From: Octopus sinensis
Lineage: Eukaryota
Length of the DNA: 64,000 nucleotides
Direction: 5' to 3'
Assembly (NCBI RefSeq): GCF_006345805.1
Contig: NC_043010.1
Coordinates: forward strand, 65,162,001-65,226,000
A program made the translations under genes and the position numbers. The notes below the pieces were generated by a model, which made no database searches, was not told the origin of the DNA, and saw nothing but the letters and a program-made list of their open reading frames with translations. Position 1 is the first letter of the stretch; each line of letters starts with the position of its first letter. Shown here in pieces: positions 1 to 64,000 of the stretch.

Positions 1-866
1 TTCGCCAAATAGCCCATGAAGTCAAGATTAGTACCGGATCTGTGGAAACTATCATTCATGACCATTTGCATATGCAAAAGGTGTCTGCCAGATGGATTCC
101 CAGGTTGCTCACACCTTTCCAGAAGCAAGAACGCGTCGAGTGCTCGAGGGTGAATTTGGAGATGTGCCAAGAAGATGAGTAAACATTTTTCAAAAGACTG
201 ATTACACAGGATGAAACCTGGGTCCATCACGATGATCCAGAGACCAAAGTCCAGTCAATGCAGTGGAAGCACCGTGACGCACCTCCTCCAAAGATGGCAA
301 GGGTGCAGCCCTCCGCTGGCATGGTCATGCTCACAGTCTTCTGGGACCAGGACGGAGTAGTGATGACAGATTTCTTGGCAAAGGGTACCACAATTGCAGG
401 AGCCTATTATACTTCACTTTTGAGGAAATTAAGAGAAGTTATCAAAATCAAGAGGCGGGGCAAGATCAGCAAAGGCATCCTCCTCCTGCAGGACAACGCT
501 CCGGTCCACAACTCGCTTGTCGCCAGATCAGAAGCACAGGTGTATGGCTATGAACTCCTCTCCCATTCCCCTACTTTCCTGACCTTGCACCCTCTGATTT
601 TCACTTCTTCCCAGTCATGAAGTTGTTTTTGAAAGGAAAGCGTTTCCCAGATGATGCAGCCTTGATTTCTGAAGTCACGTTCAGGTTGGAGGACCTAGCT
701 GGGGGTCTTCTACAAAAACGGTCCCCAGAGCTGCATCAAACAATGGAAGAAATGCGTAACTCTGGGTGGTTCCTATGTAGAAAAAGACTAATAACTGTGC
801 CAAGTTTCGTTGCTCTACTGCTATGGGAAGTGGGTCAGGGGCATTACTTATTGAACGCCCCTCGTA
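1..866 (+). mobile_element. Mariner (D,D34D) transposon, 3' part, pseudogenised
   Basis: Translation gives QKVSARWIPRLL, ITQDETWVHH, VMLTVFWDQDGV and LLQDNAPVHNS, with a stop and frameshifts. The 37-bp right terminal inverted repeat (TIR) aagtgggtcaggggcattacttattgaacgcccctcg is at 828-864, followed by TA. Same family as 61706-62948. Confidence 0.95.
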
Positions 867-1243
867 ATCCTACATCGAGCAAGTGTCTCCTATCAGAGCG
901 TCATGTTAGCCAGAGTGTACTCAGTGAAACTTTTATAGAAACACCCTCAGTGGGATCGCCTTGAATTGACTGACTCCGTTTTTAAACGTTTCGATACAGC
1001 TGTCTCTCCTACCCCACCTCACGGCCGTCAAGTACCTTTAGTAGAATCTTCATTCGGTTCAGGCGTGCGGTTTAAAGGTCGTTTAAAGTATTTTCTCTCA
1101 TCGGGGAGGAAAGGGAAAATGAGATTCGTGCGTTGTCCTTTCTGCATTCTGTTCGAGCTATGACAAAAATAATTTTAAAAAATATCTACCCTCAAAACAT
1201 TAGTATCGTTCACAAAATACTAGTTATTAACAATAGTTATCTA

Positions 1244-1309
<66 letters not shown>

Positions 1310-1595
1310 GTATATATAAAAGATGTCGTCCCGAAATTAAGGTAACCGAAATTTCGGGCTTTAATAAATATCAGTAGATGTAATAAGATATGAAAATTAT
1401 ATATTATAAAAGCTTAGTGTATCTTCTTTTCTCTTCAGACTAAATATATTCACATCTATAAACTAGGTAATGTCTGTAGACCAAAATACAAACATAACCC
1501 TCCGCAAAAGGGACGAAACTAATACATCTATAGCAAAAGGGCTTAAAATTAACCGAGGAACACTTTGGAAAATTGTGAAGAAATTTCAAGAGACT

Positions 1596-3320
1596 CAACA
1601 GGCGTATCGATTGAGGACCCTTATCAACAGAGTCAATTATTTGCCGAGGCTTTTTCAACTATTTTCAAACAAGATGATGGTCGTGAACCCCCTCCATTTG
1701 ATAGATCGGTACCTCCAATGCTTCGATTGATCATCACGCGGGACCAAGTCAAACGTGTTATTCAAGGCCTCGATGTCAACAAGGGTCACGGCCCTGACGG
1801 CATACACCCACGGGTTATCAAAGCGTTGGCTCCGGTCATCTGCGAGCCCTTAACACGACTATTCAATATGTCATTGGCGACGGTGTTATACCTGCAGACT
1901 GGAGAACAGCGATAATCTGCCCAATTTTCAAGAAAGGGAGCCGCGAAGACCCGCTTAACTACCGACCGGTTTCCCTTACATCAATAATCAGCAAGATGTT
2001 CGAAACCATCCTTAAGAAACGTATGATGCTCCACCTCCTAAGCACAGCCTCGATCACTGATTCCCAACACGGCTTCGTGCAGAAGAGATCATGCTTGACC
2101 AACTTACTAGTAATGGAAGAATTGGTGACGCGCATCCTCGATGATAGTGATGCTGTTGACATCGTTTTATTGGACTTTGCCAAAGCTTTTGACTCGGTAA
2201 ACCACCGCCTACTACTTGTCAAGCTTCAAGCATATAGTTTCCATCCGGATATTGTACGATGGGTTGGTGCCTTCCTCTCAGATCGCTCCTTCCAAGTTCA
2301 AGTTAATGGTTCGCGGTCCGACGTCTCCAGTGCGAGCAGTGGCGTGCCTCAAGGTTCAGTGCTTGGGCCCTTGTTGTTCTTAGTCTTCATAAATGACTTG
2401 CCCGACGACCTCACGCAACACACCCTTCTATTTTCCGACGATATCAAACTGGTCGCTCCTCGCGGTAGTATAGAGGATCTTCGTCGATGCCTCCACCAAA
2501 TTTGGAAGTGGTCTAACGATTGGGACCTGTGTCTGAACGTGTCAATGTGCTGTCATCTGCCTGTTGGCTCTACTCCTACAACTCAACTTGATTTCGAGCC
2601 GGGTCGTCTGCTGCTGGAGAGGACCGATCAGGTAAAGGACCTGGGTATCTTGGTGGATTCCTCCTTTTCGCCTTCGGCCCAGTGCGTCCATGCTGCCAAC
2701 AAAGCGCGCGGAATTCTGTTTTTGATTCGACGGTCATTCGGAGTGCTCACAGCAGCCATATTCCTGCCACTCTATGTCACGCTGGTGAGACCCATATTGG
2801 AGTATGGGATTCAAGCCTCTTCTCCTTATCTCCTCAAAGACATACAGCACCTCGAAAGAGTCCAGAGGCTGGCTACCCGCCTGGTTCATGGTCTCAAAAA
2901 TTTGTCCTACGGAGAAAGGCTGAGGACGCTCGACCTTTATTCTCTTGAAAAACGCCGCCGCCGTGGTGATCTCATTCTCGCCCACAACATCATAAGCGGG
3001 AAGTGTAACCTCTCGAAAGAGCTGTTCTTCACTCCTGCTCCGGAGCGTCGGCTGCGGGGTCATTCCGAAAAGCTCTACCTGCGACGATTTCATCTCGATC
3101 GAAGGAGAGGAGCTTTCTCCGTCCGGGTTGCGGATCCGTGGAACAAGCTGCCAGATGAGATGGTGAAGATGCCGACGACCGCTTTGTTCAAAGCCTCCCT
3201 GGACCTCAAGTGGCCTGAACTCTTTACATGAACACCACCCTGTACTTAACTCCATGTCCCCCTACATGGCCTTGCTATTTGCTTTTGAGCCAAATTAACT
3301 AACTAACTAACTAACTAACT
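1596..3320 (+). mobile_element. 5'-truncated CR1-group LINE with (TAAC)n tail
   Basis: Reverse transcriptase (RT) motifs GPDGIHP, FVQKRSCLTNLL, LDFAKAFDSVNH, GVPQGSVLGPLLF and FSDD; C-terminal LERVQRLATRL; (taac)n tail at ~3296-3320. Absent from the paralog (gagact|aaagg at 39886-39896). Confidence 0.93.
1996..3231 (+). pseudogene. LINE ORF2 reverse transcriptase fragment (411 aa); frameshifted relative to upstream piece 1565-1915
   Basis: Non-LTR RT motifs in the ORF track; the catalytic YADD motif reads FSDD. Confidence 0.85.
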
Positions 3321-3475
3321 AAAGGAATCCAACGTTAAACTAGCATCTGCTTGGCAACAGAAATAATACAAAATCACTTGGAAAAAAATAAAAGGTAAAC
3401 CCTTGCAGTAAGTTAAGTCAGATTAACAAACAAAACCGTTCATACCTATCTAACAACGGCAAATGTCAAGTCCTT

Positions 3476-3523
<48 letters not shown>

Positions 3524-4706
3524 TGATAGAAATGGTAAGACAACAAAAGAAAGAAAGAGACCTCTATATTATGTAAATACAGGAATTTATCTGTGAATGA
3601 AATATGTGACATGTATTCGGTAGCTATGATAAAACTCCGAGTTTTATCATGGCTGCCGAATAATTGCCAATGACTAAGAATTCTAGAAAATTAATAATTG
3701 TCTGAACAGAGTGATAGGCAACATACACTTAGGAGAAAGTGAAAGCGTGAAAGAGAAAAAAGAGAGGTTGTGTGCAAGAATGAAAGAGAGAGAAAAAGAG
3801 AAAGAGGGAGTGAAAGTGAGAGAGAGAAAGAAGAAGAAAACCTCCATAAAACAATGGTTCCCAAGCTGACAAATATCACACCTTTGCAAATAAGAAGTGA
3901 CATTTGTTATTGCCAAGGCCTTTACGATAGGCTTTACATCCCAAAATTGTTTCGTTCTTCCAAATTTAAAACTATATTAATTTCATTCGGCATGATTATT
4001 TGTCTGACCCCGTTCCAATCCTCAAACACACACACACAAGTTAAAATAACGTATAGTAAGTAAATGCAAAAACGTAAAACTGACACTGGATGGCAAGTTA
4101 AGAAACAGTAAATGCACAGGCGAACGGAAACAGACACAGAAGGTCCCCAACTCGTCATCAGTTATCGGCCAGAGTGTCAAACGCAATTTCGTGCCTGCTT
4201 TTGTATGATTGCATATAGAAGAATATAACAATTAATGAAATTCCAACCTAGTCTGATTTTCACGGTTTATTATTTGCAATATTATAATAATAGAATATTA
4301 TATATTTGTTGTGATAAAACTAGTACTTTCATGCGTTACGCAAACATCAGGTTTATTGAGTAGTTGTGACAGTCGTGTTCCACAATTGACAACTCTAGTG
4401 AAATTATTGAATTTGTCCTTTAAATACCTTCCGATTGGTTCTAGCAGGTTGAATCTTACAAACTGCATTTTGATTAATCAGTATGTAGCTTAGATGTCAT
4501 AGTTTGGTGAGCGCGCCAACTAAATTCTAACTGTATTTCGACCAATCAGTATTTGACTCAGATTTCATGGTTTGGTAACTTGGTTAGCATATGTCCCGCT
4601 TTTTACAACGAAATATTTTAACCAATTGGTGAGCGGGTTAGACGTCACGGCTTGGTGGGCACGTCGGGGTTATACGTCACGGCTTGATGGGCACTAATAG
4701 TGTTAA

Positions 4707-5603
4707 TAAAGAATACCAAACAAGTTCCCTATGGATATCGTATTTATTACAAGGGGCTTGTAAACATGTCTAACGAGCGAAAGCGAGTTAGACACGTTTA
4801 CAAGCCACGAATTGTAATAAAAACGGTATCCATAGGGAATGAGTTTGGTATTTTATTTATTACACACGAATAAACGACCATATTTTATTAATCCAATAAC
4901 TAAATTCTTCACATCGTGTTGAAGCGCGTATGAATACAGCTTGGTTGAAATTCAAGTTCATTATTGCTCTCATCAAAGAAATCGTCACGTAGAAGTTCGT
5001 TGTACACCTCATCAGGGATGTTAGATCTAGGGTTCGATGACAATCCACTCGTCGGTGACACTGTTTCAGGTACCTTTGTTAACCTGTATCCAGCAACATG
5101 TTGAACTTGGCCAGTATTGATCTTCACTTTGAACATTCTGTATGTTCCAAGAGGTTGAACAACAGATAACACTCTTCCCCCATCTTTACCATCAATTTTA
5201 ACAAAATCATTCACCTTGATATCGACAACAGTAGCCATCTTGTTGATAGATCTACCTGCACTGCAAGAGTATCGACGAGCAGACGAAATATGTTGTGATG
5301 TTTTTGGCAACAAAAAATTGAATTACCACCAGAAATGTTTATATTTTATGTGTATATGACTTTAAGTGATATCTGGTATAAAAAAGATAGTATGTTTGTT
5401 TAATTACATGGCTACATTCTACCTGCTCGTGAAAGTAATGAATGAAGTTTAGTTGTAATTTATGAATGACAAAAGTAGTGCCGTCACCGTGACCTCGGGT
5501 CATCACCATGGATTGACCAATCAGAAGCAGCGCTCGCAGTATCTGACATATGTTAGATACAAAAAATATCTCAAAGTGTTCTCACTCACATGTGTGTAAT
5601 AAA
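4707..5603 (-). mobile_element. ~900-bp non-autonomous element with long terminal hairpin and asymmetric 12-bp inverted repeats (Crypton-like or Helentron-like; class uncertain)
   Basis: Absent at the paralogous site gtgTTAActata (41242-41253). Imperfect ~150-bp hairpin at 4704-4860 with a GAAA loop at 4779-4782. Perfect 12-bp inverted repeat tttattacacac (4856-4867) / gtgtgtaataaa (5592-5603). TAATAAA at both ends. Confidence 0.7.
4909..5313 (-). CDS. Hypothetical 134-aa ORF inside the hairpin element, with a possible small beta-barrel (SH3/KOW/Tudor-like) segment
   Basis: Normal-complexity ORF containing MATVVDIKVNDFVKIDGKDGGRVLSVVQPLGTYRMFKVKINTGQVQHVAGYRLTKV followed by an acidic linker. 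The fold call is pattern-based only. Confidence 0.35.
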   Translation of the reverse strand: MLPKTSQHISSARRYSCSAGRSINKMATVVDIKVNDFVKIDGKDGGRVLSVVQPLGTYRMFKVKINTGQVQHVAGYRLTKVPETVSPTSGLSSNPRSNIPDEVYNELLRDDFFDESNNELEFQPSCIHTRFNTM

Positions 5604-6039
5604 CTATATAAATATTAACTTGACTGAACCTTGACCGCACCTAAAAACGAAATTTTACGTTTCAGTGAAGTTAATATTAATATAGTTAACACTATCAGCA
5701 TCGTCTCCGTCACCTTTATTATTGCTGCTGTTAGCGGTGGTTGTGGTGGGAGTAATAGTAGCAGCAGTAGTAGCAATTATCATTATCATGGCCATAATTA
5801 TTTCATGTTCTCTCGAAAGTTCACAAAATTCATACACACACACACTGCGTCTGTTATGTATGGATGTGTGTCTTCATATGTGCACCTGTGTGAAGTGAGG
5901 TATGTGTGTGTATATGGTCACGTGTTTCTGTCTTCATTTGCTGGAGTACGTGTGTATGTGTGCGTGTCTGTTCATATTACCTATGTACCTATCTATCTGT
6001 ATGTCGATCTGTTTACATTCATATCTATTTACCTACATA

Positions 6040-6048
6040 CATATATGC

Positions 6049-6079
<31 letters not shown>

Positions 6080-6592
6080 TGTATGTATGTATGTATGTAT
6101 GTATGTACGTATGTATGTATGTATGTATGTATGTACGTACGTACGTACGTATGTATGTATGTATGTTTGTCATTAATCAGTTTTATTTCAGGATTTCTTT
6201 CGAATAGAGAAACAGCCGGATTCCAACCTTGATTCAGAGCTTCCTTGGAATTTCAATATCAACAAGGTTGTGTGTGTATGTATGTATGTATGTATGTATG
6301 TGTGTATGTATGTGTGTATGTATGTATGTATGTATGTACGTATGTATGTATGTATGTGTGTATGTGTGTATGTGTTTATGTATGTATGTATGTATGTGTG
6401 TATGTATGTATGTGTATATGTATGCATGTATGTGTGTGTATGTATGTATGTATGTATGTATGTATGTATGTATATATGTATGTATGTATGTATGTGTGTG
6501 TGTGTGTGTGCATGTATCTGCATTGTTCTAACTTAAAGCCAAGGAACCGTCACTGGAATTTTAACATTACCAACGGGTTTTTTGCATGTATG

Positions 6593-6659
<67 letters not shown>

Positions 6660-6660
6660 A
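6040..6660. repeat. Compound (TATG)n/(TG)n/(TA)n microsatellites (paralog at 41695-42185)
   Basis: Directly visible; source of the MYVC/HTYI ORFs. Confidence 0.95.
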
Positions 6661-7319
6661 TATTTGCATGTATGTTCGTATGTGTGAATACGTGCAGATT
6701 TGTATATTTGGTTTTATGTATGTTTTCTCTTGCATATTGTTGCATATCTAGACATGTTCATATATATTTAAATGATAGACTTTTGGAAAGTTTTACAGAT
6801 ATTTAGAGTTCTAGTGACCGGTTGGATATGTAGTCTTCGAATTAGTCTTTTCTTTTTATATATATATATATATATATATATTTGTGTGTGTGTGTGTGTG
6901 TGTGTGCGCATGTATGTATGCGTGTGTATGTGTATAGATATACACACACACATATATATATATATGTATTTTATGTGTGTGTGCATGTATAGATACGGTA
7001 GTAGCGAATACTTAGCGAGTCAAAGTTAAGCACCGCATTTTGAGGATAGGTATATTCTGACTCAGTAATGGATAGACTATCTGTTTAATCTATCAATCAA
7101 TCTATCTATATTAAAGTTGTACACATACACATATACACACACACACACATAATGTACCCACACGCGCTCAACCGTTTGTACGTATACATTATACATGGAA
7201 AGTGAATTGAACAGTTGCCGTGTGTCCTTTAAATCGCTAAACTGGCTGTACACTGGAACGGCTACACATTCAAACAGATCAATCAGTGATGAGACTGGAA
7301 ATGATATTTATTTGAAGCT

Positions 7320-7770
7320 AAGGCGGTAGGCTGGCAGAAACCCTTACACGCCGGTCGAAATGCTTAGCAGTATTTCGTGTCTTTACTTTCTGAGTTCAAA
7401 TTCCACACAGATTGACTTTGCTTTTCCTCCTTTCGGGATCTATAAATTATGTGCTTATTGCGTACTGGAGTCAATCTAATCGACTGTCCCTCTCGCCTTA
7501 AATTCCGGTCCTTATGCCTAGACTATAAAAGAATATTTATTTCAAACTTTGGCACAAGGCCACCAAGTTCGGGTGAGGAGGGTTAAATCGATTACTTCTA
7601 CCACAATACTCAAGTGGTACTTGTTTTATTGACCACGAAAAGATAAAAGCAAACTGAAATTTGGGCGGAATTTGAACTTAGAATGGTAATGACGGGGGAA
7701 ATGCCGCTAAGCATTTTGCCTTGTGTGCCTTGTGTGCTAAGCATTTTGCCTTGTGTGCTCGCCGCCCTTA
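7320..7770. mobile_element. Pair of tRNA-derived SINEs (octopus-type), tail-to-tail
   Basis: A-box-like ggcggtaggctggcag and B-box-like gagttcaaattcc on +; a second copy on - ending in gccgccc. Mirrored at 8660-9090 and repeated at 43550-43970. Confidence 0.8.
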
Positions 7771-8659
7771 TGCAGGCACATAATAGTGGTAAAACTATTG
7801 AAAGATTATACTACTATATACTACTAGACTTGAATATCTGGGTAAGTGAGCGCTCTAAGTGTTTCTAAAGTATTGTGCTTTCCATATAAGTTACATTGAG
7901 TGACACTCCCTTCACCAATTGTCAAATGGCGATAGTAGTAACTCTGATGGCTTCCGATATACGTCGCTGCAGCCTATATTTATATTAGTAGATAATAATC
8001 GGAATGTTTTGGCCTTCTTTTCAGAACACTCCCCTCTTACTGTTGTTCGTGCAATCACCAAGCACACACACACACACGCACACAGGCGAGCACACACAAA
8101 CTCTCTCTCTCTCTCTCTCTGTTTCTCACACACGAGTCAAAGAGAGATCCTTTACACAATCGCATGTTTTTCAAGAAATTGCAGCATGCTCTCCTTGAAA
8201 CGAGAATCTATTTTTTCTAACAAGTAGGAAGAAGACCAGAAAATTTAATCTATTGTAACCTATGATTACTGAACATACGGGATGGGTATAACTGGAATTC
8301 CTTTCTTGATAGGTCATGTATACATATATACATACAGACAGACAGCAGACACACACATATATGCATGCAAACGCCAAATGCTTGATGCACAGAAGGTATC
8401 AACCAAATACCTGATGCACAAAAGGGATACAGATGCTGAGAAGACAATAAAATGTGACAATAGGCTGCAGCGACGTATATCGGAAGCCATCAGAGTTACT
8501 ACTATCTCCATTTGACAATTGGTGAAAGGGGTGTCACTCAATGTAACTTATATGGAAAGCACAATACTTTAGAAACACTTAGAGCGCTCACTTACCCAGA
8601 TATTCAAGTCTAGTAGTATATAGTAGTATAATCTTTCAATAGTTTTACCACTATTATGT

Positions 8660-9090
8660 GCCTGCATAAGGGCGGCGAGCACACAAGGCAAAATGCTTAG
8701 CGGCATTTCCCCCGTCATTACCATTCTAAGTTCAAATTCCGCCCAAAGTTCAGTTTGCGTTTATCTTTTCGTGGTCAATAAAACAAGTACCAGTTGAGAA
8801 TTATGGTAGAAGTAATCGATTTAACCTCCTCACCCGAACTTGGTGGCCTTGTGCCAAAGTTTGAAATAAATATTCTTTTATACTCTAGGCACAAGGACCG
8901 AAATTTGAGGTGAGAAGGCCAGTCGATTAGATTGACCCCAGTACGCAATAGGCACATAATTTATAGATCCCGAAAGGAGGAAAAGCAAAGTCAACCTGTG
9001 CGGAATTTGAACTCAGAACGTAAAGACGCGAAATACTGCTAAGCATTTCGCCCGGCGTGTAAGGGTTTCTGCCAGCCTACCGCCTTAGCT
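8660..9090. mobile_element. tRNA-derived SINE pair (mirror copy inside the inverted duplication)
   Basis: gggcggcgagc...taagttcaaattccgcc on +; ggaatttgaactc...cctaccgcctt on -. Confidence 0.8.
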
Positions 9091-9445
9091 TCAAATAAAT
9101 ATCATTTCCAGTCTCATCACTGATTGATCTGTTTGAATGTGTAGGCGTTCCAGTGTACAGCCAGTTTAGCGATTTAAAGGACACACGGCAACTGTTCAAT
9201 TCACTTTCCATGTATAATGTATACGTGCAAACGGTCGAGCGCGTGTGTGTGCATTATGTGTGTGTGTGTGTGTATGTGTATGTGTACAACTTTAATATAG
9301 ATAGATTGATTGATAGATTAAACAGATAGTCTATCCATTACTGAGTCAGAATATACCTATCCTCAAAATGCGGTGCTTAACTTTGACTCGCTAAGTATTC
9401 GCTACTACCGTATCTATACATGCACACACACACACACACACACAC

Positions 9446-9495
<50 letters not shown>

Positions 9496-9509
<14 letters not shown>

Positions 9510-10003
9510 TCTAGTTGTGTGAGTGTCTGTCCCCTTCGATTTAGATTCCTAACTACTCCCACATTTTGCGGTGCAGTTTAACCAAATTCGGGTATCTTAT
9601 AGTCGTGATTCATATCGAGCCCGTCTGAGTATTAGCGCGCGTCTACGATGAGTCTACGATTTAAAAAATAATTTAACATCATTTTTCATTCCATTTTAAT
9701 GCATAATTTTTCGTGTGTCGATGGCGGCGGAGTTGGCGTCCATGGTCACACCTGCACCTGTTTGCTTCTCCCCCTTCCCTCCCTCGTGAAGCTGTGGGGA
9801 AGGGAGTTTAAGGAAATCAACGTCGTAATGCGTTGTCAAGGAGACCAGCGTTCTTTTAGAACAACGACTTCATGGCTTGAAGACACCAAAACAGAAATGG
9901 CTAAGAAAGCCCGAATTGGCATCTATAAGGGAAGTAACTCTCTAAAAATGCTTATATAGTTATTTCCCTTACAAACCCGAGCAACGCCGGGCGATACTGC
10001 TAG
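9496..10003 (+). mobile_element. Non-autonomous Helitron
   Basis: 5' end (ta)n-aaaactctagttgtgtgagtgtctgtcc; 3' hairpin cccgagcaacgccggg (9976-9991), then CTAG at 10000-10003 followed by T. The exact 5' start is hidden in (TA)n. Confidence 0.8.
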
Positions 10004-10049
<46 letters not shown>

Positions 10050-10051
10050 TT

Positions 10052-11310
10052 CTCAATGTGCTCACTAAAAGGTATCATTCTGTATTCTGGGAATGCAATC
10101 TGTTGTCGATGCAGTGTGCATCTTTTTAAGTGATTTAGGTTGTTTGTAGCTTTTAATGATTTGGTGTATGTTTAGAATTACCTTTAATTGGGGTCCTTAT
10201 GAAGTATTGGTAAATTCTGGGTGATGATGGTGAAGGCTTCTTTGTTTCTGGGGTTGAATGTAGATATGTAAGCTAGTATTTTCGGGGTAGGTGTGTTGTT
10301 GTGTTGAACTTTTCCTAAAGTTTCTATGTTGATTTCTGTTGCACGTCTGATCCCATCCTCTATGAGTTGAGCTGGGTAATGTCTATCAATTAGGGTGTTT
10401 TTGAGTTCTTGCAGTCTAAAGTTCCTGGTATTTTGTTCTGACACTATTGTGCATAAGGACCCCAAATTAAAGGAAATTCTAAACATACACCAAATCATTA
10501 AAAGCCACAAACAACCTAAATCACTTAAAAAGATTCTCACAAAGGCAAAATTGTCTTCTGAAATTACGGATGCAAAAGTAAAAAAATGTGGTAGATCGAA
10601 CTGTGCAACATGTCCAAACCTGCTAGAAGGATCAGAATTCCTCTTTAAAGAGGGACAGATATTCAAGATCAAATCTAACTTTACTTGTGCCTCTGAAAAC
10701 ATAATTTATGTCATAAAATGCTCGGACTGCACCAAGACTACGTGGGATCCACGGGACTATCACTTAGACGTAGATGCACACTGCATCGACAACAGATTGC
10801 ATTCCCAGAATACAGAATGATACCTTTTAGTGAGCGCATTGAGAAATGCGCAAAGCAACTACTACCACAATTTTTAATCTTTCCATTTTACCAATGTGCT
10901 ATCGGATCATCAACACAAATTAGACTAAACAAGGAAACATTCTTCATTGAAAAGTACAAGCCCAGACTTAACCATCCCAACATACTGATACAGAGAAATT
11001 CACACCAAGGGAAAGGAAAAAAAATTTAAGCGATTATCTCCCTTACACCGGAAGAAATCACTCATTACCTCCCCTTATTTAGAACTCTTTTGAACATAAA
11101 CATACCGATAACTCTATTCAACATAAACATAACGTCGCAAGAAATTTGAAAAGCTAAACGCGAAACCGGTCTTTCTTCTAAATTATGCCATTATAAGAGA
11201 AAAAATTTTTTTAATATTCTTCAGACATATTGACGCAAATATATATTTTTTAACATTTAAGCCTTCTGTAGTTTTTTCACTTTTTACTATTTTCTATATA
11301 TTCAACCACG
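10052..11310 (+). mobile_element. Penelope-like element 3' part (Cys-rich linker, GIY-YIG endonuclease, pLTR) with an inverted 5' segment at 10052-10453
   Basis: On +: KCGRSNCATCP, FTCASENIIYVIKCSDC, YVGSTGLSLRRRCTLHRQQI, KETFFIEKYKPRLN. On -: thumb region CTIVSEQNTRNFRLQELK...STFNPRN. Degenerate hammerhead ttgaaaagctaaacgcgaaaccggtc at ~11145-11170. Confidence 0.9.
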
Positions 11311-12159
11311 TGCTTTCACAAACAAACTTTCTTATCTATATATTAAACACGTGAGACCGAAAATGCCACAGAAGACCAACACCTCGGATAAAAATACAAA
11401 TGAGGACATACTCAAAGAACTGAAAAGTATTAATACACAGCTCATTACCCCGAACAACAAAATCGAGGAATCAAACCTACTCTCCCGGGAAAGTAAAAGC
11501 AATGAAGATACAACTCGCTACACTGACCAGGTTAGTAAGGATTTGCAACTGTTATACACAACACTAAATTCAATTTTCATCAACAAATCCGAAAATAATA
11601 AACACACACCAAATGAAACACAGCAGGACATCATACGCACCCAAATTAACCCAGCAAAAAGAAAAATAGGAAACATTTGGAATACAAACCTGCACAACAG
11701 AAAACTCGCCTTCTGGAACATGATAACAAATTCCAACAAAGCAGATATATACGAGGGATGGATGAACTCAACACCAATTATCCTCCCACGCAAATTCCAG
11801 AAAAAATTAATTCCTAACGAGCCTGACGGACAGAGAACTATTAGGGAAAAGTCAGCTCTGTTCAATTTAAGATCAGAAATAGAGCTTCTAAGACTAAGGG
11901 CCTCCACAAATGAGGAAACATTTAAAAGCATTGACGAGGAGATGCACAATATAATACAGAAACATACCGAGGGACAACCCCTCTAAAATACATTAGATCA
12001 TTAGAAGGATACCTGTGAAAAAGAAGAGAGAAATTCTCTCCTGCGCTGGGAGAAAAACATGGATTTCTTCCAAAAATATAGTTCAACTTTCAAAAATGAA
12101 TTGGGTACAAATAATCCTTCCTTAAGAAAATTACAAAACATAAAAAAGAAAACCAAACA

Positions 12160-15043
12160 ACAGGAAAGGAAAGAAAGGAGTCATGGAGGTGTTGCTATGT
12201 ACATCCGGGAGGACGTCACACCCCAGGTCCTCTTGTCATACTCAAACTCGGTGTGTGACACACTAATTGTACATATTAGGCAACTTGATGTAGTTGTGTG
12301 TGCTACATATCGCCCTCCAGATGCCCCAAGCCATGAGGGCAAGTTTGAAGACTGCCTTATAAAAATAGAAGAAATTCTAACCACATTAGAACAACACATA
12401 GGTGTGCTTCTTATGGGAGACTTCAATCTGGCCAATGTCAGATGGCCCGAGGGCCTTTCTCTCCAGGAATGACAAGATGTGAACGAGGACAGGCGAGGTC
12501 CCTCCTGAACCTCATCAACACCCTGTACATGGAGCAGGTAATACTCCAACCAACCAGGGCAGGTAACACACTGGATTTCTGCTTCACAAATGACATGGAT
12601 CTCATCCATAATGTGAAAGTGACACCGACACTACTCTCGGATCACAACATGATAGAGCTGACCATGTACGGGCCAAAAGAGAGCACGGACATGCAGCCTA
12701 CAAGAAACCCTCAAAATCTTTCCAGCTTGAACTACCATAAAGCAAACTGGAAACAAATTGAGAAAGAGATCCTCAAACAAAACTGGCCTAAATGTCTCTC
12801 CTCGCCAGACATCGACGTGAAACTTCAACAATTCATGTCTGTAATGCAAGCCATATGCTACAAATGTGTCCCAGAGAGAAAGGCCACTGTACACAAGAAC
12901 AAAATCCCCAGAGAGAGGAAAATTTTAATGAGACGGCGTACGAAATTTTCAAATCGCCTAAACAAACAGATTGAAAGCAGTGAAAAGTCCCGCCTAAAAA
13001 TAAAACTGTTGGAAATCGAAAAATGTCTGCAACTCTCCCATGAAAAAGAAAGAGCAGACAAAGAAGCCTGGGCTATAGAAAACATAAAATCTAACCCCAG
13101 AGCTTTCTACAGGTATGCCAAAGAAACAGCTACAGTGCACTGTAGAATAGGGCCACTCCTCGAAAAGGATGGCACACTTACAGGAAAACCAATGAGGGTA
13201 AGTGAAATACTGAATGAGCAATTCAAGAGTGTTTTCACTCCACCCCTTGGGCATCTCCAAATCACCAATCCAACTGACTTTTTTACCACTGCAGATATAA
13301 AATCAGAGGCGGCGACGATAGATTACATCGATATAAAGGAAGACGATGTAACCAAGGCTATAGATGAAATGAAAACAGACTCAGCTACTGGCCCCGATGG
13401 ATTCCCGGCAATCCTCCTAAAAGCATGTAAGAGAGCCCTAGCAAGACCACTGCAGTTCCTCTTTCAGAGCTTCCTTGCAGCTGGCAAACTTCCAGGAAAA
13501 CTGAAGGAAGCTAAAATATGCCCCATTCATAAAGGAGGTAGCAGAGCGGAAGCCAAGAACTATAGACCTATCTCTCTGACCTCACACATCAGCAAGGTCA
13601 TGGAACGAATAGTCAGAAGGAAGCTGATCACCTTCCTTGAAGAGAATGACTTGCTACCCGACACCCAACATGGTTTCCGACCAGGGAGAAGCTGTTTAAC
13701 TCAGCTCCTACAACACTATGACTGGGTGCTGAAACGGCTGCTCAACCGCTCAAATGTGGAAGTGATATATCTCGACTTTGCAAAGGCCTTTGATAAAGTC
13801 GATCATGGAATGATATGTCACAAACTGCGTGATCTCAACATAGTTGGAAAACTGGGAGAATGGCTTCATGACTTTCTGAAGGATAGAAGTCAGGTGGTAG
13901 TAGCCAATGGGGCCACCTCCATTAACACACAAATAGTGAACGGTGTTCCGCAGGGCACTGTTCTGGGACCACTACTGTTCATAATGGCCCTCTCAGACAT
14001 GCCCTCAGCCACGCAGAGAGCCACGATCACAAGTTATGCAGATGATACAAAAGTTTCACAGGCAATACAGAACCCTGAGGACACTAAACACCTGCAATGT
14101 GAGCTGGACGAAATATACAAGTGGGCTGAAAAGAATAGCATGCAGTTCAATGCTGGAAAGTTTCAAGCTTTATACTATCAGTATGCAAAACTGAATGCAA
14201 TACCCAATGAATACACTGGACCCGGAGGGATTGCAATCCCAGAGGCACAATCAGTGCGTGACCTGGGTATTCACATGAGTGATGACGCGACCTTTCATGT
14301 ACATGTTGCTAAACTGACAATGAAATGTAGACGGCTGGCTGGATGGATTCTTAGAACCTTTAGAACAAGAGAACAAGAAACCATGATGGTCCTCTGGAAG
14401 ACACTTGTCCTAAGCCACTTTGACTATTGCTCTCAGCTATGGTCACCATCCAGTGTCAAGTTGATCACAGAACTTGAGGCGATCCAACGAAGCTACACGA
14501 AGAAGATAGCCTCTATGCAGAATGTAAGCTACTGGGAAAGACTCAAGAGTTTAAAATTATATTCCCTGGAGCGTAGGCGGGAAAGATATGCCATAATATA
14601 CATCTGGAAGATCCTGGAGGGAAGTGTCCTGAACTTTGGCATCGAGAGTTACGCAAATGCCAGAACTGGGCGCCACTGCGTGGTGCCTAGGACTCCAAAC
14701 CTGCCATCAAGATGTAGGACAAGATTCTGTGATAGCCTGGGCTTCCGAGGCCCACAGCTCTTCAATATCCTCCCGAAGAACCTGAGAAACCTGCATGGGG
14801 TGGATACAGATGTCTTTAAAATGAAGCTGGATCTCTTCCTGTCAGGTGTCCCAGATGAACCAACTTCACGGCAGGAGGGGCAGATGAGGGCAGCTGCATC
14901 GAACTCTCTCATGCACCAAATAGCAGTTGCTAGAAAGCCTCCATGAAGTGAAACCAAGTAGCAACACCAAATGGCGGTGCCCCAGCATGGCCACAGCTCA
15001 TAAGCTGAAACTAGAATCAATCAATCAATCAATCAATCAATCA
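12160..15043 (+). mobile_element. CR1/L2-group LINE, 5'-truncated within the APE endonuclease, (ATCA)n tail, nested in Penelope
   Basis: APE motifs GGVAMY, YRPP, MGDFN and SDH; RT motifs LDFAKAFDKVDH, GVPQGTVLGPLLF and YADD; tail (atca)n at ~15016-15043. Confidence 0.93.
12442..14946 (+). CDS. LINE ORF2 (APE C-terminal part plus RT, 834 aa); one frameshift relative to 12059-12472
   Basis: Uninterrupted 834-codon frame with an intact YADD motif. Confidence 0.85.
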   Translation: MARGPFSPGMTRCERGQARSLLNLINTLYMEQVILQPTRAGNTLDFCFTNDMDLIHNVKVTPTLLSDHNMIELTMYGPKESTDMQPTRNPQNLSSLNYHKANWKQIEKEILKQNWPKCLSSPDIDVKLQQFMSVMQAICYKCVPERKATVHKNKIPRERKILMRRRTKFSNRLNKQIESSEKSRLKIKLLEIEKCLQLSHEKERADKEAWAIENIKSNPRAFYRYAKETATVHCRIGPLLEKDGTLTGKPMRVSEILNEQFKSVFTPPLGHLQITNPTDFFTTADIKSEAATIDYIDIKEDDVTKAIDEMKTDSATGPDGFPAILLKACKRALARPLQFLFQSFLAAGKLPGKLKEAKICPIHKGGSRAEAKNYRPISLTSHISKVMERIVRRKLITFLEENDLLPDTQHGFRPGRSCLTQLLQHYDWVLKRLLNRSNVEVIYLDFAKAFDKVDHGMICHKLRDLNIVGKLGEWLHDFLKDRSQVVVANGATSINTQIVNGVPQGTVLGPLLFIMALSDMPSATQRATITSYADDTKVSQAIQNPEDTKHLQCELDEIYKWAEKNSMQFNAGKFQALYYQYAKLNAIPNEYTGPGGIAIPEAQSVRDLGIHMSDDATFHVHVAKLTMKCRRLAGWILRTFRTREQETMMVLWKTLVLSHFDYCSQLWSPSSVKLITELEAIQRSYTKKIASMQNVSYWERLKSLKLYSLERRRERYAIIYIWKILEGSVLNFGIESYANARTGRHCVVPRTPNLPSRCRTRFCDSLGFRGPQLFNILPKNLRNLHGVDTDVFKMKLDLFLSGVPDEPTSRQEGQMRAAASNSLMHQIAVARKPP

Positions 15044-16302
15044 CCCACGAACAACCCCCAACTATCCTCCACACACTAAAAACAGAAATCACCCACAACC
15101 AACCTTTGCAAACCACGCAAGACCTAACAGGGAACTAGCTGACAGACGACGCGTCTATGAAATAAATTACACCAAAAACAGAACACACCAACAACATCCT
15201 AATACCAGACCCAACCACCATACAGCACAAAACGACACTAGAATAAGAAATACACCACTCACAAGTCGCTACTACCCCATGAACCAAAATTACTGGCCCC
15301 ACTGAACACAAGACAAACGCAAAAAAACACTATGTCAAGCAACATCCCACATACAAGCAGTTCGAAACAAAAATATTTCACATACAGAAATTTTACACAC
15401 ACCACAAACAAAAACAACCATAGATTCCCACACACACACAACGATCGGGGGCAACAATACCACCATTCCCCCGACCCAATATCACACAACCTCACAGACA
15501 ACTCATACAAACAAAATTACACCCAACATTTTTTAGCCAGGGACCAGAGACACCAGGACACAGGCTGGAACCTAGTAATAAGGAAAAACCGAAGATAATC
15601 AATCTTTCAACCAAACCTCTTTCTAACATAAAAATTGACATCCTCTCAAAAGGGCTCAAATTTACACCAACTCCACGCAGAGCCAACCTAAATGAAATCA
15701 AGGATAATATAACAGAATTTTGCAGAAAATTAAGACTAGCAGAAGCATCAACCAGTTTCAATACTGAAGATGAATCACTAGTCAAGAACAAAAGTGAACA
15801 CATCCCACACAGAGGAAGAAATAAAGATCTTGACGAATTCTGTAACCACATTGAGAACTTTCCCTACCATACTATACATAAACAGATAGTTAACTCAAAT
15901 TTTAACACTACACAATGGAAAGAACTGATAGAACGTCAAAATGATGAGGATATAACCATTAAGGAAGTAGACAAGGGAAATGCAGTTGTAATAATGGATA
16001 CATCATACTACAGAAATCTTGTAATTTCCTTGCTTGATGACGACCTACATTATGAAAAAATTACCAACTACACCCCACAAAAAATAATGAAAACTCTATC
16101 TTCACTAATTAAAACCCATGAAAAGGAACTAACAACCAAAGAGATTGACTTTCTAACAAACTTTAAATGCAAACCTAGCCTTTTCTATGGTCTGCCAAAA
16201 ATTCATAAAAGTCGAATTATAAATGAAACCATTAAAAAATCACCAAAGACATACATACACACGCCTAACCCGGGTGTAGTTTTTTCACTTTTTACTATTT
16301 TC

Positions 16303-16338
<36 letters not shown>

Positions 16339-16539
16339 ATATAAGAAGTGTGTGTGTGCTTGAAGTGAGTATGGGCTTCCAGAAATGTTAAGTGACCAAT
16401 CAGTGTGTGGCTTCACTAAATTACCTGAGTTGATTGGTGCTTGATTTACGCTTCACAGTTGTTGAACATGTCAAAAGACTTGTATTTTTACCTTGGCCAA
16501 AATAGTAATTGTTTCGTTATTTTTAGAAATGTTTTATTT

Positions 16540-16950
16540 TTTCACTCATTTCACTGCGGCCATGCTGTAGCACCACCCTTAGTCGAACAAATCGACTCCA
16601 GGGCTTATTCTTTGTAAGCTTAACACTTATTCTACCGCTCTCTTTTGCCGAACCGCTATGTTACGGGGACGTAGACACAACGGCATTGGTTGTCAAGAGA
16701 TGGTGGGGTGACAAACATAGACACATACACACAAACACGCATACACACACAAACACACACACACACATACATATATATATACACGACGGGCTTCTTTCAA
16801 TTTCCGTCTACTCACAAATCCACTCACAAACTTTTAGTCGGCTCGAGGCTATAGTAGAAGACACTTACCCAAGATGCCATATAGTGGGACTGAACCCGGA
16901 ACTATGGGGTTGGTGAGCAAGCTACTTACCACACAGCCACTCCTGCGCCT
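16540..16950 (-). mobile_element. tRNA-derived SINE (second family; paralog at 48590-48998)
   Basis: Reverse complement starts ggcgcaggagtggctgtgtggtaagtagc...gttccgggttcagtccca, with an internal (CA)n tract. Confidence 0.8.
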
Positions 16951-17261
16951 AGTACGTCATTTTTTTCTTTAGAATTTTCGCGTAAACTTCTTTTGCAAAT
17001 GGAGACAGTACGGAAACATTAGTCACTTATAATTAAAGATGCGTTACGGAAGTTTTTTTGTTTTCTCCTTTTCATTAGGTTATTTACACTTCGCCAAACC
17101 CATATGATGGTGTAATCACAGTGAAACTACACCTGAAGTATGCCGGCTTTAGCCTGAATCCTGACAGTGTTGATAGCCCAGCAGTCAGGCCGTGTGCTTC
17201 TCTGGAAATACCACAGCTTCACACCCAACCTTAGCCACTTGACCTATACCTTATATATATC

Positions 17262-17511
17262 ATCATCATCATCATCATCATTTAGCGTCCGTTTTCCATG
17301 CTAGCATGGGTTGGACGGTTTAACTGGGGTCTGTGAAGCCGGAAGGCTTCATCAGGCCCAGTCAGATTTGGCAGTGTTTCTACGGCTGGATGCCCTTCCT
17401 AATGCCAACCACTCCGTGAGTGTAGTGGGTGCTTTTTACGTGCCACCGGCACGGGGGCCAGGCGAGGCTGGCAACGGACACGAGCGGATGGTGCTTTTAC
17501 GTGCCAACGGC

Positions 17512-17512
<1 letters not shown>
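17262..17512 (-). mobile_element. RTE-type 3' tail element (SINE or LINE end) with (GAT)n tail
   Basis: (cat)n at 17262-17281 and the motif tttctacggctggatgcccttcctaatgccaacc. Missing from the paralog near 49290. Confidence 0.6.
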
Positions 17513-17566
<54 letters not shown>

Positions 17567-17899
17567 TGTGTGTATGTACAAGAGTTATAGTATAGAGTAG
17601 ATACGGTGCGGGCTGCACATGGACCATAGCGGCAGGAACCTCAGAAGTGGTAAATATCCTAGCGAGGTGTATACCGCTGGCTTTTCTACAGACCAAGGAT
17701 ATCTTGATTAAATGAAAGTTTACATTGTCGCAAGGAGGTGCAGGTTAACGCATGGAAGATTCAATAAGAATATGTTTAAAGCACAATAGGAGAAGAGAAT
17801 ATAAATGTAGAGAGAAATAAGTACTAAAAGAAAAAAGAAATGAAATTATGAGGGAGTGAGAGGAATGAGGAATTTAAGCAAGGTTATTTTATCAGTAGG

Positions 17900-18260
17900 G
17901 CTGTTTTGGCTGAATCACAATAAATTCTCGGTAGGGTAGTCGTTTGCGAAATGAGATTCATAATTGGAGAACGAAAGAGCACTTCTCTCCTAACGTTGAA
18001 GCGATGTTAATTCCTCCTTTCCACAGTTTAATATTGTTTTCCCAGCCTTGGAAGCTTTTGAAATTTCTGTTTGCATCTGTACGTCAATCGTTTAAAATTC
18101 TTCTTCATTGCAATTTGTTCTTAGCCGTATTATTTGGGTTTCCTTTCAAAATTTGTCGAGAGCCATCTTTTCTCAAAGTTTTTGTTGTTGATGGAGTTCA
18201 TTAGCGATATGTTTTATTTGTATGATAGTTTCTTTGGGCGGATGATCGGCTGAGCCATTT
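17900..18260 (-). mobile_element. Decayed Penelope N-terminal fragment (paralog at ~49740-50060)
   Basis: The - strand reads REKMALDKF*KETQIIRLRTNCNEEEF*TIDVQM, which aligns with REKSALFNLRSEIELLRLRASTNEETFKSIDEEM of the 11351 ORF. Confidence 0.55.
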
Positions 18261-19381
18261 TCATTTATTTTTGCTTTGCCATTATTTTTAATGAACTTGC
18301 AAAAGGGAAATTTAATGGCTATGTGTTTTCGATTGCAGAGGTTTCTTGTTGCAGGTGAATGCTATTTTATTGTTCAGTTTTGGGGTTTTGTGTCAGCTTC
18401 TAGAGCATCACTGTTTCTATATATATGTATATATTTATATGTATGTATTCTTGCATGTATATGCTTATCTATATATGTATATAGAAACTCTTCTAAATCT
18501 ACTTATATTGTCACGAAATTCTTGTTATTCCACGCGGTTAATGACGAAAAGGCAAAGAGAGGTTCCAACATCTACTTGTGGCTACTTCGTCACTTAACTT
18601 GGGGGAAATTATAATTTTCTAAAGAGTTACACACGCAATCGAATTACAGCTATAGGTTTGGGTAAACACACACACCCATACACACACGCGCGCGCGCACG
18701 CAACACATACATATTTGAACATACGCACATTTACATGCACGCACACAGAATTATACGTTGCTGACATATGTCACGGAATCTGTATAGATCCACTTAGAAA
18801 TAAACTTGTACATCCGTGTATAGATACATTGAAATGGTATAGAGGGCCCTTAATAAGTAGGTATTTCCGTTCTTCCTCTTAGAGGGAGACAAAAACATAG
18901 CTATTGCATTGTTTTTCTCTATTCCGGATATGATTATTGAAAATGTTTATAGTTAATCAGAAACTTATCAGATTTGGTTACTCTTTTGGACATAGAAGTT
19001 GTGAGAAATGTCTGCGGTGAATGTAATCGTTTTCTGCTGTGGAATCTTATTGATACTTTCAACCAAACAGATTTCTACGTGTATGTTATTATTTTTCTTT
19101 TTTCTTTCTTTCTTTCTTTTTAATTACTGTCTCCATATATGTTGATTACATGATTTAGTGGTAATTAATGTATATCCTAATTATTTGATAATGTAGTTTT
19201 GATGTTTCGTGTTTTCTCTACGGAGCCTATCTATCTCTCTCTCTCTTCTCTCTCTTCCCTTCTCCCCCTCTTCTTATATATATATATATATGCACATATG
19301 TATACGCATGTACATATATACATAAATCCTTAAATCCTTAAATCCTTAAATTCCATATTTATATAAATTAAAATATGAACG

Positions 19382-19413
<32 letters not shown>

Positions 19414-19616
19414 AACACATACATACAAACGCACATATACGTACATACATGTTGTAACAGACATATATCTGATTTGAAGCAACTATTTCAGCCTATACTT
19501 TCAAGTCGATAACTGCTTTTGAAGGAAATTAGTAGACACAACATATACTGAAATCCTTCTTGTGTACCTGTGTGTGTATGTATTTGCGCTTATGCGCATA
19601 TATATACACATATATG

Positions 19617-19657
<41 letters not shown>

Positions 19658-20139
19658 ATATATATATGTGTGTGTATACGCCCTTTAACATCAGTTGGAA
19701 ATTACTGGAACCTTGTGAACTCTATTGCAATGGAACAAGACTGTGTAAATTGTGTATGGCAGATATATATATTATTCTCATGAACTCACATGAGCCAGGA
19801 GGCTACCTGAACACCAGCGCGGAAGCCGTGGGGAGTTGTCCACGTTTTCGGAAATTTTTACTTCAAACTTGGAAAACCTAGCTACCAAGCGAAGGAAGAC
19901 AACTCGCCCGACCATAATTTTTTAAGAGGAATATTTCTTCAACTATCACCGGCGTTCTTGTGTTTAAAAAACATTCTTTGCAGTGAATGGTTATCGTTTA
20001 TAAAAACTGAAGAAATGTCTAGTCCACGCTAGATATTAAACCAATGGGGCTTTTTTTCTAAGCTATTACGTTACACATACAAATGTATATGCGTGTGTGC
20101 GTGTTTATATACACTCACGCACACAGACACAGATAGATA

Positions 20140-20145
20140 GATAAT

Positions 20146-20194
<49 letters not shown>

Positions 20195-20195
20195 G

Positions 20196-20271
<76 letters not shown>

Positions 20272-20300
20272 AATAGATAGATAGTTAGATAGACAGATAG
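20140..20300. repeat. (GATA)n microsatellite; further tracts at 22260-22355, 47130-47205, 51975-52120 and 54085-54165
   Basis: Directly visible. Confidence 0.95.
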
Positions 20301-22079
20301 AAGGAGAAAGAGAGAAGGCGAGAGAGATAGGTATACATACATATATGAATAAATTGTTTCTGTGTGTGTGTATGTGTGTGAGCGTGTGTATTTATCTGTG
20401 AACCTGTTTGTAAGACTATCAGCGTTTTCACCGGCTCAAAAAAATGCGTTTTCTCTGTGTTTATGTCCCCTGTCCTAGCGTTGCCATAACATAATATCGC
20501 TACAATATGTACATGATTTAAAAAAAGGAAAAACATACAAGAAAATACTAGAGTTTGGTATACATATTTATAAACCCCGTTACAGCGGTGCACCAGTAAG
20601 TATAGTTACAATTTAGTGAAAATGTAAATACATATGCCTTTGTATATATAACATAATATAATATATATGGATATGTATACACACACTCACATATGTATAT
20701 ATACTAGAAGGAAAAATGCGAGCAAGAAATAAACAGGGAAATAACATGTAACAAAAACATCTTTAAATGATTATTGGGGAGCATATTCACCATCTACTTC
20801 AATTACTGCTTCCAATTAAAAAATTGCAGCTGAGATAAAATTTGAATGGGTTGCAAATTAAATAAAATATTCAAAGAAGACAAGCTATTCAATACTGATC
20901 GACCATCTTTCAGTCAAGTAGTAGGTCAAAAATAAAAGAAAAAGCTTAAAATGCTACAGCTAAATTTAAAATTCGATTCATGATTCTTTATTTATTATTA
21001 AGACAATTTTATAAAGATGATCTTTATTTTCTTTTAATATATTTAACTGCATGAAAGTAAAGTAAAATAATTTTGCCGAAAATAAAACCAAGAACATATT
21101 TAATTATTTAAATAGGCTTAAGTTTACTATAGTCAAACATTTAGATTATTTTTCTTACGGCTGCTTCTTAATAGGGACACTACTGCAGCTTTGCAGTTTT
21201 TGCACCAACTTTTGACTGCTTAAAGTAGCGTAACTTTTTTCTATCAAACATCTTTCAACGAGATATTCACCCAAAGATTTTACTCATCGATTTTTTAAAA
21301 AAAGTACAATTGAAGTACAGTTTTGCTTTTCAAATGATTGAGAAATTACGAATCTAAGTAAATATCAGGCATTACTCTCCCATTTTTGGGCCTACATTTT
21401 TTATTATAACTTTCTCTCCTCTGAACCAGAATTCGATTATTTTATGTCAAAATGTAGCTTACTACTAGTCCATCATAGTGCAGAAACCGAATTAATATTG
21501 AGCTTATCTGAATTAGGGGCAAAGAAATTGGATTGGCCGCGAGTGAGTAAAGGTTGGAAACAACAAATTATCACTTTTTCTAAACTATCACTTTTTTCCA
21601 AATATTTTTTAAAGAGATTTTCCCCAAAAAAGATTCTACTCATTGAGTTCTCTTAAAAATATATTAAATATAGTTTACTTTTGAAACACCTGACATATTT
21701 TGATTTTAGGCATCACTTACCAAGTTTGTGGCTACTTAAAAGCTGCATGACATTTTTCTATCAAATATCTTTTAAAGAGGTGTCAGCAAAATTCTTTCAT
21801 CGAATTCTTTCCAAAAGATATAACTGAAGTGAAGTTTGCTTTACAAATAACCGAGAAGTTGCCAGTCAAATAAAATATCAGGCGTCACTCTCCCATATTT
21901 GGCCCTACTGTTTTATTACAACAGTTTTTCTACTCAACCAAGCTTCGATTTTTTAATGTCAAAATGTAGATTGCCACTGGCTTATCATAATGCAAAAACC
22001 GATTTAAGATTGAGCTAAAATTGTATTAGGGGTAAAGCGTCAAAATAGCTGCGAATGAGTAAAAGTTGACCTTAAGAAT

Positions 22080-22248
22080 ATTCTTCACAAACCGTTTATC
22101 TCTGTTTATTTTCTTATATTCCTCTCTGTTGAAGAGCGTAGGCTCGAAACGTAAAAGTCGGTTTCATTTTTCCCGAGCGTCAAATTAAATAAACAGCTTG
22201 TTGTTCATACACCGGTCTCCGTCTTCTGGTTTTCTATAAATTTCAACT
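22080..22248 (+). mobile_element. Solo Penelope pLTR remnant with hammerhead-like motif (paralog at 53905-54072)
   Basis: ctgttgaagagcgtaggctcgaaacgt at 22126-22152 also ends the Penelope copy at 25183-25209. The remnant abuts (TA)n. Confidence 0.6.
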
Positions 22249-22302
22249 ATATATATATATATATAGATAGATAGATATAGATAGATAGATAGATAGATAG
22301 AT

Positions 22303-22338
<36 letters not shown>

Positions 22339-22886
22339 TAGATAGATAGATAGATCGGATTGTTTCATGTATGTTCCATTATATGTTCACTTGAATACTT
22401 TCAGAAACACAGATTCATTATAATGTTTGCTTTTTTTAAAATTCACTGTAGTTGATGGTTTTTGCAACGGTATTTTTATAAATAATAAACAGAAGTGGAT
22501 CCAACACAATACTCTGAGCGACATCACAAATGTTTTTTGCTTGTCTAGAGTAAATTGCATCAATCAGAGTATATAGTCTTATGTTTTTCAGTAAATATTA
22601 AATCAACTGACACCGGTGTGGGATAAAGTTTCTAGCAGAATGTTATGGCCTACTCTATCGAATGTTTTACTGAAGTCAAGATAAATGACAGCAGCATTGA
22701 AACCTCTATCGCGATATTTAGATTGTCATACATTATCTGATTTCAACAGTCTCTGCAAAAATGAAGGCTATGCTGGTTTTCGTGTATTTATGGACACAGG
22801 CGTGGATGTCATATATTCATATACTCATATATGTATGTATTCACGTATGTAAATATTCGGTAGATACTCCGAAATTTTGTGTATAC

Positions 22887-22932
<46 letters not shown>

Positions 22933-23039
22933 TATATATACATACACATATATAATAGAATATAAGAATAGAATCCCAGTAATGATTTTTATCAGATTTT
23001 TATATCACCATGCTATAAAAAATTTACTAAGTTGAACAG

Positions 23040-23830
23040 TATATTTATTTTAGTATGCTTTAGGTAGCAGGATGAGAATAGAAGATATTATTTTGAGTCC
23101 GTTTGTTTGAAGAAGATGTTGATCTCAATTTCAGTATCTGTTCTTATGATCAAGATGTGCAGGAGGTGTAATTGTTTGTGGCTGTATCCCATTGTAAATT
23201 GGATATTGTGATTAAGTTGTTAAATTCTAAGAGTTGCTAAAAGTTATATGATCACAGAATGAAACAATCACCCAGGTAGTATTTTCAGTTGGTTAGTAAG
23301 TATTTTTGGAAGTTGTCTCCAAATTTCAGCCTAGCGTGCTCCTATATTTCGACTTCCAAATATGCCATGACAAAGTTAGCAAAAGTAGGGTTTACTATCG
23401 TTTTCATCGCCGTGCCCATGTTGTGTCTATGGATCTTCTCGTTGAAGTTGAAGAAGTTGTTCTGTGGGATGAATTTTATTCCTTCAATGATGAATTCTTT
23501 TCCGATTCAGTCAGGAAGGTATTCTAGGAATTTTTTCAGCCAGAACTTTTTGGCTTGTATTTCGCTTTCGTAAGGGATCTAAGTGTAGAAGTTTATTACA
23601 TCGAATGAAACCAGAAGGGAGTTTTTGCTGGTTTTGTTCGGGAGATGGTTTAAAAGGTCCAGATCATTCCTTATAAAACTCGGTAATTGTTGGAGAATAA
23701 GTTTTAGGAGGACGTCAATAGGGTCTGTGTCTGTGGTTGCATTTGGGATCTCTCGGATGTAGAATTTTCCTGAATAAAGTTGTTTATTTGTTACAGGCTT
23801 CCTTTATGGCTTCCCTTTTGTAGATTTTTG
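23040..23830 (-). mobile_element. Decayed Penelope RT core (paralog at 54900-55690)
   Basis: The - strand gives DPIDVLLK, LLVSFDVINFYT, GTAMKT...PTFANFVMAYLE, YLGDCFI and NIQFTM, with stops. Confidence 0.85.
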
Positions 23831-24174
23831 GAAGCCCTTAAAAGTTGCTGGATTTGCAACTTTCAGTCCTCATCGATTATTTCTAATGCTACTGAATTTT
23901 GTGCATTTAAACAAGATGAGCCATATTTGTTATGCTATTGAATGTTGGGAACATTTAAATCATTTGAGATTATTGAATTTTGTAAGAATTAAATCATTTA
24001 AACACGTTTTTCTACTTTACAATTTTAATTTTTTACCATTGATGAACAAACAATTGTTGAAACTAGATTAGTGTTTATGTAAATAAATTTATTTAAAAAC
24101 AATTACAAGTTTTTCAAATTCAGGTGCATTTTCAACATCAAATTCTCATACATACATATATACATACATACATA

Positions 24175-25315
24175 CCGGTCATTTCCGCTCCACCGGTCAC
24201 TCCTTGCAACACCTATCTGTGTTCGGTTTGTCCTTACACAGAGGCCATCCGGATTCCCGTTTGCGCCGTGAACAGGAATTAATCTTCTCTCTTCGCTCTT
24301 ATACGCCATTTGGTCTCAACTCTCCCCCCCTCCTCATCTAACCCCACTCTCCCCCCTCCTCACCTATCCTTTCTCCCCCCGACCCCTACTTCTTCAGTCC
24401 TTCATCCTTTCACCCCTACTCCCCTTCCCTTCTTCCCTCTTTCTCCCTCCCTCTTCCCCTTCCCTCTGCTCCCTCACTCCCTCTCTCCCCTTCTCTCTCC
24501 CCCTCTCCCTCTTTCCTCCTTCATCCCCCTCCTCCCTTTCCTTCTCCCCATCCTCTCCTCATCCCCCTTTCTCCTCCCCCTCCTCTTCCCCTCCCCCTCT
24601 TCTCCCCCTCCCCCTCTTCTCCTCACTACACCACATGACTTTACACATCACATCACATATGATGTGCCATACTAATACACACACCAACTAATACATACTA
24701 ATACGTACTAATACATACTAGTACATACTAATACTTACACCAACCCTATACATACACACGTCCAGACCCCGCATACGCACTTATACTCTCACACACACAC
24801 ACACACACACCTATACATACCAATACGTACTAATACATACTAATACATACTAATACATACACCAACCCCATACATACGCACGTCCAGACCAATCCTACGC
24901 ACTAATACTCTCTCATACACACACACACACACACACACACCCTTATACATACTAATACATACACCAACCCTATACATACACACATCCAGACCCCTCCCAC
25001 GCACATTTAGCTGGTCCCTCAACCCTTTTATCAACCCTATTATCTCCCCTTATTTCGCTCTCGCGTCTCATGTTTGATCTTTGACCTCTGGCCGAAATCA
25101 GATCGCCATGTTGATTCGTTAGCTACTGCACGCATTTTGTTTCTCTCCTTCTTTCTGTGTTTTTCTCTCTCTGTGTATCTTTCTGTTGAAGAGCGTAGGC
25201 TCGAAACGTTAAAGACTTGTTTTATTTATATTTCCTGAGCGCCATACTAATACAATTGTTCGTTTGTTTTCCACCTGCCTTCGTCTTTTGTTTATTTTCA
25301 TAAAGCTTCCCGTTA
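24175..25315 (+). mobile_element. 5'-truncated Penelope-like element: GIY-YIG C-terminus, low-complexity 3' UTR and pLTR
   Basis: GHFRSTGHSLQHLSVFGL...RREQELIFSLRSYTPFGLNS; CT-rich tract at 24330-24630; flanked by a ~27-bp direct repeat (24134-24160 / 25379-25405); absent from the paralog at ~56000. Confidence 0.85.
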
Positions 25316-25447
25316 TATATACATATATATGTATATATACATATATATATATGTATATAAATATATATATATATATATAACATCAAATTCTCATACATAC
25401 ATATACATATATATATATACATAAAGATATATATATATATAATATAT

Positions 25448-25500
<53 letters not shown>

Positions 25501-25503
<3 letters not shown>

Positions 25504-25707
25504 GTATGATCAATGAGTATCCGGACTGTTGTCATAGTGACGAAGCTAAAGCACGCAGAGTGAAGCCGCTGCGCATGCGCTCTAAGATTTAATATTGTAG
25601 CTCACTTCCCTTCTTTGCAGCAGTGCTTGGAAGGAGAAAATTGAGCAGAGAATCTGGGCTAAAGTTTGTGAAAAGCTTAGCGATACCTGCTAAGAGGGTT
25701 ACGCAAA
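25501..25707. mobile_element. End of a mariner deletion derivative cut by the gap (paralog at 56865-57110)
   Basis: gtggtatgatcaatgagtatccggact...gagggttacgca matches 56866-57108. Confidence 0.8.
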
Positions 25708-25807
25708 NNNNNNNNNNNNNNNNNNNNNNNNNNNNNNNNNNNNNNNNNNNNNNNNNNNNNNNNNNNNNNNNNNNNNNNNNNNNNNNNNNNNNNNNNNNNN
25801 NNNNNNN
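25708..25807. other. Assembly gap (100 N)
   Basis: A run of exactly 100 N, typical of a placeholder of unknown size. Confidence 1.
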
Positions 25808-25877
25808 TTGATGTGTTCAAGATTAATCTGTGTTATAAAAAAAAACTACATAAAACTACCGTATAAATAAGACCAGT

Positions 25878-26060
25878 ATTACGAGGGTGCTGGGAAGCCT
25901 GGCGTTGTTTAAAAAATAATATGAGGATCAGTTAATTATGATTTTCTTCAACGTAGTCCCCTCTTAGATTCTCTCGCCTGTTGTAAAGCTCTTTCGGTTG
26001 TTTAAACCTTGTAAAAGATCTCGGAACTTTGGGCTACGAAGCAGGCCTTTCGAGATACTC
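25878..26060 (-). mobile_element. Mariner C-terminal and TIR relic
   Basis: The - strand reads NLRGDYVEEN; TIR-like tacgagggtg at 25879. Confidence 0.55.
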
Positions 26061-26596
26061 TTAAAGGCGGGAACTGTTTCAGCACACTTTGTGTATCGAA
26101 ATGACAATAAAATTGGAGATTATGAATACAAAGTAGGTCACATGATGTGTAATGAAAGATTTCCAGACAAAGGACATATAATAAGAACAATAAGAAATCT
26201 GAGGTGAAGAACTTGTATACAGTGCGTGTGTTTATTTGGCAAGAAAAACACTCACCATCCCAAAATATAACAATATTTTACAAATATTTTTAGGTAGTAT
26301 TTATAAACATTTTCTGGTGTATCGTTTACCTAAAAAGATTACAAACTTCTCTCTAAATAATACATCATTTCTTATGATTTTCTGCTTGGTTTGTGGAGAG
26401 TTACACCATACCAAAAGAACTTCGATAACAAAAACCATAGTACCAACTTTAATGAGCTGCCCCATCATTTATATGATATAGGCCTTTCGAGTGATAATTT
26501 CTCAATCCTGATGCTTCTAACTATACATACTATCATATAATATTTAACTCATATCACTATTAATATTTCTATCCTTTTTTTCGTTTTTCTACATAG

Positions 26597-26728
26597 GCAG
26601 CACCTATTTACTTGCCTAGGACATTAAATGAAACTGTTAAAATTGGGCCATATCTCCTGGAACTAATAAATGTTGAAGGCAAAGACGTTTGCATACACAG
26701 TGTTTTGAAGGTTGAATGTGATAACAAT
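26597..26728 (+). CDS. Receptor-type PTP D2-like domain, exon a (132 nt, phase 0-0): AAPIYLPRTLNETVKIGPYLLELINVEGKDVCIHSVLKVECDNN
   Basis: Acceptor tttttctacatag|, donor |gtaagc. The peptide matches the PTP Y(W)P...GP(F/Y)xxEL region and is in frame with the next three exons. Confidence 0.82.
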
Positions 26729-27099
26729 GTAAGCTAATTTCATGTTTAAAATTATTCCACTTTTGAAAATGATATTATAGCTTAATGAAAGCTATACCTT
26801 ATATTCCTGCATTGTAATATATATTTTTATATTTTGTTGGTTCATAATAACAACGTAATTAAGGATACTTGTTTTAGTAAGATGACAAAATCTCCCAGTA
26901 AGTGACCGTTAACTCTGACTTGTGAATGCAGCTATCCAGCCCCTGAGAAAGGATACGAAACCAGATGCTTTGAGAATAGACAGACGCCAAGTACGGATGG
27001 TCAACACTATCGAAAACATTCAATTGATCTATGCTGATTAGAGACCCATAGTGCCATGCTCAGTGACAACTCTCTCTCTCTCTTCTCTCTTCTCTCTCT

Positions 27100-27480
27100 C
27101 TCTCTCTCTCCATGATGTATCAGATGAGGTGGAAGTTGTCGTGGATTGCTCTGCATGGGGTAGCACATGTCTGCATCTTACCAGTCCCTTCATCAACGAC
27201 AACCCCCCACTTCTTTGCCAAAATCCTCAGTTTTTAGCAGAGGCATGGTCCCCTTGTTTGGAATTATTTGGGCAGTGCTACCACTCTTTGACTTCGAGGA
27301 TTGTAGTTTCTGCCCTACAGACCCCTAAAACGGTTTTTGCTCGTTCGTGTCTTACAGCACGTACCTTGGTTCTGATGATGCAACCTTCGTGATTCGCGTT
27401 TAGGAGTTGGTCTAAGACCAATCTCGTTGCAAAGCACTTCAGTCGCAAAGTCATTCCAATATTTCTCTTGTAGATTTTTA
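27100..27480 (-). mobile_element. Possible decayed L1/Tx1-type LINE fragment
   Basis: The - strand reads RLVLDQLLNANHEGCIIRTKVRAV, resembling the Tx1/L1 post-endonuclease region. Recognition only. Confidence 0.35.
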
Positions 27481-27989
27481 ATTGTCCTTCTAATCTAATT
27501 GTATCTATCACCACATCCATACTACACCTTATCAATTCTATTCTAACCCATTGTTCAAGGTTTGAAAAAAATCATTCATTTTTTTTTATATGTTGAAATG
27601 TCCATATGTCGGAGAAGAAATATTTATGTTCAAGTAACGTTTTGCTTATTTGGCAATTGCCGAATCATTTCGGGAGTTGTTTTGAGGAGATGAGTCTTCC
27701 CCGTTTTTTTTTTTGTTGTTATTTTGTCACCCTGTTAACAGATCGACTCAAAGCATTCTAAACAGCTGTCTATTTACACCAAAGAGCAAAAACAAGCAAC
27801 AAATACCTTTGTTTAGAAATCCTACTCACATAACCGAAGGCACGTTCCCACACTTAAGTAATCTAACACATTTAGTAATCTAGCAACTGTGGAGTCGAAA
27901 TAAATATTTTACAAGACAATAGAAATACTGATCCTTTCTAACCTAGAAACAAAATATGAAATTTCAGGAGATAGGGCTAGTCGATCGCA

Positions 27990-28354
27990 TAAACCCCCGT
28001 CGCTCAACAAACACTTAATCCAGAAAGGATGAAAGGGAAATTCGAACACGACAGATTTTGAACGCAGAACGTAAAAACGGACGAAATTCCGCAAGGCATT
28101 GTGTCCAGCGCCCTGACAAGTCTGACGGCTCGCCGCCTTAGTAAGGATTTCAGAGTTTTGACACAAGGCCAGCAATTTCGAGGGATGGGATAAGTCGATT
28201 ACATCTATCCCAGTGTCTAACTGACACTTATTTTATCTAGCCCGAAAGGATGGGAGGAAACGTCGATCTCGACGGAATTTGAAGTCAGAACGTCCAGACG
28301 GACGAAACACTGCTAATTTTCCAGGCGCGGTAACAATTCTACCAGCTCGCCGCC

Positions 28355-28355
<1 letters not shown>
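27990..28355 (-). mobile_element. Two stacked tRNA-derived SINE remnants
   Basis: Two ...gctcgccgcctt 5' ends on - (at 28139 and 28356), with ggaatttgaa B-box complements. Confidence 0.7.
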
Positions 28356-28390
<35 letters not shown>

Positions 28391-28396
28391 TTAATA

Positions 28397-28830
28397 ATGG
28401 CCGGTTCCTCCATGAAACCAACAAATTTATAGACCAGGGAGCAGCATGGAGGTGGCTCAAAATGTGTGACCTAAAAAAGAATATTGAAAGTCTAATCCTC
28501 GCTGCTCAGGACCAGGCATTGAATACCAATTCAGTGAAAAAGAATATATACCACACAAGTCCATCGACCCTCTGTAGAAAGTGTGGGAAGAGGGTCGAAA
28601 GCGTGATTCAAATTTTTTGTGCTTGTGAAAGTCTTGCGCAGAAAGAATACAAGCGTAGGCACGATAAAGTAGCCCAAATTCGCCCTTGGCTACTATGCCG
28701 TAAGTATGGGTGCTTGGTATCACCATACACCGGAAAATATAATGGACGAAAAGGGAAAGGCAAAAGTCCTCTGATACTTGGATTTCCAGACGGTCAAGAT
28801 GTTAGAGCACCGAAGGCCGGTGCCTTTGGG
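28397..28830 (+). mobile_element. R4/Dong-clade non-LTR fragment (CCHC region) next to (TAA)n
   Basis: AWRWLK...ESLILAAQDQAL...CRKCGKRVESVIQIFCACESLAQKEYKRRHDKVA. Preceded by (TAA)n at 28356-28396 and followed by (TTA)n at 28914-28990. Confidence 0.85.
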
Positions 28831-28912
28831 AGAGACAAACTCTTTGTTTATCTGGAAATAAAAATCCCAAAGGAATTTTCCCTTCCCCTTATCACCCATT
28901 ACCTTTTCCGGT

Positions 28913-28978
<66 letters not shown>

Positions 28979-29324
28979 TATTATTATTAATAATAATAAT
29001 AATAATAATAATATATACAATAATTTTAAAGTTAAATGTATGTTATGTTACAGAATTTTCGCATTCATTAAACACTTAGGTAATCATAACATACTGTATG
29101 TTATGATTACAGGTACCTATAAATGGTTTGTCACTTGTCTTTTGCTGCCCAACTTTGGCATGTAACTTACTGCGATCAAATCCATCCCATCTAGTAACTT
29201 TCAGTCACTCGGTAGTACTCGCTCGTGTCTGTGACTAGACTTTTATGAGAAATCCTTAAAAGCCAAAGAATTTCTTTCAATTTTTATTCATATTTTATTC
29301 ACAATATTTTTTTTGATATTGCAG

Positions 29325-29476
29325 TCGAGGATCGAAGAATTTGAGATCAATCATTTCCAAGTCGCCATATGGGCGGACGGAAATTATCCATCATCTGCAG
29401 AGATTTTAAAACTAAGTGATATTCTCAGCGCTCATCAAAATGAGCAGTTCAATAAAAAAATTGCTGTGTATTGTCG
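29325..29476 (+). CDS. Receptor-type PTP D2-like domain, exon b (152 nt, phase 0-2): SRIEEFEINHFQVAIWADGNYPSSAEILKLSDILSAHQNEQFNKKIAVYC(R)
   Basis: Acceptor ttttgatattgcag|, donor |gtaagt. HFQ-x3-W(A)D loop and AVYC P-loop entry, with a phase-2 intron directly after the Cys as in receptor PTP genes. Confidence 0.9.
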
Positions 29477-30884
29477 GTAAGTGAAAATATTGATAAATTC
29501 ACAAATTCCCGCTACATCCGTTGTGATCCCATTCGAAAACAATATTTCTTTTTAACTAAGTCTTCTATGTTTTTAAATAAGTTTCCCTCTGATCCCGTTT
29601 TCTTTATTGCTATCACTTTACTAAACCTTATCGATCGTTATTTAATCACCTTTTGGGATGGCGAATCCCCACCTGTTATTGACGATTGCCCTAGCGAACA
29701 TCTGCGTAACTAATAAACTAATACAGTTTGTGTGAAATCGAGTGTCGGAAAGAAACGTCCAGCTTCCAGTAACCGCATCCCTGCCTACAAAGCCTATCTT
29801 TGTCGACCGTACAGATTACAGAGTTGTGGATTTCGCAGCCAACAATTTTAAATTGAAGATAAATTATGCTTTATCTGCTGGCCTAGAGAACGCTCTATCT
29901 AAATACGATCTGAATGATCCAACGCTGTTTGTCCATGTCTACAATGGTGGATCCAGAAAATCCATGAAGTATTTTTCAGACCGTTGGAAATATCGAGCAG
30001 ATTGCGAAGATTTTTCACCCTGCCCATATCAGCTTGTCTCACAAATCAAAACGTACATTCAAGATGATGATACAGTAGCTTTCTAATACTAAAGAATACG
30101 ACGGTTCCAAGGAAACCTGACACTTGAAGAATTCTGGTTATCCATCGCTGCAGGAGCATAAACAACTACTTGTCTGAATCCCCCTCCCCCAGAATCACCA
30201 ACGTACTTTCTAGGTCAATTAAAAGAGTAGTTATAGTGAGATCTAGACACTTCCGAAACTCCAAAACACTACGCCTCCCAATCACGTTAGACTTTGGGAT
30301 TTGCACACCTTATATGAATCGAAAATGTGCATAAAATCTTAAGGCTCGAAAATTCTGCTCTCACTGATGGATTTTGCATCTATATCTAGTGACTTTAAGC
30401 CATGTACATTTTTACTGCCTAATCTGGATGGCTGTAAGTGCTTCCACGAGAATTTCTGTCCCTGATGTCCATTACTTCTTTGCGGTATGTGCTTTTAAAG
30501 ATATCGTGTGTGTTTTGTGATATTTGAGTAATATTTTGTGTAATAGCTTTTATGTATAAATGTAATGTAGTTATTGTGTGTGATACTTCTATGATAACCT
30601 ATGTTTCCTTCTAGTTGAGTGCTAGAGTCTTTCAAAACCACACACTTCACTGCCCACCAGAAGTTTTGGTTTTGTAGCATGTTCCAGGCTAACACTGAAG
30701 TCCCTCTTCATCCCCCGCAAATCAGTATCAATGCAAAATCATGTAGATTACACGGCGAGTCAGTAAGTACAGAGAGGCGAGACTGGGCATCATTGATGGA
30801 CCAAACGAGCGAAGCTAAACTATTTTGATAGGTGGTCATTTACTTTAGCCACCGAACAGATATTCAGCCTCTGAAAACAGTATT

Positions 30885-30927
<43 letters not shown>

Positions 30928-30940
30928 TAATAATAATAAT

Positions 30941-32460
30941 AAAACAGACCTATAAATACCTAGGAATAAAAGGAGGCTCTGATATCCAGCATACAACCAT
31001 GAAAAAGAAAGTTAGGAAGGAATGTTATAGAAGAGTTCGAGCAGTCCTGAAGTCTGAGCTAAATGCATATAAAAAGGTGTTAGCCATAAATTCCTTAGGA
31101 GTCCCAGTTGTTCTTTATAGCTTCAATGTGCTTAACTGGAATACCAGTGAAATAATGAAAATTGATAGAAAAATCTGCAAGCCACTGAGTTGTAATAACA
31201 TGTACCATCCAAAGGCAGACGTGGGTCGTTTTTACCTTCCCGGAGCTCAGGGACGTCAAGGCTTGATCCAGCTTGAACTTACGTACAAAACCACCACAAT
31301 CAGACAGGCCAAATACCTTGAAACAGCCAAAGATTGGATGCTAAAACTTGTTGAAAAACATGAAAGACCGAAAAAACTTCACTCTATTCTGAAAGAGAGC
31401 GAAACATTCGCTACTGATCTCTTAGATACATACCAGATTGATCAGGTTGAAGGAAATGCGCCAACTACTGCTGCAAAGAAAAGAAAATTGATTGCAAAGA
31501 CAAAAGCACATGAAAAATTAGCTAGCATATGGGAACAGAAACCTCCGCATGGCAAGTATGTGGCCCGTAGCAAACAAGCCGATGTCGACCAGAAGCATAC
31601 GCATCAATGGTTACGAAGCTCAGGACTAAAAGCAGAGTGTGAAGGTTTCATATTAGCTGCTCAAGACCAAAGCTTATTAACCCAGAACTATAAAGCCAAT
31701 GTGATAAAAAATGGAGCTGACCCAAAATGCCGATTCTGTAACGATGAGATTGAAACAATAGACCATCCAATCTCAGGGTGTAGAGTCTTAGCACCTGAAG
31801 AATATAAAGCAAAACATGACTGAGTCGGCCAGTATTTACATTGGACAATATGACGGTATTATAAAATCAAAACCGCTGACAAATGGTATAAACACCATCC
31901 TGAAGCTGTGACTGTGGGAGAAAATGTGTCGATTCTAGGGGACTTCCCCGTACAGACCGACAATACTATAAAAGCTAATAAACCGGATATTATTATAAAA
32001 GATCAGATAAAAAAGATATGTTTATTAATTGACATGAGTATCCCTTGCGATCACAATATAGCGGCGAAAGAATTTGACAAGATTAGTAAATATAAACACC
32101 TGCTAATAGAAATTGAAAAAGTGTGGCATCTCAAGGGGACTACAGTACCAGTGATTGTAGGATCTCTAGGAATGATAAAAAAGGTACTGAAACCTATTTG
32201 AAAATGATTCCAGGCTTACCATCCCTACAGGAAGAGCAAAAAATCGTGTTAACTGGAACGGCTCATGTACTGAGAAGAGCATTATCGCTGTGAAAACAAC
32301 ATCCATTCATGAATTTATTTGTTTATTAATTTTTAAAAATATATATTTTACCTGTGAATTTACGATGTAATCTGGGAATGCATACAATGAGCTTCTCTGC
32401 CCTAGGTATACGGAAAACAACCGGCTAGGAATGGAAGAAAATTTGAAGAAAGAAGAAAAA
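30941..32460 (+). mobile_element. 5'-truncated R4/Dong-clade non-LTR retrotransposon inside (TAA)n, in a PTP intron
   Basis: YKYLGI, YHPKADVGRFYLP, FILAAQDQSL, CCHC CRFCNDEIETIDHPISGC and restriction-like endonuclease KPDIIIKD...LIDMSIP. (TAA)n on both sides (30886-30940 and 32461-32680). Confidence 0.92.
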
Positions 32461-32477
32461 TAATAATAATAATAATG

Positions 32478-32515
<38 letters not shown>

Positions 32516-32540
32516 GATAATGATAATGATGATGATGATG

Positions 32541-32582
<42 letters not shown>

Positions 32583-32619
32583 GTAATAATGATAATGATA
32601 ACGATAATAATATTAATAA

Positions 32620-32657
<38 letters not shown>

Positions 32658-32901
32658 TTAATAATAATAATAATTAATAATTTTTAAAAATAAGAAACAT
32701 CGTCCTATTTTTACTTATATACAGTATAGTAAAGTATGGTTTATTTTTTAATGGAACTTCTACATACAATTTCAAATATATATCTTTGTCTCTGTATGTT
32801 ACTGAGAAATTTTGTCCGAATCATGATTTTTTACAATGTTAGAATGTATTATTCACATGTTTTTAAACGTAAAACAATTCTCATCCTTCTTTCATGTAAA
32901 G

Positions 32902-33037
32902 TAAAAATTTCCATAAAAGTGGTATGCTGTGCGTCATTCACATTTTGAAAGCTGCAATAACCAGTCAATCAGTAGTCAACATAGTACGGTTGGTTCGACT
33001 GGTCAAGAAAATAGAACCAAATATAATACCTGACAGT
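32902..33037 (+). CDS. Receptor-type PTP D2-like domain, exon c (136 nt, phase 2-0): (R)KNFHKSGMLCVIHILKAAITSQSVVNIVRLVRLVKKIEPNIIPDS
   Basis: Acceptor ccttctttcatgtaaag| (AAG, weaker), donor |gtgagt. C-R-x5-SG-x2-C spacing equals the D2 C-x-DGATKSGLFC pattern, and the phase closes exon b's split codon. Confidence 0.87.
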
Positions 33038-33739
33038 GTGAGTATAACAACATCTTTCTCTCACTTTCGTTTATGTGTTTCAACCAAGTTTTGCTAAATA
33101 TCAGAAAGAGAAAAATCTGTCGTTAAAATTTTTACTGTTATTTGAACACTTTTCTGAAAATAAGTTTCAAGTTTGGTGATCATTGATACACTAATAACTA
33201 TTTGGATTAGTTATCTTACAACGGAAATGTACGAACAGTGGGTCGTATATATGTGGGTAAATTTGATTAGCAAACTCCAGAATCGAAAGAACTAAAACAT
33301 TTCCCTTGCTACCCTAGAAATTTTTAAACGTGTTATTTTGGACATGTTGCGAGTTTGAATTTCATTGTTAGTGATAGGTAAATATTTCTCTCAATTTAGA
33401 TAAACAAATTCAAAAGTACAGCAGGAGGCCACATCAATGAACTTTACATTTATTTATTAATATATCTTGTAGGGAACACTCAGTAACCAGTGGCTGGCTA
33501 TTGAGTTAAAAATGTTATATGTTACTGTACAAAATCAGTAAATCACCATTATTTTAATCTCGATATTATGAGAGGAAATTAATAGCCTTTGTAATGATTC
33601 ATGTCCGGGATCATCAAAATTATAGTTCACAATCACTTTATTTAGACCAATGTTATCTATTTAGACATACACCTCTGATATGTTCCATATTTAAGAAGTT
33701 AGTATATCTTCATGTAATCCTTTCTACTAAAGGTACAAG

Positions 33740-34152
33740 GGCTGAAAGATTGGGGGAAGGGACTAGTCGAATACATGTACTAATGTTTCACTGGTACCTA
33801 TTTTTATTGACCCCGAAAAGGTGAAAGGCAAAGTCTGCCTTGGCGGAATTTGAATTCAGAGCGTTCACACGGACGAAATACCGCTAAGCGTTTCGACCGA
33901 TTTTGACAGCTTGCCGCCTTAGCATATCTTCATATAATACTTTCTACTTAAGACACAAGGCCTGGAATTTGGGGGAGGAAGTTAGTAGATTACATTGACC
34001 CCAGTGCGTAACTGGTACTTAATTTATCGACCCCGAAAGGATGAAAGGCAAAGTTGACCTCGGCGGAAGTTGAGCTAATAATGTTCACACGGATGAAATA
34101 ACGCTAAGCATTTCGCCCGGCGCTCTAACGATTCTGCCAGCTCGCCGCCTTA
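33740..34152 (-). mobile_element. Two tandem tRNA-derived SINEs
   Basis: ggcggaatttgaattcag / ccccgaaaggatgaaaggcaaag cores; gccgcctta 5' ends at ~33920 and ~34152. Confidence 0.8.
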
Positions 34153-34336
34153 GTATATCTTCATATAATGAATACATCTGCGTAAATTAGTACCAAGAGC
34201 TTATTTCGAAAGTTGTTTTTATTAGATGTGGAAGGAATTTATAATGCTAAGTAAAGGATACAGTAAAATAAAATAATTGTGTATTAAGTCATTTTAAATG
34301 ATTTGATTGAATAACTCATATTTATTTCTTTGACAG

Positions 34337-34414
34337 GAATCCTACGCCTTCGTTTGGAAAGTTGCAGAATATTTACAGAACGAATCGTCTCTATACTCCA
34401 ATTTTGTACAGTGA
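34337..34414 (+). CDS. Receptor-type PTP terminal coding exon d: ESYAFVWKVAEYLQNESSLYSNFVQ*
   Basis: Acceptor tttatttctttgacag|; degenerate EQY.F helix; C-terminal YSNF; TGA at 34412-34414. Confidence 0.85.
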   Translation, partial: ESYAFVWKVAEYLQNESSLYSNFVQ

Positions 34415-36329
34415 TGTGTAGGAGTGAATCATTTTAGAGATCTCTCATAATAAGTTTTACATCTTATGAAATAAGAAATGATGTATGCAAAACAATTACT
34501 TGTTTGTTGGATAACGAAAACAAGAGCCTCGCGGGAATTCTTTGTTTCTCTCAAAGGAAAAGGAAAACCATTTCAAGAAGATAATAATTCGTCTCTCAAA
34601 ATTAATTTACATGCTACGAGGCAGGCGTCATCTTTGTTTACACATATAGGCCAACTATGAGCATTATTTGGTAATAATACCTTATGCTAATTACAGCCGC
34701 CAAAATTAATTCGGACCACTTTTTCTTCCCGAAATGTCAATGTTAATTCGTCAGGAACCCTTAGAAAGGATGCGCTAAATTTATGGTTTTCAACAAACGA
34801 AAATATGGCTCTCCTTGCCTATAAATAAATGGCTGAGGTTTTTCTTTCCTACACAAGTCAATTAACTATGAAATGTTAATATTGATATCTTAGAATTATT
34901 ACAGCTTTTTTTGAGACTATGCTACAATTAGCGATAAATTCATTTTTATTGTCTCCAACTAAGACTAATCACTATTTTTCTTACTATTGTGTGTATACAG
35001 CATTAAGTATATCGCCGGTTAACATAGTTATCTAAATTTATGTCATTTAATCTTTTGAGTCATTGCTCTTATTCACATTTTTCTTAATTATATATCTTAC
35101 AGTATTTTATGTGCTGATTTATTACAATCAGTCTCCTTTGCCCCTCTCTCCATTTTCAATATTTTGTCTATATATTTCTCACTTTTTTATCGTTTCTTAT
35201 ATTAAATCAACCCACTTGATATCCTACATTTTAATATTATATAACATTTGACATTCCTACAATTTCGAGAGGTAACGTTCAGCTACTTCGAAACAGCGAC
35301 AATGTTTTAATACAAACCAATTCACGTAGCACAGTTATCCTCTCAATTGATACACCACCGCTTCATTTACCATTTCTCCTGGCTCTATCCATACAAGGAT
35401 GGTAGCTTCTTTCATATAATGTTGCTGTCATTTCAGTTAATAGTATCCTTCACTTCAAAGATAACTGGAGTCTTCCTAATTCACATACTATGGTGCCATG
35501 ATTACTGAAATATCTCGCCTCTCATCTCAATAAGTATACAATTGTTGCCCTTTCTATCCATATACCCTTGATATCCATCGCATTTATACACAGTGTGTAT
35601 CCTCGCCGATCAGAATTATATCCCATGCGTTCTTCACAAGTCATATACTGACGCTTTCCTCTCAGATCATACACTTCAAATGTTTCTGTCTTTAGTGTTA
35701 ATGATCTCTCCATTCATCCATAACTCTTGCTTTCTCGATTCGTGGACATGCAGTTGGTGTCAATATCGTTGCTTAGATCAAGAAAATATTGATCAGTAAT
35801 ATTTTAATTTAGTCAACCACATTTTGCCTGGGGCTCAGCAAAAAAAAACCTCCTGTAATATAAGTATAAATAATCTAGTCTGAGATCAACAGCAGATGCT
35901 TATATATAAATATATATATATATGTATAAATCAATATAATCTTGTAATTTTTTGTGTAATCTGTATAAATGAAGTTATGATTATAAACTCTGGTCAGTCA
36001 TGCGAATTAATAAATTTATCTATATCTATAAACGTTGATGTTTGTCATTTTATCCTAAACACGTCCCTAAACACCAAAATTATCTCGAAATAATACATGG
36101 CTAAAACAGGGATTACTCGAGAAAACAGATGGCGAAAAACTGATAATTTTAATGAAATGGTAAGCTCTACACTTCTCTCTTTTTCACTCTATATTTTTCT
36201 CTCTTTCGCATACACAACAACCCCATACCGCCCCCATAAACGCGAACGCACATTTTACCATTCCTCTCTCTCACGCAACATTGTACAGTCTGAATATTTC
36301 ATTTTCAATTTTTTTTGTACAAGGGTAAC

Positions 36330-36930
36330 AATTTAGGTGGGTGGGGTGATCAATTACACCGATCTCAGTGCTCACTACTATTTATTTTATCAAATCCGAA
36401 ACGAAGAAGTGCAAGGTCACCATCGGCTGAATTTGAACTCAAAATGTAGGGAGTGAAAAGTAATCCTGCTATGCATTCTGTCACTGCTCTAAAAAACTGC
36501 TCGCTCGACGCTCCATTCACCACACTAATAATGGTTTCAAATTTCGGCACAAGGCCAGAAATTTAATTGGAAGGGCAAGTCTATTAAATATTTTATCGCC
36601 TCCGAAAGAATGAAAGGCATCGTTGACCTCGGCAGAATTTGAACTCAAAGCGTAAAGACGGAGGAAATCTGACGATTCTGCCAGATCCCCACCTTATTCA
36701 CCACCCTAATAATATTTTCTACTAAAAGCACAAGTCCTGAAACTTGGGGAGGGGACTAGTCGATTACATCGACCCCAATGTTTCACTGGCACTTAGTTTA
36801 TCGACCCCGAAAGGATGAAAGACATAATCGTCTTCGGCGGAATTTCACTTCAGAACGTAGCGATGGATGAAACACCGATAAACATTTCGTCCAGACTGGT
36901 AACAATTCTACCAGCTCGCTGCCTTATTCC
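36330..36930 (-). mobile_element. Cluster of tRNA-derived SINE remnants
   Basis: Repeated gaatttgaactc and cgaaaggatgaaag cores. Confidence 0.7.
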
Positions 36931-37699
36931 CCACACTAATATTGATCCCACATTCACAAGGCCTCGCTCACCATTCTAATAATCATTGACATCACATAAA
37001 TATCACTAGTTACAATGTTATGCATACGACATGAGGAACGTGTCTATAAGACCGAATTATTTTTACTGATGTTTATTTTAAGGACACCGCAATGATTAAA
37101 AAGAGAAAATAAAAGTTGTCCGGCAGCGATACTTGCAGCGAAGCACTGCAACGAATTCAACCTAATACTCTACCCTTTCTTCATCTGCCAGCTCTTCGCA
37201 ACATAATTATTATAAATATTGACATTCATAAAAGAAACAATTCTATCAAAGATATTAATGGAACAAAATCGTCTTCAGTATTTCTTCTTTTATTATATCA
37301 CAATTGGTAGACGTGTACATTGAAGAAAGATGTAATTATGTAAGTCATTGTTCAGTTGAAGTGCGTAGGTTCGAAACATAAAAGACTTTTTTTCATAATG
37401 AGATCAAGTTATGTTTCCTCAGGTGATATTCAAGTGTTGTCTCCGTTAGTGTAAAATCTTCGACTTCGAGGCCTTCCGATGCGCCCGTCTTACTTTGGAT
37501 CTTGTAGTATTTATTAGATTTATGTTATTTAGTGGCAGGGTATGTTTGTTGGATTGCTATGAGTGGTTGTGGATGGCTGTTTTGGTATCGGCTGATCACT
37601 GATCTCAAAAATATCCGCTAATGATTTTTCCCGCTGAATGCCGTATATAATTGTTTTTAATTCAGGCAGGAGGTCAGTATTTTTTATGGTACTAATTTA

Positions 37700-38560
37700 G
37701 TACATCGCACCCAGTACTGGACTGGCACACTAATTTTTCCACTCCGGAGCGAGGAAAGACTAAGTTGACCGCTAGCGGAATTTGGTCTCAGAGTATGAAC
37801 TCGGAAGAAAAGCTGCTTTCACAATATTGCCAGCGCGCCACGGTGATTATAATAATAATAATTTTTTATAATATAGGTACAAGGCATTAAGGCGGTGAGC
37901 TGGCAGAAACGTTAGCAGAAATGCTTTGCGGTATTTCGTCTGCCGCTACGTTCTTAGTTCCGCCGAGGTCGACATTGCCTTTCATCCTTTCGGGGTCAAT
38001 TAAATAAGTACCAGTTACGCACTAGGGTTGATATAATCGACTTAATCCGTTTGTCTGTCCTTGTTTGTGCCCTCTATGTTTAGTTCCTTGTGGGCAATAA
38101 AGAAAGAAGAAACGTTTGCACGCCGGTCGAAATGCTTTGCGGTATCTTCTCTGTCTTTAGTTCTGATTGCAAATTCCTCCGAGGTTGACTTTGCCTTTCA
38201 TCCTTTCAGGGTCAATAAATTAAGTAGCAGTTGCGTACTGGGAACGATCTAATCCACTGGATCCCTCCCCCTAAATTTCGGGCCTCCTACCTAGAGCAGA
38301 AAAGAATAATTAGCACGCCGGGAAAATGTGCCTTTCATTTTTGTGGGGTGGAGTCTATAAGATAAGTATCGGCCAAGAACTGAGGGGTCGATGTAATCAA
38401 CGTACCTCTCTCCAGAGATTGCTGGCCTTGTGTCAAAATTTGAAATCAATAAAGGTACAAGGTTTAAAATTTAGGGTAGGGAACGAGTCGATTACATCGA
38501 CCCAGACCTTCTATTGCCACATTATTTTGTCCACTTCGGAAAGACGAAAAGCAAAATTGA
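37700..38560. mobile_element. Cluster of tRNA-derived SINEs in both orientations
   Basis: aaggcggtgagctggcagaaacgttagc at 37889; ttcatcctttcggggtc cores. Confidence 0.75.
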
Positions 38561-39178
38561 CGTTTGCATGCGCGTGCGCCCTAACACACACACATACATA
38601 TGTAGATGCATACGCACACAGACACAAAAGACGTAGGGTCACGATTGGAACATCATTTACTTGAGATTTCCAAGTTCAAGGACCCAGCGATAATCTATAT
38701 ATGGTTTGGGTTTCTGTCACTAAATAAATCCGAAAGTCAGTCCAAGTCTATACACGGTAGGGGAGTGGCTATAATGCTCCTTAAGACGGCTCTGTTCATT
38801 TGTCTGCACAATCAGGGCTTACCTGGCGAGTCAGAAAAGGAACCGCTCTCTGGTTACGCGACCTGTTGTACTTAGAAGATAAATCTTTCTGAAAGCACAC
38901 ACTACTGTCGTTAATAGGCCACAGGATATATTAGATAATAATGTAGTACTGGATGTAGTGTCTGAAATAAACGGTATTTGATCTTACAGGTATCTGCATA
39001 ATCAAGGTTGATTTAGAGCTAAACAACTGTACTATCCAAAACTACCACTACTGCCACCACCACCACCACCACCACCACTGTCATCCCCACTTCAACTGCT
39101 ATCACATCCTATACCGTTTGGGTGTTAAGTACAACTGTATAGTTAAAAGGTTTATGAGATCTCGGGAATTCCGGTTTA

Positions 39179-39546
39179 ATCCTACATCGAGCAAGTGTCT
39201 CCTATCAGAGCGTCATGTTAGCCAGAGTGTACTCAGTGAAACTTTTATAGAAACACCCTCAGTGGGATCGCCTTGAATTGACTGATTCCGTTTTTAAACG
39301 TTTCGATCCAGCTGTCTCTCCTACCCCACCGTCAAGTACCTTTTGTAGAATCCTCATTAGGTTCAGGCGTGCCGTTTGAAGATCGTTTAAAGTATTTTCT
39401 CTCATCGGGGAGGAAAGGGAAAATTGTGATTCGTGCGTTGTCCTTCCTGCATTCTGTACGAGCTATGACAAAAATAATTAAAAAAATATCCACCCTCAAA
39501 ACATTAGTATCATTCACAAAATACTAGTTATTAACAATAGTAATCT

Positions 39547-39613
<67 letters not shown>

Positions 39614-41695
39614 GTATAAAAGATGTCCCGAAATTAAGGTAACCGAATTTTCGGGCTTTAATAACTATCAGTAGATGTAATAAGATATGAAAATTACATA
39701 TTATAAAAGATTAGTGTATCTTCTTTTCTCTTCAGACTAAATATATTCACATCTATAAACTAGGTAATGTCTGTAGACCAAAATACAAACATAACCTCCG
39801 CAAAAGGAACGAAACTAATACATCCATAGCAAAAGGGCTTAAAATTAACCGAGGAACACTTTGGAAAATTGTGAAGAAATTTCAAGAGACTAAAGGAATC
39901 CAACGTTAAACTAGCATCTGCTTGGCAACAGAAATAATACAAAATCACTTGGAAAAAATAAAAGGTAAAACCTTGCAGTAAGTTAAGTCAGATTAACAAA
40001 CAAAACTGTTCATACCTATCTAGCAACGGCAAATGTCAAGTCCTTGAGATTATATATATATATTGATAGAAATGGTAAGACAACAAAAGAAAGAAAGAGA
40101 CCTCTATATTATGTAAATAGAGGAATTTATCTGTGAATGAAATATGTGACATGTATTCGGTAGCTATGATACAACTCCGAGTTTTATCATGGCTACCGAA
40201 TAATTGTCAATGACTAAGAATTCTAGAAAATTTATAATTGCCTGAACAGAGTGAAGAGGCAACATACACTTTGGAGAAAGTGAAAGCGTGAAAGAGAAAA
40301 AAGGGAGGTTGTGTGCAAGAGTGAAAGAGAGAGAGAAAAAAGATAGAGGGAGTGAAAGTGAGAGAGAGAAAGAAGAAGAAAACCTCCATAAAACAATGGT
40401 TCCCAAGCTGACAAATATCACACCTTCGCAAATAAGAAGTGACATTTGTTATTGCCAACGCCTTTACGATAGGCTTTACTTCCAAAAAATGTTTCATTCT
40501 TCCAAATATAAAACTATATTAATTTCATTCGGCATGATTATTTGTCTGACCCCGTTCCAATCCTCAAACACACACACACAAGTTAAAATAACGTATAGTA
40601 AGTAAATGCAAAAACGTAAAACTGACACTGGATGGCAAGTTAAGAAACAGTAAATGCACAGACGAACGGAAACAGACACAGAAGGTCCCCAACTCGTCAT
40701 CAGTTATCGGCCAGAGTGTCAAACGCAATTTCGTGCCTGCTTTTGTATGATTGCATATAGAAGAATATAACAATCAATGAAATTCCAACCTAGTCTGATT
40801 TTCACGGTTTATTATTTGCAATATTATAATAATAGAATATTATATATTTGTTGTGATAAAACTAGTACTTTAATGCGTTACGCAAACATCAGGTTTATTG
40901 AGTAGTTGTGACAGTCGTGTTCCACTATTGACAACTCTAGTGAAATTATTGAATTTGTCCTTTAAATACCTTCCGATTGGTTCCAGCAGGTTGAATCTTA
41001 CAAAGTGCATTTTGATTAATCAGTATGTAGCTTAGATGTCATAGTTTGGTGAGCGCGCCAACTAAATTCTAACTGTATTTCGACCAATCAGTATTTGACT
41101 CAGATTTCATGGTTTGGTAACTTGGTTAGCATTTATCCCGCTTTTGACAACGAAATATTTTAGCCAATTGTTGAGCGGGTCAGACGTTACGGATTGGTGG
41201 GCACGTCGTGGTTAGACGTCACGGCTTGATGGGCACTAATAGTGTTAACTATATTAATATTAACTTGACTGAACCTTGACCGCACCTAAAAACGAAATTT
41301 TACGTTTCAGTGAAGTTAATATTAATATAGTTAACACTATCAGCATCGTCTCCGTCACCTTTATTATTGCTGCTGTTAGTGGTGGTTGTGGTGGGAGTAA
41401 TAGTAGCAGCAGTAGCAGCAATTATCATTATTATTATTATCATTATCATGGCCATAATTATTTCATGTACTCTCGAAAGTTCACAAAATTCATACATACA
41501 CACACTGCGTCTGTTATGTATGGATGTATGTCTTCATATGTGCACCTGTGTGAAGTGAGGTATGTGTGTGTATATGGTCACGTGTTTCAGTCTTCATTTG
41601 CTGGTGCACGTGTGTATGTGTGCGTGTCTGTTCATATTACCTATGTACCTATCTATCTGTATGTCGATCTGTTTATATTCATATCCATTTATGCT

Positions 41696-41727
<32 letters not shown>

Positions 41728-44318
41728 TATATGTATGTATGTATGTATCTATGTATCTATGTATGTATGTATGTATGTATGTATCTATGTATGTATCTAC
41801 GTATGTTTGTCATTAATCAGTTTTATTTCAGGATTTCTTTCGAATAGAGAAACAATCGGATTCCAACCTTGATTCAGAGCTTCCTTGGAATTTCAATATC
41901 AACAAGGTTGTGTGTGTATGTATATGTGTGTATGTGTGTATGTATGTATGTATGTATGTATGTATGTGTGTGTGTATGTATGTATGTATGTGTGTGAGTG
42001 TGTGTGTGTGTGTGCATGTATCTGTATTGCTTTCTAACCTAGATCCAAGGAACCGTCACTGGAATTTTAACATTACCAACGGGTTTTTTGCATGTATGTA
42101 TGTATGTATGTATGTATGTATGTATGTATGTATGTATGTATGTATATGTGTGTGTGTGTGTGTATGTATGTATATATGTATATATTTATGTTTGCATGTA
42201 TGTTCGTATGTGTGTATACGCGCAGATTTGTATATTTGGTTTTATGTATGTATTCTCGTGCATATATTTGCATATCTAGACATGTTCATATATATTTAAA
42301 TGATAAACTCTTGGAAAGTTTTACAGATATTTAGAGTTCTAGTGACTGGTTGGATCTGTACTCTTCGAATTAGCCTTTTCGTTTCTGATATTGAGAAGCC
42401 TAGTTCCCCATGATTGGTCTTTAAGCAGGGTGTTACATATCCCGTGGTCCCAATAGTTACAGTCATAAACCTGAACAAGTAATCTGGATAAAGTAACTGC
42501 AGATTTCTCAATAAGTCAACATAGATATTCTCTTTTTCAGTGATCTTCAGCTTTATGCTAATATCTGCTGGGCAGCTAATTTCTACAACTTCTCAATCTC
42601 AAGTTATTATATCAGGCCTGAGATTTGCACTGGGCCATTCCACCAATGCTCCTTTTTATTATGAGTTGCTATGGCTTCTACCACACTGTGGGTTCTTATT
42701 TCTGTGTCCTCGTGGTTATTCTTCTAATGGATTTCATTATAGATTGTCCTCTCTACATCATGTCTCATCAGTAGATAATACTGTGATGACATTTTTGGAA
42801 AACTGCTTAAATTGTGGGTGATGTCTTCGGTGTTAAGTCCACAAAGTCTACATCGGTTGTCACATTTTATTGTCTTCCCTGCATCTGTATCCCTTTTGTG
42901 CATCAGGTATTTGGTTGATACCTTCTGTGCATCAAGCATTTGGCGTTTGCATGCATATATGTGTGTGTCTGCTGTCTGTCTGTATGTATGTATGTATACA
43001 TGACCTATCAAGAAAGGAATTCCAGTTATACCCATCCCGTATGTTCAGTAATCATAGGTTACAATAGATTAAATTTTCTGGTCTTCTTCCTACTTGTTAG
43101 AAAAAATAGATTCTCGTTTCAAGGAGAGCATGCAGCAATTTCTTGAAAAACATGCGATTGTGTAAAGTATCTCTCTTTGACTGGTATGTGAGAAACAGAG
43201 AGAGAGAGAGAGAGAGTTTGTGTGTGTGCGCCTGCGTGCGTGTATGTGCTGTGTGTGTGTGTGCTTGGTGATTGCACGAACAACAGTAAGAAGGGAGTGT
43301 TCTGAAAAGTAGACCAAAACATTCCGATTATTATCTACTAATATAAATGCAGGCTGCAGCGACGTATATCGGAAGCCATCAGAGTTACTACTATCTCCAT
43401 TTGACAATTGGTGAAGGGAGTGTCACACAATGTAACTTATATGGAAAGCACAATACTTTATAAACACATGGAGCGCTCACTTACTCAGATATTCAAGTCT
43501 AGTAGTATAATCTTTCAATAGTTTTACCACTATTATGTGCCTGCATAAGGGCGGCGAGCACACAAGGCAAAATGCTTAGCGGCATTTCCCCCGTCATTAC
43601 CATTCTAAGTTCAAATTCCGCCCAAAGTTGAGTTTGCGTTTATCTTTTCGTGGTCAATAAAACAAGTACCACTTGAGTATTGTGGTAGAAGTAATCGATT
43701 TAACCCTCCTCACCCGAACTTGGTGGCCTTGTGCCAAAGTTTGAAATAAATATTCTTTTACACTCTAGGCACAAGGACCGAAATTTGAGGTGATGAAGGC
43801 CAGTCGATTAGATTGACCCCAGTACGCAATAGGCACATAATTTATAGATCCCGAAAGGAGGAAAAGCAAAGTCAACCTGTGCGGAATTTGAACTCAGAAA
43901 GTAAAGACACGAAATACTGCTAAGCATTTCGCCCGGCGTGTAAGGGTTTCTGCCAGCCTACCGCCTTAGCTTCAAATAAATATCATTTCCAGTCTCATCA
44001 CTGATTGATCTGTTTAAATGTGTAGCCGTTCCAGTGTACAGCCAGTTTAGCGATTTAAAGGACACACGGCAACTGTTCAATTCACTTTCCATGTATAATG
44101 TATACGTACAAACGATCGAGCGCGTGTGTGTACATTATGTGTGTGTGTGTATATGTGTATGTGTACAACTTTAATATAGATAGATTGATTGATAGATTAA
44201 ACAGATAGTCTATCCATTACTGAGTCAGAATATACCTATCCTCAAAATGCGGTGCTTAACTTTGACTCGCTAAGTATTCGCTACTACCGTATCTATACAT
44301 GCACATATACATAAATAC

Positions 44319-44378
<60 letters not shown>

Positions 44379-44418
44379 CTATACACACACACACGCATAC
44401 ATACATGCACACATACAC

Positions 44419-44510
<92 letters not shown>
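39179..44510 (+). repeat. Segmental duplication block A, copy 2 (lacks the mariner, CR1, hairpin element and inverted duplication)
   Basis: See block A copy 1. Confidence 0.93.
42390..42960 (-). mobile_element. Decayed restriction-like-endonuclease non-LTR (R4/R2-like) fragment
   Basis: The - strand reads KYLMHKRDTDAGKTIKCDNRCRLCGLNTEDITHNLSS...MRHDV (CCHC region). Only ~8380-8460 remains in copy 1. Confidence 0.65.
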
Positions 44511-44516
<6 letters not shown>

Positions 44517-45029
44517 CGAGAAAGAAGCAACAAGAATGGATAGGTTTTTAGTACAATCGTTTCATACAAGGACAGGCTTTATTAAAAGTTGTAAAAATTA
44601 CAGCATATAAACGTGTCCCGTACTCATCAGCTAAAATACATGTGAGTTCTCTATGTAATCCCTCATCATACATACTCATGAGTATGTAATCCCTCATCAT
44701 ATTTCTGGAAATTCATATGTGCTCTATGGATTAGGTCACCTTCTCTGTGATGCTATTAGAACTTTTTTAAAATTCTGTGATAAGACTGTACATCATCTTT
44801 AAAGAACTTTAATGAACTTTGGAAATCTGTTTATGTTACTTAATTATCTACATTACTTCATGAGTATAGCCTCAACCACTAGGATGTCTAGAGAACTCAC
44901 ATGTATTTTAGCTGATGAGTACGGACACGTTTATATGCTGTAATTTTTACAACTTTTAATAAAGCCTGTCCTTGTATGAAACGATTGTACTAAAAACCTA
45001 TCCATTCTTGTTGCTTCTTCTCACTTATA
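44511..45029. repeat. Foldback with ~142-bp arms (44511-44653 / 44889-45029), probably an inverted PLE pLTR
   Basis: Arms are near-perfect reverse complements. Each carries agCTGATGAGTAC-gg(g)acacgtttatatGCT, a degenerate minimal hammerhead. Abuts (TA)n. Confidence 0.8.
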
Positions 45030-45149
45030 ATCACCCCACATTACTGTATTGTTAAAACAGTATAGTTTTCTTTTGGTGCATCTAAGTTAGGTACCATATT
45101 CAAGTAAATTCATTTAAATTAACTTGAATCTTTATTGCTTTTTGTATAT

Positions 45150-45480
45150 ATATATATATATATATCACCGTGATCACCGTGACCGACCAGGCTATCAGAT
45201 GTCGCCGTCCCGCTGGCTAAGCGAGCAGGCCAACAGAAAAAAGAGCGAGAGAAAGTTGTGGCGAAAGAGTACAGCAGGGATTGCCAACCCCCCCCCCCTG
45301 CCGGAGAAATGTTGTTGTTAGTGGCAGAGGTCCTAGCAGTAAAAATATTTAGCTTGGGTTGGAATTTATTAATAAAGTTCTTTTCTCTGGTTTTTCTCTC
45401 GATTTCATTTGCAATGTGTAATTTTTGGAATGGAAATATTATTAAGATTTTCTGACCACATGTTGCTTGATGGTTACTCA
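45150..45480 (-). mobile_element. Penelope GIY-YIG C-terminus and 3' end
   Basis: SNHQATCGQKILIIFPFQKLHIANEIERKTREKNFINKFQPKLN parallels the 10718 ORF (FPFYQC...KETFFIEKYKPRLN). Ends at (TA)n at ~45145. Confidence 0.75.
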
Positions 45481-46225
45481 AGGTATCTGACGGACATCCG
45501 GTCTCTCATTTGCTGTCGATGCACACGTGAACGTTCTGACGCCACTGCCAAACAAATCTGACACCTCTACCATCACCACCTTGCCCCGACTGCTACGAAA
45601 AAGCAACAACAACGCCGCAGCAACAACAACAACCGCAGCTGCAGCAGCAACAACAACACTAAAGCTTCGACAGGAGTGAAAAATAAGCAGCACAGCTACA
45701 ATATAAATGATTTCTTCCCCGTCAGCAAGTAGCTTGGCTATTTCGGTCAACGATATGAACATCGTCATAAACAACAGCGCCGCTTTGGCTCCGACAACAT
45801 TAACAACGACAGAAACAGCATCAGCAGCAAAAATGATATAGTCAACAACTACAATAACAGCAAAAAAAAAAACAACTCCTTTGCAGGAGTAACAAAATTG
45901 CAGGAGAAAATCTTCCAGGGAGGAAAACATGCGTTCCTGAGTGAAGCATAAAAACTCCTCAAAAGAGGGGAAAGGAAAACCAAGCTTGCTTCCCTTAGTA
46001 TTTAATGAAGAAGACGGCCAGAGACACAAATAAGAAAGAAGAAAGCAAAAGATCACTGATGCGGTCACAGGAGTGTGACGAAAGAACTCTGGCCGAAATG
46101 AGATTAAGTTTAATGTAAAAAATAAATAACACAGAAGGAAAGTAACACCAAATATATAGTGCGTGTGTTTTTATTGGCTAAACTGGCGAAATGACCATTC
46201 CTAAATACAACAATATAAATATATG

Positions 46226-46299
<74 letters not shown>

Positions 46300-46301
<2 letters not shown>

Positions 46302-46655
46302 ATAATAAATATTAGGGAATAAATCCAAATTTACAGGGAAAAATCAGATTTAGGATTGAATCCAATTTTATAGTAAAATATTATATAATATTAATTAGAG
46401 ACAAAACCACTATTATGCAAATCAAACAAAGAAAGACTTAATCCAATACATAAAAAATTGTATATAAATTAAATAAAATTAAATTAGCCACTACAATTGT
46501 TTCGTGTCTCTTCTAAGGACATTCATCAGTTGGTTTTCAGACCTTCTATTCAATTTTAGTGGCTAATTTAATTTTATTTAATTTATATAAAATTTTTTAT
46601 GTATTGGATTAAGTCTTTCTTTGTTTGATTTGCATAATAGTGGTTTTGTCTCTAA

Positions 46656-46668
<13 letters not shown>
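46300..46668 (-). mobile_element. PLE pLTR-like unit with inverted partial copy (arms 46382-46499 / 46551-46668), inside (TA)n
   Basis: Arms are near-perfect reverse complements; a hammerhead spans the inner end of the left arm and the spacer; (TA)n on both sides. Confidence 0.75.
46488..46533 (-). ncRNA. Minimal type I hammerhead ribozyme (PLE-type), slightly degenerate
   Basis: The - strand reads ccaa CUGAUGA auguc cuuagaaga gacac GAAA caauug UA gugg: intact core, palindromic stem III and a GUA cleavage triplet. Two stem mismatches are next to the core. Confidence 0.7.
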
Positions 46669-46711
<43 letters not shown>

Positions 46712-47162
46712 CGTACATGATGCATAGTTTTCTCATAATTTTTTACAAGTAATTTTATTGATTTATTTATGTAAATTTATATGTATATTTATTTCGTTGT
46801 GTGCTTTAAATTATGCTTTGGAATTTGTGTTGATTCCTTAGATACGCTCCTTCTATCAATTCTCTTATCCTTCGCTTTAACTCGCAATGAGCACTTCTTA
46901 ATACAGCCCATATATAGTGAAGTATGCTTAAAATCATACTTTATAAGAAAATTCAATTTTTTCATATGTATACATACACATATGCATTCACACATGTATG
47001 CATGCACACACAAGTATGCATATACCTATTCATACATGCACACACATACATAGATAACTGTGTATCCATATACATTTATGTATACATGCATATATATACA
47101 CGCATACATATAGACTCACACCGCCATACACACATAGATAGATAGATAGATAAATAGATAGT

Positions 47163-47204
<42 letters not shown>

Positions 47205-48139
47205 TACATACCCATACACACACCCAGATATACCACCTTCGATATGTAACGGATATACTCACCTATATACAGAGTCATATAAATGATTAAATAAATAACG
47301 TCTCATGGGCAGACTATTGTAGGGCATGAAACGGGTAAATGTACACTGTGTTCAGTTTAAACAGATATATAATACATAAGTTAAGATAGAGTCACGAAGC
47401 AGCGGAAGTAAAATAAACTATATCCGCAGCAGATTTGTAGGGCTTCATATTTGAGATCTATATGATTTGAGGTGCACATGTGTCCTAATAAATTTGGAAT
47501 AGTGGTTTCATATATAGGGGACACCTATCGGAAATGAAAACAACGAATCGGAGAAATATATGTGGATGTAATAACATCTGAAATAAAAATTATTTAAATT
47601 ATTATCAAAGATCTGGTGAAAATGAATAATGAAAAACATGAAGTTATAATATCGTTATAAGCTCATGTTATATCTGTATTAAGTATCTAAACCTACGTGA
47701 GCGGTTTAAGTTAAGTCGTGAAGGGGCGTGTGTTATATAAAAATATATAAATTACGTTACATAATTAAAAGCAGAAGTAGAGATTTAAATAAAAACATCT
47801 AGAGAGGAAAATACATATGGGGTGAAATGAATAAGAATTAAAGAATACTATAATACTCATGTAGGATCAGGTGAAATGTGAAAAAAAACTATAAATTACA
47901 AAATCTACAATACATAAATATATTTAGTTCGTGAGGCTGAAACCTGGAAAAGAATGATAGGAAGGCAGGCATCAAGTAGACTAAGATAAATAAGAAAAGT
48001 GGTAGAATATAATTTATAGAAAAAAATATTGGAAAAAATTATATATTCTAGAATTTTGGGAACTGAATTTAGAATGGTGGAACGAATTGAACATGGAAGG
48101 TCAATGGTGAAACCAAAAAGCATGAGTGTGAAGAATAAG

Positions 48140-48225
48140 TCGATAAGAGCTTCTTCTTCTTCTTCTTCTTCTTCTTCTTCTTCTTCTTCTTCTTCTTCTT
48201 CTTCTTCTTCTTCTTCTTCTCTTCC

Positions 48226-48289
<64 letters not shown>

Positions 48290-48290
48290 C
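48140..48290. repeat. (CTT)n followed by (TTA)n trinucleotide microsatellite
   Basis: Directly visible; source of the poly-S/Y/R/I ORFs. Confidence 0.97.
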
Positions 48291-48581
48291 ATTACTCTTC
48301 TCCCTCTTCTACTTCAATTTCGTCTTCTGATCGTTTTCCTCCAGCATCCTTCCTTTCTCTCTTCTATCATTATACGTATTCCCCCTCTTGATTCCCCCAC
48401 CCCCGTCACATAATATCTACCCCACATACTCATCCGCATCAACGCTTACTTTTTTTTTTTTATCTCCTCCCGATAATTTCCTAACAACAAGATCTGACCA
48501 ACAAACAGCACACCTTTCGTGAAAGTCTGATGAGTGATTCTCCAACGTCTAAAGCGCAAATATTATTCTCTTTTTTTATTC

Positions 48582-56015
<7,434 letters not shown>

Positions 56016-56043
56016 ATACGTACATACATATACACACACACAT

Positions 56044-56081
<38 letters not shown>

Positions 56082-56293
56082 CAATGATAAATATCAAAGT
56101 GAGTTATATACAGTAGCGGTAACACATCGTGACGTATTTTTGCCATTTCAATATGGCTAACCCCTAAGGGTGGATGCTACTGTAGTTTTTAGCCCCAGGA
56201 GGACACACTCCTCCAGCTGGCCATAGACACACATTCTGTGTCCTGTCAGTATTTGCAAAGGGAAGTCATCCTTCCCGCCTTCAACTTATGATA

Positions 56294-56338
56294 CACACGG
56301 ACTCGAGTTTCGAGGTATTGACCTCTCGTCAGCGTGTG
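56294..56338 (-). ncRNA. Minimal type I hammerhead ribozyme, structurally perfect copy
   Basis: The - strand reads cacacg CUGACGA GAGG ucaaua CCUC GAAA CUCGAG UC cgugug: 6-bp stem I, 4-bp stem II, palindromic stem III and a GUC cleavage site. Confidence 0.9.
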
Positions 56339-56584
56339 ACAATCATAGTTGTCGCCGAGAATTAGATTTCCTTCACAAATACTTATACTTTTTCCAGCGT
56401 CCACTGGGGTTAGCCATATTGAAATGGCAAAAATACGTCACGATGTGTTACCGCTACTGTATATAACTCACTTTGATATTTATCATTGTTTGATTTCACT
56501 TTTTCAATATCAGCGACAGTGGACGCTGGAAAAAGTATAAGTATTTGTGAAGGAAATCTAATTCTCGGCGACAACTATGATTGT

Positions 56585-56630
56585 CACACGCTGACGAGAG
56601 GTCAATACCTCGAAACTCGAGTCCCTGTGT
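56585..56630 (+). ncRNA. Minimal type I hammerhead ribozyme, copy with one stem-I mismatch
   Basis: cacacg ctgacga gagg tcaata cctc gaaa ctcgag tc cctgtg; predicted cleavage after C56623. Confidence 0.85.
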
Positions 56631-56790
56631 ATCATAAGTTGAAGACGGGAAGGATGACTTCCCTTTGCAAATACTGACAGGACACAGAAAGTGTGTCTAT
56701 GGCCAGCTGGAGGAGTGTGTCCTCCTGGGGCTAAAAACTACAGTAGCATCCACCCTTAGGGGTTAGCCATATTGAAATGGCAAAATTACG

Positions 56791-56862
<72 letters not shown>

Positions 56863-56865
<3 letters not shown>

Positions 56866-57690
56866 GTGGTATGATCAAGGAGTATCCGGACTCTTGTCAT
56901 AGTGACGAAGCTAAAGCACGCAGAGTGAACCCGCTACGCATGCGGTCTAAGATTCAATATTCTCGCTCACTTCCCTTCTTTGCAGCAGTGCTTGGAAGGA
57001 TGGTATCTAACCTGTTATCATCGCATTGACCATCACAGAGAAAATTGAGCAGAGAATCTGGGCTAAAGTTTGCGAAAAGCTTAGCGATACCTGCTAAGAG
57101 GGTTACGCACAGTTTTCAAAACATTTTCATCGTTCTCGACACAATCAAGGAAATCTTGTGCAACTGAAACCTGTGTATCTTCTTGGTCATCTGAAAGCAG
57201 TTTTGGCACAAACTTGGTAGATACGCGTCTCATACCCAAATCGCTAGTGATAATGGACTGAACTGAACCGGAACTAATCTGCACATCCTCTGATAATTCA
57301 CGGATATTTATTCGACGATTTCCCCTCAGAGCTGCACGCACATCTGCGATGTTTTTCTCTGGTTGCCAGTTTCCTAGAATGTTCGTCAACATCGGCCATC
57401 TTGGAAACGTCTGAAACACTTATACATATGCGTGCGGCTCATACACACTTCTCCATATACTTTCTGCAATTTTGTGTAGGCCTCTGAGCAGGTGTCACCA
57501 TGATAACTTTCTCTGTCATGGTCAATGCGACTATAACACGCTACACACCTTCCAATCAAGCGGATGTAAGCTAGAAAGTTTAAATTACTGCACAGCAGAG
57601 TTCACGGTTAAATTTTGCCAAGCGATTTTACTCTGTGTGCATTAGCTTCGTTACTATGGCAAGAGTCCGGATACTTATTGATCACCTTAT
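56863..57690 (-). mobile_element. Mariner internal-deletion derivative with ~55-bp imperfect TIRs
   Basis: TIRs at 56872-56927 and ~57630-57684. The internal - strand reads NRRINIRELSEDVQISSGSVQSIITSDLGMRRVSTKFVPKLLS (mariner helix-turn-helix). Confidence 0.85.
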
Positions 57691-57859
57691 GGAGTGGTAT
57701 CAACCAGTACAGTAGCGCGCCATGAGATGGTAGCACATGGTTGAGTGTGCAGTGAGAGCTAGCAGTGGCCTTTATGAGGCAATATACTGAGTGACATTGC
57801 TGAGTTTACTTTGCGAGTTGTGCATCTTCTAGTTTGTGAACCCGTGTATGCTGTAGTTT

Positions 57860-58510
57860 GCGATTTTGTCATGGACAAGTAGATGGATCCAACGTGAAAT
57901 TTTGCGTTAAACTTGGGACGCCTGCTACACAGACATAGAACATGCTTACGACCATGAAGCAATGGATCGTACGCAATGTTTCGAGTGGAACGAGCGATTC
58001 AAAAGCAGACCAACGTTCCTCGAAGATGATAAACCAAATGGAAGACCTACCACGACAGATACCTCGGAAAATATAGTATTGTGCGTCGAGAATTTGTGCT
58101 GCAGGGCCTGAGAATCGATCGGGAATTTTAATCCGATGTTTTGGAGCGTTAGGGAAGGTCATTCAGGGAAAGCCATCGGGTCTGTGGAGCCCAAAGAATT
58201 GGATTCTTCGAGAAGAAAATGCAACCTGTAACCAAGCTCTCCTCACTCGTGAATTTCTCGCCAAAAGCAACTAGCTAACTAACTAACATGGTATTGCTTT
58301 TCACCATTCCTATTCGCTGGGTTTAGCAACTGAGGACTGGCATTTCTTCCCCGTCGCCGTTTTACCACACTTGTCGAGATCCAGAGCGAATCACAGAAGG
58401 TCCCCGACTCACTTACGGGAAACGACTTCCAGACAGGATTCCAAAAATGGTATGAACGCTGGAAACTGTGTATTGCTGTGCAAGATGACTATTTCCAAGG
58501 AAATAATGTT
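57860..58510 (+). mobile_element. Decayed mariner relic (third family or subfamily)
   Basis: NVKFCVKLG...RTQCFEW..RFKS..TFLEDD...GRP at 5'; FQKWYERWKLCIAVQDDYF at 3'. Confidence 0.75.
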
Positions 58511-59559
58511 AAATCTTAGTTATATAGTTAAATAAGGATTTTTTTATTAAACATAACACCCATGTGGTGGTGTTAAACTGAACGAGAGGTTAGGCGTAAA
58601 CCTAAAACAGAGTTCAGGACGTTCCGATGGGCTTCCATACTGTTTACATCAACTAAATCATAAAACTGTAGATGATCGATTTTTAAAAACGCTCACAAAG
58701 AATTTCACGTTGATGGATTAAAAACAGGACTAAAAAAATTGACAAACGAGCATCTTAGCCACACCACCAAGCCCGCTTCCCTTATATTGAGTTATAAATA
58801 AATAAACAAACGAAAAACCACCACATATATTAGCTAAATAGAGGACTTGGCCTCCTGGCTACCGTTTGCGATCCAGCTTCTAACTTTCCTTCATATCTAG
58901 TGGGAGTTGTTGGTATCCACTTATACACGCTCGTGACACCACTTTAATGTTGTTCTACTCGTGTTACCCCAGAGCACATCAGCATGTACACTTACTCAAC
59001 TTCCATATATCTGTCCGACCAATGACACAGTTCGTCTCGAGTTGAGTCCAGGATATGACGTTGAAGACTCAAAACGAAAGAGGAATATCAATATCTGTTT
59101 TTTTTTTTTGTTCACTTCTTTATTACAGCTGCAAAACAAAATCACAAAACCGGAATAAAATTTTGTTGGTACATTTATGATTTGACATCAAATCATATGT
59201 TATATGCAACATCACAATCTTATTCCAGTCCTGGCCACAACAGTTTGACGGACGGAAGCGTGAATCTTTGAGTAACTGTTTTGCGATGATTTTGTAGCTT
59301 TAATAAAAAGTACTTTACTCTACCTTCGGTATTCGTGTATTGTTCTTTTTCACCTTGTTTTGTGTTTGTGCTTACTCGTCTGTGTGTTTGTGTGTGTCTT
59401 TTAAATTTTTTACGAGACCCCTTTTGAATATGCACATAAAGTTCCTATTCCATTATGCCGGCCACAGCCTAACGATACTGACTGGTGAACCTGTCTCTTG
59501 AGGTAGCATCGAGCTGTATAGATATAAGGCAAGATAAATATAATAGTAATGACAACACT

Positions 59560-60000
59560 AACCTTTGGATAGAATTTATAAACATTTAATGCTTCATTAC
59601 GCGCATTTCTACCATTCATATGTCTCTTAAGATCACCGACCGTATTCCGGGGATTATTACATTGTAGCCCGTAGTACCCGTGGGCATCACGTTGATCATC
59701 TTCGTGGATTAAATCTCTTGAGTCGATATTACATTCATGGATGTACAACAGAGGGACGCTCATCCTATTTGACTCACTCTAGTTTCATACTCGTCGAAAG
59801 GTTTAAGCGCCCCTCTGTAGTACATCCATTCATGTTCTATCGCCCGAGGAAATGAATCCATGAAGATGATCAAACTGATGACCACGGAGGATACTACGGT
59901 CTATACTGTAATCATACCCGGAATACGGACTCCGATCTCAAGGGAGTGAATTGTAGAAAGCGCGTAGCAATGCATTAAATGTTTGTAAATTCCATCAAAG

Positions 60001-60003
<3 letters not shown>
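59560..60003. repeat. Old diverged inverted repeat, arms ~200 bp (59560-59760 / 59806-60003)
   Basis: For example, reverse complement aatccacgaagatgatcaacgtgatgcccacgg versus aatccatgaagatgatcaaactgatgaccacgg. The right arm ends at (TA)n. Confidence 0.75.
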
Positions 60004-60049
<46 letters not shown>

Positions 60050-60138
60050 TGCATATATGTACGTACTTACATACATACATACATACAGAGACACACACAC
60101 ACACACACATACACATATATATATATATATATATATAC

Positions 60139-60223
<85 letters not shown>

Positions 60224-60789
60224 TGTATGGGTACGCGACGTCATAAAATGTAAATATCAGAAAATACGAAGACATGGAATACGAACTTTTATGCGAACAA
60301 TGAAAGATGCAAATCGGAAACAAGACAAATAACATAAAGAACGACCCTTCATCAGCTGTCAGCACTTTTATCTACTCCATATTTCGAGCAATTACGTCAA
60401 GATGGATCTTCGAGAAACAGTTGCTCCTGCAAAGCGAAGTAGAATTTAGGATTTGCGGAAGATCAAAGCCGGTAACAAAATCCGGACTGTGAAAACAAAC
60501 AGTAATGCCTGCTAAGCCATAACGAAGGGATGTGGTGAACTCTAGAGGAACACGTTTTGACAGGAGAAAAGTTAGGTGAGGAGACAGACAAGAATGCGTG
60601 TGATCTGTGTGGTAGATCAAAAGGAAAGAAAGTTAGGTAAAGAAAAATAGCCTATGGTCATGTGTGAGCATTGAGAGAATAAAGGAGGAGGAAGGTTAGG
60701 AGAGAGAGAAGGACAGATAGAGAATGGTACAGAGAGTAGCATCAAAATTATTAAGATAAACTTACTTGGAAATTGTTGCGTGGCTTTCA

Positions 60790-60839
<50 letters not shown>

Positions 60840-60853
60840 CACACACACACATC

Positions 60854-60898
<45 letters not shown>

Positions 60899-61299
60899 CA
60901 AATGGATGTGTTATAAAACTATTCCGCACATACAATAACAGCCATACCAACAATCCAACATACTGCCATCATCAGCTGTCTCACGGATATCATTATGGTT
61001 TTGATACCAGGGCAGTACCATTCAATCCAGCGGTGTCAACAGCACTAAAATAAGTGTTGTTTAGGAACAAACATACCTTAGATATCATCACATTCATTCA
61101 ATTTTAATTCTAGGAAGGATTAAACACTAACATTATTAATTAAACTACAACAAAGAAACACATTTATCCTATGTACAAAAAGAGTATCGGTAAATTAATA
61201 ATTTTATAAGTAAACCTATAACGGATTCCTAAAATATGTAATTAAATAGCGACCTAAGCTTTGAAGTCCATACAGATGATACTCCTACCAGTGTGCCAC

Positions 61300-61700
61300 G
61301 CACTAGGGTCGATGTAATCGACTTAATCCCTTTGTCTGTCCTTGTTTGTCCCCTCTGTGTTTAGCCCCTTGTGGGTAGTAAAGAAAGAAATATAAAAGTG
61401 CAATTCTCTTCGCTCCAAAACAAAACAAAACAAACTCGATTATACGTGTGTGTGTCTGTCCGTATATCTGCACACGCACATACATATATGTGTATTTATG
61501 TATTATATAAATGAATGTATTTTGTGTTGATGAGAAGAAAAAGGTGCAGCTGTATTGTAAGAAGTGTTCTTCCCAACCATATGATTCCAGGCTCAGTCCC
61601 ACCGCGTGGCACATTGAGCAGGTGTCTTCTGGGATAGCCTCGGGCCAACCAATACCTTGTGAGTAGTTGTGGTCGGAAATTGATAGAATTCTTATTGCGT
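61300..61700 (+). mobile_element. SINE remnants: 3' tail of family 1 and a decayed family-2 copy
   Basis: gggtcgatgtaatcgacttaatccc...gtgggtagtaaagaaa; ccaggctcagtcccaccgcgtggcac...gcctcgggccaacc. Confidence 0.65.
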
Positions 61701-61703
61701 CTG

Positions 61704-62950
61704 TACGAGGGGCGTTCAATAAGTAATGCCCCTGACCCACTTCCCATAGCAGTAGAGCAACGACACTTGGCACAGTTATTAGTCTTTTCCTACATAGGAA
61801 CTACCCAGAGTTATGCATTTCTCCCCTCGTTTGATACAGCTCTGGAGACCGTTTTTGTAGAAGACCCCAGCTTGGTCCTCCAGCCACGACGTGACTTCAG
61901 AAATCAAGGCTGTATCATCTGGGAAACGCTTTCCTTTCAAAAGCAACTTCATGGCTGGGAAGAGCTGAAAATCAGAGGATGCAAGGGGAGGAGTTCATAG
62001 CTGCACGCCTGTGCTTCTGATCTGGCGACACGCGAGTTGTGGACCGGAGCGTTGTCCTGCAGGAGGAGGATGCCTTTGCTGATCTTGCCCCGACTCTTGA
62101 TTTTGATAGCTTCTCTTAATTTCCTCAAAAGTGAAGCATAATAGGCTCTTGTAATTGTGGTACCTTTTGCCAGGAAATCTGTCATCACTACTCCGTCCTG
62201 GTCCCAGAAGACTGTGAGCATAACCTTGTCAGCGGAGGGCTGCACCCTTGCCTTCTTTGGAGGAGGTGAGTCACGGTGCTTTCACTGCATTGACTGGGCT
62301 TTGGTCTATGGATCATAGTGATGGACCCAGGTTTTATCCTGTGTGATCAGTCTTTTGAAAAATGTTGACTCATCTTCTTGGCACATCTCCAAATTCCTCC
62401 TCGAGCACTCAACGCGTTCTTGCTTCTGGAAAGGTGTGAGCAACCTGGAAATCCATCTGGCAGACACCTTTTGCATATGCAAATGGTCATGAATGATAGT
62501 TTCCACAGACCCGGTACTAATCTTGACCTCATGGGCTATTTGGCGAATAGTTATGCGTTGAGCTTCCAAAATGGCAGCCTCAACTTGACGGACAGACGTC
62601 TCATCAACGGCAGAAGGGGGCGACCAGATCTGGGAACTGTTTCCACAGAGTTCCGACCATGTTTGAATTCACAATGCCAGCGTTTTACAAGGTCATATGA
62701 TGGGGCATCATCACCATAAGTTACTTTCATTTCATCAAAAGTCTCCCGTGGTGTGCGTCCTTTCAAATACAAAAACCAGATCACTGCTCGACACTCAACA
62801 GGCTCCATTTCACACTTGACTCAGTTCAAACACCTGTAAATCAGAAACCACAATTAGTTCAGAGCTGTAATTCGCCACTTAATCTATAGAGGTATAAGTA
62901 AGTGCGCATGCAAGTGGGTCAGGGGCATTACTTATTGAACGCCCCTCGTA
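61704..62950 (-). mobile_element. Full-length (1243 bp) mariner transposon, pseudogenised, with TA target-site duplication (TSD)
   Basis: Perfect 37-bp TIRs at 61706-61742 and 62912-62948, flanked by TA. The transposase MEPVECRAVIWFLYLKG... runs from 62808 and is broken by frameshifts, stops and a ~20-bp deletion across the YSPDLAP region. Confidence 0.97.
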
Positions 62951-63634
62951 TTTCTTACATACCACCGCTGGAAAACCGATGTTGTTATGTTTACGTCCCC
63001 TTATCTTAGCCATTCGGTAAATGAGGCCAATAGGATGAGCACCAGGCTTACAAAATAAGTACTTGTGCTGATTCTTTCTACTGAAGTTTTTCAATGCGTT
63101 GCCCTTGCATGGATCCAATTTAGTGACTGAAATAAGATACAATTTAAGAAGATATAACGCCTTTTTAGCTTCGTCAAATCTGTTTGTGGAGAGAGCTGAT
63201 CTGAAACAGTATCGTTTCTATATAAGACCGAACATGTGGGGCTTTCATAGTTCAGGGGGACGTAATCCTGATATGTGTAACGGTAAACTTTTTCCCCATC
63301 AACAGACATAAATCTATTTGCTATTTTTCGCGGGGGGGAGGGACCAAGCCCCTTTGTGTACTGATGTATTAACACGTTCATAAACAGTTAAGGTGTTCAA
63401 AAACATCTCTACGCATATTAGGATATTAAAGCGTTTCTAGAAATATCCCAGTTTGTGTTTTCGCGGAAAAGTTTTCACTAGATTTTTATTTTCACTAACA
63501 AACATTTTGGTTTATGGCATTCATATGGCTGGGATGAACATAAATATCATTTTTTTATATTCCACAAGATTTATAAGTTATTCCACTTGATGTCAGCTAA
63601 AAAATTAAAAAATCTTTTTTTATTTATATTAAAG

Positions 63635-63721
63635 CCCAATGTGATATCACCAAAGGAGATTGCGTCGCAGATAATGAGAGGGAAAAACATTATTGTAAAA
63701 GGACTTGCTTCAGAAAACCTG
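63635..63721 (+). other. Candidate 87-nt symmetric exon of an unidentified gene
   Basis: tttatttatattaaag| acceptor and CTG|gtaagt donor. Two open frames: QCDITKGDCVADNEREKHYCKRTCFRKP (Cys-rich) or PNVISPKEIASQIMRGKNIIVKGLASENL. Confidence 0.3.
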
Positions 63722-64000
63722 GTAAGTTTAGTAGTATTAGTGTTATTTTATATCATTTAATAGAATAACATGATACAGCTCTTACTCTCATATTTTGCAT
63801 GTTCCATCATCCTGTAATAGTTTTAGAATCCTTCAATAGATTGCGGTTTCTTATTGCATTGTGAGTGCTATTATATATAATTGTGTGTACGTGTACATGT
63901 TCACACATGTCTGAAATACTGATTCCGTTCTGTAAATTACCATCACAGTAAAGAAGACAAAGAGGACCACGATGCGTATTCTATAAGAAGACAGAGAATG

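What the first reader, a model, noticed from the sequence alone, without database searches (positions are those of the whole stretch)
26597..34414. Cryptic four-exon 3' end of a receptor tyrosine phosphatase gene, invisible in the ORF track
Seen: exons of 132, 152, 136 and 78 nt with AG/GT boundaries and matching phases (0,0,2,0) splice to a 498-nt frame (165 aa plus stop). Established: receptor PTP genes have a phase-2 intron just after the catalytic-site Cys followed by a 136-nt exon, and they end shortly after the EQY helix. No upstream exons were found in the window; the contig begins 790 bp before the first exon. Inference: the rest of the gene lies in or beyond the gap, or this is a partial duplicate in a PTP array.
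Basis: partly seen in the sequence, partly recalled or inferred. Interest (0 to 1): 0.7.

Follow-up and report, generated by a model that had tools for sequence, protein, structure and literature searches.

The report
Octopus receptor phosphatase gene tail
Four small exons in an octopus genome window are real and encode the tail of the second, catalytically dead phosphatase domain of a receptor tyrosine phosphatase gene whose front end is missing behind an assembly gap; this is an annotation gain, not a new kind of biology.

Summary
Exons 26597-26728, 29325-29476, 32902-33037 and 34337-34414 (+) have AG/GT borders and matching phases, and splice to 165 codons plus TGA. The peptide matches Pfam Y_phosphatase (E 1.8e-15, profile 86-232 of 234). 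Its AlphaFold model folds as a classical PTP domain. It is 85% identical to an Octopus bimaculoides protein and 70% identical to O. sinensis LOC115218885, whose gene has the same four exon borders.

One refinement: this is not the catalytic domain. It is the C-terminal ~60% of the membrane-distal D2 domain of a cephalopod two-domain receptor PTP. Cys94 is kept, but the P-loop Arg is Lys, two P-loop Gly residues are lost and both Q-loop Gln residues are lost. It is therefore most likely a pseudophosphatase docking or regulatory module.

dN/dS against the O. sinensis paralogue is 0.22, and the window copy shows no rate acceleration, so the exons look constrained. No other PTP exon exists anywhere in the 64 kb. 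The D2 first exon, linker, D1 and ectodomain must lie in or beyond the 100-N gap; alternatively this is an old partial duplicate. Repeat identities suggest the O. vulgaris/sinensis lineage. Verdict: an ordinary new member of a known family.

The parts
26597..26728 (+). Exon 1 of the four (132 nt, phase 0 to 0). It encodes AAPIYLPRT...KVECDNN, the 'YWP' region and central beta-strands of D2.
   Evidence: AG acceptor and GT donor. 63% identical to P0002 residues 52-92, with the same borders as O. sinensis L001 15824-15961.
29325..29476 (+). Exon 2 (152 nt, phase 0 to 2). It carries the WPD-loop equivalent IWADGNYP (29367-29381) and ends two bases after the Cys94 codon (29472-29474).
   Evidence: The paralogue exon L001 25866-26017 has the same 152 nt. 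tblastn E 7.6e-31 for self and 8e-19 to P0002.
32902..33037 (+). Exon 3 (136 nt, phase 2 to 0). It carries the rest of the degenerate P-loop, RKNFHKSG, with Lys100 (32915-32917) at the position of the catalytic Arg, followed by helices.
   Evidence: L001 has 136-nt exons at 28200-28335 (D2) and 3826-3961 (D1).
34337..34414 (+). Exon 4, coding part (75 nt + TGA). It carries ESYAFVWKVAEYLQNESSLYSNFVQ*, the degenerate Q-loop, the last helix and the natural C-terminus.
   Evidence: Homologues end at the same place (...LYSNFVQ*...LYSKY*...IYSNI*...YANFV*).
26729..29324 (+). Intron 1 (2596 nt). It contains a copy of a SINE-like repeat of about 220 bp and a TAT microsatellite.
29477..32901 (+). Intron 2 (3425 nt, phase 2). 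It contains a LINE fragment (ORF 30999-31823, zf-RVT).
33038..34336 (+). Intron 3 (1299 nt). It contains two tandem copies of the ~220-bp repeat (33699-34119).
26274..26596 (+). The 3' end of the upstream intron. It is still alignable (~67%) to the intron before the equivalent exon in the O. sinensis paralogue.
25708..25807 (.). Assembly gap of 100 N. The missing D2 first exon lies 3.5 kb upstream of the equivalent exon in the paralogue, so it would fall here or beyond.
34415..36179 (+). 3' flank, probably the 3' UTR and beyond. It is ~69-75% alignable to the 3' flank of the paralogue. The first AATAAA is at 34824.

Best explanation
The four exons are the last four coding exons of an unannotated paralogue of a cephalopod receptor-type protein tyrosine phosphatase gene. 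Its paralogues carry an EGF/discoidin ectodomain, a TM segment, an active D1 and a degenerate D2. The exons encode the C-terminal ~60% of the membrane-distal D2 domain (Pfam profile positions 86-232 of 234).

This D2 keeps the PTP fold and the nucleophile Cys94. It has Lys100 in place of the phosphate-binding Arg, Asn and His in place of two P-loop glycines, WAD in place of WPD, and neither Q-loop glutamine. It is therefore predicted to be catalytically dead. By inference it acts as vertebrate D2 pseudophosphatase domains do, as a docking or regulatory module next to D1. Vertebrate examples are substrate or partner recruitment as in PTPRK-Afadin and LAR-liprin-alpha, and stabilisation or regulation of D1.

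Shown here: the exons, the splice borders, the homology, the fold, the D2 identity, the residue states and the signature of purifying selection. Inferred: that the missing upstream exons (D2 first exon, linker, D1, TM, ectodomain) exist and lie in or beyond the 100-N gap, that the gene is expressed, and the D2 function.
For: - Exons and frame.
- Pfam Y_phosphatase: E 1.8e-15, 57.6 bits against a cut-off of 20.9.
- PDB sequence search: the best hits are D2 domains. RPTP alpha D2 scores 30.0 bits against 9.8 for its D1; RPTP gamma D2 scores 27.0 against 9.1.
- Library-wide profile search: the match lies at the C-terminal second domain of two-domain proteins (P0004 659-821 of 821; P0005 475-625 of 626, which has a TM helix and an active D1). 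The nearest relatives are all cephalopods.
- AlphaFold model: pLDDT 86.5. Foldseek finds classical PTP domains, with the best query TM-score (0.78) for RPTP epsilon D2.
- The same exon borders and sizes occur in O. sinensis, where active D1 exons (VVHC|SAGVGRTG) lie upstream on the same strand. A transcript contig from another cephalopod joins D1 and D2.
- Constraint: dN/dS 0.22 (dS 0.68) against the paralogue. Lineage-specific changes are equal, 10 in the window against 9 in O. bimaculoides over 139 sites. The ORF and all seven splice sites are intact.
- Residue states.
- D2 function in vertebrates: PMC9640194, PMC6994669, PMC2213029.
Against: - No upstream PTP exon was found in the 25.7 kb before the gap or anywhere else in the window. 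In O. sinensis the D1 WPD exon lies only 13 kb upstream of the equivalent exon.
- The protein database holds no annotated protein or transcript-derived protein for this copy, so there is no expression evidence.
- The likely O. bimaculoides orthologue is also modelled as a 167-aa protein that starts at this exon, with a divergent first 27 residues.
- Partial tandem duplication of D2-exon-bearing segments is seen at the O. sinensis paralogue locus.
- Loss of activity is predicted from residues and was not measured.
Confidence: 0.7

Rival explanations
1. Old partial duplicate. Only the 3' part of a receptor PTP gene (from about 320 bp upstream of exon 1 to about 1.8 kb past the stop) was copied here. 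It would now be either a recently silenced relic or exons recruited into some other transcript. No D1 or ectodomain belongs to it.
For: - Detectable homology to the paralogue starts at 26274 and ends at 36179.
- No upstream PTP exons occur in 25.7 kb.
- This copy is unannotated, and no transcript-derived protein is in the database.
- The O. bimaculoides relative is also a four-exon model.
- A partial duplication occurs at the O. sinensis paralogue locus.
Against: - dN/dS is 0.22, the ORF is intact and all splice sites are intact at dS 0.68 from the paralogue. There is no rate acceleration relative to the O. bimaculoides copy.
- 60% of a PTP domain is unlikely to fold on its own, so constraint implies the rest of the domain is present.
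- Exon 1 has no start codon and is closed upstream by TAG.
- Intron homology at ~67% is at the detection limit, so the apparent 'breakpoint' at 26274 may not be real.
- The gap sits just where the next exon is expected.
- Introns longer than 17 kb occur in the O. vulgaris paralogue.
Confidence: 0.22
2. The exons belong to a catalytically active PTP domain, either a single-domain PTP or a D1.
For: The nucleophile Cys94 and an Asp in the WPD-loop position are retained. Foldseek E-values do not separate D1 from D2.
Against: - Arg is replaced by Lys at C+6. Gly is replaced by Asn and His in the P-loop. Both Q-loop Gln residues are lost.
- Sequence scores are three times higher to D2 than to D1 of the same crystallised proteins.
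- All close relatives carry this sequence type as their second domain.
Confidence: 0.04
3. A chance arrangement of short ORFs with AG/GT borders, or exons derived from a transposable element.
For: The window is rich in repeats, including LINEs and SINE-like copies inside the introns.
Against: E 1e-75 to an octopus PTP protein, Pfam far above its cut-off, exon borders conserved in another species, and a confident PTP fold.
Confidence: 0.01

Closest known systems
Octopus bimaculoides 'Tyrosine-protein phosphatase domain-containing protein' (P0001, UniRef, 167 aa)
   Same: 85% identical over the last three and a half exons. Same C-terminus (LYSNFVQ) and same VYC.KNFHKSG P-loop with the Cys retained. 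It is the sister of the window copy in a three-way comparison and is probably the orthologue.
   Different: Its first 27 residues after 'AA' are almost unrelated although of equal length, and its model starts with Met-Pro. Its DNA could not be fetched, so I could not tell whether this reflects a model error or real divergence.
Octopus sinensis LOC115218885 (P0002, 216 aa) with XP_036365301.1 (P0009); O. vulgaris CAI9733297.1 (P0003)
   Same: 70% identical. The four terminal exon borders and phases are identical. Introns and the 3' flank are still ~67-79% alignable. An active D1 lies upstream on the same strand.
   Different: This is a paralogue, not the same gene. Its D2 has lost the Cys (AIHSSDKFHKSG) and has a 2-codon insertion in exon 1. 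Its upstream exons are present in the assembly, whereas here they are missing.
D2 domains of vertebrate type R4 receptor PTPs (RPTP alpha / epsilon; PDB 6uzt, 1p15, 6d3f)
   Same: RPTP alpha D2 is the best solved-structure sequence match and RPTP epsilon D2 gives the best structural TM-score. Both vertebrate domains are C-terminal second domains, and RPTP alpha D2 ends in Y-A-N-F.
   Different: Only ~16-25% identity. The aligned RPTP alpha D2 keeps the canonical C(X)5R P-loop (VHCSAGAGRTG), which the octopus D2 lacks. The cephalopod D2 clade also lacks the N-terminal motifs (NxxKNRY, DxxRVxL) in its full-length members.
D2 pseudophosphatase domains of PTPRK/PTPRM/PTPRT/PTPRU and LAR-type receptor PTPs
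   Same: This is the functional analogy: an inactive or nearly inactive second PTP domain used for substrate or partner recruitment (PMC9640194, PMC6994669).
   Different: No binding partner is known for the octopus domain. The analogy is an inference, not a test.

Membership tests
Classical protein tyrosine phosphatase domain (Pfam PF00102 Y_phosphatase) | Profile match above the curated gathering score | tested here: met
   57.6 bits against a cut-off of 20.9, E 1.8e-15, profile positions 86-232 of 234.
Classical protein tyrosine phosphatase domain (Pfam PF00102 Y_phosphatase) | PTP fold (central beta-sheet, P-loop between a strand and a helix, C-terminal helices) | tested here: met
   AlphaFold2 pLDDT 86.5 and pTM 0.75. 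493 PDB hits at E<=0.001; all 50 top-ranked hits shown are classical PTP domains, with query TM-scores 0.63-0.78.
Classical protein tyrosine phosphatase domain (Pfam PF00102 Y_phosphatase) | Complete domain, including the N-terminal third (profile positions 1-85) | tested here: not met
   Not encoded anywhere in the window. In the paralogue the next exon lies 3.5 kb upstream of the equivalent exon, which here falls in the gap.
Catalytically active PTP | Signature HC(X)5R with P-loop glycines (VHCSAGxGRTG) | tested here: not met
   The sequence is VYCRKNFHKSG. Cys94 is present, Arg is replaced by Lys100, and Gly is replaced by Asn97 and His99.
Catalytically active PTP | WPD-loop general acid | tested here: inconclusive
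   The sequence is W60-A61-D62-G-N-Y-P. The Asp is kept, Pro is replaced by Ala, and the loop Gly is shifted.
Catalytically active PTP | Q-loop glutamines (QTxxQYxF) | tested here: not met
   The sequence is P138-D-S-E-S142-Y-A-F. Both Gln residues are lost.
Membrane-distal D2 domain of two-domain receptor PTPs | More similar to D2 than to D1 of the same proteins | tested here: met
   RPTP alpha D2 30.0 bits against D1 9.8; RPTP gamma D2 27.0 against D1 9.1. The best stretch in nearly all of the top 150 library hits is the C-terminal domain.
Membrane-distal D2 domain of two-domain receptor PTPs | Lies at the protein C-terminus and ends a few residues after the last helix (Y-[AS]-N-F type end) | tested here: met
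   ...LYSNFVQ then TGA. Relatives end in the same way.
Membrane-distal D2 domain of two-domain receptor PTPs | Preceded by a D1 domain, a TM segment and an ectodomain in the same gene | not testable with these tools
   Absent from the window, and the gap is at 25708-25807. Present in paralogues: O. sinensis D1 exons and a 1575-aa EGF/discoidin model, and the P0005 TM plus D1.
Receptor PTP gene structure | Phase-2 intron one codon after the catalytic Cys, followed by a 136-nt exon | tested here: met
   In the window, TGT(Cys) CG|gt ... ag|T, with exon 3 = 136 nt. O. sinensis D1 (3826-3961) and D2 (28200-28335) are the same. Human PTPRQ exon 43 is 136 bp and begins at c.6603 (PMC12510351).

The most novel reading that the evidence does not exclude
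The four exons could be a stand-alone, conserved fragment gene. On this reading, an old partial duplicate carrying only the last ~60% of a D2 pseudophosphatase domain has been kept under purifying selection in at least two Octopus lineages (the window species and O. bimaculoides, whose model also starts at this exon). It would be expressed from its own or a captured 5' exon as a small non-catalytic protein.
Probability: 0.1. Interest if true: 0.45.

Novelty: new member of a known kind. Interest (0 to 1): 0.2.

Why it matters
The main value is for annotation. The protein database searched here holds no protein for this copy. The gene models of its relatives in all three Octopus assemblies examined are split or truncated: one O. 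sinensis gene is spread over three models. A correct model set would show how many discoidin/EGF receptor PTPs cephalopods have. It would also show how their second domain has decayed in different ways: Cys kept here and in cuttlefish, lost in two paralogues, and Arg replaced by Lys throughout the nearest cephalopod relatives. No new mechanism or long-standing question depends on this locus.

Tried and rejected
1. Upstream exons. I ran tblastn (word size 2, E 10), phmmer --max and phmmer with 158 receptor PTP proteins against all six-frame pieces. Nothing was found beyond the four exons.
2. A weak minus-strand hit at 55546-55650 ('GPSCE', E 0.1) lies inside a decayed reverse-transcriptase reading frame. 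I rejected it as chance.
3. Weak hits of the D1 active-site region at 42779-43000 and 8317-8547 are copies of one repeat with no PTP motif.
4. The ~540-bp segment at window 9470-10010 matches the intron just upstream of the paralogue's D2 first exon at up to ~99% identity. That looked like conserved synteny, but both flanks are unrelated, so it is a young interspersed repeat and there is no hidden exon next to it.
5. I asked whether the odd N-terminus of the O. bimaculoides protein is a frameshifted reading of exon 1. It is not.
6. Fetching the source record or the O. bimaculoides locus failed.
8. tRNA and Rfam scans of the window found nothing.
9. A literature search for an octopus PTP gene-family expansion found 0 papers.
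Full report
**Observation**

The window is AT-rich (about 37% G+C), repeat-laden eukaryotic DNA with a single run of 100 N at 25708-25807. The four claimed exons are exactly as described: 26597-26728 (132 nt), 29325-29476 (152 nt), 32902-33037 (136 nt) and 34337-34414 (78 nt). All have AG acceptors and all internal donors are GT. The phases run 0/0/2/0. The joined frame is 498 nt and encodes 165 residues plus TGA. A TAG that overlaps the acceptor closes the frame directly upstream of exon 1, so this exon can only be entered by splicing. The contig begins 789 bp before exon 1.

**Is it more than chance?**

Yes.
- The peptide matches Pfam PF00102 (Y_phosphatase) at 57.6 bits against a cut-off of 20.9 (E 1.8e-15), covering profile positions 86-232 of 234.
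- It is 85% identical to a 167-aa Octopus bimaculoides protein (P0001, E 1.5e-75) and 70% identical to O. sinensis LOC115218885 (P0002, E 9.7e-71).
- In the O. sinensis locus (L001) the homologous coding sequence is cut by introns at the same four places, giving exons of 138, 152, 136 and 78 nt.
- An AlphaFold2 model built on a 22-sequence alignment is confident (pLDDT 86.5). Foldseek finds classical PTP domains only. The best query TM-score (0.78) is to the D2 domain of RPTP epsilon. Target TM-scores are about 0.4-0.5, as expected for a fragment covering about 60% of a domain.

**Which PTP domain is it?**

- Against solved structures, the peptide scores three times higher to the second domain than to the first domain of the same proteins. 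RPTP alpha gives 30.0 against 9.8 bits, and RPTP gamma gives 27.0 against 9.1 bits.
- In a profile search of 1.84 billion representative proteins, the best stretch in almost all top hits is the C-terminal domain of two-domain proteins.
- The nearest long relatives are O. bimaculoides XP_014769029 (match 659-821 of 821) and a cuttlefish-type protein (P0005, 626 aa). P0005 has a signal-anchor/TM helix, an active D1 (VVHCSAGVGRTG, WPDHDVP) and a D2 with VHCQDNFSKSG. All the nearest hits are cephalopods, followed by a chiton.
- A Logan transcript contig from another cephalopod carries D1 and this type of D2 on one RNA.
- The peptide ends ...LYSNFVQ*, the same end as D2 of many invertebrate receptor PTPs (...YANFV...YSNFQ).

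The exons therefore encode the C-terminal part of a membrane-distal D2 domain and the natural C-terminus of the protein.

**Residue states**

- The P-loop reads V92-Y-C94-R-K-N-F-H-K100-S-G102, against the canonical VHCSAGxGRTG.
- The nucleophile Cys is kept. The Arg at C+6 is Lys, and the glycines at C+3 and C+5 are Asn and His.
- The WPD loop is W-A-D-G-N-Y-P, so the Asp is kept.
- The Q-loop QTxxQYxF is P-D-S-E-S-Y-A-F, so both Gln residues are lost.
- The nearest cephalopod D2 sequences share the KS[G/S] ending and the [LI]RL[VI]R..KK and SY..W.VA motifs. The Cys is lost in the O. sinensis paralogue (HSS) and in XP_014769029 (HGS).

From established PTP enzymology (my own knowledge, not tested here), loss of the P-loop Arg and of the Q-loop glutamines predicts no phosphatase activity. 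By analogy with vertebrate D2 pseudophosphatase domains, the likely role is docking or regulation beside D1 (PTPRK D2 recruits Afadin, PMC9640194; LAR-type D2 binds liprin-alpha, PMC6994669; CD45 D2 is catalytically impaired, PMC2213029). This last step is inference.

**Gene structure rule**

The intron after exon 2 splits the codon that follows Cys after its second base, and the next exon is 136 nt. The O. sinensis paralogue shows the same arrangement in its D2 (28200-28335). It also shows it in its active D1: VVHC AG|gt ... ag|T-GCT..., with the exon at 3826-3961 = 136 nt. A paper on human PTPRQ reports exon 43 as 136 bp starting at c.6603, a third codon position and hence a phase-2 intron (PMC12510351).

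**Constraint**

- Against the O. sinensis D2 coding sequence, dN = 0.15, dS = 0.68 and dN/dS = 0.22, with all four exons below 0.4.
- In a three-way protein comparison over 139 sites, the window copy has 10 unique changes, the O. bimaculoides protein has 9, and the O. sinensis paralogue has 28. The window copy and P0001 are therefore sisters and evolve at the same rate. Both are equally similar to outgroup D2 domains.
- Together with the open frame and seven intact splice sites, this argues for exons that are, or were until recently, under purifying selection.

**What is missing**

In O. sinensis one strand carries, in order:
- D1 exons (WPD exon, SAGVGRTG exon, Q-loop exon);
- a linker exon;
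- a D2 first exon (GPSCENEF...FFDPSG), 3.5 kb upstream of the equivalent of exon 1;
- the four terminal exons.

None of these upstream exons is present in the window. This holds by tblastn at E 10, by phmmer --max, and by phmmer with 158 receptor PTPs. Detectable nucleotide homology to the paralogue runs from 26274 (323 bp before exon 1) to 36179 (1.8 kb past the stop) at 67-79%. Upstream of 26274 nothing aligns, but intron identity is already at the limit of detection.

The gap sits 789 bp upstream of exon 1, so the next exon may simply be unassembled. The 25.7 kb before the gap contains LINE copies (1996-3231; 11.3-15 kb) and no PTP exon. Long introns occur in this family: in O. vulgaris no D1 exon is seen within the 17.5 kb of the locus upstream of the linker exon. 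I rate 'full gene, the rest in or beyond the gap' at about 0.7 and 'old partial duplicate' at about 0.2.

The points in favour of the partial duplicate are:
- the lack of any annotated or transcript-derived protein for this copy;
- the four-exon model in O. bimaculoides;
- the partial tandem duplication seen at the O. sinensis paralogue locus.

**Origin of the window**

Interspersed repeats in the window are 92-99% identical to copies in the O. sinensis and O. vulgaris loci (LINE 12164-15043 at 96%; the ~540-bp element at up to ~99%). They are at most 86% identical to copies in an O. bimaculoides locus. The sample is small, but it points to the O. vulgaris/sinensis lineage. On that reading the window gene is a paralogue of LOC115218885 and the likely orthologue of the O. 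bimaculoides protein.

**Comparison with the known, and verdict**

This is a member of the classical PTP superfamily, specifically a receptor-PTP D2 pseudophosphatase domain. Every membership feature testable in the window is met, except those that require the missing upstream sequence. The catalytic-signature features were tested and are not met, as is common for D2 domains. It is a new member of a known kind. Interest is low (0.2); the value is in annotation.

Noticed in passing
L005 1-23740 and L001 1-29098 (O. sinensis CM016872.1, about 64.67-64.73 Mb): One strand carries three gene models in a row. The first is a 1575-aa EGF/discoidin/PTP model that ends with D2 exons 100% identical to those of LOC115218885. 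The second is XP_036365301 (a D2-exon-2-like piece plus the C-terminal half of D1 plus the linker). The third is LOC115218885 (D2). This looks like one receptor PTP gene split into three models, with a tandem partial duplication that may be real or an assembly false duplication.
   Followed up: partly
L002 (O. vulgaris OX597827.1) against L001: The two sister-species assemblies are colinear at ~98.8% only from the linker exon onwards (L001 9033 / L002 17498). Upstream, the O. sinensis D1 exons have no counterpart within the 17.5 kb of O. vulgaris sequence held. This is either a structural difference or an assembly problem.
   Followed up: no
L004 (O. bimaculoides CM046614.1): A 691-aa F5_F8_type_C (discoidin) model lies directly upstream, on the same strand, of XP_014769029. 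The latter's D1 has lost the catalytic Cys (VVQSSNGVGRSG) and its D2 has too (HGS). This may be one gene encoding a receptor with two dead PTP domains.
   Followed up: no
window 9470-10010: An element of about 540 bp is flanked by (TA)n on both sides and ends in ...CTAG. Parts of it are up to ~99% identical (89% over the longest aligned block) to a copy just upstream of the D2 first exon in the O. sinensis and O. vulgaris paralogue. The flanks are unrelated, so it is a young interspersed repeat with TA-rich targets. Its type was not determined; a Helitron-like end is only a guess.
   Followed up: partly
window 7319-7720, 8687-9087, 28023-28371, 33699-34152, 36589-36926, 37887-38270, 43566-43968: At least seven copies, on both strands, of a SINE-like repeat of about 220 bp. 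Two of them are in tandem inside intron 3. The same repeat sits in the introns of the O. sinensis paralogue. No tRNA or Rfam match was found.
   Followed up: partly
window 1996-3231, 11351-15043, 30999-31823, about 55380-55700 (-): Non-LTR retrotransposon remains. They include an 834-aa ORF with endonuclease and RVT_1 domains (12442-14946; its copy is 96% identical to one in O. vulgaris), a 411-aa RT ORF, a zf-RVT fragment in intron 2, and a decayed RT on the minus strand.
   Followed up: partly
window 24310-25700: The contig end before the gap is low-complexity sequence: CT-rich tracts, ACAT-type 122-bp repeats and a long (TA)n, with GC skew -0.44. This is the kind of sequence at which assemblies break.
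   Followed up: no
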